Part shown: piece by piece, positions 1-25,915 of the stretch
How positions within the stretch are numbered: position 1 is the first letter of the stretch
Layout of the letters: every line of letters starts with the position of its first letter
From: a virus
Lineage: Duplodnaviria; Heunggongvirae; Uroviricota; Caudoviricetes
Length of the DNA: 25,915 bases
IMG/VR virus record: IMGVR_UViG_2671180841_000012
Span: 1-25,915 of that record
Reading direction: 5' to 3' (one strand)
Translations under genes and position numbers: made by a program
The notes under the pieces: generated by a model
Seen by the model: only the letters and a program-made list of their open reading frames with translations
What the model was told of the DNA's origin: nothing
Databases searched by the model: none

Positions 1-981
1 TTATAACGTCACTCCGCCTTTTAGTGGATTCAGAGCGACGGCATTTTGCAGATAGTCAGGCGCAAGGTGCGCATAGGCCATCGTCTGCTGAATGCTCGCA
101 TGTCCCAGAATCTGTTGCAGTGCGATTATATTGCCCCCATTCATCATGAAATGGCTTGCGAATGTATGCCGCAGGATATGGGTTGCCTGATTGGGTGGTA
201 TATCAGGTTTCACTCTGCGTAAAATCCCGCAAAATTTCTCATAATCAACTTTGAATAATTTGGCGCTGGCCTCCTCTTTAACTTTTTTCTCCAGTTCCTC
301 AGAAATCGGCACGGTTCGCTTTTTACCGTTTTTGGTTTTCAGGAAGGTAACCCTGCAATTTGTAATCTGTGCTGGTTTTAGCGTGGCAACTTCCGTCCAT
401 CTTCCTCCAGTGCTCAGACATAAAAGCGCGACAAGTAAGTCATCACCAGCCAAAACATTTAACAGTTTTTCGATTTCTGCTTTTTCCAGGAACGTCATTT
501 CAGGGTTGGCCTCCGCCAGTGGCGGCAGTCCGTGAATTGGGTGTTGCCCGGAAAATTCATCCAATTGAATTAATTTTGTGAACATGCCGGATAATCGGTA
601 CATGTCACGGTTTATCGTTGCGGCACTGATACCATCACGTAGTCGCATGGAACGATAATCCATCAAAGCCCTTTTGCTCATCCTGTTCACTGGTATATCA
701 CCTATGCCGCTGATGGTTTTGAGTAGATGATTAAACTCTTTTGTTCCATGCTCGTGGTTTTGCCCGTGATATTTCCACCAGATGTCCAGCAACTCACTCA
801 AAGTCCGGCGGTCTGCTCGCTGGCCTCCCCATTCTTTCTGACTGGCATTGGCGATTGTGTATCGCTCAAATGCTAGTGCTTCAGCTTTTCTTTCGAATTT
901 CCTGCGGATGCGTTTTCCGTCGCGACCGCGAGGTCTAATGTCCACTTCATAGCGACCATCATCGAGCTTCTTAATTGCCAT
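1..981 (-). CDS. int: P2-type tyrosine integrase
   Basis: Minus-strand ORF 1..1011; product most likely starts at the second in-frame Met (MAIKKLDDGRYEV...), the first Met adding 10 residues. C-terminal region ATHILRHTFASHF...MAYAHL is typical of tyrosine recombinases. Lies next to the C repressor as in P2. Stop codon is bases 1-3, so the attachment site must be just outside the window. Confidence 0.88.
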   Translation of the reverse strand: MAIKKLDDGRYEVDIRPRGRDGKRIRRKFERKAEALAFERYTIANASQKEWGGQRADRRTLSELLDIWWKYHGQNHEHGTKEFNHLLKTISGIGDIPVNRMSKRALMDYRSMRLRDGISAATINRDMYRLSGMFTKLIQLDEFSGQHPIHGLPPLAEANPEMTFLEKAEIEKLLNVLAGDDLLVALLCLSTGGRWTEVATLKPAQITNCRVTFLKTKNGKKRTVPISEELEKKVKEEASAKLFKVDYEKFCGILRRVKPDIPPNQATHILRHTFASHFMMNGGNIIALQQILGHASIQQTMAYAHLAPDYLQNAVALNPLKGGVTL

Positions 982-1050
982 AAGAAAGCCCTCCGGCGCT
1001 GTATTCACCATCTTGGTAGCAAATGGTGAAAATGTAATCTTTATATAGAG

Positions 1051-1344
1051 TTATCCAATCCTTTTCTCGGAGTGGTTGGACTCTGTTGACTCTGGCCCAA
1101 TGTGCGCGAGAGCCGGTGCGATTTGTCCTGCGTCCGGCGCGGTTTTATCTGTCATAAGCCATAAAGCATATTTTTGGAATGTGGGATGCATAGTGATTTT
1201 TAGCAAAGCTGTGCCACCGGGTTCAAAGTTTCCTCCTTCATATTTTTTAAGTGTGCTTAGCGGTAACTCTATGATTTCACAGAATTTTGATTGGCTTAGC
1301 CCTTCAGCCTCACGCAAGGCCTTAATCTTTTCGCTTAATTTCAT
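1051..1344 (-). CDS. C: P2 C-like immunity repressor
   Basis: 97-aa minus-strand ORF with N-terminal helix-turn-helix-like region and the motif QIAPALAH that I recall from P2 C; divergent from cox and upstream of int, as in the P2 C-int operon. Confidence 0.8.
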   Translation of the reverse strand: MKLSEKIKALREAEGLSQSKFCEIIELPLSTLKKYEGGNFEPGGTALLKITMHPTFQKYALWLMTDKTAPDAGQIAPALAHIGPESTESNHSEKRIG

Positions 1345-1465
1345 TTGACATGGTGCCTATATAGGGACTAAATTCCCTCAAAACTGGAACCTATATAGGT
1401 TCCATTGATTTGAGAATAAACCAGCGTCTAAACGGTTTTGAGTGGTTTAGAAAGGGCTGGATCCT
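1345..1465. promoter_or_regulatory. Divergent early promoter/operator region between C and cox
   Basis: 121-bp intergenic region between divergent genes. Contains a perfect 18-bp palindrome GGAACCTATATAGGTTCC (1386-1403) and a second copy of the palindromic core CCTATATAGG (1356-1365), 34 bp centre to centre. Confidence 0.55.
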
Positions 1466-1753
1466 ATGAGGGTACCATATATGGACGCTGAAAATTATGT
1501 GATTCAGTATCCGCTTGATGCGGTTCATGTGGATAAATTTGCTGATTTATTAGGGAAGCCAAAGACAGCCGTCAGTGAAATGGTGAAGGCAAATAAATTA
1601 CCAATTATTGAATTGCGTGATCCTTGCAAACCGAAGGCTCGTGCCGGTGAAAAATGGGTTTTCATTCCTGAGTTTAATCGCGCTGTACGTGAGGCGTTTT
1701 ATAACCGACCGGTTGAACAGCGTGATGCATGGCTTTTGTGGATGGGGTTGTGA
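1466..1753 (+). CDS. cox: Cox-like excisionase / early-promoter repressor
   Basis: 95-aa ORF (start could instead be the Met at 1481); conserved C-terminal half AGEKWVFIPEFN...RDAWLLWMGL resembles P2 Cox; first gene of the rightward early operon. Confidence 0.75.
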   Translation: MRVPYMDAENYVIQYPLDAVHVDKFADLLGKPKTAVSEMVKANKLPIIELRDPCKPKARAGEKWVFIPEFNRAVREAFYNRPVEQRDAWLLWMGL

Positions 1754-1755
1754 TT

Positions 1756-1926
1756 ATGAATGAGCCGCGTTGTATTGCTCAGTTACTGCGTAACGAAAGC
1801 CCCAGGGCGATTGACTTCACCATCACCCACGGGAAGGGTCGCAAGGGAATCATTATCCGCACCAAAAAACAGAGTCCGTTAAAAAAGGCTCTGACCTTTC
1901 TGAAAAGCCGGAGGTTCTGGAAATGA
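1756..1926 (+). CDS. Small early-operon hypothetical protein (P2 orf78 position)
   Basis: 56-aa ORF from the ATG at 1756, directly after the cox stop; its stop overlaps the B start (ATGA). The track ORF 1729..1926 overlaps cox and is probably an over-extension. Confidence 0.5.
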   Translation: MNEPRCIAQLLRNESPRAIDFTITHGKGRKGIIIRTKKQSPLKKALTFLKSRRFWK

Positions 1927-2423
1927 CAGTGATGACGCTCAATCTCGTCGAAAAACAGCCAGCAACTATGCGCCGGATAATTGGTAAGCATCTGGCCGTC
2001 CCTCGCTGGCAGGATACATGTGATTATTATAATCAGATGATGGAGCGCGAACGGTTAACGGTTTGCTTTCATGCGCAGTTAAAACAGCGTCACGCAACGA
2101 TGCGTTTTGAAGAAATGAACGACGTCGAACGTGAACGGCTGGTTTGTGCAATTGATGAATTGCGTGGGGCATTCTCAAAACGCCGTCAGGTTGGCGCAAG
2201 TGAGTATGCATATATTAGTTTTTTAACAGTCAGTCAGCGTCGTACTTTATTTATGCATGCCGGATTGACTGAAAAAGAATTCAACCAGCCATACTGGCGA
2301 ATTAATGAAGAGTCATGTTACTGGCGTGATGCTTTATTCCGTGCATTACGTGAATTATTCAGCCTGTTTGAGTATGCACCGACAATTCTGACGTCGGTAA
2401 AACCAGAGCAATATCTGCATTAA
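1923..2423 (+). CDS. B: Replication protein B (P2 gpB-like)
   Basis: 166-aa ORF, the same length as P2 B, in the P2 position between cox and A. Confidence 0.75.
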   Translation: MTVMTLNLVEKQPATMRRIIGKHLAVPRWQDTCDYYNQMMERERLTVCFHAQLKQRHATMRFEEMNDVERERLVCAIDELRGAFSKRRQVGASEYAYISFLTVSQRRTLFMHAGLTEKEFNQPYWRINEESCYWRDALFRALRELFSLFEYAPTILTSVKPEQYLH

Positions 2424-2486
2424 GTAATTAACCAGAGTTTTTAACGCACTTAATCGTGCGGGGCTTCTTTTTGCCTGGAGAAAGTC

Positions 2487-2711
2487 ATGCATACAGTTTC
2501 TGAAAATCAGTGCGGTAAATACGCATTACTGCTGCAACAGGCCAGAACCGAAGCACAGGCCGACGCTGCGACGCGCTTTTCTTCTCATCTTGACGCCATG
2601 ATTCGCCATATCACAAAGGCGGAGTTATCCCGCGTGGAGATAGTCGAGCTGCTCAGTCAGGAGTCGGAAAAATTTCACAATATCGGATTGTCTCGCGGGG
2701 AGGTGCTTTGA
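2487..2711 (+). CDS. Hypothetical early protein (P2 orf80 position)
   Basis: 74-aa ORF in the early operon; start preceded by GGAGAAAG; stop overlaps the next start (TGATG). Confidence 0.55.
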
Positions 2712-3013
2712 TGTCCTGTTCTCATTCAGTTGTATTACTGAATAACGCCTTAAAAATCGCCGTTATGAAAAATGGCGATTTGTCTCTTATTCAACTTTGT
2801 CTTGATAAAGAAAAACGCGACATAACTGAATCTGTTATCGCGATTTATCAGAATGAATTAAACCTCCTGTCTGATGTGGTCAATTTACTTGTTAAACGCG
2901 CTGTATTTCATAAGCAAATTTCATCCGTGGATGAACTGACAAAATTAACGACAGAAATCGCCAGCTATTGCGCTGATGAATTTAAGAAGCTGAACGACAA
3001 AAGGAGCTGGTAA
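2708..3013 (+). CDS. Hypothetical early protein (P2 orf81 position)
   Basis: 101-aa ORF, AT-rich, coupled to its neighbours; preceded by GGGGAGG. Confidence 0.55.
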
Positions 3014-3237
3014 TGCCGGACAACATAGATTTTATTCAGGAACAACAGGCTGAATTACTGGAGCGCCAGATTAACGCGGCAAGGGTAAAACATTGCGGTG
3101 TTTCTGCGCTGGTTTGCGAAGAGTGTGACGCGCCAATACCTGCTGCCCGTCGTGCAGCTTATCCGTCAGCCACGCGTTGTGTTTCCTGCCAGTCAGTCTT
3201 TGAAGCAAAAAACAAGCATTACCGGAGAATGGCATGA
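3013..3237 (+). CDS. DksA/TraR-type C4 zinc-finger protein (P2 orf82 position)
   Basis: 74-aa ORF with a CxxC...CxxC arrangement (C-EEC ... C-VSC); preceded by AAAAGGAG. Confidence 0.65.
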   Translation: MPDNIDFIQEQQAELLERQINAARVKHCGVSALVCEECDAPIPAARRAAYPSATRCVSCQSVFEAKNKHYRRMA

Positions 3238-3509
3238 GTATTCGTATCGAAATTGGCGAACGTTATGTCGTTACCAGTGACAGCTTTCAGTTTATTCTCC
3301 ACGAGAAAAAGAGAGCGGAAAGCGGTAAAAACGCCGGTCAGGAATGGCTGGCGGTGGTTGGTTATTACCCGAAATTAAGCCAGCTCGTTTCCGGCCTGAT
3401 GCATCACGATATTCTGACCGGAAGCGCAAAGTCTTTTGCTGATTTAAACGCGCAGGTTGAGCAACTCAGCAAGCGTTGTTCTGAGGCTTTTGGCTCATAT
3501 GGCCGTTAA
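3234..3509 (+). CDS. Hypothetical early protein (P2 orf83 position)
   Basis: 91-aa ORF; stop overlaps the start of A. Confidence 0.55.
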   Translation: MSIRIEIGERYVVTSDSFQFILHEKKRAESGKNAGQEWLAVVGYYPKLSQLVSGLMHHDILTGSAKSFADLNAQVEQLSKRCSEAFGSYGR

Positions 3510-5775
3510 AGCCTCCGGGCGTTTTGTCCCTCCGTCAGCATTTGCCGCAGGCACCGGTAAGGCGTTTACCGGTGCTTATGCATGGAACGCGCCACGCGAG
3601 GCTGTCGGGCGCGAAAGACCTCTTACACGTGACGAGATGCGTCAGGTGCAAGGTGTTTTATCCACGATTAACCGCCTGCCTTACTTTTTGCGCTCGCTGT
3701 TTACTTCACGCTATGACTACATCCGGCGCAATAAAAGCCCGGTGCACGGGTTTTATTTCCTCACATCCACTTTTCAGCGTCGTTTATGGCCGCGCATTGA
3801 GCGTGTGAATCAGCGCCATGAAATGAACACCGACGCGTCGATGCTGTTTCTGGCAGAGCGTGACCACTATGCGCGCCTGCCGGGAATGAATGACAAGGAG
3901 CTGAAAAAGTTTGCCGCCCGTATCTCATCGCAGCTTTTCATGATGTATGAGGAACTCAGCGATGCCTGGGTGGATGCGCATGGCGAGAAAGAATCGCTGT
4001 TTACGGATGAGGCGCAGGCTCACCTCTATGGTCATGTTGCTGGCGCTGCACGTGCTTTCAATATTTCCCCTCTCTACTGGAAAAAATACCGTAAAGGACA
4101 GATGACCACGAGGCAGGCATATTCTGCCATTGCCCGTCTGTTTAACGATGAGTGGTGGACTCATCAGCTTAAAGGCCAGCGTATGCGCTGGCATGAAGCG
4201 TTACTGATAGCTGTCGGGGAGGTCAATAAAGACCGTTCTCCTTATGCCAGTAAACATGCCATTCGTGATGTGCGTGCGCGCCGCCAGGCAAATCTGGAAT
4301 TTCTTAAATCGTGTGACCTTGAAAACAGGGAAACCGGCGAGCGCATCGACCTTATCAGTAAGGTGATGGGCAGTATTTCTAATCCTGAAATTCGCCGGAT
4401 GGAGCTGATGAACACCATTGCCGGTATTGAGCGTTACGCCGCCGCAGAGGGTGATGTGGGGATGTTTATCACGCTGACCGCGCCGTCAAAGTATCACCCG
4501 GCACGTCAGGTCGGAAAAGGCGAAAGTAAAACCGTCCAGCTTAATCACGGCTGGAATGATGAGGCATTTAATCCAAAGGATGCGCAGCGATATCTCTGCC
4601 GTATCTGGAGCCTGATGCGCACGGCATTCAAGGATAATGACTTACAGGTCTACGGTTTGCGTGTCGTCGAGCCACACCACGACGGAACGCCGCACTGGCA
4701 TATGATGCTTTTTTGTAATCCACGCCAGCGTAACCAGATTATTGAAATCATGCGTCGCTATGCGCTCAAAGAGGATGGCGACGAAAGAGGAGCCGCGCGA
4801 AACCGTTTTCAGGCAAAACACCTTAACCGGGGCGGTGCTGCGGGATATATCGCGAAATACATCTCAAAAAACATCGACGGCTATGCACTGGATGGTCAGC
4901 TCGATAATGATACCGGTAGGCCGCTGAAAGATACTGCGGCGGCTGTTACCGCATGGGCATCAACGTGGCGCATCCCGCAATTTAAAACGGTTGGCCTGCC
5001 GACAATGGGAGCTTACCGTGAGCTACGTAAATTGCCTCGCGGCGTCAGCATTGCTGATGAATTTGACGAACGCGTGGAGGCTGCACGCGCCGCCGCAGAC
5101 AGTGGCGATTTTGCGCTGTATATCAGCGCGCAGGGCGGGGCAAATGTCCCGCGCGATTGTCAGACTGTCAGGGTCGCCCGTAGCCCGTCGGATGACGTTA
5201 ACGAATACGAGGAAGAAGTCGAGAGAGTGGTCGGCATTTACGCGCCGCATCTCGGCGCGCGTCATATTCATATCACCAGAACGACGGACTGGCGCATTGT
5301 GCCGAAAGTTCCGGTCGTTGAGCCTTTGACTTTAAAAAGCGGCATCGCCGCGCCTCGGAGTCCTGTCAATAACTGTGGAAAGCTCACCGGTGGTGATACT
5401 TCGTTACCGGCTCCCACACCTTCTGAGCACGCCGCAGCAGTGCTTAATCTGGTAGATGACGGTGTTATCGAATGGAGTGACCCGGAGGTCGTGATGGCGC
5501 TCAGGGGCGCATTAAAACACGGACTGAGAACACCAAATCGTCAGCAAAGAAACGGAAGCCCGTTAAAACCACATGAAATTGCACCATCGGCCAGACTGAC
5601 CCGGTCGGAAAGAATGCAAATTACCCGTATCCGCGTTGACCTCGCTCAGAACGGTATCAGGCCGCAACGATGGGAGCTTGAGGCGCTGGCGCGTGGCGCG
5701 ACCGTAAATTATGACGGGAAAAAATTCACGTATCCGGTTGCTGATGAGTGGCCGGGGTTCTCGTTACCCATTTGA
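3499..5775 (+). CDS. A: Replication initiator A (rolling-circle, P2 gpA-like)
   Basis: Long ORF 3457..5775; start placed at the Met of MAVKASGRFVPP (3499), which overlaps the upstream stop; contains the HHDGTPHWHMM and YIAKYISKN motifs of rolling-circle initiators. In P2 the origin lies inside A; not located here. Confidence 0.88.
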   Translation: MAVKASGRFVPPSAFAAGTGKAFTGAYAWNAPREAVGRERPLTRDEMRQVQGVLSTINRLPYFLRSLFTSRYDYIRRNKSPVHGFYFLTSTFQRRLWPRIERVNQRHEMNTDASMLFLAERDHYARLPGMNDKELKKFAARISSQLFMMYEELSDAWVDAHGEKESLFTDEAQAHLYGHVAGAARAFNISPLYWKKYRKGQMTTRQAYSAIARLFNDEWWTHQLKGQRMRWHEALLIAVGEVNKDRSPYASKHAIRDVRARRQANLEFLKSCDLENRETGERIDLISKVMGSISNPEIRRMELMNTIAGIERYAAAEGDVGMFITLTAPSKYHPARQVGKGESKTVQLNHGWNDEAFNPKDAQRYLCRIWSLMRTAFKDNDLQVYGLRVVEPHHDGTPHWHMMLFCNPRQRNQIIEIMRRYALKEDGDERGAARNRFQAKHLNRGGAAGYIAKYISKNIDGYALDGQLDNDTGRPLKDTAAAVTAWASTWRIPQFKTVGLPTMGAYRELRKLPRGVSIADEFDERVEAARAAADSGDFALYISAQGGANVPRDCQTVRVARSPSDDVNEYEEEVERVVGIYAPHLGARHIHITRTTDWRIVPKVPVVEPLTLKSGIAAPRSPVNNCGKLTGGDTSLPAPTPSEHAAAVLNLVDDGVIEWSDPEVVMALRGALKHGLRTPNRQQRNGSPLKPHEIAPSARLTRSERMQITRIRVDLAQNGIRPQRWELEALARGATVNYDGKKFTYPVADEWPGFSLPI

Positions 5776-5991
5776 GTAAAAACACAACGTGATTTGATAT
5801 GGCATTGAATGGCTTATGCGGAGCAGTTATGGGGCAGCAGAAGGTCAATAGCATGCTGAATTAGAAGGCTAAATGCTATTGAGTGACTAGCATGTCGGTA
5901 AGGACAGCCGTTTGATCCGGGTCATAAAAGGCCATCCATTTAGTCTAATAAAATCATTGCGGGTAACCTTATGTCGACGCATAATTCGTCT

Positions 5992-6066
5992 TGAGCGAAG
6001 TCTTGTCAGTCTTTCATCGTATTGATGATGGGCGCAAAAAAACCACCCTGGCAGGTGGTTTTTTTG
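5992..6066 (+). ncRNA. Hypothetical small RNA (candidate antisense regulator of the 37-aa peptide mRNA)
   Basis: Promoter-like TTGCGG-N17-CATAAT (5957-5985) places a start near 5991-5993; a transcript would end at the bidirectional terminator (6036-6066). Its first 15 nt are perfectly complementary to the 5' leader of the convergent peptide gene. Purely predicted. Confidence 0.3.
6036..6066. terminator. Bidirectional intrinsic terminator
   Basis: AAAAAAACCACC-CTGGCA-GGTGGTTTTTTT: GC-containing stem flanked by an A-run on one side and a T-run on the other, so it reads as hairpin plus U-tract on both strands. Sits between the end of the A transcript and the 3' end of the minus-strand peptide gene. 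Confidence 0.7.
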
Positions 6067-6077
6067 TTTGAAGCATA

Positions 6078-6191
6078 TTAAAGCATAATGCTGACATTGA
6101 TATTACTGACGTTTACTGACAAACCACTCGGACTACCGTTTGGATAGCCAAAGAGGGCCAGAACGAGAATGCAGTAATAGCATTTCTTCAT
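6078..6191 (-). CDS. 37-aa hydrophobic small protein (candidate type I toxin-like membrane peptide)
   Basis: ATG at 6189-6191 (minus) preceded by AGGAGG four nt upstream; product MKKCYYCILVLALFGYPNGSPSGLSVNVSNINVSIML has two Lys then a ~13-residue hydrophobic stretch and a polar tail; stop TAA at 6078-6080 is followed by the terminator. The track ORF 6078..6344 is a longer in-frame extension lacking a comparable RBS. Confidence 0.55.
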   Translation of the reverse strand: MKKCYYCILVLALFGYPNGSPSGLSVNVSNINVSIML

Positions 6192-6669
6192 ATTGCCTCC
6201 TGTAAGTAGAGGGCAACTTCCACCGGTATATGCGCTTCTTAGGTGGAATGACTTTTGAGCGAAGTCTTGCCCTGAAATAATGCTCTGTTTAAACGCAAAG
6301 TGATTTGGCATATCACCGAACAGAGAGCCGGAAAAACACAACATATAGTATGTCGTTGTTTCTAGGCATACATTCTATGTTGTGTAACAAGGGCTTTGCA
6401 TTAAACATGTTTGAGATTTTATTGATGTAGCTCAAAGTAAAAAACAGAGACTACGGATGATAAGGTCTTGAAAGCAATGTAAATTTTTTAAAGTTGCCAA
6501 TTGCTTAAAAATGTACAGTTGCGGTATGGCGTACTTAAAAAGCTATGCATGCAACAAGTGAATGTTTTTGCATGCGTTGGGGATGTCCGTTCAGGCGGCG
6601 TGCGGTCAGGACTGGTGCGGATCCATAGTATCTATGCAACTGCATTAAAACCGCCCCGTGAAGCGGGCG

Positions 6670-6688
6670 GGCGAGGCGGGGAAAGCAC
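6670..6688. other. cos site (P2-type 19-nt cohesive end)
   Basis: Sequence GGCGAGGCGGGGAAAGCAC matches the P2 cohesive-end sequence as I recall it, in the expected place just upstream of Q. Its presence internal to the element fits a prophage permuted from att. Confidence 0.6.
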
Positions 6689-6857
6689 TGCGCGCTGGCG
6701 GTGGTGCTGATTTTATTTTTTCAGCGTCTGAGCGCGTCGTGATGGCGTTTAGATTGTTCGCCGGGGCGTTGGTGTGTCTGCGGGCTGTTTTGTGCGGTGG
6801 TGAGCGTGTGAGGGCGTGATGGCGGGGTGTAAAAAAGCCGCCCGCAGGCGGCGATGT

Positions 6858-7892
6858 TCAGCCGTTGTCAGTGTCCAGTGAGTAGTTTTTAAAGCGGATG
6901 ACCTCCTGACCGAGCCAGCCGTTTATTTCCCGAATCCTGTCCTGTAACGGGATTAGCTCATTGCGGACAAAGACCTTTGCCACTTTCTCAATATCGCCCA
7001 GTGACCCGACGTTCTCCGGCTTGCCACCCATCAACTGAAAGGGGATGCGGTGTGCGTCCAGCAGGTCAGCGGCGCTGGCTTTTTTGATATTAAAAAAATC
7101 GTCCTTCGTCGCCACTTCACTGAGCGGGATAATTTTAATGCCGTCGGCTTTCCCCTGCGGGGCATAGAGAAACAGGTTTTTAAAGTTGTTGCGGCCTTTC
7201 GACTTCACCATGTTTTCGCGAAGCATTTCGATATCGTTGCGATCCTGCACGGCATCGGTAACGTACATGATGTATCCGGCATGTGCGCCGTTTTCGTAAT
7301 ACTTTCGGCGGAACAGCGTGGCCGACTCATTCAGCCAGGCAGAATTAAGGGCGCTGAGATATTCCGGCAGGCCGTACAACTCCTGATTAATATCCGGCTC
7401 CAGCAGGTGAAACACGGAGCCGGGTGTGAAGGCTGTCGGCTCGTTGAAGGACGGCACCCACCAGTAAACATCCTCCTCCACGCCACGGCGGGTATATTTT
7501 GCCGGTGAGGTTTCCAGTCTGATGACCTTACCGGTGGTGCTGTAACGCTTTTCCAGAAACGCATTACCGAACACCAGAAAATCCAGCACAAAACGGCTGA
7601 AATCCTGCTGGGAAAGCCACGGGTGCGGGATAAACGTTGAAGCCAGAATATTACGTTTGACGTAAATCGGTGAGCTGTGATGCACGGCAGCACGCAGGCT
7701 TTTTGCCAGACCGGTAAAGCTGACCGGCGGCTCATACCATCTGCCGTTACTGATGCACTCGACGTAATCCAGAATGTCACGGCGGTCGAGTACCGGCACC
7801 GGCTCGCCAAAGGTGAATGCTTCCATTTTCGGGGCGCTGGCGGTGATTGTTTTTGCCGCAGGTCGCGGTGTTTTCCCTTTTTTCTTGCTCAT
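6858..7892 (-). CDS. Q: Portal protein (P2 gpQ-like)
   Basis: 344-aa minus-strand ORF, the same length as P2 Q; start overlaps the stop of P; first gene next to cos. Confidence 0.88.
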   Translation of the reverse strand: MSKKKGKTPRPAAKTITASAPKMEAFTFGEPVPVLDRRDILDYVECISNGRWYEPPVSFTGLAKSLRAAVHHSSPIYVKRNILASTFIPHPWLSQQDFSRFVLDFLVFGNAFLEKRYSTTGKVIRLETSPAKYTRRGVEEDVYWWVPSFNEPTAFTPGSVFHLLEPDINQELYGLPEYLSALNSAWLNESATLFRRKYYENGAHAGYIMYVTDAVQDRNDIEMLRENMVKSKGRNNFKNLFLYAPQGKADGIKIIPLSEVATKDDFFNIKKASAADLLDAHRIPFQLMGGKPENVGSLGDIEKVAKVFVRNELIPLQDRIREINGWLGQEVIRFKNYSLDTDNG

Positions 7893-9664
7893 CAGTAAAA
7901 CTCCAGAATGGTGGATGTCAGCGGAGTGCTGATACCGGCGGTGAGTGGCTCATTTAACAGGGCGTGCATGGTTGCCCAGGCGAGGTCGGCGTGGCTGGCT
8001 TCCTCGCTGCGGCTGGCCTCATAGGTGGCGCTGCGTCCGCTGCTGGTCATGGTCTTGCGGATAGCCATAAACGAGCTGGTGATGTCGGTGGCGCTGACGT
8101 CATATTCCAGACAGCCACGGCGGATAACGTCTTTTGCCTTGAGCACCATTGCGGTTTTCATTTCCGGCGTGTAGCGGATATCGCGCGCGGCGGGATAGAA
8201 CGAGCGCACGAGCTGGAACACGCCGACACCGAGGCCGGTGGCATCAATACCGATGTATTCGACGTTGTATTTTTCGGTGAGTTTGCGGATGGATTCCGCC
8301 TGAGTGGCAAAGTCCATGCCTTTCCACTGGTGACGCTCAAGTATTCTGAATTTGCCACCGGCCACCACCGGCGGTGCCAGCACCACGCATCCGGCGCTGT
8401 CGCCACGGTGTGACGGGTCGTAACCAATCCATACCGGGCGGGAGCCGAACGGATTCGCGGCAAACGGCGCATAGTCTTCCCATTCTTCCAGCGTGTCGAC
8501 CATGCAGCGTTGCAGCTCCTCGAACGGGAACACCGACGCCTTGTCGTCAACAAATTCACACATGAACAGGTTTTTAAAATCGTCGGCGCTGTTTTCGCGT
8601 TTAAGCTGCTCAATGTCGAACAGCGTGCAGCCACCTTTCAGGGCGTCCTCAATGGTGACAATCTGCCGCCACTGGCCGTCCGCACAGAGAAGCCCACCGG
8701 CAAGGGCGTTATGACTGACGTCGATTTCCACGCGTTCGGCGGCGCTGGCGCGTCCCCGGTTGAACAGTTCACCCGACCAGAACGGATAGGCGTCGTGCGC
8801 CAGCGTGGACGGGGTGGAGAAATAGGTCGAGCGCAGGTGACTCTGTGAGGCCATACCTGATGCCACCTTACGCAGTACCTGAAAATTCGGGATCCAGAAA
8901 ATCTCATCGACGTACAGGTCGCCGTTATGGCTCTGCGCGGTGTTGGAGTTGGTGCCGAGAAAAATCAGTTTTGCGCCGTTATTGCCCAGGACAATCGGGT
9001 CACCGGTCAGGTCAACGTCAACCAGCCGGGCAAAGGCGATGATGTATTCGCGGAACACATACGCCTGCGTTTTACTGGCCGACAGAAAAATCTGGTTATG
9101 ACCGGTTTTCAGGGCGCGCAGCAGCGCCTCGCGGGAAAAATAAAACGTCGCGCCAATCTGGCGGGATTTCAGGATATCGCGGATGCGGTGCTCAAGCCCG
9201 GCGCGATACCAGTGCAACTGATAGTCGAAAGACTGCTCAAAGAAAATCTGCTCCAGCTTTTCGATGGCCTCGTCACTGAAAAAATTCTTTTTCGGTTTGC
9301 GACGCCCGCCTTTGTTGCGGTTAGCGACGTTCGGATTAAGGTCTGCCTCGTTGCCGGTCTGACTGTAGCGGTTGACCCGCGCCAGCCGTTCAATCTGGCG
9401 TCCCAGCAGGTCAATTTCCTTGAAGTCACCGCCGGTTTTCTGCGGTTTGATGATGAGCTGGGTCAGCCGCGCTTCCAGACTCATTTCGACACGGCTGATG
9501 GGGGCAACGCTGTCCCAGCCGTCGCGCTGTTTCCAGCTCTGCACCGTCGGGCGTTTCATCTGCAACATGGCGGCAATCTGCGGCACGGAAAACCCCTGCC
9601 AGTACAGCAGCGCCGCCTGACGACGCGGGTCGTGTAAAAGAGTGGTGTCTGTGGTGATGGTCAT
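7892..9664 (-). CDS. P: Terminase large (ATPase) subunit (P2 gpP-like)
   Basis: Minus-strand ORF 7892..9694; start placed at MTITTDTT (9664), giving 590 aa; divergent from O. Confidence 0.88.
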   Translation of the reverse strand: MTITTDTTLLHDPRRQAALLYWQGFSVPQIAAMLQMKRPTVQSWKQRDGWDSVAPISRVEMSLEARLTQLIIKPQKTGGDFKEIDLLGRQIERLARVNRYSQTGNEADLNPNVANRNKGGRRKPKKNFFSDEAIEKLEQIFFEQSFDYQLHWYRAGLEHRIRDILKSRQIGATFYFSREALLRALKTGHNQIFLSASKTQAYVFREYIIAFARLVDVDLTGDPIVLGNNGAKLIFLGTNSNTAQSHNGDLYVDEIFWIPNFQVLRKVASGMASQSHLRSTYFSTPSTLAHDAYPFWSGELFNRGRASAAERVEIDVSHNALAGGLLCADGQWRQIVTIEDALKGGCTLFDIEQLKRENSADDFKNLFMCEFVDDKASVFPFEELQRCMVDTLEEWEDYAPFAANPFGSRPVWIGYDPSHRGDSAGCVVLAPPVVAGGKFRILERHQWKGMDFATQAESIRKLTEKYNVEYIGIDATGLGVGVFQLVRSFYPAARDIRYTPEMKTAMVLKAKDVIRRGCLEYDVSATDITSSFMAIRKTMTSSGRSATYEASRSEEASHADLAWATMHALLNEPLTAGISTPLTSTILEFY

Positions 9665-9837
9665 GAATACCTCGCCGTGATGAATACACGGCAAGGCTAC
9701 TGAGTCGCGCCCCGCGATTCGCTAAGGTGCTGTTGTGTCAGTGATAAGCCATCCGGGACTGATGGCGGAGGATGCGCATCGTCGGGAAACTGATGCCGAC
9801 ATGTGACTCCTCTAATCACTATTCAGGACTCCTGACA

Positions 9838-10692
9838 ATGGCAAAAAAAGTCTCAAAATTCTTTCGTATCGGCGTTGAGGGTGACACCTGTGACGGGCGT
9901 GTCATCAGTGCGCAGGATATTCAGGAAATGGCCGAAACCTTTGACCCGCGTGTCTATGGTTGCCGCATTAACCTGGAACATCTGCGCGGCATCCTGCCTG
10001 ACGGTATTTTTAAGCGTTATGGCGATGTGACCGAACTGAAGGCCGAAAAGATTGACGATGATTCGGCGCTGAAAGGCAAATGGGCGCTGTTTGCGAAAAT
10101 CACCCCGACCGATGACCTTATCGCGATGAACAAGGCCGCGCAGAAGGTTTATACCTCAATGGAAATTCAGCCGAACTTTGCCAACACCGGCAAATGTTAT
10201 CTGGTGGGGCTGGCCGTCACCGATGACCCGGCAAGCCTCGGTACGGAATACCTGGAATTCTGCCGCACGGCAAAACACAACCCCCTGAACCGCTTCAAAT
10301 TAAGCCCTGAAAACCTGATTTCAGTGGCAACGCCCGTTGAGCTGGAATTTGAAGACCTGCCTGAAACCGTGTTCACCGCTCTGACCGAAAAGGTGAAATC
10401 CATTTTTGGCCGCAAACAGGCCAGCGATGACGCCCGTCTGAATGACGTGCATGAAGCGGTGACCGCTGTCGCTGAACATGTGCAGGAAAAACTGAGCGCC
10501 ACTGAGCAGCGCCTCGCTGAGATGGAAACTGCCTTTTCCGCTCTTAAGCAGGAGGTGACTGACAGGGCGGATGAAACCAGTCAGGCATTCAGCCGCCTGA
10601 AAAACAGTCTCGACAACACCGAAAGTCTGACCCAGCAGCGCCGCAGCAAGGCCACCGGCGGTGGCGGTGACGCCCTGATGACGAACTGCTGA
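9838..10692 (+). CDS. O: Capsid scaffolding protein (P2 gpO-like)
   Basis: ORF 9772..10692; start placed at MAKKVSKFF (9838), giving 284 aa; C-terminal region looks coiled-coil-like. Confidence 0.85.
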   Translation: MAKKVSKFFRIGVEGDTCDGRVISAQDIQEMAETFDPRVYGCRINLEHLRGILPDGIFKRYGDVTELKAEKIDDDSALKGKWALFAKITPTDDLIAMNKAAQKVYTSMEIQPNFANTGKCYLVGLAVTDDPASLGTEYLEFCRTAKHNPLNRFKLSPENLISVATPVELEFEDLPETVFTALTEKVKSIFGRKQASDDARLNDVHEAVTAVAEHVQEKLSATEQRLAEMETAFSALKQEVTDRADETSQAFSRLKNSLDNTESLTQQRRSKATGGGGDALMTNC

Positions 10693-10750
10693 CCGGCGTC
10701 AGCCAGTCCGGGAAAACCTTCACGATTAACCCTTAATTTCAGGAAAAACT

Positions 10751-11824
10751 ATGCGCCAGGAAACCCGCTTTAAATTTAATGCCTACCTGTCCCGTGTTGC
10801 CGAACTGAACGGCATCGACGCCGGTGATGTGTCGAAAAAATTCACCGTTGAAACGTCGGTCACCCAGACCCTGATGAACACCATGCAGGAGTCCTCTGAC
10901 TTTCTGACCCGCATCAACATTGTGCCGGTCAGCGAAATGAAAGGGGAAAAAATTGGTATTGGTGTCACCGGCTCCATCGCCAGCACCACCGACACCGCCG
11001 GTGGCACCGAGCGTCAGCCGAAGGACTTCTCGAAGCTGGCGTCAAACAAGTACGAATGCGACCAGATTAACTTCGATTTTTATATCCGCTACAAAACGCT
11101 GGACCTGTGGGCGCGTTATCAGGATTTCCAGCTCCGTGTCCGTAACGCCATTATCAAACGCCAGTCCCTTGATTTAATCATGGCCGGTTTTAACGGCGTG
11201 AGGCGTGCCGAAACCTCTGACCGCAGCAGTAACCCGATGCTGCAGGATGTGGCGGTCGGCTGGCTGCAGAAATACCGCAATGAAGCCCCGGCGCGCGTGA
11301 TGAGCAAGGTCACTGACGAGGAAGGGCACACCACCTCTGAGGTTATCCGCGTGGGTAAGGGCGGTGATTATGCCAGCCTTGACGCACTGGTGATGGATGC
11401 GACCAACAACCTGATTGAACCTTGGTATCAGGAAGACCCTGACCTTGTGGTGATTGTGGGGCGTCAGCTACTGGCGGACAAGTATTTCCCCATCGTCAAT
11501 AAGGAGCAGGACAACAGCGAAATGCTGGCCGCTGACGTCATCATCAGCCAGAAACGCATCGGTAACCTGCCGGCGGTACGCGTCCCGTACTTCCCGGCGG
11601 ATGCGATGCTCATCACGAAGCTGGAAAACCTGTCCATCTACTACATGGATGACAGCCATCGCCGCGTGATTGAGGAAAACCCGAAACTCGACCGCGTGGA
11701 GAACTACGAGTCAATGAACATTGATTACGTGGTGGAAGACTACGCCGCCGGTTGTCTGGTGGAAAAAATCAAGGTCGGTGATTTCTCCACACCGGCTAAG
11801 GCGACCGCAGAGCCGGGAGCGTAA
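10751..11824 (+). CDS. N: Major capsid protein (P2 gpN-like)
   Basis: 357-aa ORF preceded by AGGA; O-N-M order. Confidence 0.88.
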   Translation: MRQETRFKFNAYLSRVAELNGIDAGDVSKKFTVETSVTQTLMNTMQESSDFLTRINIVPVSEMKGEKIGIGVTGSIASTTDTAGGTERQPKDFSKLASNKYECDQINFDFYIRYKTLDLWARYQDFQLRVRNAIIKRQSLDLIMAGFNGVRRAETSDRSSNPMLQDVAVGWLQKYRNEAPARVMSKVTDEEGHTTSEVIRVGKGGDYASLDALVMDATNNLIEPWYQEDPDLVVIVGRQLLADKYFPIVNKEQDNSEMLAADVIISQKRIGNLPAVRVPYFPADAMLITKLENLSIYYMDDSHRRVIEENPKLDRVENYESMNIDYVVEDYAAGCLVEKIKVGDFSTPAKATAEPGA

Positions 11825-11827
11825 CCG

Positions 11828-12571
11828 ATGACGAGTCCCGCACAGCGCCACATGATGCGGGTCTCGGCAGCGATGACCGCGCAGCGGGAAGCCGCCCCGC
11901 TGCGACATGCAACTGTCTATGAGCAGATGCTGGTTAAGCTCGCCGCAGACCAGCGCACACTGAAAGCGATTTATTCAAAAGAGCTTAAGGCCGCGAAAAA
12001 ACGCGAACTGCTGCCGTTCTGGTTGCCGTGGGTGAACGGCGTGCTGGAGCAGGGCAAAGGTGCACAGGATGACATTCTGATGACGGTCATGCTGTGGCGT
12101 CTGGATACCGGCGATATTGCCGGTGCGCTGGAGATTGCCCGTTATGCCCTGAAGTACGGTCTGACCATGCCGGGTAAACACCGCCGCACCCCGCCGTACA
12201 TGTTCACCGAGGAGGTGGCGCTTGCGGCCATGCGTGCTCACGCTGCCGGTGAGTCTGTGGATACCCGCCTGCTGACGGAGACCCTTGAACTGACCGCCAC
12301 GGCTGACATGCCTGATGAAGTGCGCGCAAAGCTGCACAAAATCACCGGTCTGTTTCTGCGTGACGGTGGTGATGCCGCCGGTGCGCTGGCTCACCTGCAA
12401 CGTGCGACACAGCTCGACTGTCAGGCAGGCGTCAAAAAAGAGATTGAACGACTGGAGCGGGAGCTGAAACCGAAGCCGGAGCCGCAGCCCAAAGCGGCCA
12501 CCCGTACCCCGCGTAAGACCCGGAGCGTGACACCGGCAAAACGTGGACGCCCGAAAAAGAAAGCCAGTTAA
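11828..12571 (+). CDS. M: Terminase endonuclease/small subunit (P2 gpM-like)
   Basis: 247-aa ORF 3 nt after N; basic Lys/Arg/Pro-rich C-terminal tail. Confidence 0.85.
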   Translation: MTSPAQRHMMRVSAAMTAQREAAPLRHATVYEQMLVKLAADQRTLKAIYSKELKAAKKRELLPFWLPWVNGVLEQGKGAQDDILMTVMLWRLDTGDIAGALEIARYALKYGLTMPGKHRRTPPYMFTEEVALAAMRAHAAGESVDTRLLTETLELTATADMPDEVRAKLHKITGLFLRDGGDAAGALAHLQRATQLDCQAGVKKEIERLERELKPKPEPQPKAATRTPRKTRSVTPAKRGRPKKKAS

Positions 12572-12670
12572 CAACCGAATGCGCCCCGCGCCAGGGCGGC
12601 ACGCCGGTCAGTGAGGGTGAATCACCTGACGCTGTACCGGCGTCCACCGCCCGACTTTTCAGAGGTAGTC

Positions 12671-13180
12671 ATGATGACGCTGATTATTCCGCGAAAGGAG
12701 GCTCCCGTGTCCGGTGAGGGTACGGTGGTCATCCCGCAACCGGCAGGCGACGAGCCGGTGATTAAAAACACGTTCTTTTTTCCCGATATCGACCCGAAGC
12801 GCGTCCGGGAACGTATGCGCCTTGAGCAGACCGTCGCCCCCGCCCGTCTGCGTGAGGCCATCAAGTCAGGCATGGCGGAGACGAATGCGGAGCTGTACGA
12901 GTACCGCGAACAGAAAATTGCCGCCGGTTTTACGCGTCTGGCGGACGTCCCGGCGGACGACATCGACGGTGAAAGCATCAAGGTTTTTTACTACGAGCGC
13001 GCCGTGTGTGCGATGGCGACCGCGTCGCTTTATGAGCGTTATCGCGGCGTGGATGCCAGTGCGAAAGGCGACAAAAAGGCCGACAGCATAGACAGCACCA
13101 TTGATGAGCTGTGGCGGGATATGCGCTGGGCGGTGGCGCGTATCCAGGACAAGCCGCGCTGCATCGTGAGTCAAATCTGA
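12671..13180 (+). CDS. L: Head completion protein (P2 gpL-like)
   Basis: ORF 12611..13180; start placed at MMTLIIPRKEAP (12671), giving 169 aa; stop overlaps the X start (TGATG). Confidence 0.8.
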   Translation: MMTLIIPRKEAPVSGEGTVVIPQPAGDEPVIKNTFFFPDIDPKRVRERMRLEQTVAPARLREAIKSGMAETNAELYEYREQKIAAGFTRLADVPADDIDGESIKVFYYERAVCAMATASLYERYRGVDASAKGDKKADSIDSTIDELWRDMRWAVARIQDKPRCIVSQI

Positions 13181-13383
13181 TGAAGACCTTTGCGCTACAG
13201 GGCGACACGCTCGACGCCATTTGTGTCCGGTATTACGGGCGCACTGAGGGCGTGGTTGAGACCGTGCTCGCCGCAAATCCGGGACTGTCTGAACTGGGTG
13301 CGGTGCTGCCACACGGCACCGCCGTCGAACTGCCCGACGTTCAGACCGCGCCCGTGGCTGAAACTGTCAATCTGTGGGAGTAA
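13180..13383 (+). CDS. X: Tail protein X (LysM-like)
   Basis: 67-aa ORF from the ATG at 13180 (MKTFALQGDTLDAICVRYYG...); the track ORF 13111..13383 overlaps L and is an over-extension. Confidence 0.8.
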   Translation: MKTFALQGDTLDAICVRYYGRTEGVVETVLAANPGLSELGAVLPHGTAVELPDVQTAPVAETVNLWE

Positions 13384-13386
13384 CGC

Positions 13387-13668
13387 ATGACAGCAGAAGA
13401 AAAAAGCGTCCTGTCGCTTTTCATGATTGGGGTGCTGATTGTTGTCGGCAAGGTGCTTGCCGGTGGTGAACCCATCACCCCGCGTCTGTTTATCGGGCGC
13501 ATGTTGCTCGGTGGTTTTGTCTCGATGGTTGCCGGTGTTGTTCTGGTGCAGTTTCCTGACCTGTCACTGCCTGCGGTGTGCGGCATCGGCTCCATGCTGG
13601 GTATCGCCGGTTATCAGGTGATTGAGATTGCCATTCAGCGCCGTTTTAAGGGCAGGGGGAAACCGTAA
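13387..13668 (+). CDS. Y: Holin (P2 gpY-like)
   Basis: 93-aa ORF with hydrophobic membrane-spanning segments; first gene of the lysis cassette. Confidence 0.8.
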   Translation: MTAEEKSVLSLFMIGVLIVVGKVLAGGEPITPRLFIGRMLLGGFVSMVAGVVLVQFPDLSLPAVCGIGSMLGIAGYQVIEIAIQRRFKGRGKP

Positions 13669-14165
13669 TGCCGGTAATTAACACGCACCAGAATATCGCC
13701 GCCTTTCTCGACATGCTGGCCGTGTCCGAAGGGACGGCGAATCATCCGCTGACGAAAAACCGGGGCTATGACGTGATAGTCACCGGACTGGACGGGAAGC
13801 CGGAAATTTTCACCGACTACAGTGACCACCCGTTCGCGCATGGCCGACCGGCGAAGGTGTTTAACCGTCGCGGTGAAAAATCCACGGCCTCCGGTCGCTA
13901 TCAGCAGCTTTACCTGTTCTGGCCGCATTACCGCAAACAGCTTGCCCTGCCGGATTTCAGTCCGTTGTCACAGGACAGACTCGCCATTCAGTTGATCCGC
14001 GAACGCGGTGCGCTGGATGACATCCGGGCGGGGCGCATTGAGCGCGCCATTTCACGCTGTCGCAATATCTGGGCGTCCCTGCCGGGTGCCGGTTACGGTC
14101 AGCGTGAGCATTCACTGGAAAAACTGGTCACCGTCTGGCGTACCGCCGGCGGCGTACCGGCTTAA
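13668..14165 (+). CDS. K: Endolysin (P2 gpK-like)
   Basis: 165-aa ORF immediately after the holin (TAATG overlap). Confidence 0.85.
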   Translation: MPVINTHQNIAAFLDMLAVSEGTANHPLTKNRGYDVIVTGLDGKPEIFTDYSDHPFAHGRPAKVFNRRGEKSTASGRYQQLYLFWPHYRKQLALPDFSPLSQDRLAIQLIRERGALDDIRAGRIERAISRCRNIWASLPGAGYGQREHSLEKLVTVWRTAGGVPA

Positions 14166-14179
14166 ACGGAGTAAACACC

Positions 14180-14605
14180 ATGAAGAAATTATCCCTTTCA
14201 CTGACGCTGAACGTGTCGCTGGCGCTGATGCTGGCACTGTCCCTGATTTACCCGCAGAGCGTGGCCGTTAATTTTGTCGCCGCCTGGGCGATTATGGCGA
14301 CGGTTATCTGTGTGGTTGCCGGTGGTGTCGGCGTGTATGCCACGGAGTATGTACTGGAACGCTACGGGCGGGAGCTGCCGCCGGAATCGCTGGCCGTGAA
14401 GATTGTCACGTCGCTGTTTTTGCAGCCGGTGCCGTGGCGCAGACGGGCGGCGGCTCTGGTAGTGATGGTGGCGACGTTTATCTCGCTGGTCGCTGCCGGG
14501 TGGATTTTTACTGCGCTGATTTATCTCGTGGCGTCGCTGTTTTTCCGGCTGATACGCACGGCCTGCCGTCAGCGTCTTGAGGGGCGGGAACTATGTCAAA
14601 GCTGA
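14180..14605 (+). CDS. lysA: Lysis regulatory membrane protein LysA
   Basis: 141-aa ORF with several hydrophobic segments, preceded by GGAG; follows the endolysin as in P2. Confidence 0.75.
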   Translation: MKKLSLSLTLNVSLALMLALSLIYPQSVAVNFVAAWAIMATVICVVAGGVGVYATEYVLERYGRELPPESLAVKIVTSLFLQPVPWRRRAAALVVMVATFISLVAAGWIFTALIYLVASLFFRLIRTACRQRLEGRELCQS

Positions 14606-15018
14606 TGATTGCACTGGTCGTGTTGTTATCGCTGGCGGTGGCGGGGCTGTTTCTGGCGAAGCATGAAAACGCCAGACTGCGCGCCTCACTGGACAGGGCG
14701 AACAACGTCGCCAGTGAACAGCAGGCGACTATCTCCATGCTGAAAAATCAGCTTCATGTTGCCCTCTCAAGGGCAGACAAAAACGAGCTGGCGCAGGTGG
14801 CACTGCGTCAGGAACTGGAGAACGCCGCGAAGCGTGAAGCACAGCGCGAGAAAACCATCACGAGGTTACTCAATGAAAACGAAGATTTTCGCCGCTGGTA
14901 TGGTGCTGACCTGCCTGATGCTGTGCGCCGGTTGCACCAGCGCCCCGCATGCACCGACGCCAGTGATTGTCGCCAACGCCTGCCCGAAAGTGAGCCTTTG
15001 CCCGATGCCGGGCAGTGA
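14593..15018 (+). CDS. lysB: Rz-like inner-membrane spanin LysB
   Basis: 141-aa ORF with an N-terminal transmembrane segment (MIALVVLLSLAVAGLFLA) and a charged helical periplasmic part. Confidence 0.8.
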   Translation: MSKLMIALVVLLSLAVAGLFLAKHENARLRASLDRANNVASEQQATISMLKNQLHVALSRADKNELAQVALRQELENAAKREAQREKTITRLLNENEDFRRWYGADLPDAVRRLHQRPACTDASDCRQRLPESEPLPDAGQ

Positions 15019-15163
15019 TCCGCAGACGAACGGCGATTTAAGTGCCGATATCCGGCAGCTTGAGAACGCGCTGGCACGCTGTGCCAGCCAGGTAAAAATG
15101 ATTAAACACTGTCAGGACGAAAACGATGCTCAAACCCGACAGCCTGCGCAGGGCGCTGACTGA
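14873..15163 (+). CDS. lysC: Rz1-like outer-membrane lipoprotein spanin LysC
   Basis: 96-aa ORF from the internal Met of track ORF 14756..15163; lipoprotein signal MKTKIFAAGMVLTCLMLCAGC with a lipobox ending in Cys, followed by a Pro-rich mature part; begins inside lysB in another frame. Confidence 0.75.
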   Translation: MKTKIFAAGMVLTCLMLCAGCTSAPHAPTPVIVANACPKVSLCPMPGSDPQTNGDLSADIRQLENALARCASQVKMIKHCQDENDAQTRQPAQGAD

Positions 15164-15593
15164 TGCCGTCACGGTGCTGAAAACCAGTCCAGAGATGCTT
15201 CGGATATTCGTGGATAACGGGAGTATTGCCTCCACGCTGGCGACGTCGCTGTCGTTCGAAAAGCGTTACACGCTCAATGTGATTGTGACCGACTTTACCG
15301 GTGATTTTGACCTGCTCATCGTGCCGGTGCTGGCGTGGCTGCGGGAAAATCAGCCCGACATCATGACCACCGACGAAGGCCAGAAAAAGGGCTTCACGTT
15401 TTATGCAGACATCAACAATGACAGCAGCTTTGATATCAGCATCAGTCTGATGCTGACCGAGCGCACGCTGGTCAGCGAGGTTGATGGTGCGCTGCATGTG
15501 AAGAATATCCCGGAACCCCCGCCGCCGGAGCCGGTCACCCGCCCGGTGGAGCTTTATATCAATGGCGAACTGGTGAGCAAGTGGGATGAATGA
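15126..15593 (+). CDS. R: Tail completion protein R
   Basis: 155-aa ORF in the P2 position after the lysis cassette. Confidence 0.8.
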   Translation: MLKPDSLRRALTDAVTVLKTSPEMLRIFVDNGSIASTLATSLSFEKRYTLNVIVTDFTGDFDLLIVPVLAWLRENQPDIMTTDEGQKKGFTFYADINNDSSFDISISLMLTERTLVSEVDGALHVKNIPEPPPPEPVTRPVELYINGELVSKWDE

Positions 15594-16038
15594 GTTTAAG
15601 CGTTTTGAAGACCGGCTGACCGGACTGATTGAATCGCTGTCACCGTCAGGGCGTCGGCGACTGAGTGCCGAACTGGCGAAACGTCTGCGTCAGAGTCAGC
15701 AGCGTCGGGTGATGGCACAGAAAGCCCCGGACGGCACACCCTACGCGCCACGTCAGCAGCAGAGCGCCAGAAAAAAGACCGGTCGCGTTAAGCGAAAAAT
15801 GTTTGCGAAACTTATCACCAGTCGTTTTTTGCATATCCGCGCCAGCCCTGAACAGGCATCAATGGAGTTTTACGGCGGAAAGTCACCGAAAATCGCCAGT
15901 GTGCATCAGTTTGGTCTGTCGGAAGAAAACCGGAAGGACGGTAAGAAAATTGATTATCCGGCGCGTCCTCTGCTCGGCTTTACCGGTGAGGATGTGCAGA
16001 TGATTGAAGAGATTATCCTGGCTCACCTCGACCGTTAG
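15586..16038 (+). CDS. S: Tail completion protein S
   Basis: 150-aa ORF overlapping the R stop (ATGAATGA). Confidence 0.8.
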   Translation: MNEFKRFEDRLTGLIESLSPSGRRRLSAELAKRLRQSQQRRVMAQKAPDGTPYAPRQQQSARKKTGRVKRKMFAKLITSRFLHIRASPEQASMEFYGGKSPKIASVHQFGLSEENRKDGKKIDYPARPLLGFTGEDVQMIEEIILAHLDR

Positions 16039-16104
16039 TTGTGCCATTCCAGACACCTCATCGTCACATTGCCGCCGGTATGACCCGGCGGCATCCTTCC
16101 CGTT

Positions 16105-16740
16105 ATGAACACTCTCGCAAATATTCAGGAACTCGCGCGCGCACTGCGCAACATGATCCGCACCGGCATTATCGTCGAAACCGACCTTAACGCCGGTCGC
16201 TGCCGTGTGCAGACCGGCGGCATGTGCACCGACTGGCTTCAGTGGCTGACCCATCGCGCCGGACGTTCGCGCACATGGTGGGCACCTTCCGTGGGGGAAC
16301 AGGTGCTGATTCTGGCCGTGGGCGGTGAACTCGACACGGCGTTCGTTCTGCCGGGGATTTATTCCGGCGATAACCCCGCGCCGTCTGCGTCGGCGGATGC
16401 CCTGCATATCCGTTTCCCTGACGGGGCGGTGATTGAATATGAACCCGAAACCAGTGCACTCACGGTAAGCGGAATTAAAACGGCCAGCGTGACGGCTTCT
16501 GATTCTGTTACTGCCACGGTACCGGTGGTCACGGTGAAATCGTCAACCCGTGTCACTCTGGACACACCGGAAGTGGTCTGCACTAACAAACTGACTACCG
16601 GCACGCTGGAAGTGCAGAAGGGCGGGACGATGCGCGGCAACATTGAACACACCGGCGGTGAACTCTCATCAAACGGTAAGGTACTGCATACCCACAAACA
16701 CCCCGGCGACAGCGGCGGCACAACCGGGAGTCCTTTATGA
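16105..16740 (+). CDS. V: Baseplate spike/hub protein V
   Basis: 211-aa ORF; its C-terminal motif HTHKHPGDSGGTTGSP resembles spike-tip proteins. Confidence 0.85.
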   Translation: MNTLANIQELARALRNMIRTGIIVETDLNAGRCRVQTGGMCTDWLQWLTHRAGRSRTWWAPSVGEQVLILAVGGELDTAFVLPGIYSGDNPAPSASADALHIRFPDGAVIEYEPETSALTVSGIKTASVTASDSVTATVPVVTVKSSTRVTLDTPEVVCTNKLTTGTLEVQKGGTMRGNIEHTGGELSSNGKVLHTHKHPGDSGGTTGSPL

Positions 16741-17084
16741 CAGCGCGTTATCTCGGAATGAATCGCAGTGATGGCCTGACGGTCACTGACCTTGAGCATA
16801 TCAGCCAGAGTATCGGCGATATCCTGCGCACACCGGTCGGCTCACGGGTGATGCGTCGTGATTACGGCTCGTTGCTGGCGTCAATGATTGACCAGCCGCA
16901 GACTCCGGCGCTTGAGTTGCAGATTAAGGTCGCCTGTTACATGGCAGTGCTGAAATGGGAACCCCGCGTCACCCTGTCATCCGTCACCACGGCGCGCAGT
17001 TTTGACGGGCGAATGACGGTCACGTTAACCGGTCAGCACAACGACACCGGCCAGCCACTTTCGTTAACCATCCCTGTGAGTTGA
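16737..17084 (+). CDS. W: Baseplate wedge protein W (gp25-like)
   Basis: 115-aa ORF overlapping the V stop (ATGA). Confidence 0.85.
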   Translation: MTARYLGMNRSDGLTVTDLEHISQSIGDILRTPVGSRVMRRDYGSLLASMIDQPQTPALELQIKVACYMAVLKWEPRVTLSSVTTARSFDGRMTVTLTGQHNDTGQPLSLTIPVS

Positions 17085-17088
17085 AACC

Positions 17089-17997
17089 ATGCCGATTATC
17101 GACCTGAACCAGCTACCCGCACCGGATGTGGTCGAGGAGCTGGACTTTGAAACCATTCTTGCCGAACGCAAGGCGACACTGATTTCCCTTTACCCGGAAG
17201 ACCAGCAGGAGGCGGTCGCCCGTACCCTGACGCTGGAATCTGAGCCTCTCGTCAAACTGCTGGAGGAAAATGCTTATCGTGAGCTTATCTGGCGTCAGCG
17301 TGTGAATGAGGCCGCACGGGCGGTGATGCTGGCCTGTGCCGCCGGTAATGACCTTGATGTGATTGGTGCCAATTACAACACCACGCGCCTGACTATCACC
17401 CCGGCAGATGATTCGACCATCCCGCCGACACCGGCAGTGATGGAGTCTGACACCGATTATCGTCTGCGTATTCAGCAGGCGTTTGAAGGTTTAAGCGTCG
17501 CCGGGTCGGTGGGTGCCTATCAGTATCATGGCCGCAGTGCCGACGGGCGTGTCGCGGATATTTCTGTCACCAGTCCGTCTCCGGCCTGCGTCACTATCTC
17601 TGTGCTGTCACGTGAAAATAACGGTGTCGCATCCGAAGACCTGCTGGCCGTGGTGCGTAACGCCCTGAATGGCGAGGACGTCAGGCCGGTGGCCGACCGC
17701 GTGACCGTGCAGTCTGCCGCCATCGTTGAATACCAGATAAACGCCACGCTTTACCTTTACCCTGGTCCCGAAAGCGAACCCATCCGCGCTGCCGCCGTGA
17801 AAAAACTGGAAGCGTATATCACGGCACAGCACCGGCTGGGGCGCGATATCCGTCTGTCTGCCATTTATGCCGCTTTGCATGTGGAAGGTGTGCAGCGTGT
17901 CGAACTGGCTGCACCGCTGGCTGACATCGTGCTCAACAGTACGCAGGCGTCTTTCTGTACCGAATACAGCGTCGTGACCGGAGGCTCGGATGAGTGA
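17089..17997 (+). CDS. J: Baseplate protein J
   Basis: 302-aa ORF in V-W-J-I order. Confidence 0.85.
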   Translation: MPIIDLNQLPAPDVVEELDFETILAERKATLISLYPEDQQEAVARTLTLESEPLVKLLEENAYRELIWRQRVNEAARAVMLACAAGNDLDVIGANYNTTRLTITPADDSTIPPTPAVMESDTDYRLRIQQAFEGLSVAGSVGAYQYHGRSADGRVADISVTSPSPACVTISVLSRENNGVASEDLLAVVRNALNGEDVRPVADRVTVQSAAIVEYQINATLYLYPGPESEPIRAAAVKKLEAYITAQHRLGRDIRLSAIYAALHVEGVQRVELAAPLADIVLNSTQASFCTEYSVVTGGSDE

Positions 17998-18601
17998 TTC
18001 GCGACTGCTGCCGACCGGCTCATCACTGCTTGAAGTTGCCGCCGCAAAAGCCTGTGCGGAAATTGAAAAAACGCCGGTCAGTATTCGTGAGCTGTGGAAC
18101 CCGGACACCTGCCCGGCAAATCTGCTGCCGTGGCTGGCGTGGTCATTTTCGGTTGACCGCTGGGATGATAAATGGCCGGAAGCGACAAAACGCGCTGTTA
18201 TCCGCGATGCGTATTTCATTCACTGCCATAAGGGCACTATAGGCGCAATCCGGCGTGTGGTGGAGCCGCTCGGCTATCTGATTGAGGTGAGGGAGTGGTG
18301 GCAGCTCAACGAGGAGCCGGGGACGTTCCGTATCGTTGTTGGCGTGCTTGAGCAGGGTATTACCGAAGAAATGTATCAGGAGCTGGAGCGCCTAGTTGCT
18401 GATGCAAAACCGGCAAGCCGCCATCTGACGGGACTGGCTATCAGTTTAAGTACAACCGGCAACATTTTTGCCGGTGCGGGATGCTATCACGGTGACGCCC
18501 TGACGGTTTATCCCTACACCCCGGAGGCCATTATTGTCGGAGGGGATTATTTCCCGGCCTCGGCCATTCATTTAATTGATAACCTGAGAGTAAACGCATG
18601 A
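17990..18601 (+). CDS. I: Baseplate protein I
   Basis: 203-aa ORF overlapping the J stop; P2 gpI position. Confidence 0.8.
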
Positions 18602-19758
18602 CAGTGAAATACTACGCCATTCTGACTAATCAGGGCGCAGCACGGCTGGCTAACGCGACGATGCTCGGCAGTAAGCTGAATCTGACGCAAATGGCCGTTG
18701 GTGATGCGAATGGTGTCTTGCCGACACCAGACCCGGCACAGACAAAACTGATTAACCAGAAACGCATCGCGCCGCTGAATCTTCTGAGTGTTGACCCGAA
18801 CAACCAGAGCCAGATTATTGCGGAGCAAATCATCCCTGAGAACGAGGGCGGATTCTGGATCCGTGAGATTGGGCTTTATGATGATGAAGGCGTACTCATT
18901 GCGGTGGCGAACTGCCCGGAAACGTACAAACCGCAGTTGCAGGAAGGCAGTGGTCGTACCCAGACTATCCGCATGATTCTGGTTGTCACGAATACCGAAG
19001 CTATCACGCTGAAAATCGACCCGTCGGTGGTACTGGCGACCCGTAAATACGTGGATGATGAAGTCCTGGAATTAAGGCTGTATGTGGATGACCAGATGAG
19101 AAACCACATTGCCGCACAGGATCCTCATACCCAGTATGCGCAGAAACATAATCCGACATTTACCGGAGAACCAAAAGCGCCGACGCCTGCCGCAGGAAAT
19201 AACACCACGCGGATTGCGACCACTGCGTTTGTTCAGGCCGCTATTACCGCTCTGATTAACGGTGCGCCAGCCACGCTGGACACACTGAAAGAAATTGCCG
19301 CAGCCATTAACAATGACCCGAAATTCAGTACCACCATTAACAATGCGCTGTCAGGTAAGCAGCCACTGGATGAGACGCTGACTCATTTGAGTGGAAAGGA
19401 TGTAGCTGGTCTTCTCGCATACCTTGGTTTGGGAGAAGCGGCAAAACGGAATGTGGGAACAGGGGAAAATCAGATACCTGATATGTCATCATATGCATCA
19501 GGTTCAGGCTGGCGAAAAATGCCAGATGGTTCAATTGAACAGTGGGGACGAATTCGTTTTCCTGGTGAACACGGGCCTGTATCCGCCAATGTTTCATTCC
19601 CGATTCCATTTACACAGACACCGGGCATTGTAATTGTGTGCGATGGTGGTTTCGGGGGCGGGAATATGTGGGGGGCGACCAACTGGAGCACTACCGGCTT
19701 CATAGCTCACTGCAATTATGGTCTTGAAGGTGGTGCGTTTTTCGCTAAGGGCTGGTAA
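18598..19758 (+). CDS. H: Tail fibre protein H (constant N-terminal part fused to invertible C-terminal variable part)
   Basis: 386-aa ORF; the N-terminal ~275 residues resemble the P2-type fibre shaft (MAVGDANG...[20 protein letters not shown]); the C-terminal ~110 residues lie beyond the crossover site at 19412-19437. Confidence 0.85.
19412..19437. repeat. hix/gix-like recombination site inside H (proximal end of invertible segment)
   Basis: TTCTCGCATACC-TT-GGTTTGGGAGAA: two 12-bp half-sites in inverted orientation around a 2-bp core (10 of 12 symmetric); 19421-19437 is the exact reverse complement of 21237-21253. Confidence 0.7.
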
Positions 19759-20201
19759 TGATGAAATATCTGTACGTAAACAACCTGGCATATCCTTACG
19801 AACTTCAGTCTCTTTATGTTGAAAAAGGTGAATGGCCTGAAGAAAAAGGTGTTGATATAGACGAAGTAATTTTCAGGGAATATTTCTATGACACACCACC
19901 AGAAGGAAAATACAGATGTGTTGGAGAAGATGGACTGCCTGCATGGGCAGATATTCCTCCACCAACACGTGAAGAACAAATTGCATCAGCCGAAACTAAA
20001 AAGCAGCAATTGATTAATCAGGCCAACGATTATATGAACAGTAGACAATGGGTTGGTAAAGCGGCTATTGGTCGTCTGAAAGGTGAGGAACTGGCGCAAT
20101 ATAATTTGTGGCTGGATTATCTGGACGCACTGGAGCTGGTCGATACTTCCAGTGCACCAGATATTGAATGGCCTACTCCTCCGGCAGTTCAGGCCAGATG
20201 A
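19758..20201 (+). CDS. G: Tail fibre assembly chaperone G
   Basis: 147-aa ORF overlapping the H stop (TAATG); C-terminal motif LDYLDA...DTSSAPDIEWP is shared with the minus-strand paralog. Confidence 0.8.
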   Translation: MMKYLYVNNLAYPYELQSLYVEKGEWPEEKGVDIDEVIFREYFYDTPPEGKYRCVGEDGLPAWADIPPPTREEQIASAETKKQQLINQANDYMNSRQWVGKAAIGRLKGEELAQYNLWLDYLDALELVDTSSAPDIEWPTPPAVQAR

Positions 20202-20784
20202 CATCCGGCGCGGTGCTGGTATCTGTTGCCGTCACCGCGTCAATGTAATCCAGCACCGTGTTAAGTCGGCTGGTTTCTGCCTGCGTCAGATTCCGTCCGG
20301 CCCGTAATTTCAGTTGAATCAGACTGATGGAAGCCATTGCAGTATCAATCAGCGACTGGCGTTGTGCTTCTGCTGCATCTACTGCGGCGCTATGCTGTGC
20401 ATCGGTATCCGTCACCCATTTCTCACCATCCCATTTATCGTATGGTGTTAACGGGGCGATAGTGGTTGTATTATCAGGGTAATCACCCGGAGCTGTGATT
20501 TCTTTTGATTCTCCTGTTTCGGTGCTAAAGACGATTTCACCGCGATGGTCTGGCACATATTCCCATGAGTTAAAATCTGCAGAACGGCAGATTGCATAAC
20601 CAGCCTTATGTGTAACTGGTGCATCTAAACAAGAACATGCCGGGATACCGACGCCAACCGTAAGATATTCAGTTGATGTGGAAATATATTCCCGCGTTTC
20701 TCCGTTGTAGTTGTAAACGGTAATGAAGCCAGCCTCTGTGGCAAATCCGTTTTCATCCAAAGTGATTTTTTTTGTGGTCATCAT
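20173..20784 (-). CDS. Alternative tail fibre assembly chaperone (G')
   Basis: 203-aa minus-strand ORF convergent with G, 3' ends overlapping by 29 bp; C-terminal LDYIDA...DTSTAPDVIWP marks it as a paralog of G. Confidence 0.75.
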   Translation of the reverse strand: MMTTKKITLDENGFATEAGFITVYNYNGETREYISTSTEYLTVGVGIPACSCLDAPVTHKAGYAICRSADFNSWEYVPDHRGEIVFSTETGESKEITAPGDYPDNTTTIAPLTPYDKWDGEKWVTDTDAQHSAAVDAAEAQRQSLIDTAMASISLIQLKLRAGRNLTQAETSRLNTVLDYIDAVTATDTSTAPDVIWPELPEE

Positions 20785-21257
20785 GCTGCCCTTACAATGT
20801 AGTTAAATGCAATGTTACGTGGCCTTGTTTCTGCTGATGTTCTTGCACTCCTGGATAAATCAAGTGTCACACCATAGTAACTAAATGCATTACCAGTTGA
20901 TGGAGCGGCATATTTAACCCCAGAACTAGAACCAACATTAAAAACTCCAGATGCTGAGGAAGCTGACCCCATAGTGTTATCAATCAGAGAACCCGTAACA
21001 TTTTGCATAGCGTCAAGTTGTTCGCTTAATAAAGCGCGTCCACTATCAACATCACGCCCGTCATCCCAGCCACGAATAAATTCACCTCGTAAATCAGGCA
21101 ATTTATTTGTCGGATAAGCCTTTGCCAGTTCCGGGTATTCTTCAGCAGAAAAAAACGCACCGTTGCATTTCAGCCAGCCTGTTGGCGGAGTGGTGGAAGG
21201 CCACGGAACAGGCACGCCAACGGGTAATGCCGAACCTTCTCCCAAACCAAGGTATAA
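20781..21257 (-). CDS. Silent alternative tail-fibre C-terminal cassette (Hv')
   Basis: Minus-strand reading frame ending at 20781 that enters at the distal crossover site with LYLGLGEGSALPVG..., parallel to H's [10 protein letters not shown]. The frame is the same relative to the core in both sites, so inversion would fuse H's constant part in frame. The track ORF runs on to 21434 but has no credible start there. Confidence 0.65.
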   Translation of the reverse strand, partial: LYLGLGEGSALPVGVPVPWPSTTPPTGWLKCNGAFFSAEEYPELAKAYPTNKLPDLRGEFIRGWDDGRDVDSGRALLSEQLDAMQNVTGSLIDNTMGSASSASGVFNVGSSSGVKYAAPSTGNAFSYYGVTLDLSRSARTSAETRPRNIAFNYIVRAA

Positions 21258-21262
21258 CAACA
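21237..21262. repeat. hix/gix-like recombination site (distal end of invertible segment)
   Basis: TTCTCCCAAACC-AA-GGTATAACAACA: left half-site and core are the exact inverted copy of the site in H; the right half-site is degenerate (about 6 of 12). Confidence 0.65.
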
Positions 21263-21415
21263 AATGACCAGAATACGGAATTGCAGCGTAACGCGCTGGA
21301 GTGCGCAGGATGTGAGCTGATTTTTGATATTGGCCTGTCCACGCTCTATAAAAAATTCCCCTCATCAGCGACAAAGAATAAATTGTGTCATCCCTTAGCC
21401 AACCGGGACAAATAG
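21251..21415 (+). pseudogene. Remnant of a Gin/Hin/Cin/Pin-family serine DNA invertase
   Basis: Plus-strand frame next to the distal site reads TNDQNTELQRNALECAGCELIF then jumps to DIGLSTLYKKFPSS...; these correspond to the N-terminal residues and the C-terminal DNA-binding end of Gin/Hin as I recall them. No start codon, no catalytic Ser (RVS absent), and ~140 internal codons missing. Confidence 0.7.
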
Positions 21416-21474
21416 CCTGACATCTCCGGCACAACTGAAAATATCACTCACCCATTAACCACGGAGTTAAACGG

Positions 21475-22665
21475 ATGAGTGACTATCATCACGGCGTGCA
21501 GGTGCTGGAGATTAACGACGGCACCCGTGTCATTTCCACCGTATCCACTGCCATTGTTGGCATGGTCTGCACGGCCAGCGATGCGGATGCGGAAACCTTC
21601 CCCCTCAATAAACCGGTGCTGATTACCAATGTGCAGAGCGCAATTGCAAAGGCCGGTAAAAAAGGCACGCTGGCGGCATCGTTGCAGGCTATCGCCGACC
21701 AGTCAAAACCGGTCACCGTTGTTGTGCGCGTGGAGGACGGCACCGGCGACGACGAAGAAACGAAACTTGCGCAGACCGTTTCCAATATCATCGGCACCAC
21801 TGACGAAAACGGTCAGTACACCGGACTGAAAGCCCTGCTGGCGGCAGAGTCGGTAACCGGTGTTAAACCGCGTATTCTTGGTGTGCCGGGACTGGATACC
21901 AAAGAGGTGGCTGTAGCACTAGCATCCGTCTGTCAGAAGCTGCGCGCTTTCGGGTATATCAGCGCATGGGGCTGTAAGACCATTTCCGAGGTGAAAGCCT
22001 ACCGCCAGAATTTCAGCCAGCGTGAGCTGATGGTCATCTGGCCGGATTTCCTCGCATGGGATACGGTCACCAGTACCACCGCCACCGCGTATGCCACCGC
22101 TCGTGCGCTGGGGCTGCGCGCTAAAATCGACCAGGAGCAGGGCTGGCATAAAACGCTGTCCAACGTCGGGGTGAACGGTGTTACCGGCATCAGCGCATCT
22201 GTATTCTGGGATTTGCAGGAGTCCGGCACCGATGCTGACCTGCTTAACGAGTCAGGCGTCACTACGCTGATTCGCCGCGACGGTTTCCGCTTCTGGGGTA
22301 ACCGTACCTGCTCTGATGACCCACTGTTTCTCTTTGAAAACTACACCCGTACCGCGCAGGTGCTGGCCGACACGATAGCTGAGGCGCACATGTGGGCGGT
22401 GGACAAGCCCATCACCGCAACGCTGATTCGCGACATCGTTGACGGCATCAATGCCAAATTCCGTGAGCTGAAAACAAACGGCTATATCGTGGATGGCTCA
22501 TGCTGGTTCAGCGAAGAATCCAACGATGCGGAAACCCTCAAGGCCGGAAAACTGTATATCGACTACGACTATACACCGGTGCCTCCTCTCGAAAACCTGA
22601 CCCTGCGCCAGCGTATTACCGATAAATACCTGGCGAATCTGGTCACCTCGGTTAACAGCAATTAA
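21475..22665 (+). CDS. FI: Tail sheath protein FI
   Basis: 396-aa ORF preceded by GGAG. Confidence 0.88.
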   Translation: MSDYHHGVQVLEINDGTRVISTVSTAIVGMVCTASDADAETFPLNKPVLITNVQSAIAKAGKKGTLAASLQAIADQSKPVTVVVRVEDGTGDDEETKLAQTVSNIIGTTDENGQYTGLKALLAAESVTGVKPRILGVPGLDTKEVAVALASVCQKLRAFGYISAWGCKTISEVKAYRQNFSQRELMVIWPDFLAWDTVTSTTATAYATARALGLRAKIDQEQGWHKTLSNVGVNGVTGISASVFWDLQESGTDADLLNESGVTTLIRRDGFRFWGNRTCSDDPLFLFENYTRTAQVLADTIAEAHMWAVDKPITATLIRDIVDGINAKFRELKTNGYIVDGSCWFSEESNDAETLKAGKLYIDYDYTPVPPLENLTLRQRITDKYLANLVTSVNSN

Positions 22666-22677
22666 GGAGCCTGACCG

Positions 22678-23196
22678 ATGGCAATGCCGCGCAAACTCAA
22701 GTTAATGAACGTCTTTCTGAACGGCTACAGCTATCAGGGCGTCGCGAAGTCCGTCACGCTACCAAAACTGACCCGTAAGCTCGAAAACTATCGCGGTGCG
22801 GGGATGAACGGCAGCGCACCGGTAGACCTCGGCCTTGATGACGATGCGCTGTCAATGGAGTGGTCGCTCGGTGGCTTCCCGGATTCGGTTATCTGGGAGC
22901 TTTACGCCGCAACCGGTGTGGATGCCGTACCGATTCGTTTTGCAGGCTCTTACCAGCGCGACGATACCGGCGAAACGGTGGCCGTCGAGGTGGTCATGCG
23001 TGGACGTCAGAAAGAAATCGACACCGGCGAGGGTAAACAGGGAGAAGACACCGAGTCGAAAATCTCCGTGGTCTGCACCTATTTCCTGCTGACGATGGAC
23101 GGTAAGGAGCTGGTCGAAATTGACACCATCAACATGATTGAGAAGGTGAACGGCGTCGACCGGCTGGAGCAACACCGCCGCAATATCGGCCTGTGA
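22678..23196 (+). CDS. FII: Tail tube protein FII
   Basis: 172-aa ORF preceded by AGGAG, directly after FI. Confidence 0.88.
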   Translation: MAMPRKLKLMNVFLNGYSYQGVAKSVTLPKLTRKLENYRGAGMNGSAPVDLGLDDDALSMEWSLGGFPDSVIWELYAATGVDAVPIRFAGSYQRDDTGETVAVEVVMRGRQKEIDTGEGKQGEDTESKISVVCTYFLLTMDGKELVEIDTINMIEKVNGVDRLEQHRRNIGL

Positions 23197-23251
23197 TTTT
23201 CATCCGGTCAGCCAGGCTGACCGGTAACCCCGATTCAGAAGTGAGAAAACC

Positions 23252-23527
23252 ATGAACAAAGAAAATGTCATTACCCTGGACAATCCGGTCAAACGTGGTG
23301 AGCAGGTTATCGAACAGGTCACGCTGATGAAACCCAATGCCGGGACGCTGCGCGGTGTCAGTCTGGCTGCGGTTGCAAACTCCGAAGTCGATGCACTGAT
23401 TAAAGTGCTGCCGCGCATGACGGCACCGATGCTGACCGAGCAGGAAGTCGCCGCGCTGGAACTGCCTGACCTTGTGGCGCTGGCCGGTAAGGTGGTCGGT
23501 TTTTTGTCGCCGAACTCGGTGCAGTGA
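23252..23527 (+). CDS. E: Tail assembly chaperone E
   Basis: 91-aa ORF between the tube gene and the tape-measure gene. Confidence 0.8.
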   Translation: MNKENVITLDNPVKRGEQVIEQVTLMKPNAGTLRGVSLAAVANSEVDALIKVLPRMTAPMLTEQEVAALELPDLVALAGKVVGFLSPNSVQ

Positions 23528-23679
23528 CGTTCCCGAAAAATCTCTCGGTCGATGACCTGATGGCGGATGTGGCAGTGATATTTCACTGGCCGCCATCAGA
23601 ACTGTATCCCATGAGCCTGACCGAACTCATCACATGGCGCGAAAAGGCGCTCCGGCGAAGCGGAAACACGAATGAGTAA
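23252..23679 (+). CDS. Tail assembly chaperone E+E' (-1 programmed frameshift product)
   Basis: Slippery heptamer T-TTT-TTG at 23500-23506 near the end of E; the -1 frame stays open from there to TAA at 23677-23679, overlapping the T start codon. Confidence 0.7.
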
Positions 23680-25915
23680 CAATGTAAAATTACAGGTATT
23701 GCTCAGGGCTGTTGACCAGGCATCCCGCCCGTTTAAATCCATCCGCACAGCGAGCAAATCGCTGTCGGGGGATATCCGGGAAACACAAAAATCACTGCGC
23801 GAGCTGAACGGTCAGGCGTCCCGTATTGAGGGATTTCGCAAGACCAGTGCACAGCTCGCCGTGACTGGTCATGCACTTGAAAAGGCACGGCAGGAGGCTG
23901 AAGCCCTTGCCACACAGTTTAAAAACACCGAACGTCCGACCCGTGCTCAGGCGAAAGTGCTGGAATCCGCAAAGCGTGCGGCGGAGGACTTACAGGCGAA
24001 ATATAACCGCCTGACGGATTCCGTTAAACGCCAGCAGCGGGAACTGGCCGCTGTGGGAATTAATACCCGCAATCTTGCACATGATGAGCAGGGACTGAAA
24101 AACCGTATCAGTGAAACCACCGCACAGCTTAACCGTCAGCGCGACGCGCTGGCGCGTGTCAGTGCGCAACAGGCAAAACTTAACGCAGTCAAACAGCGTT
24201 ATCAGGCCGGAAAGGAACTGGCCGGAAATATGGCCTCGGTGGGCGCTGCCGGTGTGGGGATTGCGGCGGCGGGAACGATGGCCGGAGTTAAGCTGCTGAT
24301 GCCCGGTTATGAGTTTGCGCAGAAAAACTCAGAATTGCAGGCCGTGCTCGGAGTGGCAAAAGACTCCGCCGAAATGACCGCACTACGCAAACAGGCGCGC
24401 CAGCTCGGCGACAATACCGCCGCCTCGGCGGATGATGCGGCCGGTGCACAGATAATCATCGCGAAAGCGGGTGGGGATGTTGATGCCATTCAGGCGGCAA
24501 CGCCGGTCACGCTGAATATGGCGCTGGCGAACCGCCGCACGATGGAAGAAAACGCCGCCCTGCTGATGGGGATGAAATCCGCCTTTCAGCTTTCAAACGA
24601 TAAGGTCGCTCATATCGGGGATGTTCTCTCCATGACGATGAACAAAACCGCCGCCGATTTTGACGGCATGAGCGATGCGCTGACCTATGCCGCACCTGTG
24701 GCAAAAAATGCCGGTGTCAGCATTGAAGAAACCGCCGCAATGGTCGGGGCGCTGCATGATGCAAAAATCACAGGCTCAATGGCGGGGACGGGAAGCCGTG
24801 CCGTGTTAAGCCGCCTGCAGGCACCGACGGGAAAAGCATGGGATGCACTCAAAGAGCTTGGCGTGAAAACCTCAGACAGCAAGGGAAACACCCGGCCAAT
24901 ATTTACCATTCTGAAAGAAATGCAGGCCAGTTTTGAGAAAAACCGGCTCGGTACTGCCCAGCAGGCTGAATACATGAAAACTATTTTCGGGGAGGAGGCC
25001 AGCTCAGCCGCCGCCGTGCTGATGACTGCCGCCTCAACCGGAAAGCTGGACAAACTGACCGCTGCGTTTAAAGCCTCAGACGGGAAGACCGCCGAGCTGG
25101 TAAATATCATGCAGGACAACCTAGGCGGTGACTTTAAAGAGTTTCAGTCCGCTTATGAGGCAGTGGGGACTGACCTGTTTGACCAGCAGGAAGGCGCGCT
25201 GCGTAAGCTCACGCAGACGGCCACAAAGTATGTGTTAAAACTCGACGGCTGGATCCAGAAAAACAAATCACTGGCGTCAACCATCGGCATCATTGCCGGT
25301 GGCGCGCTGGCGCTGACTGGCATCATCGGTGCCATTGGCCTCGTAGCCTGGCCGGTTATCACCGGCATCAATGCCATCATCGCGGCAGCAGGCGCAATGG
25401 GGGCAGTCTTCACGACGGTTGGCAGTGCTGTTATGACCGCCATCGGGGCTATTAGCTGGCCGGTTGTGGCCGTGGTGGCCGCAATTGTCACCGGGGCGTT
25501 GCTTATCCGTAAATACTGGGAGCCTGTCAGCGCATTCTTTGGCGGTGTGGTTGAAGGGCTGAAAGTGGCATTTGCGCCGGTGGGGGAACTGTTCACGCCA
25601 CTTAAGCCGGTGTTTGACTGGCTGGGTGAAAAGTTACAGGCCGCGTGGCAGTGGTTTAAAAACCTGATTGCTCCGGTCAAAGCCACTCAGGACACCCTGA
25701 ACAGTTGCCGTGACACGGGGGGCATGTTCGGGCAGGCACTGGCTGACGCGCTGATGCTGCCGCTTAATGCGTTCAACAAACTGCGCAGCGGTATTGACTG
25801 GGTACTGGAAAAACTCGGTGTTATCAACAAAGAGTCAGACACACTTGACCAGACCGCCGCCAGAACTCAAGCCGCCACGTATGGCAGCGGTGGTTATATT
25901 CCGGCGACCAGCTCT
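23672..25915 (+). CDS. T: Tail tape-measure protein T (3' end outside window)
   Basis: ATG at 23672 opens a frame with no stop through the window end (748 codons); N-terminal region is helical and Gln/Ala/Arg-rich, with Gly/Ala-rich hydrophobic segments later (IAGGALALTGIIGAIGLVAWPV). Absent from the ORF track only because it lacks a stop. Confidence 0.85.
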   Translation, partial: MSNNVKLQVLLRAVDQASRPFKSIRTASKSLSGDIRETQKSLRELNGQASRIEGFRKTSAQLAVTGHALEKARQEAEALATQFKNTERPTRAQAKVLESAKRAAEDLQAKYNRLTDSVKRQQRELAAVGINTRNLAHDEQGLKNRISETTAQLNRQRDALARVSAQQAKLNAVKQRYQAGKELAGNMASVGAAGVGIAAAGTMAGVKLLMPGYEFAQKNSELQAVLGVAKDSAEMTALRKQARQLGDNTAASADDAAGAQIIIAKAGGDVDAIQAATPVTLNMALANRRTMEENAALLMGMKSAFQLSNDKVAHIGDVLSMTMNKTAADFDGMSDALTYAAPVAKNAGVSIEETAAMVGALHDAKITGSMAGTGSRAVLSRLQAPTGKAWDALKELGVKTSDSKGNTRPIFTILKEMQASFEKNRLGTAQQAEYMKTIFGEEASSAAAVLMTAASTGKLDKLTAAFKASDGKTAELVNIMQDNLGGDFKEFQSAYEAVGTDLFDQQEGALRKLTQTATKYVLKLDGWIQKNKSLASTIGIIAGGALALTGIIGAIGLVAWPVITGINAIIAAAGAMGAVFTTVGSAVMTAIGAISWPVVAVVAAIVTGALLIRKYWEPVSAFFGGVVEGLKVAFAPVGELFTPLKPVFDWLGEKLQAAWQWFKNLIAPVKATQDTLNSCRDTGGMFGQALADALMLPLNAFNKLRSGIDWVLEKLGVINKESDTLDQTAARTQAATYGSGGYIPATSS

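What the first reader, a model, noticed from the sequence alone, without database searches (positions are those of the whole stretch)
1345..1465. Perfect 18-bp palindrome and repeated palindromic core in the C/cox switch region
GGAACCTATATAGGTTCC (1386-1403) is a perfect palindrome, and its core CCTATATAGG recurs at 1356-1365. These are likely operator sites for C and/or Cox overlapping the divergent promoters. They differ from the direct-repeat operators described for P2 C, hinting at a different immunity specificity despite P2-like early genes.
Basis: partly seen in the sequence, partly recalled or inferred. Interest (0 to 1): 0.4.

Follow-up and report, generated by a model that had tools for sequence, protein, structure and literature searches.

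The report
Palindromic repressor operators in P2-like switch
The two palindromes are almost certainly the paired binding sites where this P2-like prophage's immunity repressor C shuts off the early lytic promoter; the layout is that of phage WPhi, but each site here is itself a palindrome.

Summary
O2 is a perfect 20-bp palindrome (1385-1404). The first copy lies in a 20-bp near-palindrome, O1 (1351-1370, 8 of 10 pairs). All four arms fit TGGnnCCTATA.

The sites lie between divergent genes C (1051-1344, -) and cox (1481-1753, +). They flank the -10 of a strong predicted early promoter, Pe (TTGACA 1345-1350, 18 bp, TAAATT 1369-1374). Unit length (10-bp core), 34-bp spacing and position match the mapped C operator of phage WPhi.

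Natural genetics supports a C operator. The virulent phage R18C and the clear-plaque mutant L-413C have a normal C protein. Their only private substitutions in 801 bp hit both sites (R18C 1364 and 1390; L-413C 1356 and 1402, plus 1373 in the -10). None of 420 E. coli prophages has more than one change in this stretch outside 1373-1375.

Cox binding is unsupported. "Differs from direct repeats" is half right: two repeats in WPhi geometry, each dyad-symmetric. The promoters are face-to-face, not divergent.

This is a common, known immunity class (L-413C type, 7.7% of complete E. coli genomes) whose operator was, as of the 2007 paper read here, unmapped. Interest is modest. No binding experiment exists.

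The parts
1051..1344 (-). Gene C, the immunity repressor (97 aa, helix-turn-helix)
   Evidence: ORF. phmmer hit to P2 C structures 2L49/2XCJ, E 3.6e-21. Pfam HTH_3. 99% identical to C of L-413C, R18C, P24B2 and FSL SP-004.
1345..1350 (+). Pe -35 hexamer TTGACA, abutting the C start codon
   Evidence: It is part of the only promoter-like site in 1000-1800 and of the best PWM score, 14.7 against at most 8.9 for any other. It has the same position as the annotated WPhi Pe promoter next to the C ATG.
1351..1370 (.). O1: 20-bp near-palindrome TGGTGCCTATATAGGGACTA (core CCTATATAGG at 1356-1365). It fills the Pe spacer and overlaps the first two bases of the -10.
   Evidence: Both strands match TGGNNCCTATATAGG, with 0 and 1 mismatch. 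Private substitutions fall here in L-413C (C1356A) and R18C (G1364T). Its position equals that of WPhi O1.
1369..1374 (+). Pe -10 hexamer TAAATT (18-bp spacer). The transcript start is inferred at about 1380-1382.
   Evidence: At least 88 of 420 E. coli prophages vary only at 1373-1375 within 1345-1410. Examples are T1374C, T1373C plus T1374C, and C1375T. The start site is inferred by analogy with the WPhi promoter feature, which ends 6 nt after its -10.
1385..1404 (.). O2: perfect 20-bp palindrome TGGAACCTATATAGGTTCCA (core 1390-1399), at about +5 to +24 of the Pe transcript
   Evidence: Private substitutions fall here in R18C (C1390T) and L-413C (C1402A). Its centre is 34 bp from the O1 centre, as in WPhi.
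1377..1414 (.). Extended dyad around O2, with outer arms CTCAAA (1377-1382) and TTTGAG (1409-1414). It is the local form of a dyad that surrounds O2 in most P2-like switch classes.
   Evidence: The minus-strand RNA fold is -17.9 kcal/mol, z -4.9; the plus-strand fold is -11.3, z -3.7. An 11-pair helix on 35 switch classes is 81.7% paired against 70.5% in shuffles, with covariation 0.287 against 0.133 and 0 of 500 shuffles reaching it.
1405..1480 (.). Rest of the spacer. It is presumed to hold Pc and the Cox binding sites, but neither is resolved.
   Evidence: No convincing minus-strand promoter was found; the best scores are 5.6-6.7. In WPhi and P2 the annotated Pc lies to the right of O2, towards cox.
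1481..1753 (+). Gene cox (90 aa from ATG 1481; an in-frame ATG at 1466 would give 95 aa)
   Evidence: Pfam PF10743 Phage_Cox, E 1e-23. The 1481 start aligns with the WPhi cox start and is the start annotated in R18C and FSL SP-004.

Best explanation
The two palindromes are O1 and O2, the paired operator sites of the immunity repressor C of this P2-like prophage.

Shown:
- Each site is a 20-bp dyad with arms TGGnnCCTATA. The centres are 34 bp apart, about three helical turns.
- O1 fills the spacer of the strong early promoter Pe and overlaps the start of its -10.
- O2 lies just downstream of the inferred transcript start.

Inferred:
- C is a symmetric HTH dimer in its homologue P2 C. One C dimer binds each site, here with both recognition helices able to read the same sequence.
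- The two bound dimers cooperate and bend the DNA. This excludes RNA polymerase from Pe, silencing cox and the replication genes, and so maintains lysogeny and superinfection immunity.
- As in WPhi and P2 Hy dis, losing one site is tolerated. Escape from repression needs a hit in both.

The extra symmetry around O2 (1377-1414) is shared by most switch classes of the family. It may additionally form a hairpin at the 5' end of the Pe transcript or in the leader of the C mRNA.
For: 1. Context. The gene order is int, C and cox, followed by ORFs matching the orf78, B and A genes annotated in L-413C. C is homologous to P2 C and Cox is Pfam Phage_Cox.

2. Promoter. Pe (TTGACA, 18 bp, TAAATT) is the only strong promoter-like site. 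It occupies the same place as the annotated WPhi Pe.

3. Geometry. The mapped WPhi operator is two 10-bp repeats (TATTGGTGAC) 34 bp apart flanking the Pe -10 (PMC1904268; sequence). Here the 10-bp cores start 11 and 45 bp after the start of the -35, against 12 and 46 in WPhi.

4. Natural operator mutants.
- I compared 801 bp (1000-1800) across 61 sequences of this class. The only private substitutions of L-413C are at 1356 (O1), 1373 (-10) and 1402 (O2). Those of R18C are at 1364 (O1) and 1390 (O2).
- Both phages encode the consensus C protein.
- L-413C is a clear-plaque mutant (PMC3448106). R18C is described as virulent (PMC6823313).
- My arithmetic for five of five private changes falling in a 47-bp span of 801 bp is about 7e-7.
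- Literature: single half-site mutations do not relieve repression, while double mutations abolish it in WPhi and P2 Hy dis (PMC1904268).

5. Conservation in lysogens.
- 420 of 5426 complete E. coli genomes carry this switch.
- With 1373-1375 masked, 402 have no change in 1345-1409, 18 have exactly one, and none has two.
- The two single-change genomes I looked at vary at 1351 and 1352: inside the 20-bp O1 site (its outer TGG arm) but outside the 10-bp core.
- Of 58 further loci from viral, metagenome and genome collections, 55 are identical, one is R18C itself, one has T1374C and one has A1404G.

6. Co-variation with the repressor. The closest other classes keep the same architecture with altered repeats:
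- 86%-identical C: ATGGAACCTATATGT twice, 33 bp apart.
- 72-76%-identical C: CCTATTTAGG plus CCTATATAGG, or TTGTTCCTATTTAGGA plus TTGTTCCTATATGGGA.
- More distant classes have unrelated repeats at the same positions.
Against: - No binding, footprint or reporter data exist for this class. Everything here is comparative.
- The true parent of L-413C (L-413) is not available, so 'private substitution' is relative to the consensus of relatives.
- The R18C paper calls it virulent and lytic but reports no lysogeny or immunity test.
- The long symmetry at O2 could owe part of its length to a family-wide dyad or hairpin rather than to C contacts.
- In the WPhi-class control I found only single operator hits in plaque-isolated phages, not double hits.
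- Pc could not be placed, so a role of O2 in Pc control is open.
- How many bases of the 20-bp dyad C actually reads is unknown.
Confidence: 0.85

Rival explanations
1. The O2 palindrome, with its outer arms at 1377-1414, is primarily an RNA element. It would be a stable hairpin a few nucleotides from the 5' end of the Pe transcript, acting as a stabiliser. Its complement would sit in the leader of the C mRNA made from Pc. The repeated core would then be secondary.
For: - The folds are stable: -11.3 kcal/mol (z -3.7) on the plus strand and -17.9 (z -4.9) on the minus strand.
- A dyad surrounds O2 in most of 35 switch classes, with compensating changes: covariation 0.287 against 0.133 in shuffles, 0 of 500 reaching it.
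- In WPhi the annotated Pe feature ends at the first base of the equivalent stem.
Against: - The same arms (TGGnnCCTATA) recur at O1, upstream of the Pe start, where no comparable hairpin is needed (that fold is only -7.1 kcal/mol, z -2.2).
- The private mutations of R18C and L-413C hit O1 as well as O2. R18C's C1390T would leave a G-U pair in the plus-strand RNA.
- There is no strand bias in wobble-compatible mismatches, 19 against 15, so the covariation fits a symmetric protein site equally well.
- No Rfam family matches.
- This rival can coexist with the operator role.
Confidence: 0.15
2. The palindromes are binding sites of Cox, the lytic repressor and excision factor, through which Cox shuts off Pc or autoregulates Pe.
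For: - Cox is encoded next door and acts in this spacer in P2.
- At high concentration P2 Cox spreads towards Pe (PMC3936717).
- From my memory of the WPhi switch paper, not checked here, the WPhi Cox recognition sequence is not defined.
Against: - P2 Cox is a winged-helix oligomer. It needs at least four to six 9-bp boxes at 10-11 bp period and protects at least 70 bp. Two dyads 34 bp apart do not fit.
- The sites sit on Pe, not where Pc is annotated in P2 and WPhi.
- Loss of Cox sites would not give clear-plaque or virulent phages.
- The repeats change between classes in step with C.
Confidence: 0.04
3. The TATATA centres are promoter -10 elements. In particular, the O2 centre read on the minus strand would be the -10 of Pc. 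The flanking symmetry would then be incidental.
For: Weak minus-strand candidates exist: TTCTCA, 17 bp, TAGGTT (1416 to 1388, score 6.7) and TTTATT, 17 bp, TATATA (score 2.6). Pc is described as much weaker than Pe in WPhi (my memory of the WPhi switch paper, not checked here).
Against: - The O1 TATATA lies 7 bp from the -35 and cannot serve Pe. The Pe -10 is TAAATT.
- A Pc start near 1381 would give no overlap with the Pe transcript, unlike the face-to-face arrangement annotated in P2 and WPhi, where Pc lies nearer cox.
- A -10 element does not explain a 20-bp perfect dyad or its repetition.
Confidence: 0.08

Closest known systems
Phage WPhi C operator (O1/O2, TATTGGTGAC twice)
   Same: - The repressor is homologous (57% identity).
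- The cores are 10 bp, 34 bp apart, and flank the -10 of Pe.
- The TTGACA -35 abuts the C start codon, and O2 lies inside a dyad.
- In WPhi both sites are needed for repression in vivo.
   Different: The sequence is different, so the phages should be heteroimmune. WPhi's units are described as non-palindromic direct repeats. Here each unit is a palindrome extending to 20 bp.
Phage P2 C operator (O1/O2, GTTTAGAT twice) and the P2 C crystal structure (2XCJ)
   Same: The repressor family is the same (E 3.6e-21). There are two repeats flanking the Pe -10. The switch is a face-to-face Pe/Pc pair with Cox.
   Different: - P2 has 8-bp units 22 bp apart, and C is 43% identical.
- The P2 paper stresses that a symmetric dimer must read a non-palindromic site, with one helix binding non-specifically (PMC2995052). 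Here both helices could read identical arms.
P2 Hy dis C operator
   Same: The same family, with two 8-bp repeats. Double mutation abolishes repression.
   Different: The repeats flank the -35 rather than the -10 and are 26 bp apart, so they lie on opposite faces of the helix.
Lambdoid, 434 and P22 c2 operators, and 186 CI operators
   Same: These are dyad-symmetric sites of 14-20 bp read by an HTH dimer. P2 C superimposes on the P22 c2 and 434 DNA-binding domains (PMC2995052).
   Different: Those repressors are unrelated in sequence or are two-domain proteins (186 CI is 196 aa). They use three or more sites with back-to-back promoters (lambda) or distal sites (186). Here there are two sites, a 97-aa repressor and face-to-face promoters.

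Membership tests
P2-type C/Cox lysis-lysogeny switch (Peduovirus) | A small (about 100 aa) HTH repressor homologous to P2 C | tested here: met
   phmmer against the PDB finds 2L49/2XCJ 'C protein' at E 3.6e-21 over residues 3-97. The C-terminal QIAPALAH block is invariant in the alignment with P2, WPhi and P37.
P2-type C/Cox lysis-lysogeny switch (Peduovirus) | A Cox homologue as first gene of the opposing operon | tested here: met
   Pfam PF10743 Phage_Cox, E 1e-23, 83 bits against a cut-off of 27.5.
P2-type C/Cox lysis-lysogeny switch (Peduovirus) | Face-to-face promoters Pe and Pc in the C-cox spacer | tested here: inconclusive
   Pe is clear. No convincing Pc was found on the minus strand. 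Pc is annotated in WPhi and P2, but the corresponding sequence is not alignable here.
P2-family C operator (paired 'half-sites') | Two copies of an 8-10 bp sequence, 22-34 bp centre to centre, flanking a Pe hexamer | tested here: met
   CCTATATAGG occurs at 1356 and 1390, 34 bp apart, on either side of the -10 at 1369-1374. This is the same geometry as WPhi.
P2-family C operator (paired 'half-sites') | The units are non-palindromic direct repeats, as stated for P2 and for the seven classes known in 2010 (PMC2995052) | tested here: not met
   O2 is a perfect 20-bp palindrome and O1 holds 8 of 10 pairs. Among 28 class representatives this class is the most symmetric, at 7/9 and 9/9 pairs.
P2-family C operator (paired 'half-sites') | Both units are required for repression; single mutations are tolerated | tested here: inconclusive
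   The evidence is indirect. The two virulent or clear phages each carry one hit per site and have an intact C. No prophage of 420 has two hits. No functional assay has been done.
P2-family C operator (paired 'half-sites') | Physical binding by the cognate C protein | not testable with these tools
   This needs an EMSA or footprint with purified C.
L-413C / R18C / P24B2 immunity class | C proteins at least 95% identical within a group, and the same spacer (definition in PMC3448106) | tested here: met
   C is 99% identical (one residue, E93 against the consensus A93). The 201-bp switch is 100% identical to P24B2, 'P2' of O157:H43 T22, vB_YpM_50, P2_AC1 and others.
Intrinsic terminator | A GC-rich hairpin followed directly by a U-tract, at the end of a transcription unit | tested here: not met
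   The consensus scan lists 1385-1404 followed by TTGATTTGAG. However, the site lies about 5-24 nt after the Pe start and upstream of every early gene. The equivalent dyads in other classes are followed by G/C-rich sequence.

The most novel reading that the evidence does not exclude
In this immunity class each so-called half-site is a complete, classical dyad operator, read symmetrically by one C dimer. The 'non-palindromic direct repeat' recognition that defines the P2 C family would then be a decayed form of ordinary palindrome recognition.

If so, the two sites could be arranged directly or invertedly, as several uncharacterised classes appear to show. This class would also be the natural substrate for the missing C-DNA co-structure.
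Probability: 0.4. Interest if true: 0.5.

Novelty: new member of a known kind. Interest (0 to 1): 0.33.

Why it matters
- It assigns an operator to one of the commonest P2-like immunity classes. That class is present in 7.7% of complete E. coli genomes and includes the plague-diagnostic phage L-413C.
- It offers a concrete explanation for why L-413C makes clear plaques and why R18C behaves as a virulent phage: one substitution in each operator site, with a normal repressor.
- It supplies a fully symmetric site for a repressor family whose published puzzle is how a symmetric dimer reads asymmetric direct repeats.
- None of this changes the known logic of the P2-type switch.

Tried and rejected
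- Key papers not available. Karlsson 2006 (immunity classes) and Garcia 2008 (L-413C) are not held. I therefore could not check whether these repeats or the L-413C mutations were already described. A full-text search for CCTATATAGG found no phage paper.
- Pc could not be located. A PWM scan gave only weak minus-strand candidates. The WPhi Pc region has a 22-nt insertion and is not alignable.
- RNA versus protein as the cause of the dyad around O2. Wobble-compatible mismatches show no strand bias, 19 against 15, so this is undecided. RNAalifold alone recovered only 5 pairs.
- Rfam gave only a chance miRNA hit, E 0.56.
- Terminator reading: rejected on position.
- Cox-site reading: rejected on binding mode.
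- WPhi-class positive control. Plaque-isolated phages vB_YpM_22 and STYP1 each carry one change, at the first base of O2 or O1, but there are no double hits. This is suggestive only.
- General claim that all classes have symmetric sites. Support is weak: the O1 zone averages 5.4 of 9 pairs against 4.85 in coding controls, p 0.004. This window's class is the extreme case.
- I did not determine the positions of 16 of the 18 E. coli prophages that carry a single extra change.

Full report
**What is there**

The window opens with a P2-like lysogeny module:
- int, 1-1011, minus strand;
- C, 1051-1344, minus strand;
- cox, 1481-1753, plus strand;
- then ORFs that correspond in position to the orf78, B and A genes annotated in L-413C.

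C is a 97-aa helix-turn-helix protein homologous to the crystallised P2 C repressor (2XCJ/2L49, E 3.6e-21). Cox matches Pfam Phage_Cox.

- TGGAACCTATATAGGTTCCA (1385-1404) is a perfect 20-bp palindrome.
- The first copy lies in TGGTGCCTATATAGGGACTA (1351-1370), where 8 of 10 dyad pairs hold.
- All four arms fit TGGnnCCTATA. There are 4 matches with up to 2 mismatches against 0.19 expected, and 0 of 100 shuffles reach 4.
- A perfect palindrome of 20 bp or more turns up somewhere in 13 of 300 shuffles of the window. The window as a whole is poor in palindromes, with 2 of 12 bp or more against 7.85 expected.
- The 10-mer occurs nowhere else in the window.

**Where it sits relative to promoters**

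The only strong sigma-70-like site in the region is TTGACA (1345-1350), an 18-bp spacer, then TAAATT (1369-1374) on the plus strand. Its PWM score is 14.7, against at most 8.9 for anything else. The -35 abuts the C start codon, exactly as in phage WPhi, whose Pe is annotated in AJ245959.

O1 therefore fills the Pe spacer and overlaps the first two bases of the -10. O2 lies at about +5 to +24 of the inferred transcript. The site centres are 34 bp apart.

I could not place Pc. The minus strand has only weak candidates, and the annotated Pc regions of WPhi and P2 do not align with this spacer.

**Comparison with mapped operators**

According to PMC1904268:
- P2 C binds two 8-bp direct repeats 22 bp apart flanking the -10.
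- P2 Hy dis C binds 8-bp repeats 26 bp apart flanking the -35.
- WPhi C binds 10-bp repeats 34 bp apart flanking the -10.

The WPhi sequence reads catTTGACAgtaaccTATTGGTGACtTATATT...gtgTATTGGTGACc. The repeats start 12 and 46 bp after the start of the -35. Here the 10-bp cores start at 11 and 45.

So the elements have the WPhi architecture with a different sequence. The literature would call them direct repeats. What is unusual is that each unit is itself a palindrome. The family is known for 'non-palindromic direct repeats' read by a symmetric dimer (PMC2995052).

**Natural genetics**

The switch is 99-100% identical to that of L-413C, R18C, P24B2, 'P2' from O157:H43 T22, FSL SP-004, vB_YpM_50, P2_AC1 and others.

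I aligned 801 bp (1000-1800) of 61 sequences of this class:
- The only substitutions private to L-413C are C1356A (O1 core), T1373C (-10) and C1402A (O2 arm).
- The only ones private to R18C are G1364T (O1 core) and C1390T (O2 core).
- Both phages encode the consensus C protein.

L-413C arose as a clear-plaque mutant (PMC3448106), and R18C was published as a virulent P2-like phage (PMC6823313). By my arithmetic, the chance of five of five private changes falling in a 47-bp span of 801 bp is about 7e-7.

This is the pattern expected from experiment. In P2, P2 Hy dis and WPhi, a point mutation in one half-site leaves repression intact. Mutations in both abolish repression in P2 Hy dis and WPhi, and reduce it in P2 (PMC1904268). 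A third plaque-isolated phage, HQ103, has intact sites but a frameshifted C.

**Conservation in lysogens**

- 420 of 5426 complete E. coli genomes carry the switch at 99% identity or more.
- In 1345-1410, 106 differ from the window.
- With 1373-1375 masked, 402 are identical, 18 have one change and none has two.
- The four -10-region variants I fetched are T1374C (twice), T1373C plus T1374C, and C1375T.
- The two single-change genomes I fetched vary at 1351 and 1352. These lie inside the 20-bp O1 site, in its outer TGG arm, but outside the 10-bp core.
- I ran a flank-anchored pattern scan that allows any sequence between 1351 and 1408. It returned 58 further loci from viral, metagenome and genome collections. 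Of these, 55 are identical, one is R18C itself, one has T1374C and one has A1404G.

So the cores are essentially invariant in prophages, while the end of the -10 is a hotspot.

**Co-variation with the repressor**

I retrieved eighty loci encoding C homologues. They give about 50 distinct switches.
- The nearest class (C 86% identical, same recognition helix LSTLKKYE) has ATGGAACCTATATGT twice, 33 bp apart. It keeps the left arm and loses the right.
- Classes at 72-76% identity have CCTATTTAGG plus (G/T)CCTATATAGG(C/A), or TTGTTCCTATTTAGGA plus TTGTTCCTATATGGGA, 32-33 bp apart.
- More distant classes have unrelated repeats at the same two positions.
- Among 28 class representatives this window's class is the most dyad-symmetric, at 7/9 and 9/9 pairs.

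**The dyad around O2**

In most classes O2 lies inside an inverted repeat, typically ..CAAAAGG, 14 nt, then CCTTTTG... An 11-pair helix drawn on 35 classes is 81.7% paired against 70.5% in shuffles. Its covariation score is 0.287 against 0.133, 0 of 500 shuffles reach it, and slid controls are much lower.

Here the equivalent is CTCAAA (1377-1382) and TTTGAG (1409-1414) around the 20-bp palindrome. It folds at -11.3 kcal/mol on the plus strand and -17.9 on the minus strand. Wobble-compatible mismatches show no strand bias, and Rfam has nothing.

I therefore cannot say whether this is an RNA hairpin or a DNA-level symmetry. If it is RNA, it would sit at the 5' end of the Pe transcript, in the C leader, or both. 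It may explain why O2 is more perfectly symmetric than O1. It does not explain the O1 copy or the O1 mutations.

**Mechanism, with status of each step**

Shown:
- two 20-bp dyads 34 bp apart bracketing the Pe -10;
- a P2-C-type repressor encoded next door;
- invariance of the cores in lysogens;
- paired hits in two lytic derivatives that have a normal C.

From the literature on homologues:
- C is a dimer in solution and bends DNA;
- both sites are needed in vivo.

Inferred:
- one C dimer binds per dyad, here able to make the same contacts with both helices;
- the dimers occupy the same face of the helix, about three turns apart, and cooperate to exclude RNA polymerase from Pe;
- this gives immunity specific to this class and distinct from P2 and WPhi.

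**Rivals**

- Cox binding is unlikely. P2 Cox needs many 9-bp boxes at 10-11 bp period and gives a footprint of at least 70 bp.
- The -10 reading fails for Pe and is weak for Pc.
- A terminator is excluded by position.

**Novelty**

The sequence itself is already in many database phages, and the immunity class is known. The operators of only P2, P2 Hy dis and WPhi had been located according to PMC1904268.

I could not read the 2006 paper that catalogued putative repeats for the seven classes, so the repeats may already have been noted there as 'direct repeats'. The palindromic nature and the reading of R18C and L-413C as double operator mutants were not found in any held paper.

I rate it a new member of a known kind, of modest interest. 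Its main use would be as a symmetric substrate for working out how this repressor family reads DNA.

Noticed in passing
window 1373-1375: At least 88 of 420 E. coli prophages with this switch differ from the window only at the end of the Pe -10 or the base after it. The variants seen are T1374C, T1373C plus T1374C, and C1375T. T1374C removes the near-invariant last T of the -10, which suggests promoter-down, non-inducible ('domesticated') prophages. They may be clonal lineages.
   Followed up: partly
L076-L155 (switch = reverse complement of about 530-703); alignment A4: Most P2-like switch classes carry a conserved inverted repeat (..CAAAAGG, 14 nt, CCTTTTG..) around O2, starting about at the Pe transcript start. 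Its outer pairs covary. The function is unknown. Candidates are a 5' hairpin of the early mRNA, an element of the C leader, or a protein site.
   Followed up: partly
L003 654-701 (phage P37); also L102, L120, L137, L147: In several uncharacterised immunity classes the repeated 16-19-bp elements flanking the Pe -10 are inverted relative to each other rather than direct. An example is P37: GTCCTGACTTAATGAC and GTCATTAATCCAGAAC. The published generalisation is that all classes use direct repeats.
   Followed up: partly
L006 (Yersinia phage HQ103), C gene: HQ103 has wild-type operator sites but a frameshifted C, truncated after about residue 61. This is a different route to a lytic phenotype in the same immunity class.
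   Followed up: partly
L156 (vB_YpM_22) and L157 (STYP1), WPhi-class switch: Among WPhi-class phage records, vB_YpM_22 has T to A at the first base of the mapped O2. STYP1 has T to C at the first base of the mapped O1. Each is a single operator hit.
   Followed up: partly
window 1466 / 1481: cox has two in-frame ATGs. L-413C annotates the upstream one (95 aa). R18C and FSL SP-004 annotate the downstream one (90 aa). Alignment with WPhi cox favours 1481.
   Followed up: partly
window 1067 (C codon 93): This window's C has Glu93, where 69 of 71 other loci of the class have Ala and one has Thr. Only one other locus shares Glu93. The residue lies in the tail that is disordered and dispensable in P2 C.
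   Followed up: no
window 1039-1050: An imperfect palindrome CTTTATATAGAG lies in the short int-C spacer. It is conserved in P37 and partly in WPhi, so it is not immunity-specific. Its function is unknown.
   Followed up: no
window 1405-1450: To the right of O2 there is an inverted repeat, TCTAAAC (1428-1434) and GTTTAGA (1444-1450). There is also a repeated TTTGAG (1409 and 1438). These are candidates for Pc or Cox-site elements. WPhi has CCTAGAA(A/G)GGAC twice in the same area.
   Followed up: no
window, whole: Perfect palindromes of 12 bp or more are under-represented: 2 observed against 7.85 in shuffles. The other one is GTTCAATTGAAC at 19529-19540.
   Followed up: no

Follow-up and report, generated by a model that had tools for sequence, protein, structure and literature searches.

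In a viral genome assigned to the Caudoviricetes (IMG/VR record IMGVR_UViG_2671180841_000012; the window analysed here comprises its positions 1 to 25,915, 25,915 nt in all), a 15-nt sequence, TTGAGCGAAGTCTTG, occurs twice on the plus strand, at 5991-6005 and at 6255-6269, on either side of a 37-codon open reading frame of the minus strand. The locus raises the question of whether the two copies act through RNA, with a plus-strand transcript that begins at the first copy pairing with the leader of the peptide mRNA, as a preliminary description had proposed. Our analysis suggests, with a probability that we put at about three in four, that the locus encodes an antisense pair resembling a type I toxin-antitoxin (TA) module, made up of the mRNA of a putatively toxic peptide and a convergent small RNA (sRNA).

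A search of the window found the repeat at both positions that had been reported and, with up to two mismatches allowed, nowhere else; two hits were obtained in none of 100 shuffled sequences. Among copies no more than 300 nt apart, this pair is the longest direct repeat of the window, and repeats of at least 15 nt lying that close appeared in 2 of 300 dinucleotide shuffles of the 25.9 kb, in line with the claim that a chance origin is unlikely. The copy in the leader does lie upstream of the start codon as proposed, at 64-78 nt from the A of the AUG (6191) and not at 66-80 nt. The perfect complementarity over 15 nt was also borne out, and pairing extends beyond it to a duplex of 17 bp with a predicted energy of -30 kcal/mol, the duplex prediction being one of the checks that had been suggested. 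When both strands of the window were scanned, the extended second copy, 64-80 nt 5' of the AUG, was the best non-self site for the predicted seed. It falls partly within a predicted stem-loop, the loop of which (CGCUCAA) is exposed.

To delimit the unit to which the repeats belong, the window was compared by blastn with 14 plasmid and metagenome loci, and a single homologous block was recovered that starts at 5912 or 5945, ends at 6443 or 6486, and has 71-78% identity. The cassette of this P2-like prophage and those of about 390 Klebsiella and Enterobacter plasmids are roughly 72% identical. Copies covering at least 80% of the cassette were counted 388 times on plasmids, mostly of Klebsiella; the carriers include large conjugative plasmids, as well as IncFIB/IncHI1B plasmids from clinical isolates. 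Of 5426 complete E. coli genomes, 152 carry the cassette, and of the 155 hits in this species, 152 are intact; lysogens with the cassette include the E. coli W derivatives LY180 and KO11FL, and MNCRE44. A search with the peptide-coding pattern yielded 68 copies, with further copies from plasmids and E. coli. An independent scan of 2.9 million viral contigs for the seed and the terminator of the predicted sRNA gave two more full cassettes in addition to 27 of the 28 loci known from the peptide. In P2-like loci, the cassette always lies directly 3' of gpA, at a constant distance and in a constant orientation. A candidate second, degenerate cassette (5780-5809 against 6291-6320, 30 nt, 73% identity) was rejected as being at chance level. 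The features of the cassette are listed in Table 1.

Table 1. Features of the cassette, in window coordinates; column identities are from the alignment of homologous copies.
Feature	Position	Strand	Description
Whole cassette, 575 bp	5912..6486	.	Homology block of P2-like prophages and enterobacterial plasmids; flanks unrelated
Predicted sRNA promoter, -35 TTGCGG	5957..5962	+	Column identity 0.97 in 10 divergent copies
Predicted sRNA promoter, -10 CATAAT	5980..5985	+	Invariant in every copy; 17 nt from -35; column identity 1.00
Repeat copy 1, predicted sRNA seed	5991..6007	+	Exact over 15 nt, extended by U·G and C-G; core column identity 0.99
Predicted antitoxin-like sRNA, ~78 nt	5992..6070	+	Single-stranded 5' seed, middle hairpin, terminator; putative ends
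sRNA middle hairpin	6009..6033	+	Structure kept, sequence variable; column identity 0.64
Bidirectional intrinsic terminator, A7-CCACC-loop-GGTGG-T7	6035..6066	.	13-nt perfect inverted repeat; column identity 0.99
37-aa peptide MKKCYYCILVLALFGYPNGSPSGLSVNVSNINVSIML	6078..6191, stop codon included	-	Length kept; dN/dS 0.14-0.35
Shine-Dalgarno AGGAGG, predicted to be sequestered	6196..6201	-	P(unpaired) 0.03-0.2 in most homologues
C-rich strand X, GUUGCCCUCU	6208..6217	-	Predicted partner of either T5 (6266-6273), in the 5' half of the target, or the Shine-Dalgarno region
Leader hairpin H2, UUCCACC...GGUGGAA	6218..6248	-	AAGCGCA loop conserved; compensatory changes in independent lineages
Repeat copy 2, predicted sRNA target in mRNA leader	6255..6271	-	Core column identity 0.97
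Leader hairpin H1, CUCUGUU...AACAGAG, inner stem	6283..6325	-	Column identity 0.96
Predicted mRNA -10 TAGAAT	6372..6377	-	Column identity 0.93; putative

Conservation within the block is strongly uneven, since the spacers and the body of the sRNA have column identities of 0.64-0.70, compared with 0.93-1.00 at the predicted elements, and the conserved islands coincide with the -35 and -10 of the sRNA, both repeat copies, the terminator, the ORF, the leader hairpin and the -10 of the mRNA. Homologues of just 68-75% overall identity retain both repeat copies, which were present in 37 of 37 distinct cassettes examined; the refuting outcome named in the preliminary description, a lack of joint conservation in homologous loci, was not observed. 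In all 37, a duplex of 14-18 bp is predicted, and the changes are exclusively wobble or compensatory. The 14-bp core of the duplex is paired in each of 13 distinct sequence pairs, every one-sided change in this core results in G·U when a plus-strand sRNA is paired with a minus-strand mRNA, and one position passes from C-G in the plasmids through U·G in the window to U-A in the homologue L069. Covariation statistics for the duplex and the leader were not above those of shuffle controls, since the majority of columns are invariant, and the argument for RNA pairing rests on a few substitutions together with strong conservation. The seed is identical throughout the family, and the predicted sRNA could have further targets.

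These patterns bear on the idea that the repeat functions as DNA or is a neutral relic, for example a target-site duplication, a recombination or protein-binding site, or a product of chance, with no RNA pairing involved. Direct repeats around a segment of about 250 bp may well come from insertions, and the 15-mer by itself reaches a significance of only about 1% window-wide. However, among sequences about 70% identical, the two copies stand out from the surrounding DNA by much higher conservation, and the differences between them, apart from one double change, are all transitions that keep G·U pairs, where decay would be expected of a neutral duplication. Furthermore, no homologue lacks the intervening segment, and the position of copy 1 coincides exactly with a predicted transcription start. 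We consider this explanation highly improbable.

The antisense-pair reading requires a plus-strand transcript, for which a generic scan for promoters and terminators did not report the cassette elements; promoters were located instead by a position weight matrix scan across homologues. A sigma-70-like promoter (TTGCGG, 17 nt, CATAAT) predicts a plus-strand start at about 5992, at the repeat, and its 17-nt spacer has a column identity of 0.68 in the same 10 divergent copies in which the -35 was scored. The predicted sRNA folds with a minimum free energy of -29.5 kcal/mol (z = -3.85), and the consensus structure of its middle hairpin is marked by compensatory changes at 5 pairs. The terminator is common to both predicted convergent transcripts, so that their 3' ends would be fully complementary, with a predicted energy of -61.6 kcal/mol for the terminator-terminator duplex.

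The plus-strand partner in the prophage might instead be the 3' untranslated end of the early replication transcript, that of gpA, which would tie the peptide to the lytic programme. This would fit the presence of gpA directly 5' of the cassette in every P2-like locus and the fact that the shared terminator is the first one past gpA. It accounts poorly for the plasmid copies, which have no upstream gpA and yet keep the -35, the -10, the 17-nt spacing and the seed, and for the homology to these copies, which starts only at 5912, 137 nt past the gpA stop codon. Although readthrough from gpA and an sRNA with its own promoter are not mutually exclusive, we regard gpA-derived RNA in place of a dedicated sRNA as improbable.

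On the minus strand, the predicted -10 of the mRNA was alone among promoter-like sites in occupying one and the same alignment column in 9 of 9 representatives and is accompanied by a weak -35 (ATGCAA/TGCAAA). It would place the mRNA start at about 6365, giving a leader of about 174 nt and an mRNA of about 330 nt. Several helices are predicted in this leader, formed in 92% of the cells scored versus 37-51% for slid controls. The helix between T5 and X, of 6-7 bp and -11 to -13.4 kcal/mol, is predicted in 13 of 13 divergent copies despite their differing sequences, with four different helix sequences among them, and the pairing of X with the Shine-Dalgarno region is weaker and less consistent. 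In the hairpin that hides the Shine-Dalgarno sequence, 3 pairs are changed on both sides; in H1, two pairs show compensatory change in L069, and the homologue L073 has gained a base pair by insertions that compensate each other; H2 of L073 has an entirely different 8-bp stem. In timP, translation requires a leader pseudoknot (SL1-SL3); a conserved candidate for a similar one here, between UGCGUUU and AAGCGCA, is paired in 88% of cells, shows no covariation, and also forms with 10% of shuffled loops. A structural switch, by which blocking the target would alter access to the Shine-Dalgarno sequence, was tried by constrained folding and set aside, since the predicted accessibility was unchanged when the target was blocked. 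With Rfam, in gathering mode on the whole window and at E<=10 on the region 5850-6500, only sub-threshold matches were obtained, for which the terminator was responsible (among them Phe_leader, RNAI and OrzO-P).

In 21 of 21 distinct sequences, the ORF spans 114 nt (117 nt in one variant), and the peptide has 37 aa (38 in one) in 16 of 16 variants found. The peptide is under purifying selection, as judged from the dN/dS ratios (Table 1). With fewer than 60 aa, a hydrophobic segment and purifying selection, the ORF has the properties by which small ORFs of type I TA systems are recognized, and the adjacent, complementary and co-conserved sRNA gene that also characterizes such systems is present at the sequence level, both transcripts being predicted. 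The peptide begins with a basic N-terminus (MKK), followed by a hydrophobic core of 13 residues, G-Y-P, an invariant S-x-S-G, and an uncharged, polar tail rich in N, S and V. In this respect, it resembles a signal-anchor (membrane-insertion) sequence, and the combination of an uncharged tail with a hydrophobic stretch of about 13 residues is unlike classical helical type I toxins. Databases annotate it solely as 'hypothetical protein'. No match to the peptide was found in Pfam, NCBIfam, PHROGs or PADLOC (PADLOC at E<=10), nor in NCBIfam at E<=10 for the window peptide and two homologues; a HMMER scan of 1.84 billion representatives returned only 7 clusters, all of the same peptide family. An AlphaFold2 model had low confidence (pLDDT 60), and no publication turned up when the literature was searched by peptide, seed sequence or database accession.

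The shape of the peptide leaves room for a different function, in which the antisense pair is real and the peptide is a regulated accessory of the membrane or periplasm, involved for instance in superinfection exclusion or envelope modulation, and is neither addictive nor abortive. A signal-like sequence with a polar tail, in place of a classical pore-forming helix, would suit such a role; cells in which timR is deleted tolerate the endogenous amount of TimP, the closest analogue (PMC7667032); and the cassette occupies the site where P2 carries exclusion genes (PMC9122126). On the other hand, a hidden Shine-Dalgarno sequence, an antisense clamp of 17 bp and a long structured leader are typical of the control of toxic peptides (PMC11228461), and carriage on large conjugative plasmids together with the intact state of nearly all E. 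coli hits (152 of 155) fits an addiction module. We judge the accessory role to be unlikely, though less so than the two explanations considered above.

The preferred reading therefore remains a type I TA-like pair, for which every prediction at the level of the sequence held, namely the promoter, the terminator, the jointly kept repeats, the wobble or compensatory changes and the purifying selection. The cassette looks like an undescribed type I TA family, with its RNAs and its toxicity predicted. We infer the transcript ends, the mode of repression, the half-lives of the RNAs, the toxicity and the biological role. As we envisage it, a minus-strand mRNA of about 330 nt would carry the 37-codon ORF behind a structured leader of about 174 nt, with its Shine-Dalgarno sequence hidden, and a plus-strand sRNA of about 78 nt would be made from its own promoter and end at the bidirectional terminator of the mRNA. 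The first 15-17 nt of the sRNA would pair with the leader 64-80 nt 5' of the AUG, at a target within a three-way junction that adjoins the hairpin sequestering the Shine-Dalgarno sequence, and, as in par of pAD1, the two RNAs may also make contact through their complementary terminator hairpins. Pairing would most likely block translation, either by abolishing a leader fold on which ribosome loading depends, as happens in timP, tisB and zorO, or by freeing the C-rich strand to clamp the Shine-Dalgarno sequence, and cleavage of the 17-bp duplex by RNase III would probably follow. If the sRNA is the shorter-lived RNA, loss of the cassette or shut-off of host transcription would permit synthesis of the peptide, and the cassette would then be a type I TA-like module by which prophages and plasmids exert addiction or abortive infection. 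A more far-reaching version is tentative and, in our estimate, rather doubtful as a whole: a mobile type I TA family that combines a layout of the par type with a leader of the timP type, in which the 5' half of the target mimics the Shine-Dalgarno sequence and holds the anti-Shine-Dalgarno strand, sRNA binding flips a structural switch, and the cassette is hidden cargo of P2 gpA-gpQ defence hotspots seemingly devoid of protein genes, and of about 400 Klebsiella plasmids, serving abortive infection or addiction.

If confirmed, the cassette would join the few type I TA systems of enterobacteria as a new family and would be the first of these with the par-like layout of Gram-positive plasmids. 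It would also mean that the gpA-gpQ hotspot of P2 holds an RNA-controlled module unseen by surveys of protein genes in this lineage; two papers on P2 hotspots mention neither sRNAs nor type I systems. The copies on Klebsiella plasmids could aid plasmid persistence, and the natural variation of the leader could offer, beside timP, a second system in which to study the control of translation by an RNA switch without processing.

Among known systems, hok/sok shares with the cassette the nature of a small membrane peptide module of enterobacterial plasmids and prophages, and serves post-segregational killing and phage exclusion. It differs in the cis overlap of Sok with the mok/hok leader, in the coupling of translation to mok, and in the Hok peptide, which is unrelated to the peptide found here. 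The preliminary description had compared the pairing of sRNA and leader with tisB/istR-1 and zorO/orzO; the pairing itself stands as a prediction, and the analogy has to be shifted. As in these two systems and in shoB/ohsC and dinQ/agrB, a trans-acting sRNA would target a short site far upstream of a structured ribosome-binding site with an occluded Shine-Dalgarno sequence, following the logic of a standby site (PMC11228461). In the tisB, zorO, shoB and dinQ systems, however, sRNA and toxin genes are divergent and have no terminator in common, whereas the predicted sRNA gene of the cassette is convergent and shares one; the toxins are short amphipathic helices; and the mRNAs are activated by 5' processing. 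Furthermore, tisB and dinQ are controlled by LexA, whereas no LexA box (CTG-N10-CAG) is present between 5900 and 6500 of the window, and the Rfam match to OrzO-P reached 21 bits against a threshold of 60, in the terminator part only.

The layout is nearer to that of par/Fst. Like the cassette as predicted, par of pAD1 from Enterococcus faecalis, with its relatives, has convergent promoters, one shared bidirectional terminator with complementary terminator hairpins, direct repeats transcribed in opposite directions as a second region of complementarity, an intramolecular stem-loop that hides the Shine-Dalgarno sequence, and carriage by plasmids and phages (PMC7472228). It is found in Firmicutes, its RNA II is about 40 nt long compared with about 78 nt predicted here, and it has two repeats, DRa and DRb, over the translation initiation region, whereas the cassette has one, 64-80 nt upstream of the AUG. 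The PXXXG motif and the charged tail of Fst are both missing: with respect to the traits of the Fst/Ldr superfamily (a hydrophobic domain with PXXXG, a conserved Trp and a charged C-terminal tail), the peptide has no PXXXG, no charged residue past position 3, and no Pfam or NCBIfam hit.

The closest analogue of the peptide is TimP of the timP/TimR system (ryfA locus) of Escherichia and Salmonella, and the logic of the leader is likewise nearer to this system. Direct homology to TimP, suggested by a likeness in MK..C.CI[LV][VL][LI] and S-x-S-G, was not supported: BLASTP found nothing, hhalign gave a probability of 9% over 11 N-terminal residues, the NCBIfam TimP model NF040796 did not match the window peptide (TimP of K-12 scores 86.8 bits), and Rfam ryfA (RF00126) gave no hit at the gathering score or at E<=10. 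The genes of the two systems are also arranged differently, that of TimR being divergent and upstream and that of the predicted sRNA convergent and downstream with a shared terminator, and timPR is a fixed chromosomal locus whereas the cassette is mobile. The resemblance lies in the products and their predicted control. The peptide of 37 aa compares with 38-41 aa for TimP, both having a signal-like N-terminus and a polar, N-rich tail; the mRNAs, the one described here by prediction, measure about 300-330 nt, with leaders of about 145-175 nt that contain several stem-loops; in timP and, as predicted, here, the sRNA uses its very 5' end to form 16-18 nt of pairing with a leader stem-loop about 64-80 nt 5' of the AUG (our own reading of the K-12 locus places the TimR site about 65-80 nt 5' of the timP AUG); and the Shine-Dalgarno sequence is locked in the last stem-loop in timP and, by prediction, in the cassette (PMC7667032; PMC11228461).

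The 15-mer TTGAGCGAAGTCTTG occurs twice on the plus strand, once at the 5' end of a predicted sRNA (copy 1, the seed) and once in the region whose minus strand encodes the leader of a peptide mRNA (copy 2, the target), and no further copy was found when the window was searched at up to 2 mismatches. The preliminary description had read this repeat as the sRNA/leader pairing of a type I toxin-antitoxin system and had considered so close a match improbable by chance. Both the repeat and its improbability were borne out: two matches arose in 0 of 100 shuffles, TTGAGCGAAGTCTTG is the longest of the window's direct repeats with copies at most 300 nt apart, and a direct repeat of at least 15 nt that close was reached in 2 of 300 shuffles that kept the dinucleotide composition of the full 25.9 kb. 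Because the peptide ATG is at 6191 on the minus strand, the leader copy precedes the AUG by 64-78 nt, which corrects the 66-80 nt first given. The proposed 15-nt complementarity was extended by duplex prediction to a potential 17 bp (-30 kcal/mol), lengthened by a U·G and a C-G pair, and neither window strand offers the seed a better non-self site than the target.

The window is a P2-like prophage, and the cassette (575 bp), in which the predicted sRNA and the peptide gene are convergent, lies in the gpA-gpQ gap (5776-6857), adjoining cos. This gap is a published P2 defence hotspot, where P2 itself has old and tin (PMC9122126). RefSeq annotates nothing in the gap of the identical E. coli MNCRE44 locus, and in the window's lineage no protein gene is annotated anywhere in the hotspot. 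Similarity searches located the cassette region in 152 of 5426 complete E. coli genomes, in three phage records and, at ~74% identity, in about 390 plasmids, mostly large conjugative IncF-type plasmids of Klebsiella, with some from Enterobacter and others. A further 28 IMG/VR contigs, 31 metagenome contigs and one Citrobacter genome contig came from scanning with a degenerate pattern for the peptide-coding sequence. When 1.84 billion protein representatives were scanned in full with HMMER, only seven clusters emerged, all of the cassette peptide family; two of these were new divergent variants whose loci were retrieved. Homology between prophages and plasmids forms one block (5912-6486) with unrelated flanks; in every P2-like locus it begins ~137 nt past the gpA stop in constant orientation, and the interval from block to cos in related prophages ranges from almost nothing (0.1 kb) to variable cargo of up to ~2.7 kb. 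Two diverged cassettes lie ~2.9 kb apart on a single metagenome contig (at its positions 3311-3870 and 6209-6791), and their seeds and targets would cross-pair. A 30-nt repeat of 73% identity between 5780-5809, just past the gpA stop, and 6291-6320, part of leader hairpin H1, was rejected as a real link, its local alignment being at chance level (E about 0.2).

As the preliminary description had expected of homologous loci, both copies are conserved together, being kept in all 37 distinct cassettes with a longest shared word of 8-18 nt. When seeds and targets were concatenated and aligned, the 14-bp core was paired in 13/13 distinct combinations, and mismatches are confined to the duplex ends. 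All core differences between copies are transitions, and with the sRNA taken from the plus and the mRNA from the minus strand each of them still gives a G·U pair (three positions are U·G, one is G·U). One core position displays a complete path, from C-G in plasmid copies through U·G in the window to U-A in the divergent locus L069. Formal covariation scores for this alignment were not above shuffle controls because so few columns vary, and the case for RNA pairing therefore rests on the strong co-conservation and the direction of the few changes; on these grounds the type I-like pairing is supported at the sequence level. An independent scan of 2.9 million viral contigs for an sRNA signature (seed, 15-45 nt, terminator A-run) recovered 27 of the 28 loci to which the peptide had led and added two more complete cassettes.

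Column identity over ten divergent cassette representatives averages 0.84 across the cassette, with conservation clustered in islands. With its 17-nt spacer, the predicted sRNA promoter would start transcription at ~5992, in the first bases of the repeat. In the fold of the predicted ~78-nt sRNA (-29.5 kcal/mol, z = -3.85) the 5' seed is left free, and a middle hairpin and a terminator follow; the middle hairpin differs wholly in sequence between clades with its pairing kept, including compensatory changes at 5 pairs. The mRNA -10 stands out as the one promoter-like site that all representatives share at a single alignment column; it would put the start near 6365 and make the leader ~174 nt and the mRNA ~330 nt long. 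All sRNA and mRNA ends given here are predictions. Upstream of this -10, ~110 nt (6378-6486) are conserved between prophage and plasmid, with the blocks AAATTTACAT, TTTTTACYTTG, TCAATAAAA and TTGATGCAAA, which may serve as an UP element, as a binding site for a regulator or as an alternative promoter. A long palindrome at 6336-6385 (ACACAACATA...TATGTTGTGT; inner pair GTATG/CATAC) overlaps the putative peptide-mRNA -10 and start, is mostly missing from L069, and may act as an operator or as a stabilising hairpin at the 5' end.

Features of the cassette and its surroundings, with window positions and column identity over the ten representatives
Feature	Position	Strand	Column identity	Remark
gpA replication endonuclease	3457-5775	+		
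sRNA -35		+	0.97	TTGCGG
sRNA promoter spacer		+	0.68	
sRNA -10		+	1.00	CATAAT
Interval, sRNA -10 to seed		+	0.70	
Repeat copy 1	5991-6005	+	0.99 (core)	seed
sRNA middle hairpin		+	0.64	
Bidirectional terminator			0.99	
mRNA 3' UTR		-	0.65	
Peptide ORF	ATG 6191, stop 6078-6080	-		AGGAGG ahead at 6196-6201
SD hairpin		-		predicted; sequesters the Shine-Dalgarno (SD)
X, C-rich strand	6208-6217	-		predicted partner of T5
H2	6218-6248	-		predicted leader hairpin
Repeat copy 2	6255-6269	+ (repeat)	0.97 (core)	target in mRNA leader (-)
Three-way junction		-		predicted; contains sRNA target
H1	6283-6325	-	0.96	predicted leader hairpin
mRNA -10	6372-6377	-	0.93	TAGAAT
P2 cos core	6672-6690			GGCGAGGCGGGGAAAGCAC; about 190 nt right of cassette
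gpQ portal	6858-7892	-		

The same leader layout emerged when four divergent mRNAs were folded and when 13 leaders were folded to a consensus; the named helices were present in 92% of cells and, with the partner slid, in 37-51%. Independent lineages show compensatory changes in H1 and H2, among them two replacements of U-A by C-G in L069 and an inserted base pair in another retrieved locus, L073, whose H2 has an 8-bp stem of wholly different sequence. In the predicted junction, T5 (the 5' half of the target) pairs with X and GACU with AGUC, exposing the loop CGCUCAA. The T5:X helix is present in 13/13 sequences (6-7 bp, -11 to -13.4 kcal/mol, matched by at most 5% of shuffles) through four sequence pairs: GGGCAA/UUGCCC, GGUGGC/GCCGCC, GGUGGU/GCCACC and GGUGAC/GUCACC. 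X can alternatively pair, less consistently, with the SD region. Since the SD region of L073, GGUGGCAA, is identical to T5, the comparison suggests that T5 is an SD mimic and that sRNA binding would free X to clamp the SD. Constrained folding gave no change in SD accessibility, the SD being predicted closed in both states (P(unpaired) 0.03-0.2). A candidate 7-bp pseudoknot between the H1 internal loop and the H2 loop is conserved and statistically unremarkable.

The encoded peptide, MKKCYYCILVLALFGYPNGSPSGLSVNVSNINVSIML, is basic at its N-terminus; a hydrophobic core of 13 residues follows, then G-Y-P and an invariant S-G, and in the uncharged tail N/S alternate with V/I/L. The sixteen variants seen are 37 aa long, with one exception of 38 aa; M1, C7-L11, L13-P17, S22, G23, S25 and V28 are invariant in the first twelve, and dN/dS against the window copy is 0.14-0.35. 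The most divergent peptides, MKRLYHCILVLALIGYP... and the 38-aa MNRWHYCILVLALFFGYP..., are encoded in L069 (1501-1614), L070 (1009-1125) and L071 (68-184), ~130-190 nt away from a small ORF that precedes a secretin gene (PF00263), in a context neither P2-like nor that of any plasmid looked at. The peptide had no match in Pfam, NCBIfam, PHROGs or PADLOC, is labelled a hypothetical protein in databases (e.g., ECW_m2278 of E. coli W), and AlphaFold2 gave an N-terminal helix only, at low confidence. We infer its toxicity by analogy only; the main rival explanation, a tightly controlled, non-toxic accessory membrane peptide, appears improbable to us. The most likely reading, to which we give about three chances in four, is that these cassettes would constitute a mobile, so far undescribed family of modules resembling type I toxin-antitoxin systems. 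Plasmid carriage and the location in the P2 defence hotspot suggest a role in plasmid/prophage addiction or abortive infection. A search of the accessible literature for the peptide, the seed and the accessions found no paper, and two published surveys of P2 hotspots mention neither sRNAs nor type I systems.

Of the analogues proposed earlier, tisB/istR-1 and zorO/orzO share with the cassette the principle of far-upstream pairing, and the likeness ends there; no LexA box was found at the cassette. The par/Fst system of pAD1 resembles it in convergent promoters, a shared bidirectional terminator giving complementary 3' hairpins, DNA direct repeats supplying 5' complementarity and a stem-loop hiding the SD (PMC7472228), but differs in host range, peptide family, repeat number and repeat position. 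With timP/TimR no relationship was detected by the curated TimP model, Rfam ryfA or BLASTP of the peptide against TimP, hhalign gave 9% probability, and the sRNA gene lies on the opposite side of the toxin gene. In the K-12 sseA-ryfA region, upstream of ryfA/timP, the annotated timR is accompanied by a second, very similar terminator-plus-body (1357-1456 and ~1690-1790 of the retrieved locus) that resembles a tandem timR-like copy. The timP leader likewise has several stem-loops, the last holding the SD, and timP translation hinges on leader conformation, not processing (PMC7667032, PMC11228461, PMC13000454). By our own reading of the K-12 locus, the TimR 5' end binds a stem-loop ~65-80 nt upstream of the AUG, and the predicted leader logic of the cassette is that of timP/TimR.

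What the first reader, a model, noticed from the sequence alone, without database searches (positions are those of the whole stretch)
5957..6066. Promoter-like element positioned to start a ~75-nt RNA exactly at the repeat and end at the bidirectional terminator
TTGCGG-N17-CATAAT (5957-5985) puts a predicted start at about 5991-5993, the first base of the 15-mer, so the complementary region would be at the 5' end of the RNA. The transcript would terminate at the hairpin plus T-tract at 6036-6066. The A gene ends 260 bp upstream, so this could be an independent sRNA or a processed 3' UTR of A.
Basis: inference. Interest (0 to 1): 0.5.

Follow-up and report, generated by a model that had tools for sequence, protein, structure and literature searches.

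The report
Small antitoxin RNA in P2 prophage
A conserved promoter in a P2-like prophage most likely makes a ~75-base RNA whose first 15-17 bases pair with the leader of a neighbouring, unannotated 37-codon membrane-peptide gene; this is the layout of an RNA-controlled toxin-antitoxin pair, and the same 575-bp cassette sits on about 400 Klebsiella plasmids.

Summary
The sequence facts are correct: TTGCGG-N17-CATAAT (5957-5985), a 15-mer starting at 5991 that recurs at 6255, and a perfect 13-bp bidirectional terminator (6035-6066). As a bare motif the promoter is no better than chance (40 comparable sites in the window, 47.5 expected). Comparison rescues it. The cassette 5912-6486 recurs in P2-like prophages (150 of 5,426 E. 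coli genomes), on 396 Klebsiella/Enterobacter/Serratia plasmids (~74% identity) and in metagenomes. Across nine lineages 11 of 12 hexamer positions are invariant against 6 of 22 spacer and discriminator positions, and the spacing is always 17. The 13-nt seed core is invariant, stem-loop 1 keeps its pairing through compensatory changes, and the terminator is conserved. On the minus strand lies a 37-codon ORF that is always 37 codons, with GGAGG and dN/dS of about 0.15-0.3, unannotated and matching no family. Its 5'UTR carries the seed complement 61-62 nt upstream of AUG. Differences between seed and target are G·U-compatible or sit at the duplex ends. Best reading: a self-contained type I toxin-antitoxin-like module, with a par(pAD1)-like convergent layout and timP/zorO/tisB-like distal 5'UTR pairing, at the gpA edge of the P2 defence hotspot. 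No expression or toxicity data exist. It appears undescribed.

The parts
5912..6486 (.). Extent of the cassette shared between P2-like prophages and enterobacterial plasmids
   Evidence: blastn of window 5600-7000 against plasmid loci: L033/L034 match 5912-6486, L035 matches 5936-6486, L032/L038 match 5945-6443, at 72-75% identity
5945..5953 (+). A/T tract CTAATAAAA upstream of the -35 (UP-element-like; inference)
   Evidence: TAATAAA is invariant in all 23 unique sequences. Its position, about -47 to -39, fits the proximal UP subsite (established knowledge; function not tested)
5957..5962 (+). -35-like hexamer TTGCGG (TTGCGA in one prophage clade)
   Evidence: 5 of 6 columns invariant in nine lineages
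5980..5985 (+). -10 hexamer CATAAT
   Evidence: 6 of 6 columns invariant. Spacing to the -35 is always 17 nt, while only 4 of 17 spacer columns are invariant
5992..6065 (+). Predicted sRNA (about 74-76 nt): 5' seed, stem-loop 1, terminator hairpin and U tract
   Evidence: Fold -29 kcal/mol, z = -4.0. Covariance model R1 finds it at 80-103 bits in every lineage. The 5' and 3' ends are predicted, not mapped
5991..6007 (+). Seed: 15 nt identical to 6255-6269, extended by U·G and C-G to a 17-bp duplex with the minus-strand RNA
   Evidence: exact repeat. Duplex -30.0 kcal/mol here and -25.6 to -34.1 in other lineages. GAGCGAAGTCTTG is invariant in all lineages
6009..6033 (+). Stem-loop 1 of the sRNA
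   Evidence: 9 pairs, 6 with changes on both sides, 91% of cells paired. Covariation score 0.221 against 0.151 +/- 0.015 in shuffles (0/500) and 0.06-0.145 when slid. The U·G pairs are valid only on the plus strand
6035..6066 (.). Bidirectional intrinsic terminator shared by the sRNA (plus) and the peptide mRNA (minus)
   Evidence: 13-nt perfect inverted repeat, loop CTGGCA, A7 and T7 flanks. Nearly invariant in all lineages
6078..6191 (-). Small ORF, 37 codons plus stop: MKKCYYCILVLALFGYPNGSPSGLSVNVSNINVSIML (putative toxin / small membrane protein)
   Evidence: Always 37 codons in all lineages. dN/dS about 0.15-0.3; variable columns by codon position 14/11/24. No Pfam, NCBIfam, PADLOC or PHROG family. 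Not annotated in RefSeq
6196..6201 (-). Shine-Dalgarno AGGAGG of the small ORF
   Evidence: GGAGG conserved in all lineages, 4-5 nt upstream of ATG
6193..6216 (-). Hairpin that can sequester the SD (UUGCCCUCU...AGGAGGCAA)
   Evidence: 83.5% of cells paired across nine lineages against 34-53% when slid, but mostly invariant columns, so covariation is not significant. Forms in MFE folds
6218..6248 (-). 5'UTR hairpin UUCCACC...GGUGGAA between target and SD
   Evidence: 90.7% paired, with one A-U to G-C compensatory pair
6255..6271 (-). Target site in the 5'UTR of the small-ORF mRNA (complement of the seed), 61-62 nt upstream of AUG
   Evidence: The only internal change in any lineage is A to G, which keeps a U·G pair (L056, L065)
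6283..6325 (-). Conserved 5'UTR stem (CUCUGUU/AACAGAG) enclosing hairpin GGUGAU/AUCACU
   Evidence: Invariant stems in all lineages. One pair varies A-U / G·U / G-C, which is valid only on the minus strand
6372..6400 (-). Candidate promoter of the small-ORF mRNA: TGCAAA-N17-TAGAAT, start near 6365 (tentative)
   Evidence: -10 is TAGAAT or TAAAAT in all lineages and TTTGCAT is invariant. A second candidate (TTGAGC-N17-AAACAT, about 6431-6403) cannot be excluded

Best explanation
The promoter-like element is the real sigma-70 promoter of a ~75-nt plus-strand sRNA (about 5992-6065). This sRNA is the RNA antitoxin/repressor of a compact, self-contained type I toxin-antitoxin-like cassette (5912-6486).

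The partner is a roughly 330-nt minus-strand mRNA, running from about 6365 to about 6036, that encodes a conserved 37-aa peptide. The peptide has a basic N-terminus, a 13-residue hydrophobic segment and a polar tail of alternating polar and hydrophobic residues. The two genes are convergent and end in one bidirectional terminator.

Because a 15-17-nt DNA direct repeat is transcribed in opposite directions, the single-stranded 5' end of the sRNA is complementary to the mRNA leader 61-62 nt upstream of the start codon.

Inferred mechanism: in the lysogen or plasmid-bearing cell the sRNA pairs with this leader site and keeps the peptide untranslated. Two routes are possible. One is blocking an upstream ribosome-loading or 'activating' structure, since the target's 5' half can pair with the strand that otherwise sequesters the SD. 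The other is creating an RNase III substrate. Loss of the unstable sRNA (element loss, transcription shut-off by an infecting phage) would then release peptide synthesis.

Shown here: the sequence elements, their conservation pattern, the coding signature and the complementarity. Inferred: transcription, pairing in vivo, toxicity and biological role.
For: - Promoter. In nine lineages the hexamers are invariant at 11/12 positions against 6/22 for spacer and discriminator (Fisher p = 4e-4), with a fixed 17-nt spacing. An upstream TAATAAA tract is conserved.
- sRNA anatomy, typical of base-pairing sRNAs. The 5' seed is invariant (13/16 columns). Stem-loop 1 is kept by compensatory changes in 6 of 9 pairs, with a covariation score exceeding all 500 shuffles and all slid controls. 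The terminator is conserved. The fold is stronger on the plus strand (-29 against -23.6 kcal/mol) because of U·G pairs.
- Pairing. The 14-mer occurs only at the two sites (0.17 expected at up to 2 mismatches). Duplexes of 14-17 bp give -25.6 to -34.1 kcal/mol in every lineage. All three internal seed/target differences are transitions that give G·U, and mismatches occur only at duplex ends. The target-to-AUG distance is fixed at 61-62 nt.
- Partner gene. The ORF is always 37 codons with GGAGG, dN/dS is about 0.15-0.3 at dS up to about 1.2, and variation is biased to the third codon position. The 88-aa extension in the window is not conserved.
- Autonomy. The same cassette sits on 396 plasmids and in a Citrobacter contig, with no gene A nearby. 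The sRNA region and the full cassette are each found near-complete (>=80% of the query) in 150 of 5,426 E. coli genomes.
- Context. The gpA-gpQ interval is the P2 defence hotspot (PMC9122126). Architecture matches par(pAD1) (PMC7472228). The pairing geometry matches timP/TimR (PMC7667032).
Against: - No transcript, start-site or toxicity data could be consulted.
- The promoter motif alone is at chance level, and its -35 is weak (3/6 here, 4/6 in another clade).
- Seed and target are so conserved that no pair shows a change on both sides, so pairing is supported only by wobble-compatible changes and co-conservation, not by covariation.
- Structure support in the mRNA leader is weak. Helices are mostly invariant and covariation is not significant. 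Blocking the target in silico did not change the predicted SD accessibility (0.08-0.36 unpaired in both states), so the proposed switch is unproven.
- The mRNA promoter is not resolved; there are two candidates.
- The hydrophobic segment is short for a membrane helix, and the peptide matches no known toxin family.
Confidence: 0.7

Rival explanations
1. The RNA exists but is mainly the processed or terminated 3' end of the gene A (early operon) transcript, not the product of its own promoter.
For: No convincing terminator lies between the A stop (5775) and 6035, so A transcripts probably run to the same terminator and would carry the seed. The -35 is weak, and the motif alone is at chance level.
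Against: The cassette, with invariant hexamers and fixed spacing, is present on about 400 plasmids and in a Citrobacter contig without gene A. Homology with the plasmids starts only at 5912, about 45 nt upstream of the -35. From established P2 biology, gene A is silent in lysogens, where an antitoxin would be needed.
Confidence: 0.1
2. The sRNA and the small ORF are real and paired, but the peptide is not a toxin. The pair would be an sRNA-regulated small membrane protein (for example a superinfection-exclusion or defence-accessory factor), or the sRNA's main targets would be host or phage mRNAs.
For: Toxicity is untested. The peptide matches no toxin family. TimP, the nearest analogue, is tolerated at native levels when timR is deleted (PMC7667032). 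The locus lies in a defence hotspot next to variable cargo such as PD-T4-4.
Against: The layout, size, hydrophobic N-terminus, structured long leader, SD hairpin and occurrence on prophages and conjugative plasmids are those of type I TA modules. No second seed match exists in the window.
Confidence: 0.13
3. The two 15-mers act at the DNA level (a protein-binding or recombination repeat flanking the small gene), and the promoter-like match is fortuitous. The hairpin would simply terminate gene A and the minus-strand gene.
For: Seed and target never show compensatory double changes, as expected for two copies of one protein site. The motif is at chance level.
Against: The differences between the copies are exactly those tolerated by RNA pairing (three G·U-forming transitions, with mismatches only at the ends). 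The segment between seed and terminator keeps a hairpin through compensatory changes with strand-specific U·G pairs. The hexamers are conserved against a diverged spacer.
Confidence: 0.04
4. Nothing functional: a decaying remnant in the variable region of the prophage.
For: Unannotated everywhere.
Against: Purifying selection on the ORF, conserved regulatory elements across about 26% overall divergence, and spread to different replicons and genera.
Confidence: 0.03

Closest known systems
par(pAD1) Fst / RNA II type I toxin-antitoxin locus of Enterococcus faecalis and the Fst-type loci of Firmicutes
   Same: Convergent promoters; toxin mRNA and short antitoxin RNA share one bidirectional intrinsic terminator. 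A DNA direct repeat transcribed in opposite directions gives complementarity near the 5' end of the antitoxin. An intramolecular hairpin sequesters the toxin SD. Small peptide (33 aa against 37 aa). Resides on mobile elements (PMC7472228).
   Different: One repeat instead of two (DRa, DRb). The repeat lies 61-62 nt upstream of the AUG instead of over the translation initiation region. The peptide has no Fst/Ldr signature and no Pfam hit. The host is Enterobacteriaceae, whereas T1TAdb describes the 3'-side, terminator-sharing arrangement only for Gram-positive families (PMC8594479).
timP/TimR (ryfA/ryfB) of Salmonella and E. coli
   Same: A peptide of about 40 aa with a signal-peptide-like N-terminus (MK..C.CI.L) and an N/S-rich tail. 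An mRNA of about 300 nt with a long structured leader. The 5' end of the sRNA has one continuous stretch (18 nt against 15-17 nt) complementary to the leader more than 60 nt upstream of the RBS (PMC7667032).
   Different: TimR is divergent and upstream; here the sRNA is convergent and downstream. No RyfA Rfam hit, no NCBIfam TimP hit, hhalign probability 9.8%. timPR is chromosomal core; this cassette is on prophages and plasmids.
zorO/OrzO, tisB/IstR-1, shoB/OhsC, dinQ/AgrB (enterobacterial type I loci with short trans-type complementarity)
   Same: A short (about 16-20 nt) complementarity between the 5' part of the sRNA and the toxin leader, far from the RBS. Long structured leaders. Small hydrophobic peptides (PMC3919570, PMC8594479).
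   Different: In those families the sRNA gene lies 5' of, and divergent from, the toxin gene. There is no sequence or Rfam similarity: OrzO-P scores 21.3 bits against a gathering score of 60, and on the wrong strand.

Membership tests
Type I toxin-antitoxin system (general class) | Small (<60 aa) hydrophobic peptide gene under selection | tested here: met
   37 codons in all lineages, dN/dS about 0.15-0.3, hydrophobic residues 4-16
Type I toxin-antitoxin system (general class) | Adjacent gene for a small RNA with complementarity to the peptide mRNA | tested here: met
   15-17-nt complementarity, -25.6 to -34.1 kcal/mol in every lineage; promoter, hairpin and terminator conserved. Transcription itself not shown
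Type I toxin-antitoxin system (general class) | Peptide is toxic when expressed, and the RNA prevents its synthesis | not testable with these tools
   Needs induction and rescue experiments
par(pAD1) Fst/RNA II family | Convergent genes sharing a bidirectional terminator, plus direct repeats read in opposite directions | tested here: met
   Terminator 6035-6066, repeat 5991-6005 / 6255-6269; only one repeat
par(pAD1) Fst/RNA II family | Repeat complementarity covers the toxin translation initiation region | tested here: not met
   Target ends 61-62 nt upstream of AUG in all lineages
par(pAD1) Fst/RNA II family | Fst/Ldr-type toxin sequence | tested here: not met
   No Pfam or NCBIfam match at E <= 10
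timP/TimR (RyfA, RF00126) | RyfA RNA family match / TimP protein family match | tested here: not met
   No RF00126 hit at E <= 10; no NCBIfam hit; hhalign probability 9.8% over 11 residues; pairwise score reached by 10-28% of shuffles
timP/TimR (RyfA, RF00126) | sRNA 5' end pairs with the leader more than 60 nt upstream of the RBS | tested here: met
   compared with PMC7667032
timP/TimR (RyfA, RF00126) | sRNA gene divergent, upstream of the toxin gene | tested here: not met
   The sRNA is downstream and convergent
OrzO-P (RF02083) / RNAI (RF00106) and other Rfam sRNAs | Score at or above the family's gathering threshold | tested here: not met
   Best scores: Phe_leader 25.9/55, RNAI 24.8/47, OrzO-P 21.3/60 (minus strand). 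All are driven by the terminator hairpin
Sigma-70 promoter | Hexamers near consensus with 16-18-nt spacing | tested here: inconclusive
   8/12 matches with 17-nt spacing; below the scan threshold and at chance frequency
Sigma-70 promoter | Hexamers and spacing conserved while the spacer sequence drifts | tested here: met
   11/12 against 6/22 invariant columns, p = 4e-4
Sigma-70 promoter | Mapped transcription start / promoter activity | not testable with these tools
   The only dRNA-seq data set examined (K. pneumoniae MGH 78578, PMC10907235) is uninformative: pKPN3, the one plasmid of that strain read in full, lacks the cassette

The most novel reading that the evidence does not exclude
This is an undescribed family of type I toxin-antitoxin modules in Enterobacteriaceae. 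It combines the Gram-positive par/Fst layout (convergent genes, shared bidirectional terminator, oppositely transcribed direct repeat) with distal-leader pairing of the tisB/zorO/timP kind.

The sRNA would act by capturing an 'anti-anti-SD' element, so that the SD stays locked in its hairpin. The cassette would serve as an addiction or abortive-infection device at the gpA edge of the P2 defence hotspot and on Klebsiella conjugative plasmids. Protein-based hotspot surveys would miss it because neither gene is annotated.
Probability: 0.3. Interest if true: 0.65.

Novelty: new member of a known kind. Interest (0 to 1): 0.55.

Why it matters
If confirmed, this adds a new toxin/sRNA family to the short list of enterobacterial type I systems. 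It is present in about 3% of complete E. coli genomes and on about 400 sequenced Klebsiella/Enterobacter plasmids, yet absent from RefSeq annotation, Rfam, Pfam, NCBIfam and PADLOC.

It would also mean that a P2 'defence hotspot' which looks empty or partly explained in protein-based surveys in fact carries an RNA-regulated killer gene. That bears on prophage and plasmid stabilisation, on possible abortive infection, and on how hotspot cargo is exchanged.

Mechanistically it is a compact case for studying repression from 60 nt upstream of the RBS.

Tried and rejected
- Rfam (E <= 10) gave only sub-threshold hits driven by the terminator: RNAI, Phe_leader, OrzO-P on the wrong strand. Rejected.
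- Pfam, NCBIfam, PADLOC and PHROGs for the peptide gave nothing; PHROG E-values of 0.2-0.3 are insignificant.
- The 5.8-billion-protein search returned only three near-identical ORF calls and no names.
- Full-text searches for the seed, the target, the terminator and peptide strings found nothing relevant. The 'Pas sRNA' preprint does not concern P2.
- TimP homology was rejected: pairwise alignment is not better than shuffles, and hhalign probability is 9.8%.
- Looked for transcript evidence in K. pneumoniae MGH 78578 dRNA-seq/RIL-seq (PMC10907235). Its pKPN3 sRNAs KpnR_124/126/127/128 are other loci (127/128 flank hok), and the whole of pKPN3 lacks the cassette. The two hvKp RIL-seq papers have no supplements held.
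- Seed/target covariation was sought in 185,579 species representatives (1 locus) and in metagenomes (32 loci, two new lineages). The seed is invariant, so there is no double compensatory change.
- An sRNA-driven SD switch is not supported by simple constrained folding, and the leader helices lack significant covariation.
- The 88-aa ORF 6078-6344 was rejected as the gene, because its extension is not conserved.
- Structure prediction was not run: only window sequences and three near-identical database ORF calls (P0001-P0003) may be submitted, so a 37-aa peptide would be folded with at most a very shallow alignment.

Full report
CONTEXT. The window is a P2-like (Peduovirus) prophage. A long ORF (772 aa as listed, 3457-5775, plus strand) holds the replication gene A; its homologue is annotated as a 2,277-bp replication endonuclease in RefSeq. 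Portal gene Q (6858-7892) and the adjacent 600-aa ORF at the position of terminase gene P (7892-9694; assigned by P2 gene order, not tested) are on the minus strand. The finding lies in the A-Q interval. This is the cos-proximal defence hotspot of P2-like phages, where P2 itself carries tin and old (PMC9122126).

THE OBSERVATION. Every sequence statement is correct.
- TTGCGG 5957-5962, a 17-nt spacer, and CATAAT 5980-5985.
- TTGAGCGAAGTCTTG at 5991-6005 and, exactly, at 6255-6269.
- A perfect 13-nt inverted repeat at 6035-6047/6054-6066, with an A7 run on one side and a T7 run on the other, so it can terminate on either strand.
- The 14-mer core occurs nowhere else in the window even with two mismatches (0.17 expected).
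- The 76-nt plus-strand RNA folds unusually well (-29 kcal/mol, z = -4.0).

The promoter-like motif taken alone is not evidence. It has 8 of 12 consensus matches with a 3/6 -35, and it is not reported by the consensus scan. Sites at least as good occur 40 times in the window against 47.5 +/- 9 in simulated sequence. Gene A ends 182 bp before the -35, not 260 bp.

RELATIVES.
- E. coli genomes: the interval is found in 158 of 5,426 complete genomes (150 with near-full coverage), in two identity classes (>=99% and about 87%). RefSeq annotates nothing there.
- Deposited phages: only three records hold it, two of them the same genome. Twenty-nine IMG/VR contigs do.
- Plasmids: a sensitive search found the same segment at about 74% identity on 396 plasmids (392 Klebsiella, 2 Enterobacter, 2 Serratia; 335 conjugative IncFIB/FII types). 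These have unrelated flanks and no gene A.
- Other collections: one Citrobacter freundii contig among 185,579 species representatives, and 32 metagenome contigs that add two more lineages.
- The shared segment is window 5912-6486. It is therefore a mobile, self-contained 575-bp cassette.

THE PLUS-STRAND RNA. Nine lineages were compared.
- The -35 is invariant at 5/6 positions (TTGCGG/A) and the -10 at 6/6.
- The spacing is always 17.
- Only 4 of 17 spacer and 2 of 5 discriminator columns are invariant. That makes 11/12 against 6/22 (Fisher p = 4e-4).
- An upstream TAATAAA tract is also invariant.

This is the signature of a used promoter. Downstream of it:
- Seed: GAGCGAAGTCTTG is invariant.
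- Stem-loop 1: the next 25 nt diverge strongly yet always form a hairpin. Six of nine pairs show changes on both sides and 91% of cells are paired. The covariation score is 0.221 against 0.151 +/- 0.015 in shuffles (0 of 500 reach it) and 0.06-0.145 for slid partners. That alignment was fitted to the model, so it leans towards the structure. RNAalifold on a plain MAFFT alignment gives the same helix, with five compensated pairs.
- Strand: the helix uses U·G pairs that would be C·A on the other strand, and the minus-strand fold loses the outer stem. One lineage has a U·G pair in the terminator stem that is valid only on the plus strand (L056).
- Terminator: otherwise invariant.

The anatomy is a single-stranded conserved 5' seed, a structural hairpin, then an intrinsic terminator with a U7 tail. 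That is the anatomy of a base-pairing sRNA of about 74-76 nt.

THE PARTNER. On the minus strand, downstream of the second repeat copy, a strong GGAGG precedes ATG 6191.
- The ORF has exactly 37 codons in every lineage.
- Its pattern is M[KN][KR]xxxCILVL[AT]LFGYPx[GD][SG][PQ]SG[LW]S..V[SN][NH][IV]....
- Substitutions concentrate at third codon positions (14/11/24 variable columns), and dN/dS is about 0.15-0.3 at dS up to about 1.2.
- The 88-aa ORF listed mechanically for the window (6078-6344) is not conserved. Other lineages have in-frame stops 36-63 nt upstream of the ATG.
- The peptide has a basic N-terminus, a 13-residue hydrophobic stretch, a Pro/Gly/Ser linker and a tail of alternating polar and hydrophobic residues.
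- It matches no Pfam, NCBIfam, PADLOC or PHROG family, and it has been called as a gene only three times among 5.8 billion clustered proteins.

The mRNA would end at the same terminator. Its promoter is tentative:
- TGCAAA-N17-TAGAAT at 6400-6372, with the -10 being TAGAAT or TAAAAT in all lineages.
- A second candidate further upstream.

Either gives a leader of roughly 170-200 nt. The leader holds conserved stems at 6283-6325 and 6218-6248, with G·U/G-C/A-U and A-U/G-C exchanges valid on the minus strand. It also holds a hairpin that can bury the SD (6193-6216).

PAIRING. Because the direct repeat is read in opposite directions, the sRNA 5' end is complementary to the leader.
- The duplex is 17 bp including one G·U in the window (5991-6007 with 6255-6271; -30.0 kcal/mol), and 14-17 bp (-25.6 to -34.1 kcal/mol) elsewhere.
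- The target always ends 61-62 nt before the AUG.
- Seed and target are too conserved to covary.
- The three internal differences between them are each a transition producing G·U: window sRNA position 16, the position-17 change in the other prophage clade, and the mRNA A-to-G change in L056/L065.
- The three non-pairing differences lie at duplex ends.
- The sRNA region and the full cassette are each recovered near-complete in 150 E. coli genomes.

HOW IT LIKELY WORKS. The layout is that of a type I toxin-antitoxin module. Repression cannot be by direct RBS occlusion, since the target lies about 60 nt upstream. The likely routes are those shown for tisB/IstR-1, zorO/OrzO and timP/TimR: loss of an upstream ribosome-loading or activating structure, and/or RNase III cleavage of the duplex. 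This is established knowledge of those systems applied here by inference.

A specific possibility follows from the sequence. The 5' half of the target (AGGGCAA in prophages, GGUGGC in plasmids) is complementary to the strand (UUGCCCU / GCCGCC) that otherwise pairs with the SD. sRNA binding would then leave the SD hairpin unopposed.

I could not substantiate this.
- Constrained folding shows the SD mostly paired with or without the target blocked.
- The two clades use different registers for the target/anti-SD helix (read from alignment A9).
- Leader covariation is not significant.

The complementary terminator loops (CUGGCA / UGCCAG) offer a second contact, as in par(pAD1). That complementarity is automatic for any bidirectional terminator.

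The biological role is inferred from context: stabilisation of the prophage or plasmid, or abortive infection. The cassette sits at the gpA edge of the hotspot with variable cargo to its right.
- This window: no cargo.
- E. coli W: PD-T4-4 A/B.
- Phage P2DC1: an M78/CapP-like peptidase.

COMPARISON WITH KNOWN SYSTEMS. In architecture the closest is par(pAD1) Fst/RNA II: convergent promoters, a shared bidirectional terminator, oppositely transcribed direct repeats and an SD hairpin (PMC7472228). T1TAdb describes that arrangement only for Gram-positive families, and places the sRNA 5' of the toxin gene in the Gram-negative short-complementarity families (PMC8594479). The par repeats overlap the initiation region and the toxin is Fst-like. 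Neither holds here.

In pairing geometry and peptide design the closest is timP/TimR: a peptide of about 40 aa that is signal-like, and an 18-nt sRNA 5' stretch pairing more than 60 nt upstream of the RBS (PMC7667032). Membership fails: there is no RyfA hit, no NCBIfam TimP hit and hhalign gives 9.8%. The gene order also differs. It therefore works like known type I systems but belongs to none of the families tested.

VERDICT. The cassette appears undescribed. All functional statements await a start-site map, a Northern blot and a toxicity/rescue test. The only dRNA-seq data set I could reach is for a strain whose pKPN3 plasmid, the only one read in full, lacks the cassette.

Noticed in passing
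window 5780-5809 and 6291-6320: A 30-nt stretch just after the gene A stop is 73% identical to the conserved stem element of the small-ORF leader (AAACGCAAAGTGATTTGGCATATCACCGAA). It may be a remnant of a second copy or a recombination scar. It lies outside the part shared with plasmids.
   Followed up: no
window 6400-6486: The right flank of the cassette is conserved between prophages and plasmids (TTTGCAT..ATGTTT..TTTTATTGA..CAAAGTAAAAA) but has no assigned role. It contains a second candidate minus-strand promoter (TTGAGC-N17-AAACAT).
   Followed up: partly
window 5776-6857; L075 (E. coli W) 4165-6163; L001 3636-4121: In this window the cassette is the only content of the gpA-gpQ defence hotspot. 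E. coli W has the same cassette followed by a PD-T4-4 A/B defence pair, and phage P2DC1 has it followed by an M78 peptidase (CapP/IrrE-like). The cassette is thus a conserved left edge with variable cargo to its right.
   Followed up: partly
window 6078-6344 (minus): The mechanical 88-aa ORF that runs in frame into the 37-codon gene exists only in this lineage. Two database ORF calls of 68 and 71 aa are probably similar over-extensions.
   Followed up: yes
window 6035-6066: About 690 plasmids gave only short matches at >=99% identity to the 5950-6400 query. The one such match inspected (phage TH38, window 6037-6063) is the terminator hairpin, which resembles the ColE1 RNAI terminator; this explains the weak Rfam RNAI hit.
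   Followed up: no
E. coli records (match at 2278-3002): Many complete E. coli chromosome records start exactly at the prophage gene A, so the cassette sits at 2278-3002. The assemblies were apparently rotated on the prophage 'replication endonuclease' instead of dnaA.
   Followed up: no
L033 (K. pneumoniae pGN-2) 1-1313: On this IncFIB/HI1B plasmid the cassette lies about 1.7 kb from ThiF-family, MPN/Mov34 and 3'-5' exonuclease genes. I recall that gene set from CBASS-type defence accessory genes, but I did not test it.
   Followed up: no
NZ_CP026085.1 (record named E. coli DH5alpha, 4.83 Mb): This record carries the P2-like cassette at 99.7% identity, which is unexpected for a K-12 derivative. 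The strain label may be wrong.
   Followed up: no
L036 (Serratia marcescens pCAV1761-205) 3001-3119: Only a fragment of about 120 nt from the toxin-promoter end of the cassette is left (matching window 6297-6412), starting about 30 bp after an IS3-family transposase gene (ISRaq1). The peptide gene and the sRNA are not detected, so this looks like a copy truncated by an insertion sequence.
   Followed up: partly

Follow-up and report, generated by a model that had tools for sequence, protein, structure and literature searches.

The interval between gene A and the cohesive end

In the window, the whole stretch of 25,915 nucleotides of phage DNA that was analysed, the replication endonuclease gene A ends at 5775, a cohesive end of the P2 type begins near 6669 and the portal gene Q occupies 6858-7892 on the minus strand. 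An earlier sequence-only reading of this DNA had described gene A, Q and cos as P2-like flanks, and all of these elements were recovered in place. Between gene A and the cohesive end lie a gene for a small peptide with a long mRNA leader on the minus strand, a predicted small RNA (sRNA) gene on the plus strand, a terminator between the two and a promoter region with predicted operator sites (Table 1).

In a local BLAST comparison with P2 (NC_001895), gene A aligned up to window position 5762 with 94% identity, and besides gene A only 6641-6688 aligned, 48 nt including cos that are 100% identical to the right end of P2. The region in between, 5776-6640, had no significant similarity to P2 orf91, tin or old in blastn and tblastn searches, and the best tblastn match of Orf91, Tin and Old to the whole window had an E-value of 0.07. 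These searches bear out the earlier claim that the gap between A and Q holds no ORF resembling Tin or Old; the alignment with P2 reveals unique insert sequence in this gap and excludes a deletion scar. The insert is also as AT-rich as it had appeared by eye: the GC content of 5776-6535 is 40.4%, while the window averages 53.6% and genes A and Q have 53-54%, and no other 760-nt stretch of the window has a lower value. The A-Q interval of P2 is a documented variable locus and defence hotspot with many anti-phage systems (PMC9122126), in agreement with the variability attributed to it before. The tin/old cargo of P2 occupies the same position between gene A and cos, but it comprises ~3.2 kb, whereas the insert described here has ~0.86 kb, shares no sequence or protein similarity with that cargo and encodes no conserved protein longer than 37 aa.

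Table 1 Features of the interval between gene A and the cohesive end (window coordinates)
Feature	Position	Strand	Details
Junction spacer, gene A stop codon to cassette	5776-5945		P2 lineage only
Predicted sigma-70 promoter of the sRNA	5957-5985	+	TTGCGG (5957-5962), 17-nt spacer, CATAAT (5980-5985)
Predicted antitoxin-like sRNA, ~78 nt	5992-6070	+	5' seed 5991-6007, stem-loop 2 6009-6033, intrinsic terminator
Bidirectional intrinsic terminator	6035-6066		13-bp stem, A7/U7 arms; perfect 13-nt inverted repeat
Peptide gene, 37 aa, stop codon included	6078-6191	-	MKKCYYCILVLALFGYPNGSPSGLSVNVSNINVSIML; ORF and Shine-Dalgarno sequence conserved
Peptide mRNA leader (5' UTR), ~172 nt	6192-6364	-	Putative start from nrdDG-type spacing, -10 at 6372-6377
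Predicted sRNA target site in leader	6253-6269	-	CAAGACUUCGCUCAA and two further pairs (one G-U); exact 15-nt repeat of sRNA 5' end
Predicted NrdR operator	6336-6385	-	Box 2 ATACTATATGTTGTGT (6336-6351), box 1 ACACAACATAGAATGT (6370-6385)
Upstream promoter region	6390-6491	-	FNR-2 TTGAGCTACATCAA (6422-6435), degenerate FNR-1 (6392-6405)
Phage sequence next to cos, with the cohesive end; not part of the cargo	6535-6688		93-97% shared with other P2-like phage ends

The whole of 5776-6669 had been taken for inserted cargo. This holds for 5946-6491, a self-contained and transferable cassette of ~545 bp, but not for 6535-6669, which is cos-proximal sequence common to P2-like phages. The spacer that separates gene A from the cassette was found in P2-like carriers only, with ~80% identity and a conservation below that of the cassette, and the homology to cassette copies outside the P2 lineage ends at 5946. 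No conserved structure or ORF was detected in 5776-5945; a hairpin at 5845-5882 was not kept in variants. An imperfect 30-nt repeat (5780-5809 and 6291-6320, 73% identity) has one copy in the spacer and one in the leader region, with no supporting pattern.

Relatives of the cassette were collected by an exhaustive HMMER search, a degenerate DNA pattern, the 32-mer of the terminator and BLAST against plasmids; a padded 53-aa peptide query against genome contigs yielded no confirmed loci. Carriers were P2-like phages, a filamentous prophage, integrase-carrying conjugative elements and 423 plasmids in PLSDB (394 from Klebsiella, mostly IncF; 351 typed conjugative). Across these different mobile elements and genera, the 545-bp unit keeps the ORF, the ribosome-binding site, the promoters, the terminator and the RNA structures at ~70% nucleotide identity, and copies from phages, plasmids and conjugative elements have an identical terminator 32-mer. 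Other P2-like phages have the cassette directly after gene A and additional cargo genes behind it; it therefore behaves as a separate element in the hotspot rather than as the hotspot's defence cargo. The cassette is not P2-specific, and its distribution is that usually seen for addiction or type I toxin-antitoxin modules. Neither the peptide nor the sRNA is annotated in the RefSeq genome records that were examined, so that a gene-based view finds the A-Q gap empty.

This lack of an annotated gene, together with the homology of one part to a chromosomal intergenic region (see below), could be taken to indicate an inert remnant, either the scar of a lost cargo or host DNA captured from upstream of nrdD. 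Such an origin is strongly disfavoured and has next to no likelihood in our view, as remnants of tin/old are absent and the whole 545-bp unit is conserved across mobile elements and genera. The cassette is carried by ~150 of the 5426 complete E. coli genomes and occurs in ~8% of the places with a P2-type gene A.

A peptide gene and a predicted convergent small RNA

The small peptide gene proposed in the sequence-only reading proved to be real. It is preceded by the Shine-Dalgarno sequence AGGAGG (6196-6201), and every lineage examined had such an ORF, of 37-39 aa and preceded by a Shine-Dalgarno sequence, at identities down to 24-32%. Third-position substitutions were about twice as frequent as those at codon positions 1 and 2, a pattern of the coding type. 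A longer ORF of 88 aa (6078-6344, minus strand) was considered as the gene; relatives have in-frame stops 3 and 20 codons upstream, and the 88-aa ORF is therefore not the gene.

The N-terminal segment of the peptide is hydrophobic, but this stretch comprises only ~13 residues (C4 to Y16), which is short for a transmembrane helix. AlphaFold2, applied to the single sequence, placed a helix at residues 3-14 only, with low confidence (mean pLDDT 60). In appearance, the N-terminus resembles a Sec signal or a signal anchor; the polar tail behind it, in which hydrophobic and polar residues alternate, is conserved throughout the family. Searches of the peptide and the other small ORFs of the interval against Pfam, NCBIfam, PHROGs and PADLOC returned nothing meaningful: the peptide had no match to a known toxin family, the defence models of PADLOC-DB gave no family at E <= 1 and PHROGs had no significant match for the insert. 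A small (<60 aa) membrane-type ORF with its own ribosome-binding site, as in type I toxin-antitoxin systems, is present.

The predicted promoter of the sRNA is preceded by the A/T-rich sequence AATAAAA, and its layout, TTGC(G/C/T)-17-CATAAT, recurs in 8/8 lineages examined despite their differing flanks. A promoter scan tool called neither this promoter nor that of the peptide mRNA at its threshold; the sRNA promoter was unlisted because it agrees with 8 of 12 consensus positions at a cut-off of 9/12. The sole promoter that the tool called (minus strand, 6009 to 5981) was rejected, with a -35 element that is unconserved in variants and an orientation away from the conserved features. We infer transcription starts near 5992 (plus strand) for the sRNA and near 6364 (minus strand) for the peptide mRNA. 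The sRNA folds with -29.3 kcal/mol (z = -4.7), and in the consensus fold of seven lineages stem-loop 2 is kept via compensatory changes while the terminator is invariant. This terminator is predicted to serve both the sRNA and the peptide mRNA, and probably also ends gene A transcripts. A search of 5000-7500 against all Rfam families (E <= 1) gave none at its family threshold; the matches to RNAI and Phe leader were sub-threshold, caused by the terminator hairpin, and were discarded.

The leader of the peptide mRNA is structured as well. Its single-sequence fold has a z-score of -4.3, and 28 pairs make up the consensus fold of eight lineages, with compensatory changes in 10; helices in 6283-6325 and a hairpin at 6220-6246 are among the conserved elements. 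In P2-type variants, CCACC/GGTGG is replaced by CCGCC/GGCGG.

An exact 15-nt direct repeat (5991-6005 and 6255-6269) links the 5' end of the sRNA with the leader, where the target site is located ~55 nt upstream of the ribosome-binding site. A repeat of this length was reached in 1 of 3000 first-order Markov resamples. The repeats and hairpins that had been noted in the gap are thus real and beyond chance, and can be explained as the putative sRNA, its target, the bidirectional terminator and the predicted NrdR and FNR operator sites. Both repeat copies were present in every locus that extends past both sites, and a single copy was seen only in two cut-off contigs. Predicted duplex energies of six cognate sRNA-leader pairs ranged from -25.6 to -34.2 kcal/mol; the sRNA of Leclercia gave -31.9 kcal/mol with its own leader versus -12.5 to -21.5 kcal/mol with other leaders. 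An adjacent RNA gene complementary to the mRNA of the candidate toxin, another trait of type I toxin-antitoxin systems, is therefore present by computation.

The length of the complementarity is kept at 14-18 nt, though its boundaries shift between lineages. Where the two-base seed allele AAGGCTTTGCTC stands instead of AAGACTTCGCTC, and likewise in the seed flanks, both copies change together, and for the natural allele pair AAGACUUCGCUC / AAGGCUUUGCUC the duplex energies predict orthogonality in one direction. Among six lineages, 5 pairs were changed on both sides, a value that 0/500 shuffles reached; among nine lineages, 11 cells were changed on both sides, again reached by 0/500 shuffles. 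The count of pairs with a change on both sides showed no excess in the nine lineages, as 69/500 shuffles reached the observed value, and few evolutionary events underlie the covarying positions, in essence those of one clade together with changes in the flanks. Since the two sites are direct DNA repeats, gene conversion could contribute to the covariation.

Carried further, this argument would have the repeats act as DNA sites for protein binding or recombination, with no functional sRNA-mRNA duplex: the copies lie in direct orientation on the same DNA strand, and their homogenisation could mimic covariation. We regard this explanation as very improbable. Where the DNA copies differ, G-U pairs result in the RNA duplex and complementarity remains in its narrow range; the plus-strand copy is always found 6-8 nt after the conserved CATAAT, ahead of a structured and terminated RNA; and 13-18 bp are very short for recombination.

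A genuine sRNA-mRNA pair could also control a peptide that is not toxic, an envelope protein acting in lysogenic conversion, superinfection exclusion or anaerobic growth, the level of which is tuned by the sRNA. A Sec-signal-like N-terminus with a conserved polar tail would suit such a protein, as would a location in a phage hotspot for defence and accessory genes. Moreover, bacteria with timPR can grow without the sRNA when expression is at its native level (PMC7667032), so a small protein under sRNA control is not necessarily a killer. We nevertheless consider a harmless envelope protein rather unlikely, given a strong bias towards plasmids and mobile elements that is typical of toxin-antitoxin modules, the invariable presence of the sRNA beside the peptide gene in all complete loci and the lack of similarity to known exclusion proteins in family searches of the PHROG/PADLOC type.

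A promoter of the nrdDG type

Over 102 nt, the promoter region of the peptide gene is ~78-80% identical to the intergenic region treC-nrdD (E = 8e-22). The matched locus upstream of nrdD is present in 5426/5426 complete E. coli genomes, and its orientation relative to the downstream gene is the same as in the cassette. Judged from this similarity, the promoter of the peptide mRNA is homologous to that of the class III ribonucleotide reductase genes nrdDG in the host. The E. coli nrdDG promoter has the same order of FNR-2, FNR-1, NrdR box 1, -10 and NrdR box 2; it drives nrdD, whereas the cassette copy drives the gene for the 37-aa peptide.

The NrdR boxes of the cassette align with those of E. 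coli nrdDG, which have been experimentally bound (PMC13584703; PMC12176259). The E. coli nrdDG box sequences and the criteria for NrdR sites were taken from the literature (PMC13584703): two 16-bp boxes with C4, A6, A8, T9, T11 and G13, set 15-16 bp apart. In the window, box 2 agrees at 6/6 of these key positions and box 1, which overlaps the -10 element TAGAAT (6372-6377), at 4/6, with a linker of 18 bp as opposed to 15-16 bp in relatives; the S65EC-type operator has 16 bp and the Leclercia-type operator 15 bp. Four of the relatives (L033, L036, L038 and L043) have two boxes with 5-6/6 key positions and a 15-16 bp linker; overall, the relatives keep two boxes with 5-6/6 positions at a spacing of either 15-16 bp or 26 bp. 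Compared to E. coli nrdDG, box 1 of the P2-type copies is shifted by ~10 bp and is a half-box.

The FNR-2 site reads TTGAG-CTAC-ATCAA, which agrees with TTGAT-N4-ATCAA at 9/10 positions and is identical to the site of E. coli nrdD. FNR-1 is degenerate in the window (TTAAT) and intact in variants. With its 18-bp linker, the half-box 1 and this FNR-1 site, the window's copy of the promoter appears to be weakened in both its NrdR operator and its FNR-1 site.

A putative mobile toxin-antitoxin cassette and its relation to known systems

Our best reading, to which we assign a probability of about 60%, is that 5946-6491 represents a horizontally mobile cassette resembling type I toxin-antitoxin systems and belonging to an apparently new family. 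A minus-strand mRNA of ~330 nt would encode the peptide with its signal-anchor-like hydrophobic N-terminus, and the convergent sRNA would be made constitutively from its own promoter on the plus strand. Pairing of the sRNA with the leader would keep the peptide untranslated and would probably remodel a conserved long-range helix between the target site and the sequence immediately before the ribosome-binding site. The peptide is expected to insert in the inner membrane and to inhibit growth once it escapes repression. Its transcription would rise in anaerobiosis through FNR and at low dATP through the release of NrdR. The role of such a cassette may lie in the maintenance of its carrier element or in a growth arrest triggered by stress or infection.

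Exclusion of T4 has been reported for hok/sok, and a toxin released upon infection could serve anti-phage abortive infection: altered dNTP pools or host shut-off would cause sRNA decay or NrdR release, and the peptide would then kill the cell. Such a device would be the specific form of the earlier suggestion that the cargo may serve exclusion or defence, and the analysis gave no direct link of the insert to either. The promoter has predicted operators for a dATP-sensing repressor, and the cassette sits in the P2 A-Q hotspot of many anti-phage systems (PMC9122126). However, no defence family was matched, most copies reside on conjugative plasmids and not in defence islands, separate cargo follows the cassette in several P2-like phages, and a tie to phage sensing was not found, which renders a dedicated function in abortive infection distinctly unlikely.

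More tentatively, the type I toxin-antitoxin-like cassette might be a mobile toxin switch that reads the ribonucleotide-reductase regulators of its host, on only when FNR is active and NrdR is without dATP, with the sRNA setting the threshold; we hold this to be possible rather than likely. The FNR-active state would correspond to anoxic gut conditions, and the loss of dATP to a collapse of the dNTP pool, e.g. during phage replication, replication stress or the action of a nucleotide-depleting defence. If true, this would add a sensing logic new to toxin-antitoxin or abortive-infection systems, and it would be the first NrdR target outside ribonucleotide reductase operons known from phages and hundreds of clinical Klebsiella plasmids. 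In a literature search of incomplete coverage on type I toxins with NrdR or FNR and on the seed and peptide strings, the module was not described.

The interval would hold a conserved two-RNA module, hidden in a studied phage hotspot. Should the peptide prove toxic, a widespread and as yet unnamed factor for the stability of plasmids and prophages, or for the stress response, would reside on clinically important plasmids. The homology of the promoter points to the control of a mobile-element toxin by oxygen and dNTP status, a link that is directly testable, and the natural orthogonal seed alleles may serve as a tool for dissecting sRNA-mRNA pairing.

Among known systems, hok/sok likewise comprises short cassettes of toxin and antisense RNA on conjugative plasmids and prophages that are often missed in annotation. 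In contrast to hok/sok, the sRNA of the cassette is not cis-antisense to the region of the translation start, and an overlapping mok-like frame is not conserved. A match to hok/sok was obtained neither by sequence nor in Pfam, NCBIfam or Rfam.

The logic of the cassette is, in our best reading, like that of timP/timR and tisB/istR-1, with homology to neither detectable. TimP has 38-41 aa, with a signal or anchor of the Sec type at the N-terminus; its coding region starts ~145-170 nt into an mRNA of ~300 nt, and the 5' end of the sRNA TimR pairs with the leader (PMC7667032). The cassette resembles timP/timR (ryfA/STnc2070) in the type of peptide, the position of the gene in the mRNA and the pairing of the sRNA 5' end with the leader, and the N-termini are alike (MKIRCFCIVLI in TimP, M(K/N)(K/R)xxxCILVL in the cassette family). 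The TimP model NF040796 of NCBIfam, which scored 86.8 bits with the K-12 TimP as control, matched none of four cassette relatives at E <= 10 and not the window peptide at E <= 1. A profile-profile comparison (hhalign) of TimP with the cassette family gave a probability of 41% over 11 N-terminal columns only; homology to TimP was not established by either approach. The Rfam model of RyfA (RF00126) had no match at E <= 1. In timPR, a core locus of the chromosome, timR lies upstream in divergent orientation, unlike the downstream and convergent sRNA of the cassette; the cassette is found on phages and plasmids, and its promoter is of the nrdDG type.

In tisB/istR-1, and also in dinQ/agrB, a small membrane peptide is likewise encoded behind a long structured leader, and istR-1 is likewise a separate short sRNA that pairs over a short stretch with the leader, far ahead of the ribosome-binding site. 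TisB forms a single amphipathic helix, whereas the cassette peptide has a signal-like N-terminus; there is no sequence similarity between the systems. The sRNA of tisB/istR-1 is divergent and upstream; that of the cassette is convergent and downstream, with a bidirectional terminator in common. According to one account (PMC13159721), the toxin promoter of tisB is under a host stress repressor and the sRNA is presumed constitutive. The LexA boxes of tisB/istR-1 have their counterpart in the predicted NrdR and FNR sites of nrdDG type, and unlike tisB/istR-1 the cassette travels on mobile elements.

The insert between genes A and Q

The window consists of a P2-like E. coli prophage whose integration site adjoins cpxP. 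Aligned with P2 itself, it is homologous through gene A as far as 5762; beyond that, similarity returns only in the 48 nt that lead up to and include the cohesive end (6641-6688). Searches of the entire window by tblastn with Orf91, Tin and Old gave no match, and the interval between A and Q has a GC content of 40.4% versus 53.6% for the window, with the lowest-GC 760-nt stretch of the window. The P2 alignment, the tblastn searches and the GC calculation thus bear out the sequence-only reading, which had placed a distinct AT-rich insert without Tin or Old between P2-like flanks at the tin/old position. A deletion scar of tin/old is excluded by the P2 comparison. Of the boundaries proposed for the insert, its location between A and Q stood, but 6535-6669 is cos-proximal sequence common to other P2-like phages, and the unit that recurs elsewhere, here termed the cassette, is 5946-6491.

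The interval is without any annotated feature in RefSeq. Its sequence agrees fully with that of strain MNCRE44 (100% identity), and it is carried at 99.6% identity by E. coli W, its derivatives LY180 and KO11FL, and NZ_CP026085.1, a 4.83-Mb assembly labelled E. coli DH5alpha, a label which may be wrong. The cos-proximal segment, which several P2-like phages share in conserved form (Yersinia phages, P2-EC67), contains an inverted repeat at 6547-6575 (GCATGCAACAA / TTTTTGCATGC) that may belong to the packaging site. Positions 5780-5809, the junction just past gene A, and 6291-6320, part of a leader hairpin, form an imperfect direct repeat of 30 nt with 73% identity, which could be due to chance or be the remnant of a second cassette copy.

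Features of the A-Q region in the window and of the corresponding cargo in other P2-like phages
Feature	Position	Strand	Remarks
Gene A	ends 5775		
sRNA promoter (predicted)	5957-5985	plus	TTGCGG-17-CATAAT
Terminator	6035-6066	both directions possible	perfect 13-bp stem, A7/U7 arms; 3' of peptide ORF
37-codon ORF	6191 to 6078	minus	encodes MKKCYYCILVLALFGYPNGSPSGLSVNVSNINVSIML; AGGAGG ribosome-binding site ahead
NrdR box 2 (predicted)	6336-6351	minus	6/6 key positions
NrdR box 1 (predicted)	6370-6385	minus	4/6 key positions; linker 18 bp
Upstream FNR site	6422-6435	minus	TTGAGCTACATCAA, identical to nrdDG copy
Q	6858-7892	minus	
Extra cargo between cassette and cos	L001:4136-5312; L002:4137-6312; L004:5138-7313		ImmA/IrrE-family metallopeptidase and two or three hypothetical proteins

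The peptide gene and its nrdDG-type promoter

The small peptide gene noticed in the sequence was confirmed by its relatives: length, start and stop of the ORF are kept down to 24-32% identity, and the third codon position varies about twice as much as positions 1 and 2. An 88-aa ORF was ruled out as the gene because relatives carry in-frame stops 3 and 20 codons upstream. The peptides share the N-terminal consensus M-(K/N)-(K/R)-x3-C-I-L-V-L-A-L-F-G-Y-P, after which hydrophobic and polar residues alternate in the tail. The hydrophobic part comprises only about 13 residues before G-Y-P and looks less like a complete transmembrane helix than like a Sec signal or signal anchor; the AlphaFold2 model was of low confidence.

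A sensitive BLAST search of the interval matched all complete E. coli genomes (5426/5426) at 78-80% identity over window positions 6390-6491. The matched locus is the treC-nrdD intergenic region, i.e. the nrdDG promoter, and the phage copy is directed at the peptide gene. The alignment recovers two NrdR boxes, and the E. coli boxes obtained from it, GCACTATATATAGACT and ACCCAATATGTTGTAT, are exactly those reported to bind NrdR loaded with ATP and dATP, with C4, A6, A8, T9, T11 and G13 as critical positions and a linker of 15-16 bp (PMC13584703; PMC12176259). Transcription of nrdDG is FNR-dependent, and box 1 overlaps an FNR site (PMC2892513). In the window, a 10-nt inverted repeat (6336-6345/6376-6385) corresponds to the two half-palindromes of the NrdR boxes; the second FNR site is degenerate (TTAAT), being intact in variants, and the -10 element is TAGAAT versus TAAAAT in nrdD. 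The FNR sites of nrdDG lie at -64.5 and -33.5 from the transcription start; these positions were used only for placing the predicted start of the peptide mRNA near 6364.

Since all lineages of the family retain this nrdDG-type control region, transcription of the peptide gene is predicted to be induced in anaerobiosis and on dATP depletion, and repressed when NrdR carries ATP and dATP. The NrdR boxes of four relatives (L033, L036, L038 and L043) have 5-6 of the 6 key positions and linkers of 15-16 bp; in a Kluyvera prophage both boxes have 6/6 with a 26-bp linker, one helical turn more. As the operator of the window departs from the optimum, its NrdR control may be weaker than that of the relatives. 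The window-type cassette differs from the S65EC-type variant at regulatory positions only (FNR-1 TTGAT to TTAAT, -10 TAAAAT to TAGAAT, NrdR linker +2 bp), suggesting a re-tuned promoter variant, and is the commoner of the two among complete E. coli genomes, 81-114 of which carry it at no less than 99% identity.

A convergent predicted sRNA and its proposed pairing with the leader

The first 15 nt of the predicted sRNA, TTGAGCGAAGTCTTG (5991-6005), are repeated exactly at 6255-6269, about 55 nt upstream of the ribosome-binding site in the peptide mRNA leader. Because this second copy sits in a minus-strand leader, the plus-strand RNA would be complementary to it. A direct repeat of such length arose in only one of 3000 Markov resamples of the interval. 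The repeats and hairpins described earlier proved real. The plus-strand sequence of about 78 nt has a predicted fold of -29.3 kcal/mol (z = -4.7), in which a 5' end with little structure is followed by a stem-loop and the terminator, and predicted duplexes of sRNAs with their own leaders range from -25.6 to -34.2 kcal/mol. Stem-loop 2 always forms a hairpin though its sequences are unrelated between lineages; all its substitutions in P2-type variants fall in loops or turn G-U into A-U.

Both repeat copies are present in every complete locus. In the Leclercia/Enterobacter/Salmonella-plasmid clade the seed is AAGGCTTTGCTC instead of AAGACTTCGCTC, with both substitutions in the leader copy and in the sRNA copy, and the flanks co-vary as well (both copies read GTGA in L033 and TGG in L034, L038 and L042). 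Among six lineages, five pairs changed on both sides, and none of 500 shuffles reached that count or the covariation score. With nine lineages, 11 cells changed on both sides and the covariation score was 0.206, neither being reached in 500 shuffles; the number of pairs altered on both sides, by contrast, no longer stood out from the shuffles (69/500 reached it). Pairing amounted to 84% in register versus 33-45% when the partner was slid by 1-3 columns. This covariation comes from few independent events, and gene conversion could contribute to it, since seed and target are direct DNA repeats; at several positions where the DNA copies differ, G-U pairs are found.

The leader contains three helices with compensatory changes, one of which is long-range and connects the target site, at its 5' edge, with the stretch immediately preceding the ribosome-binding site. 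Given this link, sRNA binding would remodel the leader and render the ribosome-binding site less accessible.

As the cassette directly follows gene A, the early operon probably terminates at the cassette's bidirectional terminator as well, in which case read-through early transcripts would carry antitoxin sequence in their 3' ends. A contig assigned to a Segetibacter metagenome-assembled genome has the identical 32-nt terminator (L039:1270-1301) in an unrelated setting that lacks peptide, seed and promoter; either the simple hairpin is identical by chance or the contig is a contaminant.

Distribution and relation to known systems

The cassette was found in about 150 complete E. coli genomes, equal to about 8% of the places with P2-type gene A (1937 places, 1684 genomes), and in 27 IMG/VR contigs. 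In P2DC1, in a Salmonella phage and in strain S65EC it directly follows gene A and precedes more cargo (ImmA/IrrE peptidase, hypothetical genes); the hotspot can thus hold the cassette plus other genes. An exhaustive HMMER search recovered distant peptides at 56-69% identity, encoded, among other loci, in a Kluyvera filamentous prophage with Zot and secretin genes and on a metagenomic contig where a secretin gene is also present. A search with the terminator 32-mer uncovered conjugative elements of Leclercia and Enterobacter; there the cassette has a TraI relaxase and a DsbA-like gene on one side and an integrase on the other. By BLAST against PLSDB, the whole 541 nt matched 423 plasmids at about 71.5% identity (394 from Klebsiella, 351 typed conjugative); the PLSDB feature table, which is incomplete, has no feature at the cassette among the matches listed. 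All lineages keep one layout: an nrdDG-type promoter carrying FNR sites and NrdR boxes, a leader (about 158-177 nt), a ribosome-binding site ahead of a 37-39-codon ORF, the same terminator sequence and a convergent sRNA whose -10 element is CATAAT.

The cassette of one Enterobacter metagenome-assembled genome (L036:4560-6060, minus strand) is split, between the terminator of the peptide gene and the sRNA, by a hydrophobic 217-aa ORF with its own upstream region, no Pfam match and a near-copy of the terminator on either side; a 16-nt match between leader target and sRNA seed persists. A Salmonella IncFII plasmid has a DinQ-like type I toxin (DqlB, L043:5501-5596) in its annotation, about 2 kb from the unannotated cassette; PGAP thus names known type I toxins on this plasmid and has no model for the cassette peptide.

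Maintenance of the mobile element by post-segregational killing would fit this distribution best. A role in conditional growth arrest or abortive infection, which would connect to the defence role suggested from the sequence, is conceivable; PADLOC gave no match for the cassette, and the separate cargo after it in other P2-like phages argues against a role as the hotspot's defence system. Widespread and unannotated, the cassette lends itself to direct tests, and its predicted regulation is unusual.

The small membrane-directed peptide, the long structured leader, the separate predicted sRNA whose 5' end would pair with it, and carriage by phages, plasmids and conjugative elements match the properties that define type I modules at the sequence level. 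We therefore favour, with a probability of roughly 0.6, a new family of type I toxin-antitoxin-like modules with nrdDG-type (FNR/NrdR) control. The literature searched contained no seed or peptide strings and no description of such a module, and the RyfA RNA family gave no match. The closest system in logic is tisB/istR-1, with a stress-controlled toxin promoter and a trans-acting sRNA. Also close is timP/timR, whose peptide is of similar size and bears a signal sequence and whose sRNA uses its 5' end for pairing with the leader, but its gene arrangement is unlike that of the cassette. Membership of neither family could be detected; no cassette peptide was matched by the TimP model, and profile comparison with TimP gave a probability of 41% over 11 columns. 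The distinctive trait of the cassette family is its promoter, a homologue of the nrdDG control region conserved throughout.

What the first reader, a model, noticed from the sequence alone, without database searches (positions are those of the whole stretch)
6078..6191. Orphan 37-aa hydrophobic peptide gene with a strong RBS in the P2 A-cos cargo hotspot
The only credible gene between A and cos. It has AGGAGG four nt upstream of the ATG, its own terminator, and encodes MKKCYYCILVLALFGYPNGSPSGLSVNVSNINVSIML: two Lys, then a single ~13-residue hydrophobic helix, then a polar tail. Size and shape are those of type I toxin-like or phage membrane peptides. It sits where P2 carries tin/old and relatives carry anti-phage cargo.
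Basis: partly seen in the sequence, partly recalled or inferred. Interest (0 to 1): 0.75.

Follow-up and report, generated by a model that had tools for sequence, protein, structure and literature searches.

The report
Hidden toxin–antisense RNA cassette in prophage
The flagged 37-codon ORF is a real gene and one half of an unannotated small-peptide/antisense-RNA cassette, built like a type I toxin-antitoxin module, that travels between phages and plasmids of gut bacteria and carries a copy of the host's anaerobic nrdDG promoter.

Summary
ORF 6078-6191 (minus strand), AGGAGG 4 nt before the ATG, and a terminator (6035-6066) are all present.

The ORF is not an orphan. It lies in a ~545-bp cassette (window 5946-6490) found in six lineages that are ~70% identical in DNA. 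These sit in P2-like prophages (152 of 5426 complete E. coli genomes), an N15-like phage-plasmid, two loci next to filamentous-phage-type genes, and ~390 Klebsiella IncF plasmids. It is almost never annotated.

The reading frame is under purifying selection: pN 0.20 vs pS 0.61, p≈1e-10, with one in-frame indel.

A conserved sigma-70 promoter on the plus strand predicts a ~75-nt sRNA. It converges with the peptide mRNA on one bidirectional terminator. A 15-nt direct repeat makes the sRNA 5' end complementary (14-17 bp) to the mRNA leader. All substitutions there preserve pairing, including C:G / U·G / U:A covariation.

The architecture matches par (Fst/RNA II) of pAD1. The peptide resembles TimP in shape (signal-peptide-like).

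The mRNA promoter is homologous to the host nrdDG promoter and keeps both FNR sites.

Toxicity and expression are untested. My verdict is a new family of type I TA-like module, and it is interesting.

The parts
5946..5992 (+). Promoter of the predicted sRNA: A/T-rich AATAAA 5947-5952, -35 TTGCGG 5957-5962, 17-nt spacer, -10 CATAAT 5980-5985
   Evidence: Homology between the six lineages begins here. GCATAATT and AATAAA are invariant while the flanks are unrelated. The -35 matches only 3/6 in the window allele (4/6, TTGCGA, in several other lineages), so the consensus scan did not list it.
5993..6067 (+). Predicted ~75-nt antisense sRNA (antitoxin candidate): 5' seed GAGCGAAGUCUUG, a variable hairpin, and the terminator hairpin with U-tail
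   Evidence: It folds at -28.8 kcal/mol, z = -4.2. The seed is 88% invariant and hairpin 1 only 13% invariant, yet a hairpin forms in every lineage. The TSS is inferred from the -10 position and has not been mapped.
5991..6005 (.). Direct repeat copy 1 (TTGAGCGAAGTCTTG), which is the sRNA seed
   Evidence: It is an exact 15-nt direct repeat of 6255-6269. These are the only two matches to its 13-nt core (CAAGACTTCGCTC) in the 25.9-kb window, even allowing 2 mismatches.
6035..6066 (.). Bidirectional intrinsic terminator shared by the sRNA and the peptide mRNA. The two RNAs overlap, and are complementary, across it.
   Evidence: It is 92% invariant across lineages that are otherwise ~70% identical, loop included.
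6078..6191 (-). 37-codon ORF (toxin candidate): n-region MKK, 13-aa h-region, conserved GYPxGSxSG, and a 15-aa alternating polar/apolar tail
6196..6201 (-). Shine-Dalgarno AGGAGG, 4 nt from the ATG
   Evidence: The spacing is conserved in all lineages. The SD is predicted to be mostly paired, P(unpaired) 0.08-0.25.
6208..6217 (-). Anti-SD (GUUGCCCUCU), which can pair either with the SD or with the upstream SD-like element
   Evidence: Both alternative helices form in all 8 alleles, with compensatory changes.
6218..6248 (-). Leader hairpin (UUCCACC / GGUGGAA) with a conserved loop carrying AGCGCA
   Evidence: Compensatory pairs are seen across lineages.
6255..6272 (-). sRNA target in the 5' UTR (repeat copy 2, 64-78 nt upstream of the ATG). 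It overlaps the SD-like element GGGCAAG at 6266-6272.
   Evidence: It is 84% invariant. Wobble-only and compensatory substitutions are documented.
6284..6325 (-). Leader hairpin: CUCUGUU/AACAGAG enclosing GGUGAU/AUCACU
   Evidence: 100% of cells are paired in 8 alleles, with compensatory pairs. L060 adds two more compensatory pairs, CC/GG.
6336..6385 (-). Two NrdR-box-like palindromes (6336-6351, 14/16 match to consensus; 6370-6385, 13/16). The second overlaps the -10.
   Evidence: The boxes are not conserved in all lineages, so their function is uncertain.
6363..6377 (-). -10 TAGAAT (6377-6372) and the inferred mRNA start (~6365), which gives a ~174-nt leader
   Evidence: It aligns without gaps to the TAAAAT -10 of E. 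coli nrdDG. The TSS is inferred by homology only.
6390..6491 (-). nrdDG-promoter homologue: FNR-2 site TTGAGctacATCAA (6435-6422, 9/10) and an FNR-1 position (6404-6391) that is degenerate in this allele
   Evidence: It is ~80% identical to the nrdD upstream region of all 5426 E. coli genomes. The FNR-2/FNR-1/-10 spacing is identical in all lineages.

Best explanation
The ORF is the protein-coding half of a self-contained, horizontally mobile cassette of about 545 bp (window 5946-6490). The cassette is organised like a type I toxin-antitoxin locus of the par (pAD1) type.

Two RNAs are predicted:
- A ~330-nt mRNA on the minus strand. It starts near 6365 from a promoter derived from, or sharing ancestry with, the host nrdDG promoter. 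That promoter has two FNR sites, so it is presumably switched on anaerobically. NrdR control is possible in some alleles.
- A ~75-nt sRNA on the plus strand. It has its own sigma-70 promoter and starts near 5993.

The two transcripts converge on one bidirectional terminator. Because they cross a 15-nt direct DNA repeat in opposite directions, the 5' end of the sRNA is complementary to the mRNA leader 64-78 nt upstream of the ATG.

The leader is structured and keeps the SD paired with an anti-SD. The sRNA target overlaps an upstream SD-like element that can compete for that anti-SD, or that could serve as a ribosome standby site.

The most likely mechanism is that sRNA pairing occupies this upstream element, so the SD stays sequestered and the peptide is not made. 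When the sRNA is depleted, for example after loss of the prophage or plasmid, or is outnumbered, for example by FNR-driven transcription, the peptide is translated. It is then targeted to the inner membrane by a Sec-type signal-like N-terminus and harms or arrests the cell.

Shown here: coding constraint; cassette boundaries; complementarity and its covariation; leader helices; promoter homology; distribution limited to mobile elements.

Inferred: both transcription start sites; FNR/NrdR control; the direction of regulation; Sec targeting and cleavage; toxicity; the addiction or exclusion role.
For: Coding:
- The frame is intact at 37-38 codons in six lineages that are ~70% identical in DNA.
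- pS is 0.61 and pN is 0.20 over three independent pairs (Fisher p = 8.5e-11).
- Substitutions are in excess at third codon positions.
- One 3-nt indel lies inside the ORF, while the stop-terminator spacer next to it varies in length by non-multiples of 3 between lineages; all other frames are closed.

Cassette boundaries:
- Homology with the N15-like, Kluyvera, Citrobacter, Klebsiella-plasmid and metagenome copies begins at the sRNA promoter and ends upstream of the FNR sites.

sRNA-mRNA pairing:
- There is an exact 15-nt direct repeat.
- Its 13-nt core has no other site in the window.
- A 14-17 bp helix of -25.6 to -33.9 kcal/mol forms in every allele.
- Seed and target are the most conserved elements after the terminator, at 88% and 84% invariant against 46% for the ORF.
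- All four independent substitutions inside the helix preserve pairing (U·G or G·U).
- Position 14 runs C:G / U·G / U:A across lineages.

Leader structure:
- 91% of cells are paired, against 36-50% when partners are slid.
- Six pairs show compensatory changes.
- The anti-SD pairs with either the SD or the upstream SD-like element, with lineage-specific compensatory changes.

Promoter:
- Identity to the E. coli nrdDG promoter is 73-82% over 73 ungapped nt, with the same FNR-2/FNR-1/-10 spacing in all lineages.

Lifestyle:
- The cassette is found in P2-like prophages, an N15-like phage-plasmid with a protelomerase, two loci beside filamentous-phage-type genes (secretin/Zot/G2P in one, a secretin gene in the other), and ~390 Klebsiella IncF plasmids.

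Architecture:
- It matches the published description of par(pAD1): convergent promoters, a shared bidirectional terminator, direct repeats read in opposite directions, and an SD held in a stem-loop (PMC7472228).
Against: - There are no expression data for either RNA and no toxicity data.
- The + strand -35 is weak in this allele (3/6), and neither TSS has been mapped.
- Folding predicts that the SD stays mostly paired whether or not the target is blocked. The switch is therefore not demonstrated in silico, and processing may be needed instead.
- The hydrophobic stretch of 11-13 aa is shorter than in classical pore-forming type I toxins.
- The peptide matches no known toxin family.
- FNR-1 is degenerate in the window allele, and NrdR boxes are absent or weak in the plasmid lineages.
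- An anaerobiosis-dependent toxin promoter is an odd fit for simple post-segregational killing.
- One natural variant has lost the stop codon (P0003).
Confidence: 0.6

Rival explanations
1. The cassette is real: an sRNA-controlled small peptide gene driven by an FNR promoter. The peptide, however, is not a toxin. It is an accessory exported or membrane peptide made in the anaerobic gut, acting for example as an envelope modulator, a superinfection-exclusion factor or a signal. The sRNA only sets an expression threshold.
For: The peptide has a signal-peptide-like layout: a conserved Pro at -6, Ser at -3/-1 and a constant 15-aa tail. The h-region is short. The promoter is of the condition-responsive nrdDG type. 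For the analogous TimP, endogenous de-repression is tolerated and its authors refrain from assigning a toxic function (PMC7667032).
Against: The cassette is restricted to phages and plasmids and hops between unrelated ones. It shows double-lock translational control and a par-like architecture. These are the hallmarks of addiction-type modules.
Confidence: 0.25
2. The peptide gene stands alone. On this view the 15-nt repeat is a DNA-level feature, such as a protein-binding site or a recombination or duplication scar, and no plus-strand sRNA is made.
For: Neither RNA has been observed. The plus-strand -35 is only 3/6 in this allele and the promoter scan did not report it.
Against: Every difference between the two copies goes in the direction that preserves RNA pairing, and one position is fully compensatory. 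Copy 1 sits exactly 7 nt after an invariant -10 and ~30 nt before a terminator that works on the plus strand. Conservation of the -35/-10 and A/T block stops abruptly upstream.
Confidence: 0.08
3. The ORF is not translated, and the region is conserved only as RNA, being the 3' part of a non-coding transcript.
For: The gene is very short, and PGAP never calls it.
Against: pN/pS is 0.26-0.48 with p≈1e-10. There is an in-frame indel. The start, the stop and the 4-nt SD spacing are conserved, and the other five frames are closed.
Confidence: 0.03

Closest known systems
par locus of Enterococcus faecalis plasmid pAD1 (Fst toxin mRNA RNA I / antitoxin RNA II)
   Same: Both have convergent promoters and one shared bidirectional intrinsic terminator. 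[quoted passage not shown] An intramolecular stem holds the SD. The peptide is small (33 vs 37 aa), and the locus sits on mobile elements (PMC7472228).
   Different: This cassette is in Gram-negative Enterobacteriaceae. It has one repeat instead of two. The target lies 64-78 nt upstream of the ATG rather than over the initiation region. The peptide has no Fst/Ldr signature: there is no Pfam hit and no charged C-terminal tail. The mRNA promoter is nrdDG-like with FNR sites.
timP/TimR (ryfA) type I TA of enterobacteria
   Same: TimP is a small peptide (38 aa in Salmonella; 41 aa in the E. coli K-12 annotation) with an N-terminal Sec-signal-like hydrophobic region and a polar Asn/Ser-rich tail. 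A short trans-pairing sRNA acts on the 5' UTR. Translation depends on long-range leader interactions that free or sequester the SD (PMC7667032, PMC11228461, PMC13000454). The first 11 residues look alike (MKxxx[FY]CI...).
   Different: There is no significant sequence homology: BLASTP finds nothing and hhalign gives 6% probability. There is no Rfam RF00126 match. TimR is divergent and upstream, whereas this sRNA is convergent and downstream. timPR is a core chromosomal locus, whereas this cassette is only on phages and plasmids.
zorO/OrzO, tisB/IstR-1 and ralR/RalA (E. coli type I systems with short, non-overlapping complementarity)
   Same: Each has a long structured 5' UTR (174 nt in zorO, ~174 nt inferred here) that is inert by itself. 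Each has an sRNA that pairs over ~16-20 nt well upstream of the RBS (PMC3919570, PMC5397157, PMC4041452).
   Different: The toxins are unrelated, the gene arrangement differs, and the other systems have no shared terminator. Those loci are under SOS or constitutive control, not an nrdDG-type FNR promoter.
E. coli nrdDG promoter (anaerobic ribonucleotide reductase)
   Same: Identity is 73-82% over 73 ungapped nt. FNR-2, FNR-1 and the -10 are in identical register. NrdR box 2 (ATATGTTGT) is retained in several lineages (NrdR probe sequence from PMC12176259).
   Different: Homology stops ~25 nt after the start site. Downstream lie an unrelated leader and the 37-codon ORF instead of nrdD. NrdR box 1 and the box spacing are altered or lost in several lineages.

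Membership tests
Type I toxin-antitoxin system (generic) | Toxin gene encodes a small (<60 aa), largely hydrophobic protein | tested here: met
   The peptide is 37 aa, under purifying selection, with an 11-13 aa apolar core.
Type I toxin-antitoxin system (generic) | Antitoxin is an RNA that base-pairs with the toxin mRNA | tested here: met
   This is shown in silico only. The complementarity is 14-17 bp, conserved in 6 lineages, with wobble-only and compensatory substitutions. Transcription of the sRNA has not been shown.
Type I toxin-antitoxin system (generic) | Protein is toxic when the RNA antitoxin is absent or when over-expressed | not testable with these tools
   This needs inducible expression and sRNA deletion.
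Type I toxin-antitoxin system (generic) | Labile antitoxin RNA versus stable toxin mRNA | not testable with these tools
   This needs rifampicin chase and Northern blots.
par/Fst-RNA II (pAD1) family | Convergent promoters, shared bidirectional terminator, and direct repeats read in opposite directions | tested here: met
   compared with the description in PMC7472228. There is one repeat here, not two.
par/Fst-RNA II (pAD1) family | Repeat complementarity covers the toxin translation-initiation region | tested here: not met
   The target is at 6255-6271, which is 64-78 nt upstream of the ATG at 6191.
par/Fst-RNA II (pAD1) family | Toxin belongs to the Fst/Ldr superfamily (hydrophobic domain with PXXXG, charged C-terminal tail) | tested here: not met
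   There is no Pfam or NCBIfam hit at E<=10. The tail is uncharged.
timP/TimR (ryfA) | mRNA matches Rfam RF00126 and the peptide is homologous to TimP | tested here: not met
   Rfam gives no match at E<=1 or at gathering threshold. BLASTP finds nothing and hhalign gives 6% probability over 11 columns.
timP/TimR (ryfA) | N-terminal Sec signal-like sequence | tested here: inconclusive
   Only a rule-based check was possible: n-region charge +1/+2, h-region 11-13 aa, Pro at -6, Ser at -3/-1. No SignalP or Phobius was available. The AlphaFold single-sequence model has low confidence (pLDDT 60).
Hok, Ldr, TisB, Ibs, ShoB, ZorO, DinQ toxin families | Sequence match to the family profile | tested here: not met
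   Pfam, NCBIfam and PHROGs give no significant hit.
nrdDG-type FNR/NrdR-regulated promoter | Two FNR sites 31 bp apart, in fixed register with the -10 | tested here: met
   The register is met in all lineages. In the window allele FNR-2 matches 9/10 but FNR-1 is degenerate.
nrdDG-type FNR/NrdR-regulated promoter | Two 16-bp NrdR boxes separated by 15-16 bp | tested here: inconclusive
   The window has boxes of 13/16 and 12-14/16, with start-to-start spacing of 32 or 34 bp. The plasmid lineages have none at >=12/16.
Known anti-phage defence systems of the P2 gpA-gpQ hotspot | Located between gpA and gpQ next to cos | tested here: met
   A ends at 5775, cos is at 6670-6688 and Q ends at 6858 (PMC9122126).
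Known anti-phage defence systems of the P2 gpA-gpQ hotspot | Match to a described defence protein family, or demonstrated phage exclusion | tested here: not met
   PADLOC gives no hit. Exclusion activity cannot be tested here.

The most novel reading that the evidence does not exclude
The cassette is an oxygen- and possibly dNTP-gated (FNR, NrdR) type I toxin system whose toxin is not a classical membrane pore. On this reading, the 22-residue N-terminus is a cleavable Sec signal peptide. The active species would be the conserved 15-aa alternating polar/apolar (beta-strand-like) peptide, released into the periplasm to act on envelope or outer-membrane biogenesis. Phages and plasmids would use it as an addiction or abortive-infection device specifically in the anaerobic gut.
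Probability: 0.12. Interest if true: 0.85.

Novelty: new variant of a known kind. Interest (0 to 1): 0.66.

Why it matters
If correct, this is an undescribed family of type I toxin-antitoxin modules in Enterobacteriaceae. It is invisible to current annotation: PGAP, Pfam, NCBIfam, Rfam 15 and PADLOC all miss it. It is nonetheless present in about 3% of complete E. coli genomes and on hundreds of clinical Klebsiella IncF plasmids.

It would be a Gram-negative example of the par(pAD1) design, with convergent RNAs, a shared terminator and direct repeats.

It would also link a toxin promoter to the nrdDG regulatory region and so to FNR control. That suggests control by oxygen, and perhaps by nucleotide pools, of prophage or plasmid addiction or phage exclusion.

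Finally, it shows that P2 gpA-gpQ hotspots that look empty in protein-centred surveys can hold RNA-based cargo. The model can be tested directly with a few constructs.

Tried and rejected
- Protein-level homology. Pfam, NCBIfam, PHROGs and PADLOC gave nothing useful. The 5.8-billion-protein word search needed at least 40 aa. With the 88-aa extended ORF it found only three mis-called relatives. The exhaustive HMMER search of 1.84 billion representatives found 7 proteins, all from this same family.
- Rfam. Only sub-threshold RNAI and Phe-leader matches appeared, and they are caused by the terminator. A ColE1-type origin (L038) shares the same 22-nt terminator core and is unrelated.
I therefore used a degenerate back-translated pattern. 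It found no new lineage in IMG/VR, nothing in GTDB representative genomes, and only P2-type copies in metagenomes.
- Structural-switch test by constrained folding. The SD is predicted paired with or without the target blocked, so this was inconclusive.
- TimP homology was rejected on present evidence.
- Seeking experimental TSS data. I fetched all of pKPN3 of K. pneumoniae MGH 78578, the strain with published dRNA-seq (PMC10907235). It lacks the cassette, so this was a dead end.
- Literal sequence searches of the literature found nothing relevant.
- The AlphaFold single-sequence model was uninformative (pLDDT 60).
- The weak 30-nt similarity between 5780-5809 and 6291-6320 is not clearly above chance.
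- The sRNA seed has no target in the K-12 nrdD region and no other target elsewhere in the window.
- The minus-strand promoter-like hit at 6009-5981 is not conserved, so I judge it to be chance.
Full report
**Where the window comes from.** The window is a P2-like prophage of E. coli MNCRE44 integrated next to cpxP. The replication gene A ends at 5775. The portal gene Q, on the minus strand, ends at 6858 and has its own terminator at 6852-6837. The cohesive-end sequence GGCGAGGCGGGGAAAGCAC lies at 6670-6688. This is where the linear record of phage fiAA91-ss begins, annotated cosL (H30). I identify the 19-mer as the P2 cos from my own knowledge. The finding therefore lies in the gpA-gpQ hotspot described by Rousset et al. 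(PMC9122126). RefSeq annotates nothing in the 1082 bp between A and Q.

**Checking the observation.** The ORF is on the minus strand, with the ATG at 6191-6189 and TAA at 6080-6078. AGGAGG (6201-6196) is followed by CAAT and then the ATG. Eleven nucleotides after the stop codon comes a perfect 13-nt inverted repeat (6035-6047/6054-6066). Its stem includes A7/U7 runs, so it reads as an intrinsic terminator on both strands. It folds at -19.1 kcal/mol on the minus strand (z = -4.2) and -19.0 on the plus strand. The consensus scan did not list it because the T-run is inside the stem.

**Is the ORF a gene?** DNA searches recovered the same region from five kinds of source:
- P2-like prophages and phages, in four allele groups that are 85-100% identical;
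- an N15-like phage-plasmid contig, L035, carrying protelomerase, RepA and a CI-like repressor;
- a Kluyvera georgiana contig, L052, where it sits next to secretin, Zot and G2P, so the context is filamentous-phage;
- a Citrobacter contig and an Enterobacter IncFIB plasmid, L053 and L055, plus about 390 Klebsiella pneumoniae IncFIB/IncFII plasmids, represented by L054;
- a metagenome contig, L060, again beside a secretin gene.

These six lineages are only ~70% identical to one another in DNA. All of them keep an ATG, a 37- or 38-codon frame, a stop, and GGAGG/GGTGG exactly 4 nt before the ATG. The one length difference inside the ORF is a 3-nt insertion, while the neighbouring stop-terminator spacer varies in length by non-multiples of 3 between lineages. 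All five other frames carry stops. For three phylogenetically independent pairs, synonymous divergence is 0.61 and non-synonymous 0.20 (Fisher p = 8.5e-11). All fifteen pairwise pN/pS values are 0.26-0.48. The ORF is a protein-coding gene under purifying selection, and it is not an orphan.

**The peptide.** The invariant positions are M1, C7, I8, L11, L13, G15, Y16, P17, S22, S25 and S29. The layout has three parts:
- a +1/+2 n-region;
- an 11-13 residue apolar stretch;
- the motif GYPxGSxSG, followed by a tail that is always 15 residues long and alternates polar and apolar residues.

An 11-13 residue apolar stretch is short for a transmembrane helix but typical of a Sec signal-peptide h-region. 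Pro at -6 and Ser at -3/-1 relative to a putative cut after residue 22 are conserved in five of six lineages. This is a rule-based inference, because no signal-peptide predictor was available. The AlphaFold single-sequence model has low confidence (pLDDT 60). Pfam, NCBIfam, PHROGs and PADLOC give no hit. An exhaustive HMMER search of 1.84 billion representative proteins returned only seven proteins, all from this family and mostly mis-called with false N-terminal extensions.

**What surrounds the ORF: a second gene.** The repeat finder reported an exact 15-nt direct repeat, TTGAGCGAAGTCTTG, at 5991-6005 and 6255-6269. Its 13-nt core has no other copy in the 25.9-kb window, even allowing two mismatches. 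Copy 2 lies in the leader of the peptide mRNA. Copy 1 lies on the far side of the terminator. It sits 7 nt downstream of CATAAT (5980-5985), which is 17 nt from TTGCGG (5957-5962) and is preceded by an A/T block.

In the multi-lineage alignment, homology begins abruptly at this A/T block. GCATAATT is invariant, and the flanks upstream are unrelated. A plus-strand transcript starting near G5993 and ending at the terminator would be ~75 nt long. It would have a 5' single-stranded seed, a small hairpin whose sequence varies while the hairpin is kept, and the terminator hairpin. It folds at -28.8 kcal/mol, z = -4.2.

Because the two RNAs read the repeat in opposite directions, the sRNA 5' end is complementary to the leader. 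A 14-17 bp helix of -25.6 to -33.9 kcal/mol forms in every allele. After the terminator (92% invariant), the seed (88%) and its target (84%) are the most conserved parts of the cassette. The ORF is 46% invariant and sRNA hairpin 1 is 13% invariant.

The four independent substitutions that fall inside the helix are all of the one-in-six type that keeps pairing:
- sRNA C14 to U, opposite G;
- sRNA C15 to U, opposite G;
- a target A to G opposite U, in L035;
- a target C to U opposite G, in L052.

In L060 both partners have changed, so position 14 runs C:G, U·G, U:A across lineages. This is what an RNA-RNA interaction predicts and what a DNA-level repeat does not. Rfam 15 has no family for either RNA.

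**The leader.** Alignment folding and explicit pair counting on eight alleles support three leader hairpins. Of all cells, 91% are paired, against 36-50% when partners are slid. Six pairs carry compensatory changes, and covariation exceeds all 500 shuffles. L060 adds two more compensatory pairs in the first hairpin.

The SD is predicted to be mostly paired, with P(unpaired) of 0.08-0.25. Its partner is an anti-SD (6208-6217). That anti-SD is equally complementary to an upstream SD-like element, which is GGGCAAG in the window and GGUGGCA or GGUGACA elsewhere. This element overlaps the 5' part of the sRNA target. Both alternative helices (about -7 to -13 kcal/mol) exist in all eight alleles, with lineage-specific compensatory changes.

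Two mechanisms fit these facts:
- The upstream element frees the SD by capturing the anti-SD, and the sRNA prevents this.
- The upstream element is a ribosome standby site, and the sRNA occludes it.

Constrained folding did not discriminate between them. Both mechanisms have precedents in timP, tisB and zorO (PMC11228461, PMC13000454 and PMC5397157).

**The promoter.** A sensitive BLAST of the cassette matched every one of 5426 complete E. coli genomes over window 6390-6491, at ~80% identity. The matched site is the treC-nrdD intergenic region, upstream of nrdD and in the same orientation.

All six cassette lineages are 73-82% identical to the K-12 nrdDG promoter over 73 ungapped nucleotides. 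The FNR-2 site, the FNR-1 site and the -10 are in identical register. In the window, FNR-2 is TTGAGctacATCAA (6435-6422, 9/10) and the -10 is TAGAAT (6377-6372). FNR-1 is degenerate in this allele but scores 8-9/10 in the other lineages.

That nrdDG is FNR-activated and NrdR-repressed comes from the literature (PMC2892513, PMC12176259). The -64.5/-34.5 positions of the FNR sites are from my memory of Roca et al. 2008.

NrdR box 2 (ATATGTTGT) is retained in several lineages, and the window has two box-like palindromes (6336-6351 and 6370-6385). Box 1 and the spacing differ, however, and the plasmid lineages score below 12/16. NrdR control is therefore only possible, not established.

Homology to nrdD ends ~25 nt after the inferred start (~6365). 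The 174-nt leader and the ORF are unrelated to nrdD.

**Putting it together.** Window 5946-6490 is an autonomous two-gene cassette flanked by unrelated DNA in each host element. It lies downstream of the replication gene in P2 and N15-like phages. In some P2 relatives it lies beside further cargo, namely ImmA/IrrE plus hypothetical genes.

Its design has four features: convergent promoters, one bidirectional terminator, a direct repeat read in opposite directions, and an SD locked in a stem. That is the published design of the par (Fst/RNA II) locus of pAD1 (PMC7472228). The shape of the peptide and the leader logic are closest to TimP/TimR (PMC7667032).

The cassette fails the membership tests for both families:
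- The peptide has no Fst/Ldr signature.
- The target does not cover the start codon.
- There is no Rfam ryfA match.
- There is no significant TimP homology.

I therefore file it as a new family of the type I TA kind, not as a member of either family. Its restriction to phages and plasmids, and its movement among unrelated ones, fit an addiction or exclusion module. Toxicity, RNA expression, FNR/NrdR control and Sec processing are all inferred.

**Distribution and annotation.** The cassette is present in 152 of 5426 complete E. coli genomes, E. coli W among them. The annotation shows 'none' under every one of the 60 matches listed. It is also present in 392 PLSDB plasmids and is unannotated there in 29 of the 30 rows listed. 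Only one phage record calls the 37-codon CDS, as hypothetical. Text searches for the seed, the target or the peptide found nothing relevant. The two large surveys of P2 hotspots are protein-centred and do not mention sRNAs or type I systems.

**Limits.** There are only six lineages, so covariation counts are small. The TSSs are inferred. I found no transcriptome covering a carrier strain: pKPN3 of the Klebsiella strain with dRNA-seq lacks the cassette. One natural variant has lost the stop codon.

Noticed in passing
window 6390-6491 (and L004 1501-1602): This segment of the prophage is ~80% identical to the nrdD upstream region of every complete E. coli genome. The cassette therefore appears to carry a captured copy of the host nrdDG promoter, with both FNR sites in register.
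   Followed up: yes
window 6670-6688: P2-type cos sequence GGCGAGGCGGGGAAAGCAC. The linear record of phage fiAA91-ss starts exactly here. The cassette ends ~180 bp from cos.
   Followed up: partly
window 5780-5809 vs 6291-6320: There is a 30-nt direct similarity (73%) between the sequence just after the A stop codon and the first leader hairpin. Its alignment score is only ~3 sd above shuffles, so it could be a relic of a duplication, or a second complementarity if the A transcript reads through. It remains unexplained.
   Followed up: partly
L001 3637-4788, L005 3954-6128 (P2-like relatives): In the ~86% alleles, the same cassette is followed towards cos by an ImmA/IrrE metallopeptidase gene and two hypothetical genes. 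The cassette is thus the constant A-proximal element of a hotspot whose cos-proximal cargo varies.
   Followed up: no
L038 5920-5946; window 6033-6068: The 22-nt terminator core AAACCACCCTGGCAGGTGGTTT is identical to the terminator of an RNAI-like element in a ColE1-type origin. This explains the sub-threshold Rfam RNAI hits. I do not know whether it reflects shared ancestry or convergence.
   Followed up: partly
P0003 (NCBI genome, 4.89-Mb contig): This is a natural variant of the peptide gene that has lost its stop codon and reads through the terminator, giving 68 aa. It may be a pseudogene or a sequencing error.
   Followed up: no
window 6009-5981 (minus strand): This is the only sigma-70-like hit from the consensus scan (CTGACA-17-AATTAT), and it lies antisense to the sRNA promoter. 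Its -35 is not conserved in other lineages, so it is probably chance.
   Followed up: partly
window 6500-6669: The stretch between the cassette and cos is specific to this allele group. It contains an 11-nt inverted repeat (6547-6557/6565-6575) and has no conserved ORF. I did not examine it further.
   Followed up: no
L035 (IMG/VR UViG_3300011594_000020) 5677-6230: In an N15-like linear phage-plasmid, the cassette sits between repA and the protelomerase gene. As in P2, it lies directly downstream of the replication gene, with the sRNA in the same orientation as that gene.
   Followed up: partly

Follow-up and report, generated by a model that had tools for sequence, protein, structure and literature searches.

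Several invertible tail-fibre segments of phages and prophages have been described. In the G segment of Mu (S/U and S'/U', with the invertase Gin) and the C segment of P1 (with Cin), a shared scheme is found, in which a constant N-terminal part of the fibre is joined at the crossover site to alternative C-termini, each C-terminus is accompanied by a chaperone, and the gene for the invertase is found immediately outside the right site. The P segment of the e14 element of E. coli K-12 (stfP-tfaP/tfaE-stfE, with PinE) belongs to a lambdoid-type remnant and has a short constant fibre part, and PinQ of the Qin prophage inverts this segment in trans (PMC12529663). Related loci are known from P2-like prophages and phages, namely the prophages of enteropathogenic E. 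coli (EPEC) E2348/69, phage pro483, and the E. coli EA2 prophage, all of which carry an intact invertase of 197 aa. In EPEC, sequencing and PCR have shown that segments of this kind invert in P2-like prophages (PMC4272514), and at one EPEC locus there are three sites with three alternative C-termini. P2 itself has one tip (~285 aa), no inverted site, and no invertase.

The DNA analysed here, a stretch of 25,915 nt referred to below as the window, holds a P2-like prophage. After the integrase come the repressor, cox, replication gene A, portal, terminase, capsid, and lysis genes, the baseplate genes V-W-J-I, and then H and the sheath gene FI; the coordinates of the features discussed in the text are given in Table 1. 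A Pfam search placed a Tail_P2_I gene directly upstream of H, and with the sheath gene downstream this gives the order J-I-H-tfa-FI, which is supported by the annotation of a prophage in the E. coli MNCRE44 genome. The full P2-like late and early gene set is present across the window and matches the MNCRE44 annotation, with the exception of a disrupted invertase. The MNCRE44 prophage is near-identical to the one analysed here and was already public. An Rfam scan of the whole window gave no match.

Compared with the systems described above, the locus is an ordinary member of a long-known class of host-range switches that includes Mu G, P1 C, e14 P, and the segments of P2-like prophages, and the P2-like prophage very probably carries, inserted at the H-G position, an invertible tail-fibre module of the Din family (Gin/Cin/Pin type), of which H is a part. 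It shares gene order, shaft, and site with the loci of EPEC E2348/69, pro483, and EA2, and it shares with P2 gpH/gpG the PF12571 domain, the J-I-H-tfa-FI synteny, and the motif at which shaft and tip are joined. The four-gene convergent layout and the size of the segment (~1.8 kb) are those of the e14 P segment, but the constant part of the fibre in the window is a P2-type H, and PinE is intact in K-12, whereas the invertase in the window is a remnant. The features that set the locus apart are only mildly unusual: a degraded invertase, evidence of flipping in trans, and an unexplained deletion scar at the core of a crossover site.

Table 1. Prophage features discussed in the text, with their positions in the window
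Feature	Position	Strand	Description
Integrase	1-1011	-	
Tail-fibre gene H, ORF	18598..19758	+	386 aa
H constant part, codons 1-280	18598..19437	+	Baseplate-attachment domain (residues 1-150) and shaft, C-terminal LLAYLGLGE
Left crossover site	19419..19438		ATACC TT GGTTTGGGAGAAG; inside the H frame; encodes YLGLGE (residues 275-280)
Expressed tip 1, H residues 281-386 and stop (106 aa)	19438..19758	+	Conserved 16-residue linker, then predicted Gp53-like/R-pyocin-foot beta-sandwich (~residues 304-386)
Tip 1 tail-fibre assembly chaperone, 147 aa	19758..20201	+	Caudo_TAP PF02413, E=3e-33
Tip 2 tail-fibre assembly chaperone, 203 aa	20173..20784	-	Caudo_TAP, E=1.4e-32
Silent tip 2 cassette, 151 codons and stop	20781..21235	-	No start codon of its own; predicted collar domain, variable middle, conserved C-terminus RPRNIAFNYIVRAA
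Right crossover site	21236..21255		CTTCTCCCAAACC AA GGTAT
Gin/Pin-family serine invertase remnant, 53 codons	21254..21415	+	Residues 10-31 fused to 169-197
Sheath gene FI	from 21475		Downstream of H

The H shaft and the crossover junction

The initial annotation had described H as much shorter than its P2 counterpart and as P2-like only in its N-terminal ~275 residues. Both statements were borne out, with the similarity to P2 itself being modest. Canonical P2 H has 669 aa (NC_001895 12734-14743), against 386 aa for the protein studied here, and includes ~74 additional shaft residues. Residues 1-150 of H match the phage tail-collar fibre N-terminal domain (Pfam PF12571, E=2e-62). BLASTP aligned residues 26-258 to P2 H at 42% identity and, in a second and weaker segment, residues 175-280 to P2 H 246-364, and it found no alignment to P2 H beyond residue 280. 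Similarity to P2 H does not extend over the whole length of the protein, and H is not uniformly P2-like; a domain boundary lies at the crossover site, where the alignment stops. P2 H carries the joint motif as well (IEYLGLQE, residues 374-381). The tip that comes after it is similar to the variable part of Mu S (Sv), and the idea that the C-terminus of P2 H is of the collar/HxH kind proved wrong.

The junction between shaft and tip coincides with the recombination site, as had been proposed. The codons for LLAYLGLGE (19411-19437) overlap one arm of a perfect 20-nt inverted repeat, ATACCTTGGTTTGGGAGAAG (20/20 positions), and homology drops at residue 280. At up to 3 mismatches, the 18-nt core of the repeat has exactly two matches in the window and none in 100 shuffles, and when further crossover sites were sought in the window, as in a Min- or shufflon-like multi-site system, only these two were present. 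The site lies within the fibre ORF, and the constant N-terminal part joins either C-terminal part in frame, giving the 386-aa H or a 431-aa H'.

Judged from its sequence, the crossover site is of the Pin/Gin type. The two copies are in inverted orientation, show imperfect dyad symmetry, and fit the AAACC-NN-GGTTT core; their inner half-sites and core are perfect, and the central dinucleotide of the left site is TT (19424-19425). The core, TTGGTTTGGGAGAAG, is the same as that of e14 pix, and in the e14 P segment the inner half-site is likewise identical, this sequence encoding LGLGE there. The layout is the same as that of Mu gix, in which TTATCCAAAACC TC GGTTTACAGGAA encodes IQNLGLQE at the join between the constant and variable parts of S, equivalent to the junction in the window; the central dinucleotide is TC in Mu and TT in the window. 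The outer half of the right site is unlike that of its relatives because a deletion of ~90 bp begins directly after the central AA.

Comparison with related prophages shows a single shaft combined with many tips. Residues 1-280 of H are 97-100% identical in many peduovirus contigs, and the DNA homology of several peduoviruses ends at window position 19438, the last base of the left arm. Among 80 IMG/VR relatives of the constant part, the same 11-residue end of the shaft precedes at least six unrelated tip continuations (AAKRNVG..., GSALPVG..., GAPAIGVPFFWPS..., TINLARNAV..., AAKLPAISGS..., and ARYVIQRGAN...). Across residues 1-280, 29 relatives are at least 97.5% identical to H; beyond residue 280 their sequence is unrelated, is of the collar type, or matches at no more than 62% identity over a portion of the length, so that an identity of 98-100% is lost at this residue. 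The same tips are found on fibres with quite different N-termini as well, and there too the join is always at (N/Y)LGLGE. These observations suggest that the GLGE-coding site may serve, in addition, as a joint for the exchange of tip cassettes across phage families.

The invertase gene is complete in many of these relatives. A full-length copy lies ~1.7-3.9 kb downstream of the site in 28 IMG/VR relatives (~1.9-2.6 kb in most), and phage pro483 and the E. coli EA2 prophage have the same layout with their intact enzyme, that of pro483 (197 aa) being 78% identical to Mu Gin. pro483 shows 97% DNA identity to the window over positions 18000-19496, but its expressed tip is different. The H ORF runs off the end of the contig in 20 contigs, and 17 of these end within ~65 nt of the site, as would be expected if the sequenced culture contained the segment in two orientations or as several copies. 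In some IMG/VR contigs (L009, L023, and L041), the sequence folds back on itself at the right site, apparently as an artefact.

The two tips and their chaperones

Between the arms, in a segment of 1.8 kb, lie two convergent cassettes, each made up of a tip and its own Tfa chaperone. Domain searches of both tips, as had been called for in the initial annotation, agreed with its view that the two are unrelated: they returned different Pfam families, Gp53-like_C for tip 1 and Collar for tip 2, and the tips share no similarity with each other beyond the junction motif. The two chaperones are 39% identical to each other, over their C-terminal ~70 residues only.

Tip 1 is predicted to be a lectin-like domain of the Gp53-like or R-pyocin "foot" kind. 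Residues 307-374 match Gp53-like_C (Pfam PF21882, E=1.7e-6; 28.9 bits against a cutoff of 24.9), and sequence matches in the PDB were the R2 pyocin (6ct8) and the short tail fibre gp92 (9zd7; profile E=1.3e-5). The AlphaFold2 model, which is confident for the last ~85 residues only (tip residues ~40-125), has a seven-strand beta-sandwich at pLDDT 75-89. Its best PDB matches in Foldseek are the R1/R2 pyocin foot (6cxb, 6ct8, and 6cl6) and AP22 gp53 (4mtm), all with a probability score of 1.0 and a TM score of ~0.5, together with H-type lectins; sequence identity to the R-type pyocin foot is only 20-24%. None of the cultured phages in the phage collection has tip 1 at more than ~50% identity over most of its length. 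Many E. coli prophages nevertheless have tip 1 (1404 matches), for the most part in the silent cassette. The tip of e14 StfP gave no BLASTP match to tip 1, and the tip 1 chaperone is 62% identical to e14 TfaP over residues 56-147.

Tip 2, which is silent in the window, appears to be a collar tip of the T4 gp37/gp12 type, related to e14 StfE and HK97 Stf. It matches the Collar domain (Pfam PF07484, E=7e-15; 55.2 bits against a cutoff of 24) and, in the PDB, the short tail fibre 9cuy (E=5e-24), T4 gp37 (2xgf, E=6e-16), and gp12. Its identity to residues 159-320 of HK97 Stf is 63%, and that to e14 StfE is 57%. The variable middle of the tip is flanked by a conserved collar and a conserved C-terminal strand, and only the collar and the final ~55 residues align to 2xgf. 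Tip 2 is far shorter than T4 gp37 and gp12, and it contains no histidine and therefore lacks their HxH iron-binding needle. Its AlphaFold2 model, built from a 16-sequence alignment, has a pLDDT of 42, and the assignment of its fold comes from the sequence matches. The tip 2 chaperone is 87% identical to e14 TfaE, and its gene has ~95% DNA identity to HK97 tfa. The 151- and 203-codon silent ORFs are both intact, and inversion of 19439-21235 in silico fuses H codons 1-280 in frame to tip 2, giving H', the C-terminal end of which is NIAFNYIVRAA.

The layout of the locus had suggested tips like those of Mu, but these were ruled out by BLASTP, in which H and tip 2 gave nothing at E<0.01 against Mu S and S'. 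The variable parts Sv and S'v of Mu have no sequence similarity to the tips in the window, and at ~330 aa they compare with variable parts of 106 and 151 aa here.

The invertase remnant and the orientation of the segment

No functional invertase adjoins the segment. What remains has no promoter, ribosome-binding site, or ATG, and has lost codons 1-9, catalytic Ser9 among them, and codons 32-168. Alignment with pro483, EA2, LD27-1, and MNCRE44 defined two deletions. The internal one is an in-frame loss of 411 bp between two copies of CTGATTTTTGA, which removed residues 32-168. It is common to MNCRE44 and LD27-1. Its junction is present as one uninterrupted sequence in at least 23 complete E. 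coli genomes and had no match in IMG/VR, and RefSeq annotates the allele that carries it as a pseudogene. The other, of ~90 bp, took the promoter region, ribosome-binding site, ATG, and codons 1-9. It starts at the base following the central AA of the right site and exchanges 92 bp for a 7-nt filler, GGTATAA. Searches of 5426 complete E. coli genomes and of IMG/VR returned no copy of the junction that it created, which therefore looks recent and private. No template for the filler was found in the window. Action of the recombinase on a quasi-site, microhomology, and a nearby templated copy were considered as origins of the ~90-bp deletion, and no simple scheme fits.

The segment was found in both orientations when strains were compared. 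In MNCRE44, where the prophage is inserted next to cpxP, window positions 1-19438 are matched with 1 mismatch and positions 21258-25915 at 100% identity, but the segment at 19424-21255 is inverted, at 99.95% identity, and the 431-aa H' is annotated as a CDS. A second lineage with a dead invertase shows the same relationship: AR_0137 differs from Y5 only by inversion of the segment, and 005008, TL-14, and E-ge-1 share the orientation of AR_0137, whereas GYB01 and P50 share that of Y5. Since each of these two lineages with the dead allele includes both orientations, and the flanks are near-identical, at least one flip must have followed the internal deletion, unless that deletion arose repeatedly, and this points to an invertase acting in trans.

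The initial annotation had described the tip of H as swappable. This holds for the architecture, and for the segment as found inverted in MNCRE44, but not for autonomous flipping of the window copy, the invertase of which is dead. Lacking an invertase of its own, the window copy needs one in trans in order to flip. The Fis-dependent recombinational enhancers of the Hin, Gin, and Cin systems sit in the 5' region of the invertase gene. Of this region, codons 10-31 alone remain in the window, abutting the right site. With the outer half-site replaced and the enhancer region displaced to within a few base pairs of the site, even flipping in trans may therefore be impaired in this copy.

Interpretation and alternative readings

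In the orientation seen in the window, the late operon expresses H with the 106-aa Gp53-like/R-pyocin-foot tip, together with the 147-aa Tfa. After inversion, the shaft would instead carry the 151-aa collar-type tip, and the operon would include the gene for the 203-aa Tfa, a state found in the otherwise identical MNCRE44 prophage. The unrelated folds of the tips, and the behaviour of Mu, P1, and carotovoricin-type systems, suggest that the two tips bind different surface receptors, as the initial annotation had proposed, most likely LPS core or outer-membrane structures, and a lysate would therefore hold two host-range types. The window copy would be either locked as it now stands or open to flipping only when another prophage supplies a related invertase in trans; Pin-type enzymes recognise the same core.

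How this particular copy behaves can be read in two ways. It may be permanently locked with the Gp53-like tip, H then being a static mosaic gene and the second cassette a decaying passenger, and we regard this as a serious possibility that falls short of being probable. It is favoured by the reduction of the invertase to 53 codons that include neither a start codon nor the catalytic serine, by the alteration of the right outer half-site through the ~90-bp deletion from the central AA, and by the absence of the deletion junction from all the complete E. coli genomes and IMG/VR contigs searched. However, the silent ORFs are intact, the inner half-sites and core are perfect, two lineages with a dead invertase are seen in both orientations with near-identical flanks, and Pin-type enzymes act in trans (PMC12529663). 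Only tentatively can the locus be read as an orphan switch, in which the invertase has been lost, the segment is still flipped in natural populations by the Pin/Gin-type enzymes of other resident prophages, and the ~90-bp deletion with its 7-nt filler, which starts precisely at the dinucleotide where the right site is cleaved, is the scar of an aberrant event at the last flip that may have locked this copy.

Two further readings concern the locus as a whole. One, to which we give very little weight, is that the differences in orientation (the window against MNCRE44, AR_0137 against Y5) are an assembler's choice or an artefact, and that the mosaic arose only by homologous or illegitimate recombination at the conserved GLGE motif. 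Contigs do often break at the site, some fold back at the right site, and HK97 Stf and P2 H have the motif without any invertase; yet complete in-frame fibre genes in both orientations are present in finished genomes, and PCR has confirmed that such segments do invert in P2-like prophages (PMC4272514). An assembler, moreover, can choose an orientation only where there are reads for both, and such a choice would therefore itself imply inversion in the culture. It is similarly improbable that the switch serves the lysogenic host, with one fibre isoform blocking the adsorption of other phages, as is reported for the e14 StfE2 chimera. The silent cassette is indeed closest to e14 TfaE and StfE (87% and 57%) and has the same crossover core, and PinQ-driven inversion of e14 yields an anti-T2 protein (PMC12529663). 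Against such a role, the prophage has a full P2-like set of late and early genes apart from the invertase, and H lies in the late V-W-J-I-H-G operon. The late operon is silent in P2 lysogens.

Taken as an invertible tail-fibre module of the Din family, the locus has modest practical value. The residue 280/281 boundary is exact and could be used in the construction of chimeric P2-type fibres or tailocins, two small natural cassettes of tip plus chaperone have been identified, and the window and MNCRE44 form a natural pair that differs essentially in fibre orientation only and would be useful for receptor mapping. For the biology of these prophages, the locus mainly confirms the textbook mechanism in which host range is diversified by the flipping of tail-fibre tip cassettes, and the occurrence of dead-invertase lineages in both orientations hints at cross-talk between prophage invertases within one cell.

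The same prophage in strain MNCRE44

The window in its entirety (positions 1-25915) corresponds to a P2-like prophage adjoining cpxP in Escherichia coli MNCRE44 (locus L098, NZ_CP010876.1 4396339-4422339). Over 19.4 kb the two differ by a single mismatch, and a further 4.7 kb is 100% identical. Otherwise they differ only in the fibre segment, which is inverted, and in a deletion of approximately 90 bp at the right crossover site. Relative to MNCRE44, this deletion removed the invertase promoter together with the ATG and codons 1-9, leaving the 7-nt filler GGTATAA, the first five nucleotides of which bring the inverted repeat to 20/20. The deletion was found in no other searched genome.

A 1.1-kb stretch of low GC content (about 39-49%, versus about 55% elsewhere) is flanked by replication gene A and portal gene Q, where P2 has its accessory-gene hotspot. 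No ORF in this stretch reaches 90 aa, it has no Rfam match, and the MNCRE44 annotation shows no gene there.

Features of the window
Feature	Position	Strand	Remark
Low-GC stretch	5776-6857		
Longest ORF in low-GC stretch	6078-6344	-	88 aa
217-aa ORF	20781-21434	-	Spurious
102-aa ORF	21107-21415	+	Spurious
Deletion of ~90 bp relative to MNCRE44	21249-21258		Begins exactly past the right crossover site's central AA
Gin/Pin-family invertase remnant	21254-21415	+	53 codons; residues 10-31 joined to 169-197

Reading frames and contig structures at the right crossover site

Two ORFs from the mechanical listing that read through the right crossover site were rejected as spurious: the 217-aa ORF runs from invertase antisense sequence across the site into the silent tip, and the 102-aa ORF runs from tip antisense sequence across it into the invertase remnant. 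The name "integrase" is sometimes given in error to database homologues of read-through ORFs of this kind.

Three IMG/VR contigs (L009, L023, and L041) carry, after the right crossover site, the constant region of the tail-fibre gene H as its reverse complement in place of an invertase. Assembly at the inverted repeat probably produced this fold-back structure as an artefact.

Distribution of the dead invertase allele

The internal deletion in the invertase remnant is in frame and is bounded by two CTGATTTTTGA 11-mers. At least 23 complete E. coli genomes carry the resulting dead allele as a contiguous sequence. The allele is found in a second lineage of P2-like prophages, represented by loci L090-L095 and L097 in E. 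coli strains AR_0137, Y5, 005008, GYB01, TL-14, E-ge-1, and P50, where the invertible segment is 1.2 kb long and has a single gene for the tail-fibre assembly chaperone Tfa. The segment of this second lineage was seen in both orientations, in strains whose flanks are 99.9% identical.

Follow-up and report, generated by a model that had tools for sequence, protein, structure and literature searches.

Introduction

Among the classical serine-invertase switches of phage tail fibres, the one nearest to the locus described here is the P segment of e14 in Escherichia coli K-12 with its invertase PinE, in which a constant fibre part is followed by a site, a tip with its chaperone, a convergent chaperone with its tip, a second site and the invertase gene. 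The G segment of Mu, inverted by Gin, and the C segment of P1, inverted by Cin, work by the same mechanism and with the same gene logic (Sc-Sv-U / U'-Sv'), and Mu has likewise 26-bp sites, a 2-bp core and an invertase gene just outside the right site. The recombinational enhancer of Hin/Gin-type systems is cis-acting and consists of two Fis sites in the 5' part of the invertase coding sequence, about 100 bp from the nearest site (PMC2724282, PMC3798978). Sequencing and PCR have shown fibre loci of P2-like prophages to invert in culture (PMC4272514), and the Z/fun hotspot of P2 often holds an invertase, with neighbouring genes inverted as well (bioRxiv 10.1101/2024.10.15.618418). Prophage invertases can also act in trans on other prophages (PMC12529663, PMC8987985). 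Precedents for one prophage's invertase flipping the segment of another are PinQ, which acts on e14 (PMC12529663), and Fin of Fels-2, which acts on hix according to the statement in PMC8987985 that cites Kutsukake 2006.

The locus analysed here lies in a stretch of 25,915 nucleotides, referred to as the window (positions 1 to 25,915 of IMG/VR virus record IMGVR_UViG_2671180841_000012). An invertible host-range cassette was recognisable in it from the raw sequence, and was proposed as such in a preliminary description made without database searches.

Organization of the tail-fibre locus

The tail module of the window follows the P2-like (Peduoviridae) order V-W-J-I-H-G ... FI-FII-E-T. That the cassette is embedded in a P2-type tail fibre locus, as initially proposed, agrees with the PF12571 domain at the N-terminus of H, with gpI (PF09684) and with the sheath domains of FI. 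The closest cultured phage is Peduovirus pro483, and in the annotation of E. coli MNCRE44 the identical prophage sits at cpxP-fieF and extends from integrase to ogr. The features of the locus, in window coordinates, are the following.

18598..19758, + strand: tail fibre gene H, 386 aa; constant part from 18598 to the core at 19424-19425, variable tip at 19426-19758.
19412-19437: left crossover site (pixL-like), complete, 26 bp, TTCTCGCATACC TT GGTTTGGGAGAA, core TT at 19424-19425.
19758..20201, + strand: G, tail fibre assembly chaperone, 147 aa; PF02413 (Caudo_TAP, 3.2e-33), phrog_188; paired with the gp53-like tip that would be expressed in the window orientation.
20173..20784, - strand: G', alternative chaperone, TfaE-like, 203 aa; PF02413 (1.4e-32); convergent with G.
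20781..21248, - strand: Sv', alternative tip, predicted to be silent, with a Collar domain (PF07484, 6.7e-15) and without its own start codon or promoter.
21237-21262: right crossover site as written in the window, TTCTCCCAAACC AA GGTATAACAACA, inverted relative to the left site.
21237-21250: the portion of the right site that is real, made up of the inner half TTCTCCCAAACC and the core AA (21249-21250); matches the inner half of e14 pixR exactly.
21251-21257: assembly artefact; GGTATAA in the window stands for GGTAT followed by two N, which were rendered as AA.
21258-21415, + strand: what is left of a Pin-like invertase gene of 594 nt, with nt 26-95 joined in frame to nt 507-594.
21475..22665, + strand: tail sheath gene FI (PF04984, PF17482, PF22671), right of the cassette, where it marks the P2-type backbone.

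The H protein combines PF12571 (residues 1-150, 2e-62) with a gp53-like C-terminal domain (PF21882, residues 307-374) and matches PHROG tail fibre families, and its homology to P2-type H genes ends at position 19438. By Pfam the folds of the two tips are unrelated (Gp53-like_C versus Collar). The DNA of G' has 86% nucleotide identity to the e14 tfaE region and 95% to tfa/stf of HK97. A search of NCBIfam with the fibre and chaperone proteins and a search of Rfam with the window returned no match. The inner segment has a GC content of 46.8% against 54.1% in the remaining window, as expected from the AT-rich appearance noted at first sight. The layout is that of a host-range cassette of the Mu G, P1 C or e14 P type: the constant 5' part of the fibre gene lies outside, and two tip and chaperone pairs converge within the segment, in the same frame at the core. 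The opposition of H tip and G to an alternative tip and G', described beforehand, is borne out by domains and strands. Likewise, the claim that inversion would exchange the tip in frame holds, as the offset of the right core within the tip ORF on the minus strand equals that of the left core within H, and inversion in silico yields an uninterrupted protein of 431 aa (H') that joins the H constant part to Sv'.

Crossover sites and the right junction

The preliminary description had placed a hix/gix-like site at about codon 275 of H; a site of the hix/pix type is indeed found there, with its core at position 2 of codon 276, and this left site is identical across all relatives examined. As written, the window contains a perfect 20-nt inverted repeat (19419-19438 / 21236-21255, arms 1797 nt apart), and the 17-mer ACCTTGGTTTGGGAGAA occurs in it exactly twice, once per strand, against 0.07 expected from shuffled sequences. 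The cores TT and AA are identical in inverted orientation, just as first described, and the inverted partner 1.8 kb downstream is present. However, the perfect match of 17 bp attributed to this partner does not stand: because positions 21251-21257 are artefactual, the true perfect repeat is 15 nt long (18/20 positions matching) and not 17-20, the outer right arm being the product of a scaffold gap.

The origin of the artefact can be read in the public source contig (JYLV01000085.1 of GCA_000952385.1, here L015), which is otherwise identical to the window over 7,161 nt and reads GGTATNN, with NN at window positions 21256-21257. In sister assemblies this point reads CGTTTAA, followed by 82 further bases, so that they are 85 nt longer than the window overall; the bases absent from the window comprise the outer half-site, the upstream region of the invertase gene, its ATG and codons 1-8. 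The full junction is seen in L016, L017, L003 and L020, all of which contain the complete real right site, TTCTCCCAAACC AA CGTTTAAGAAAA; L016 and L017 carry the same prophage in the same orientation as the window, with the complete right site and the 85 additional nucleotides. The right edge of the segment in the window is a scaffold gap, not biology. With the right outer half taken from the sister assemblies, the locus has two inverted 26-bp sites of imperfect dyad symmetry that share one 2-bp core, as is characteristic of serine invertases.

It could be argued that the right junction is instead a real deletion of 82-85 nt, accompanied by two substitutions, with loss of the outer half-site, of the start of the invertase gene and of some of the enhancer, so that the switch would be locked. 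The window does run continuously through GGTATAACAACAAATG, and the junction is absent from all other collections searched, as a private mutation would be: it does not occur in complete E. coli genomes, nothing was found in GTDB representatives, and matches in IMG/VR and JGI metagenomes were chance and unrelated. Such a deletion is nevertheless very improbable, since the source contig has NN precisely where the window has AA, the five bases before NN match the element's other junction and no neighbouring sequence, and three other assemblies of the same prophage carry the complete sequence. Four origins of GGTATAA had been considered: aberrant cleavage by the invertase, recombination at a quasi-site within the invertase gene, a template switch from one repeat arm to the other, and gene conversion. 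Neither the window nor MNCRE44 holds a template for this junction, and all four were dropped in view of the GGTATNN of the source; the idea of a locked switch with the enhancer abutting the right site, which rested on the artefact, was withdrawn. Apparent special features such as a longer perfect repeat or a missing half-site can thus stem from a two-base scaffold gap written as AA.

Both orientations of the segment

Evidence for inversion comes from E. coli MNCRE44, which matches the window over 19,438 nt with 1 mismatch and over 4,658 nt with none, while the inner segment is exactly inverted. The isomer predicted at the outset, in which tip and chaperone are swapped, is thus found base for base in MNCRE44, where the 431-aa H' protein is annotated exactly. 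L020 also has the MNCRE44 orientation, and the window, L016 and L017 share the other. Both orientations therefore occur with their break points at the cores, in a comparison made between isolates. In L022 and L024 the assemblies break exactly at the cores. A supposed second, inverted H gene with the 'right site' GGTATGCGAGAA in HKUOPY1 was discarded as a circularisation artefact, as this record begins within the invertible region, which is present in it twice.

These data bear on the possibility that the inverted repeat is a mere by-product of convergent, related fibre genes that share the coding motif YLGLGE, with no inversion taking place. Although the repeat does sit in the coding sequence of a motif common to many fibre genes, its sequence and geometry match the crossover sites of e14 and Mu, an invertase gene adjoins it in relatives, homology to unrelated phage backbones stops precisely at the sites, and identical prophages differ by an inversion that ends exactly at the cores. 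The chance that the repeat reflects the coding motif only is therefore negligible.

The invertase remnant

No intact serine recombinase gene adjoins the segment in the window, and the remnant at 21258-21415 has no Pfam match. Alignment to the relatives EA2 and pro483 reveals a 411-nt in-frame deletion between 12-nt direct repeats GCTGATTTTTGA, and the full remnant locus in the sister assemblies encodes 60 aa. The deletion is common to MNCRE44, LD27-1, SRY149, NCTC10973 and others, and RefSeq annotates a recombinase pseudogene in these four. EA2 and pro483 have an intact 197-aa invertase directly after the right site (PF00239 and PF02796), which is 87% identical to PinE and 77% identical to Gin and matches the Gin structure 3uj3 with E = 1e-94; a DNA invertase is also included in the pro483 annotation. 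The remnant itself had been missed in the preliminary description. This had suggested supplying an invertase in trans, and the enzyme must indeed come in trans, for a reason not seen at that time, namely the dead gene at 21258-21415.

The deletion has left the 5' end of the gene in place. Of the invertase gene, the window keeps nucleotides 26-95 and the real locus 1-95, a part in which conservation with pinE and gin is high; the stretch at 21258-21318 is the probable homologue of the Fis-dependent recombinational enhancer found in hin and gin, and in MNCRE44 this putative enhancer starts about 90 bp from the right core, where it may still be functional. The element's own invertase is dead, and both sites as well as the enhancer-homologous 5' stretch are intact in the real genome.

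Because the MNCRE44 prophage has the opposite orientation and differs by at most one SNP, the segment appears to have flipped at least once after the invertase was deleted, presumably through an invertase acting in trans. That the same repeat-mediated deletion arose twice independently and so accounts for the two orientations, in place of a later flip, is unlikely with at most 1 SNP in 24 kb. A more serious alternative is that the locus descends from an invertible segment but, for want of a compatible invertase, has ceased to invert at a meaningful rate in this lineage, so that the differences in orientation are rare historical events. The reduction of its own invertase to a 60-codon remnant is in line with this, and so is the 29-kb Logan contig L016, which passes both sites without a break; moreover, 24 public contigs carry the exact H' but only 1-2 carry H, a skew that suits rare switching. 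Several observations make this alternative doubtful, however. At least one flip separates genomes that differ by no more than one SNP in 24 kb, and GGTAT before the NN of the source contig is the reverse complement of the left junction of the flipped isomer, which hints at mixed reads. In addition, co-residence of related cassettes and invertases is common in E. coli, whose genomes have a median of 2 matching places and a maximum of 11, and the action of invertases in trans is documented (PMC12529663).

Proposed mechanism

Taken together, the locus is best read as a Pin/Gin-type site-specific inversion switch for the receptor-binding end of the H fibre, orphaned such that only a related invertase made elsewhere in the cell could flip it, and flipped at least once since the deletion (probability about 0.8). 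In the proposed mechanism, a serine invertase, assisted by host Fis bound to the enhancer, would cut both 26-bp sites at the shared 2-bp core and rotate the ends, after which the 1.8-kb segment between the cores would be re-ligated in the opposite orientation. The 275 constant N-terminal codons of H would thereby be joined in frame to either tip, that is, to the gp53-like tip followed by chaperone G in the window state, or to the Collar-domain tip followed by G' in the alternative state, and the promoterless tip not in use would remain silent. The two tips are assumed to give different host ranges, by analogy with Mu, P1 and carotovoricin.

It is conceivable, if somewhat less than an even bet, that Pin-family invertases of co-resident prophages keep the orphan switch flipping. 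In this reading the lineage, having lost almost all of the invertase, has retained besides both crossover sites just the stretch of about 95 nt at the 5' end of the gene that would hold the Fis enhancer, and the enhancer-only remnant may have been kept by selection and not by the chance placement of the 12-nt repeats. If true, the tail-fibre phase variation of one prophage would be controlled by another.

Comparison with known systems

The arrangement is already known, common and documented in E. coli P2-like prophages, and the present locus is a decayed copy that adds little new. Its modest interest lies in the occurrence of an invertase-less cassette in either orientation among clinical E. 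coli prophages that are otherwise identical, which fits invertase cross-talk; this could be relevant when the host range of P2-like phages after induction, or of tailocin-like particles, is to be predicted. The invertible loci of other E. coli P2-like elements (EPEC E2348/69, pro483, the Z/fun hotspot) also lie between H/G and FI and have the same sites and the same invertase family, but their invertase is intact, and EPEC has one locus with three repeats and four isomers in place of the two sites seen here. The flipping of e14 by PinQ and of hix by Fin differs in that those targets also have their own invertase, whereas the target here has none.

The initial comparison with the Mu G segment captured the homology to the classical serine-invertase fibre switches, although e14 P/Pin is the nearest of these and Mu G/Gin slightly more distant. 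Mu differs in its cores (TC/GA), in several half-site positions, in the length of the G segment (3 kb), in its intact Gin and in fibre sequences that are unrelated outside the site region. With respect to e14, the backbone is lambdoid there and that of a P2-type contractile-tail prophage here, the expressed tip and G of the window are unlike stfP/tfaP, and the invertase is a 60-codon pseudogene here. In contrast, the sites are nearly the same: the e14 left site is CTCTCGAAAACC TT GGTTTGGGAGAA, with inner half-site and core identical to those of the window, and the true right site differs by 1 nt from that of e14, to which the right site of pro483 is identical. The likeness extends into the segment itself, where G' and Sv' share 86-89% DNA identity with tfaE and stfE of e14.

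The cassette and its crossover sites

The cassette is situated in the tail module of a P2-like prophage, and the P2-type character of the fibre locus recognized in the preliminary description is borne out by the PF12571 domain of the tail fibre protein H and by the genes on either side, gpI before it and FI after it. The features concerned are the following.

Features of the tail fibre locus (window coordinates)
17990-18601: gpI gene, directly before H
18598-19758, plus strand: H, 386 aa, with PF12571 (P2-type fibre domain) in the N-terminal 150 residues
19412-19437: left 26-bp crossover site, TTCTCGCATACC TT GGTTTGGGAGAA
19758-20201, plus strand: G, Caudo_TAP chaperone
20173-20784, minus strand: G', second chaperone, convergent with G
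20781-21248, minus strand: silent fibre tip, promoterless, Collar domain
21237-21262: right 26-bp crossover site as in the window, TTCTCCCAAACC AA GGTATAACAACA, in which 21251-21257 are not genuine
Between silent tip and FI: short non-fibre DNA
21475: start of the FI sheath gene

Two tip and chaperone modules thus converge from opposite strands, as had been described: the expressed H tip, which carries a Gp53-like C-terminal domain, with G on the plus strand, and G' with the Collar tip on the minus strand. The segment between the two crossover dinucleotides (cores) is AT-rich, as also noted before, with 46.8% GC vs 54.1% in the remaining window. The 17-mer ACCTTGGTTTGGGAGAA occurs twice in the window, once per strand (0.07 expected from shuffles), and a repeat search extends it to a perfect 20-nt inverted repeat (19419-19438/21236-21255) with 1797 nt between the arms. 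The 17-bp perfect repeat reported earlier is therefore present in the window, but its genuine length is 15 nt, 21251-21257 being an artefact (see below). The left core falls on the second position of H codon 276, which places the hix/gix-like site where it had been proposed (near codon 275), and in the silent-tip frame the right core is offset identically. In-silico inversion between the cores yields H', an uninterrupted 431-aa fusion of the H constant part ending in the Collar tip, in agreement with the claim of matching cores and a shared frame. Every element of the preliminary description is confirmed, with the caveat of 21251-21257.

Elsewhere in the window, about 1.1 kb (5776-6857) between an A-like replication gene (3457-5775) and the portal gene (6858-7892) holds no convincing ORF and is likewise without annotation in E. 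coli MNCRE44, which carries a near-identical prophage; this position is that of a known P2 cargo hotspot.

The right junction of the window

Compared with its relatives, the window is missing 85 nt directly behind the right core and departs from them at two bases; through these differences a perfect repeat of 15 nt becomes one of 20 nt. A protein look-up located the exact H protein on contig JYLV01000085.1 of GCA_000952385.1, which equals window 15598-22758 except at 21256-21257, where the window has AA and the record NN (...CCCAAACCAAGGTATNNCAACAAATG...). The window's sequence is that of this draft contig, with N replaced by A. A second source of H, Logan assembly SRR3982153, contains this prophage in the orientation of the window, but has a normal right site (TTCTCCCAAACC AA CGTTTAAGAAAA) and 85 extra nt that hold the upstream region of the invertase gene together with its ATG and codons 1-8; GCA_001571685.1 has the same site and 85 nt. 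Because the source record has NN at this point and the same prophage elsewhere has the full site and the 85 nt, the atypical junction on the right is an artefact of the data. The GGTAT preceding NN is the reverse complement of the flipped isomer's left junction (Collar tip, site, H constant part), which may reflect reads of both isomers in that data set. The A at 10853, a C in MNCRE44 and the sole mismatch to that genome across the left 19.4 kb, might be another ambiguous base written as A. The silent-tip frame remains open upstream past the right site, antisense to the invertase remnant, giving a 217-aa mechanical ORF (20781-21434, minus strand) that is probably meaningless, the real genome having a different sequence there.

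A decayed invertase gene

The preliminary description had placed no invertase in the locus; alignment to the relatives' 594-nt gene reveals a remnant at 21258-21415, corresponding to nt 26-95 and 507-594. The internal loss of 411 nt is in frame and removes residues 32-168, i.e., nearly the entire catalytic domain and the larger part of the DNA-binding domain. It is bounded by two 12-nt direct repeats, GCTGATTTTTGA, encoding ELIF and ALIF (window 21316-21327; nt 84-95 and 495-506 of the relatives' gene). In RefSeq, MNCRE44, LD27-1, SRY149 and NCTC10973 have this remnant annotated as a recombinase pseudogene; single-piece matches add a handful of other complete genomes that carry it, against hundreds with the intact gene. 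In these four named strains the deletion stands beside different tip cassettes, so that it either is old and has spread or has arisen repeatedly.

Hin-family invertases depend on a 65-bp enhancer that acts in cis and contains two Fis sites (PMC2724282; PMC3798978). The real locus keeps nt 1-95 of the invertase gene, in which an enhancer-homologous stretch begins about 90 bp from the right core; the 411-nt deletion starts just downstream of this stretch. Given the position and conservation of the retained 5' stretch, the orphan cassette probably retains all cis requirements, including a putative enhancer.

Evidence for inversion

The predicted inverted isomer exists. The in-silico flipped left junction has 100% identity over 601 nt in MNCRE44, in which the prophage lies between cpxP and fieF, and the whole window aligns to this genome with a single mismatch over the left 19,438 nt and none over the right-hand 4,658 nt, the inner segment being exactly inverted. 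A metagenome contig (L020) is also in the flipped state and has the same 60-codon remnant, and among public contigs H' is found on 24 and H on one or two. Since both orientations share an identical deletion in otherwise identical prophages, the simplest history is deletion first and inversion later; inversion after loss of the invertase would in turn require such an enzyme from another source in the same cell. That members of this enzyme family act on one another's sites is established: hin is complemented by Gin and Cin, and the e14 segment is inverted by PinQ of the Qin prophage (PMC8987985; PMC12529663). Related cassettes often occur together in one genome (median 2, up to 11 places). With the invertase a pseudogene and both orientations on record, the cassette is most likely an orphan switch occasionally flipped in trans, the main rival being that it is effectively a frozen fossil.

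Two short contigs break at the crossover point, where an assembly graph would branch: the 1827-nt L022 (Logan SRR2244253_490; start TTGGTTTGGG, end CCCAAACCAA) exactly at both cores, and L024 (GCA_032514725.1), which likewise begins at a core. Such breaks point to the presence, in those read sets, of both orientations or of more than one genomic context.

In E. coli HKUOPY1 (NZ_CP019961.1; loci L004 and L014), where the invertase is intact, the record was circularised inside the invertible region and the segment is present twice, in both orientations, across record start and end, probably an assembly artefact from mixed orientation in the sequenced culture.

Relatives and known systems

Of 5426 complete E. 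coli genomes, 3042 match some part of the query. The layout of this locus is also annotated in Peduovirus pro483 and numerous E. coli genomes, where a gene for a 197-aa protein ('recombinase family protein' or 'DNA invertase') separates the right site from FI; the protein has resolvase and HTH_7 domains and matches Gin crystal structures (E = 1e-94). Similarity to other phages stops exactly at the crossover sites, matches to P2-type H genes extending to 19438 and those to HK97 stf/tfa covering 20121-21253. From core to core (19424-21250), the inner segment recurs at 98.6-99.9% identity in other backbones (L018, L019 and L021), one of them a Mu-like prophage (GP46, Baseplate_J, Mu Gp48) and another with a tape-measure/GpU neighbour and a full-length invertase. 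As the segment recurs in unrelated backbones and homology ends at both sites, it behaves as a module that phage families exchange at these sites.

Mu, P1, e14 and p15B provide textbook examples of invertible tail-fibre segments served by Pin/Gin-type invertases. In P2-like prophages, two loci of EPEC E2348/69 inverted in culture (PMC4272514), and a survey of P2-like phage hotspots found that a DNA invertase is often present at this locus with adjacent genes inverted (bioRxiv 10.1101/2024.10.15.618418). A public complete genome already contains the window's own prophage, with annotation. The finding is real and was rightly interpreted, but is already known; a small twist is the decayed invertase together with the evidence for trans-driven flipping.

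The nearest known system is the e14 P segment with Pin. The e14 sites are CTCTCGAAAACC TT GGTTTGGGAGAA and TTCTCCCAAACC AA CGTTTATGAAAA, tfaE and stfE are 86-89% identical in DNA to the window's G' and silent tip, and the relatives' invertase is 87% identical to PinE vs 77% to Gin of Mu, whose gix sites are alike in geometry but have TC/GA cores. The earlier comparison with the Mu G segment is therefore supported as to the invertible host-range type, whereas Mu is one step more distant and the evidence supports a cassette of the Pin/e14 type in which the invertase gene has become a pseudogene.

What the first reader, a model, noticed from the sequence alone, without database searches (positions are those of the whole stretch)
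21251..21415. Serine invertase reduced to a ~50-codon remnant, so the fibre switch is probably locked unless complemented in trans
The frame next to the distal site keeps only an N-terminal fragment (TNDQNTELQRNALECAGCE) and the C-terminal end (IFDIGLSTLYKKFPSS) of a Gin/Hin-family invertase; the start codon, catalytic serine region and ~140 internal codons are gone. Both retained edges of the deletion carry an I-F motif, suggesting deletion between short repeats. The right half of the distal crossover site is also degenerate. Gin, Cin, Pin and Hin are known to cross-complement, so a resident invertase elsewhere in the genome (for example e14 Pin) could still flip the segment.
Basis: partly seen in the sequence, partly recalled or inferred. 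Interest (0 to 1): 0.6.

Follow-up and report, generated by a model that had tools for sequence, protein, structure and literature searches.

The report
Dead prophage invertase, switch still flips
A P2-like E. coli prophage has lost its own tail-fibre invertase to a real 411-bp internal deletion, but the extra loss of the gene's start is an assembly gap, and the fibre switch still flips in identical prophages, so this is an ordinary, already annotated pseudogene.

Summary
The remnant at 21251-21415 is a real fragment of a Gin/Hin-family invertase (E 6e-13 to Gin). It combines one real lesion and one artefact.

Real: a 411-bp in-frame deletion between the 12-bp direct repeats GCTGATTTTTGA. It leaves a 60-codon ORF. 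The same junction is in 25 of 5,426 complete E. coli genomes, and the exact 60-aa product is on record on 434 contigs.

Artefact: the loss of the start codon, the Ser9 codon and the outer half of the distal crossover site. The window comes from draft contig JYLV01000085.1. Window bases 21256-21257 ("AA") are "NN" in that record. The five bases before them (GGTAT) match the flipped-orientation junction, not the expected flank. Two otherwise 100%-identical prophages (SRR3982153 and MNCRE44) carry the missing ~90 nt intact.

The switch is not locked. MNCRE44 has the same prophage and the same dead allele with the 1.8-kb segment inverted. In a second dead-allele lineage, 12 genomes with identical flanks split 8:4 between the two orientations. 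Both crossover sites and the stretch homologous to the 65-bp Fis enhancer survive the deletion. Intact paralogues are common (83% of genomes), and one co-resides with the dead allele in strain AF51. I infer inversion in trans.

Known biology; low interest.

The parts
18598..19758 (+). Tail-fibre gene H (386 aa) in the current orientation: constant N-terminal part fused at the proximal site to variable C-terminus A
   Evidence: ORF. Pfam Phage_tail_fib 2e-62 and Gp53-like_C. The protein equals KJI17130.1/WP_045152019.1 of E. coli.
19412..19437 (+). Proximal 26-bp crossover site TTCTCGCATACC TT GGTTTGGGAGAA, with core TT at 19424-19425
   Evidence: Inverted repeat I1. Site located. The inversion breakpoint against MNCRE44 falls here.
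19424..21250 (.). Invertible segment of about 1.83 kb. It carries C-terminus A plus its assembly protein on the + strand and C-terminus B plus its assembly protein on the - strand
   Evidence: MNCRE44 has window 19424-21255 inverted with 1 mismatch in 1,832 nt, between flanks that are 100% identical.
19758..20201 (+). Tail-fibre assembly protein for fibre A (147 aa)
   Evidence: Pfam Caudo_TAP 3e-33.
20173..20784 (-). Tail-fibre assembly protein for fibre B (203 aa)
   Evidence: Pfam Caudo_TAP 1.4e-32.
20781..21250 (-). Start-less alternative fibre C-terminus B (collar domain), expressed only after inversion. The listed ORF 20781-21434 is a spurious 5' extension that runs antisense through the invertase remnant
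   Evidence: Pfam Collar 1.1e-14. In MNCRE44 this part is fused to the H constant region as a 431-aa protein.
21237..21250 (+). Distal crossover site, inner half TTCTCCCAAACC plus core AA. The genuine outer half (CGTTTAAGAAAA in L009 and MNCRE44) is missing from the window
21251..21257 (.). Assembly join. GGTAT is the flipped-orientation flank (reverse complement of ATACC at 19419-19423). The next two bases are NN in the source record and are given as AA in the window
   Evidence: NN versus AA. (92 nt here in L009). (the alignment with flipped MNCRE44 runs through GGTAT).
21258..21327 (+). Invertase ORF nt 26-95 (codons 9 in part to 32). It contains the stretch homologous to the 65-bp Fis-dependent recombinational enhancer of hin (ORF nt 22-86, window up to 21318)
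   Evidence: Alignment with Salmonella hin and Mu gin. The enhancer is 65 bp long with ATTTA/TAATG at its centre (PMC3798978).
21316..21327 (+). GCTGATTTTTGA, the single surviving copy of the 12-bp direct repeat at the 411-bp deletion junction
   Evidence: A junction-specific 44-nt probe hits 25 of 5,426 complete genomes.
21328..21415 (+). Last 29 codons plus stop of the invertase (third helix of the helix-turn-helix domain and the tail)
   Evidence: Matches Gin 164-182 and the Hin DNA-binding domain. Identical to the 3' ends of intact genes.
21475..22665 (+). Tail sheath gene FI. Homology to P2 resumes at about 21395, in the region upstream of FI that P2's record annotates as the F-operon promoter

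Best explanation
The window is the late region of a P2-like (Peduovirus) prophage of E. coli. It carries a Mu G / P1 C-type invertible tail-fibre segment. The prophage's own Gin-family serine invertase was destroyed by one event: a 411-bp in-frame deletion between two 12-bp direct repeats, probably by replication slippage or short-homology recombination. This left a 60-codon ORF holding residues 1-31 and 169-197. That product lacks nearly all of the catalytic domain, the dimerisation helix and most of the DNA-binding domain.

The further truncation seen in the window (no ATG, no Ser9, odd outer half-site) is not biological. It is a scaffold join in the draft assembly, NN rendered as AA. The left contig ran 5 nt into the flipped-orientation junction, and about 90 nt were dropped.

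The real deletion spares everything needed in cis: both 26-bp crossover sites, their native spacing, and the 5' coding stretch homologous to the Fis-bound enhancer of hin. The segment therefore remains a substrate for related invertases made elsewhere in the cell. I infer that it keeps switching between two intact fibre and chaperone sets.

Shown here: the anatomy, the NN, the deletion and its spread, the orientation polymorphism, and the co-residence of an intact paralogue in one dead-allele genome. Inferred: that the inversions were catalysed in trans by such paralogues, and that the enhancer homologue works.
For: 1. Remnant identity: Gin, E 5.9e-13; 95-100% DNA identity to intact genes on both sides of the junction.

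2. The internal deletion is real and widespread. The 12-nt repeat lies at ORF nt 84 and 495. The same junction is in LD27-1, Logan SRR3982153 and SRR30645643, two metagenome contigs and GCA_006937685.1. It is in 25 of 5,426 complete genomes. The exact 60-aa product is on 434 contigs. In every dead-allele locus read here, RefSeq annotates it as an incomplete pseudogene (and following).

3. The 5' loss is an artefact. The source record has NN where the window has AA, and these are the only two differences in 9,161 nt. L009 is 100% identical on both sides but has 92 nt there. MNCRE44 has flanks 100% identical and the full 5' region. GGTAT differs from the expected flank CGTTT at 2 of 5 positions but matches the flipped junction 5 of 5. 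The terminal 20 nt of the left part is an exact reverse complement of 19419-19438, as expected for a k=21 graph contig end. Other draft assemblies split this same piece off as 239-247-nt contigs.

4. Not locked. The segment is inverted in MNCRE44. AR_0137 and 005008 differ from Y5 by an exact 1,200-bp inversion between 99.9% identical flanks. Over 13 complete genomes the orientations split 8 to 5, and 12 of the 13 have identical 2,612-nt flanks.

5. Cis elements are kept. The alignment to hin places the 65-bp enhancer at ORF nt 22-86, and the deletion starts after nt 95 (PMC3798978).

6. Trans donors are plausible. The deleted 411-nt core matches 4,507 of 5,426 genomes, with a median of 2 places per genome. 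AF51 carries the dead allele and also a second P2-like prophage with an intact 197-aa invertase and near-identical sites. Published precedents are PinQ, PinR and PinE acting on the e14 P segment and Fin acting on the Salmonella H segment (PMC12529663).
Against: No reads of the source strain were available, so the artefact is inferred from the NN, from identical relatives and from the GGTAT signature, not seen directly. A real strain-specific deletion with two ambiguous base calls is not strictly excluded.

No intact invertase could be located in the source genome or in MNCRE44, because only the window and selected loci can be read.

The deletion may be recurrent. One allele (P0135, 'CERIF') has the junction in a CGG-type repeat copy. 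Some orientation differences could therefore predate independent deletions.

The enhancer assignment is by homology to hin. Fis binding was not tested.
Confidence: 0.8

Rival explanations
1. The prophage in this strain suffered two deletions, the second removing the outer half-site, the promoter and ATG, Ser9 and the first 4 nt of the enhancer. The enhancer would then sit 7 nt from the site centre, and the switch would be dead in cis and locked.
For: The window sequence as given. No other assembly is known to come from the same strain, so a private deletion cannot be formally excluded. Two N's could be ambiguous base calls rather than a gap.
Against: The junction sits exactly on NN in the source record. 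The junction sequence was found in none of the complete E. coli genomes, species-representative genomes or viral contigs searched. GGTAT cannot arise from the parental CGTTT by deletion, yet it equals the flipped junction. Two prophages identical over 5-9 kb have the region intact. This stretch is a known assembly break point.
Confidence: 0.07
2. The switch is locked in every dead-allele prophage. The two orientations seen among genomes reflect flipping before the deletion, followed by independent recurrences of the same repeat-mediated deletion, or by spread of the dead allele through homologous recombination into prophages of either orientation.
For: Deletion between 12-bp repeats can recur. 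Allele P0135 has a different repeat copy at the junction. The dead allele sits next to at least four different fibre cassette sets, which shows recombination or recurrence.
Against: Twelve genomes with identical 2.6-kb flanks and identical junctions split 8:4. MNCRE44 versus the window and L009 shows zero flank differences. This reading needs several identical deletions within near-clonal lineages, whereas trans inversion needs none. GGTAT in the JYLV contig is most simply read as a trace of flipped-orientation reads in that culture.
Confidence: 0.1
3. The inversions happen without any invertase, by RecA-dependent or replication-associated recombination between the short inverted repeats.
For: Inverted repeats flank the segment.
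Against: The genuine perfect repeat is only 15 nt (TTGGTTTGGGAGAAG), which from general knowledge is too short for efficient RecA recombination. The breakpoints coincide with canonical 26-bp invertase sites with a 2-bp core. An 8:5 split implies frequent switching.
Confidence: 0.03

Closest known systems
Invertase and invertible H-gene segment of P2-like phages and prophages (Escherichia phage pro483 ORF35; E. coli KW21, WCHEC005784)
   Same: Same locus between the fibre genes and sheath gene FI. Same crossover sites. 95-100% DNA identity to both retained parts of the remnant.
   Different: Those genes are intact at 594 nt (197 aa). Here 411 nt (residues 32-168) are deleted.
The 60-aa 'recombinase family protein' pseudogene of E. 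coli (LD27-1, MNCRE44, AR_0137, Y5 and 21 other complete genomes)
   Same: Identical deletion junction and identical 60-aa product. MNCRE44 carries the same prophage with flanks 100% identical.
   Different: Those records keep the ATG, Ser9 and the outer half-site. The window lacks them only because of the NN join. MNCRE44 has the segment in the opposite orientation.
Mu Gin / G segment and P1 Cin / C segment
   Same: Same architecture: a fibre constant part, an invertible cassette pair with chaperones, then the invertase just outside the distal site. The ATG lies about 67 nt from the site centre in both Mu and this family. 26-bp sites with a 2-bp core.
   Different: Different phage family (Peduovirus). 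The invertase is inactivated here.
Salmonella Hin and its 65-bp Fis enhancer inside the 5' coding region
   Same: The retained codons 8-29 align with the hin enhancer, whose centre ATTTA..TAATG covers the D-L-Q-R-N-A codons. Spacing from the site centre is 88 nt here and 97 nt in hin (PMC3798978).
   Different: Hin lies inside its invertible segment and controls a promoter. Enhancer function here is inferred, not tested.
Cross-acting invertases: PinQ, PinR and PinE on the e14 P segment; Fels-2 Fin on the H segment
   Same: An invertible segment flipped by invertases encoded elsewhere in the genome (PMC12529663).
   Different: In those cases the local invertase is still functional. Here the local gene is dead, so any switching depends entirely on foreign enzymes.

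Membership tests
Gin/Hin/Cin/Pin DNA invertases (small serine recombinases) | N-terminal catalytic motif with the nucleophilic serine (Y-x-R-V-S-T-x-x-Q; Ser9 in Gin) | tested here: not met
   The window starts at T10 (TNDQ), with no Ser codon and no ATG. In the identical prophages L009 and MNCRE44 the motif MLIGYVRVSTNDQ is present. Its absence from the window lies on an NN join.
Gin/Hin/Cin/Pin DNA invertases (small serine recombinases) | Complete resolvase-type catalytic domain (PF00239) and the E-helix | tested here: not met
   Pfam gives no hit on the 102-aa ORF. Only a weak precomputed PF00239 hit exists on the 60-aa form. Residues 32-168 are deleted. This is a pseudogene, not a functional member.
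Gin/Hin/Cin/Pin DNA invertases (small serine recombinases) | C-terminal helix-turn-helix DNA-binding domain (PF02796) | tested here: not met
   Only the last helix and the tail remain. They match Gin 164-182 and Hin DNA-binding domain residues 27-51.
Gin/Hin/Cin/Pin DNA invertases (small serine recombinases) | Descent from a family member, shown by sequence homology of what remains | tested here: met
   E 5.9e-13 to Gin. 95-100% DNA identity to intact 197-aa genes on both sides of the junction.
Invertase-driven invertible tail-fibre segment (Mu G / P1 C / e14 P type) | Two 26-bp crossover sites in inverted orientation with a 2-bp core | tested here: met
   The proximal site at 19412-19437 is complete. 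The distal inner half plus core lies at 21237-21250. The distal outer half is missing from the window but present in L009 and MNCRE44.
Invertase-driven invertible tail-fibre segment (Mu G / P1 C / e14 P type) | Alternative fibre C-termini and chaperones on opposite strands, with the constant part outside the segment | tested here: met
   Both fusion products are intact ORFs: 386 aa in the window and 431 aa in MNCRE44.
Invertase-driven invertible tail-fibre segment (Mu G / P1 C / e14 P type) | Both orientations actually occur | tested here: met
   MNCRE44 versus the window and L009. AR_0137-type lineage splits 8:5. These are comparisons between strains. Switching within one culture was not testable.
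Invertase-driven invertible tail-fibre segment (Mu G / P1 C / e14 P type) | Fis-dependent recombinational enhancer in cis | not testable with these tools
   The homologous 65-bp stretch is retained. Fis binding and stimulation need experiments.

The most novel reading that the evidence does not exclude
The 411-bp deletion allele is more than decay on its way out. Because the repeat-mediated deletion happens to spare both crossover sites and the enhancer embedded in the first 95 nt of the gene, it creates an 'orphan' host-range switch that relies on invertases of co-resident prophages. Fibre switching in one prophage then becomes coupled to the presence, and possibly the induction state, of another. 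The allele persists and spreads (25 complete genomes, at least four cassette contexts) because nothing is lost in the many hosts that carry paralogues.
Probability: 0.3. Interest if true: 0.4.

Novelty: new member of a known kind. Interest (0 to 1): 0.22.

Why it matters
The main value is as a caution. Invertible segments and multi-copy invertase genes are exactly where short-read assemblies break.

Biologically it is a tidy natural example. An invertase gene can die while the switch it served stays active, because the enhancer sits in the surviving 5' end and related invertases are common in E. coli. That affects how prophage host-range switches and 'pseudogene' calls are interpreted, but it follows from established cross-complementation among Gin, Cin, Pin, Hin, Fin and PinQ.

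Tried and rejected
1. Exact-pattern scans for the 5' junction CCAAACCAAGGTATAACAACAAATGACCAG in genome contigs and viral contigs found nothing. A shorter pattern, GGTATAACAACAAATGAC, gave two unrelated chance hits in viral contigs. No natural parent allele carries that sequence.

2. I first tried to explain GGTATAA as microhomology or filler at a real deletion, or as a recombination with a pseudo-site. I dropped this once the NN in the source record was found.

3. The T22 'P2' phage has a distal site CCAAGGTATGCGAGAA. I considered whether the source strain has that variant. It would equally imply a join that hides about 100 nt, and the identical prophages L009 and MNCRE44 have the CGTTTAAG version.

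4. The Mu and D108 records carry no enhancer annotation. Reviews and older papers on enhancer distance limits were not held, so the minimal-distance argument was left out.

5. A literature search for the JYLV and SRR accessions found nothing.

7. I could not find a way to search one named genome (MNCRE44 or the JYLV assembly) for an intact invertase. Only AF51 was shown to carry one, because it happened to appear.

8. A first SNP table was inflated by indel errors in GYB01. The other 12 genomes were identical.

Full report
**What is at the coordinates**

The window is the late region of a P2-like prophage. Reading left to right it holds:
- fibre gene H (18598-19758) and a fibre assembly gene (19758-20201);
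- on the opposite strand, a second assembly gene (20173-20784) and a start-less fibre C-terminus with a collar domain;
- then the sheath and tube genes.

A 20-nt perfect inverted repeat links 19419-19438 and 21236-21255. It marks two crossover sites.

The + frame at 21251-21415 reads TNDQNTELQRNALECAGCELIF|DIGLSTLYKKFPSS...*. It matches Gin residues 8-37 and 164-182 with E 5.9e-13, and it matches the Hin DNA-binding domain. The observed remnant is therefore real and far beyond chance. Pfam alone did not detect it.

**Two lesions, separated by comparison with intact relatives**

I aligned the region to intact loci in E. coli KW21 and phage pro483, and to E. coli LD27-1. The window differs in two ways.

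1. A 411-bp in-frame gap whose two edges carry the same GCTGATTTTTGA. In intact genes this 12-mer lies at ORF nt 84 and 495 and is the longest direct repeat in the gene. LD27-1 has the same gap but keeps its ATG and Ser9. Its product is a 60-aa protein, MLIGYVRVSTNDQNTELQRNALECAGCELIFDIGLSTLYKKFPSSATKNKLCHPLANRDK.

2. A gap of about 85 nt, seen only in the window. It runs from the central AA of the distal site to codon 9 of the invertase, with the junction CCAAACCAA-GGTAT-AA-CAACAAATG.

**The internal deletion is real and common**

- A 44-nt probe specific for the junction hits 25 of 5,426 complete E. coli genomes, each in one piece.
- The exact 60-aa product is recorded on 434 contigs, and variants on dozens more.
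- The allele occurs in Logan assemblies, metagenomes and NCBI drafts.
- In every dead-allele locus read here, RefSeq annotates it as an incomplete recombinase pseudogene.
- It sits beside at least four different fibre cassette sets.
- One allele (P0135) has the junction in a CGG-type repeat copy, which hints at recurrence.

**The 5' truncation is an assembly artefact**

An exact look-up of the H protein found two contigs.

- The first is NCBI GCA_000952385.1 contig JYLV01000085.1, from E. coli. It is the window's source. Over 9,161 nt it differs from the window at only two positions, window 21256-21257, which are NN in the record and AA in the window. The window has no N at all, so N's were evidently rendered as A.
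- The second is the Logan assembly of SRR3982153 (L009). It is 100% identical over 6,653 nt to the left and 2,416 nt to the right. In place of GGTAT+NN it has 92 nt: CGTTTAAGAAAATG...ATGCTTATTGGCTATGTCCGCGTGT. That stretch holds the natural outer half-site, the ATG and the Ser9 codon.

Complete genome MNCRE44 also has the 5' region intact, between flanks 100% identical to the window (1,654 nt and 3,686 nt).

The five bases GGTAT cannot come from the parental CGTTT by deletion. They are exactly the reverse complement of the H-constant flank (ATACC), which is the junction expected in the flipped orientation. The alignment with flipped MNCRE44 runs straight through them.

The last 20 nt before the NN are an exact reverse complement of 19419-19438. 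That is what a k=21 graph contig end looks like (k-1 = 20). This last point is my inference.

Other draft assemblies split this same stretch off as contigs of 239-247 nt that encode MTANWHHPRFLFRGSIMLIGYVRVSTNDQNT. So this is a habitual break point, lying between an invertible repeat and a multi-copy gene.

The junction was found nowhere else: not in the complete E. coli genomes, the species-representative genomes or the viral contigs.

**Cis elements survive the real deletion**

I fetched Salmonella hin and aligned it with Mu gin, the dead allele and an intact allele. The hin enhancer is 65 bp, has a Fis site at each end and has ATTTA/TAATG near its centre (PMC3798978). These motifs fall on the D-L-Q-R-N-A codons. 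By homology the enhancer covers ORF nt 22-86 here. The deletion leaves the sequence unchanged through nt 95.

The spacing from the site centre to the enhancer is 97 nt in hin (99 bp in the paper's wording) and 88 nt in L009. In the true locus, both sites, the spacing and the enhancer homologue are therefore native. Only the protein is gone.

If the window were taken literally, the enhancer would lose 4 nt and sit 7 nt from the site. That configuration rests on the NN join.

**The switch is not locked**

- MNCRE44 carries the same prophage and the same dead allele, with window 19424-21255 inverted and 1 mismatch in 1,832 nt. Both fusion proteins are intact: 386 aa in the window and 431 aa in MNCRE44.
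- In a second dead-allele lineage, AR_0137 and 005008 differ from Y5 by an exact 1,200-bp inversion between flanks that are 99.9% identical.
- Over 13 complete genomes of that lineage, eight have one orientation and five the other. Twelve of the 13 have identical 2,612-nt flanks.

The simplest reading is inversion after the invertase died.

**Where the enzyme could come from**

The 411-nt segment missing here matches 4,507 of 5,426 complete genomes (83%), with a median of two places per genome. Isolate AF51 carries the dead-allele prophage and also a second P2-like prophage. That second prophage has an intact 197-aa invertase and crossover sites that differ at one base.

Cross-action is established for this family: PinQ, PinR and PinE all invert the e14 P segment, Fin inverts the Salmonella H segment, and PinE inverts the H and G segments (PMC12529663). 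P2-like prophage segments are known to flip in culture (PMC4272514).

I could not locate an intact invertase in the source genome or in MNCRE44, so catalysis in trans is inferred rather than shown for those strains.

**Verdict**

The remnant is a real, common and already annotated pseudogene allele of a known invertase. The missing start codon, missing serine and degenerate site are artefacts of an N-filled join. 'Locked' is contradicted by the comparative data, while the idea of complementation in trans is supported. Nothing here lies outside known invertase biology, so interest is low. The modest point of note is that the deletion leaves an orphan but cis-complete switch.

Noticed in passing
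window 21256-21257: These two bases are NN in the source record (JYLV01000085.1) but AA in the window, and the window contains no N at all. Ambiguity codes were apparently converted to A, which can create false sequence at scaffold joins.
   Followed up: yes
window 25915 (end): By coordinate arithmetic, the window ends about 2 nt before the end of the 51,134-nt source contig, inside the tape-measure gene. The draft assembly breaks within the prophage, perhaps because a second P2-like prophage in the same genome shares this gene.
   Followed up: no
L016 (AR_0137) 2270-3469 versus L017 (Y5): A shorter, 1.2-kb invertible segment holds only one fibre assembly gene. In one orientation the 370-aa fibre gene has no assembly gene downstream on its strand. 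One inner half-site is the variant GGATTTGGAGAA.
   Followed up: partly
L004 (phage 'P2' of O157:H43 T22) 3380-3420: Its distal site is CCAAGGTATGCGAGAA followed by 16 extra nt before CGTTTATG. This makes a 26-bp exact inverted copy of the proximal site. The KW21, pro483 and L009 family lacks these 16 nt and uses the less symmetric outer half CGTTTA(A/T)GAAAA. Its invertase is annotated as only 164 aa.
   Followed up: no
protein P0132 (NCBI, 7,043-nt contig): A 137-aa predicted protein joins the first 56 residues of the sheath protein to the invertase upstream region and the 60-aa mini-invertase. It is either another misassembly at this locus or a real rearrangement.
   Followed up: no
window 20781-21434 (- strand): The 217-aa ORF listed here is a chance 5' extension (TTG start) of the silent fibre C-terminus, running antisense through the invertase remnant. 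The real coding part begins at the crossover site near 21250.
   Followed up: yes
L110 (NRZ95651) 4020-5244: An IS21-family element (ISEc12 istA/istB) lies directly downstream of the sheath gene where the other loci have the tube gene, so that copy of the dead-allele prophage appears disrupted.
   Followed up: no
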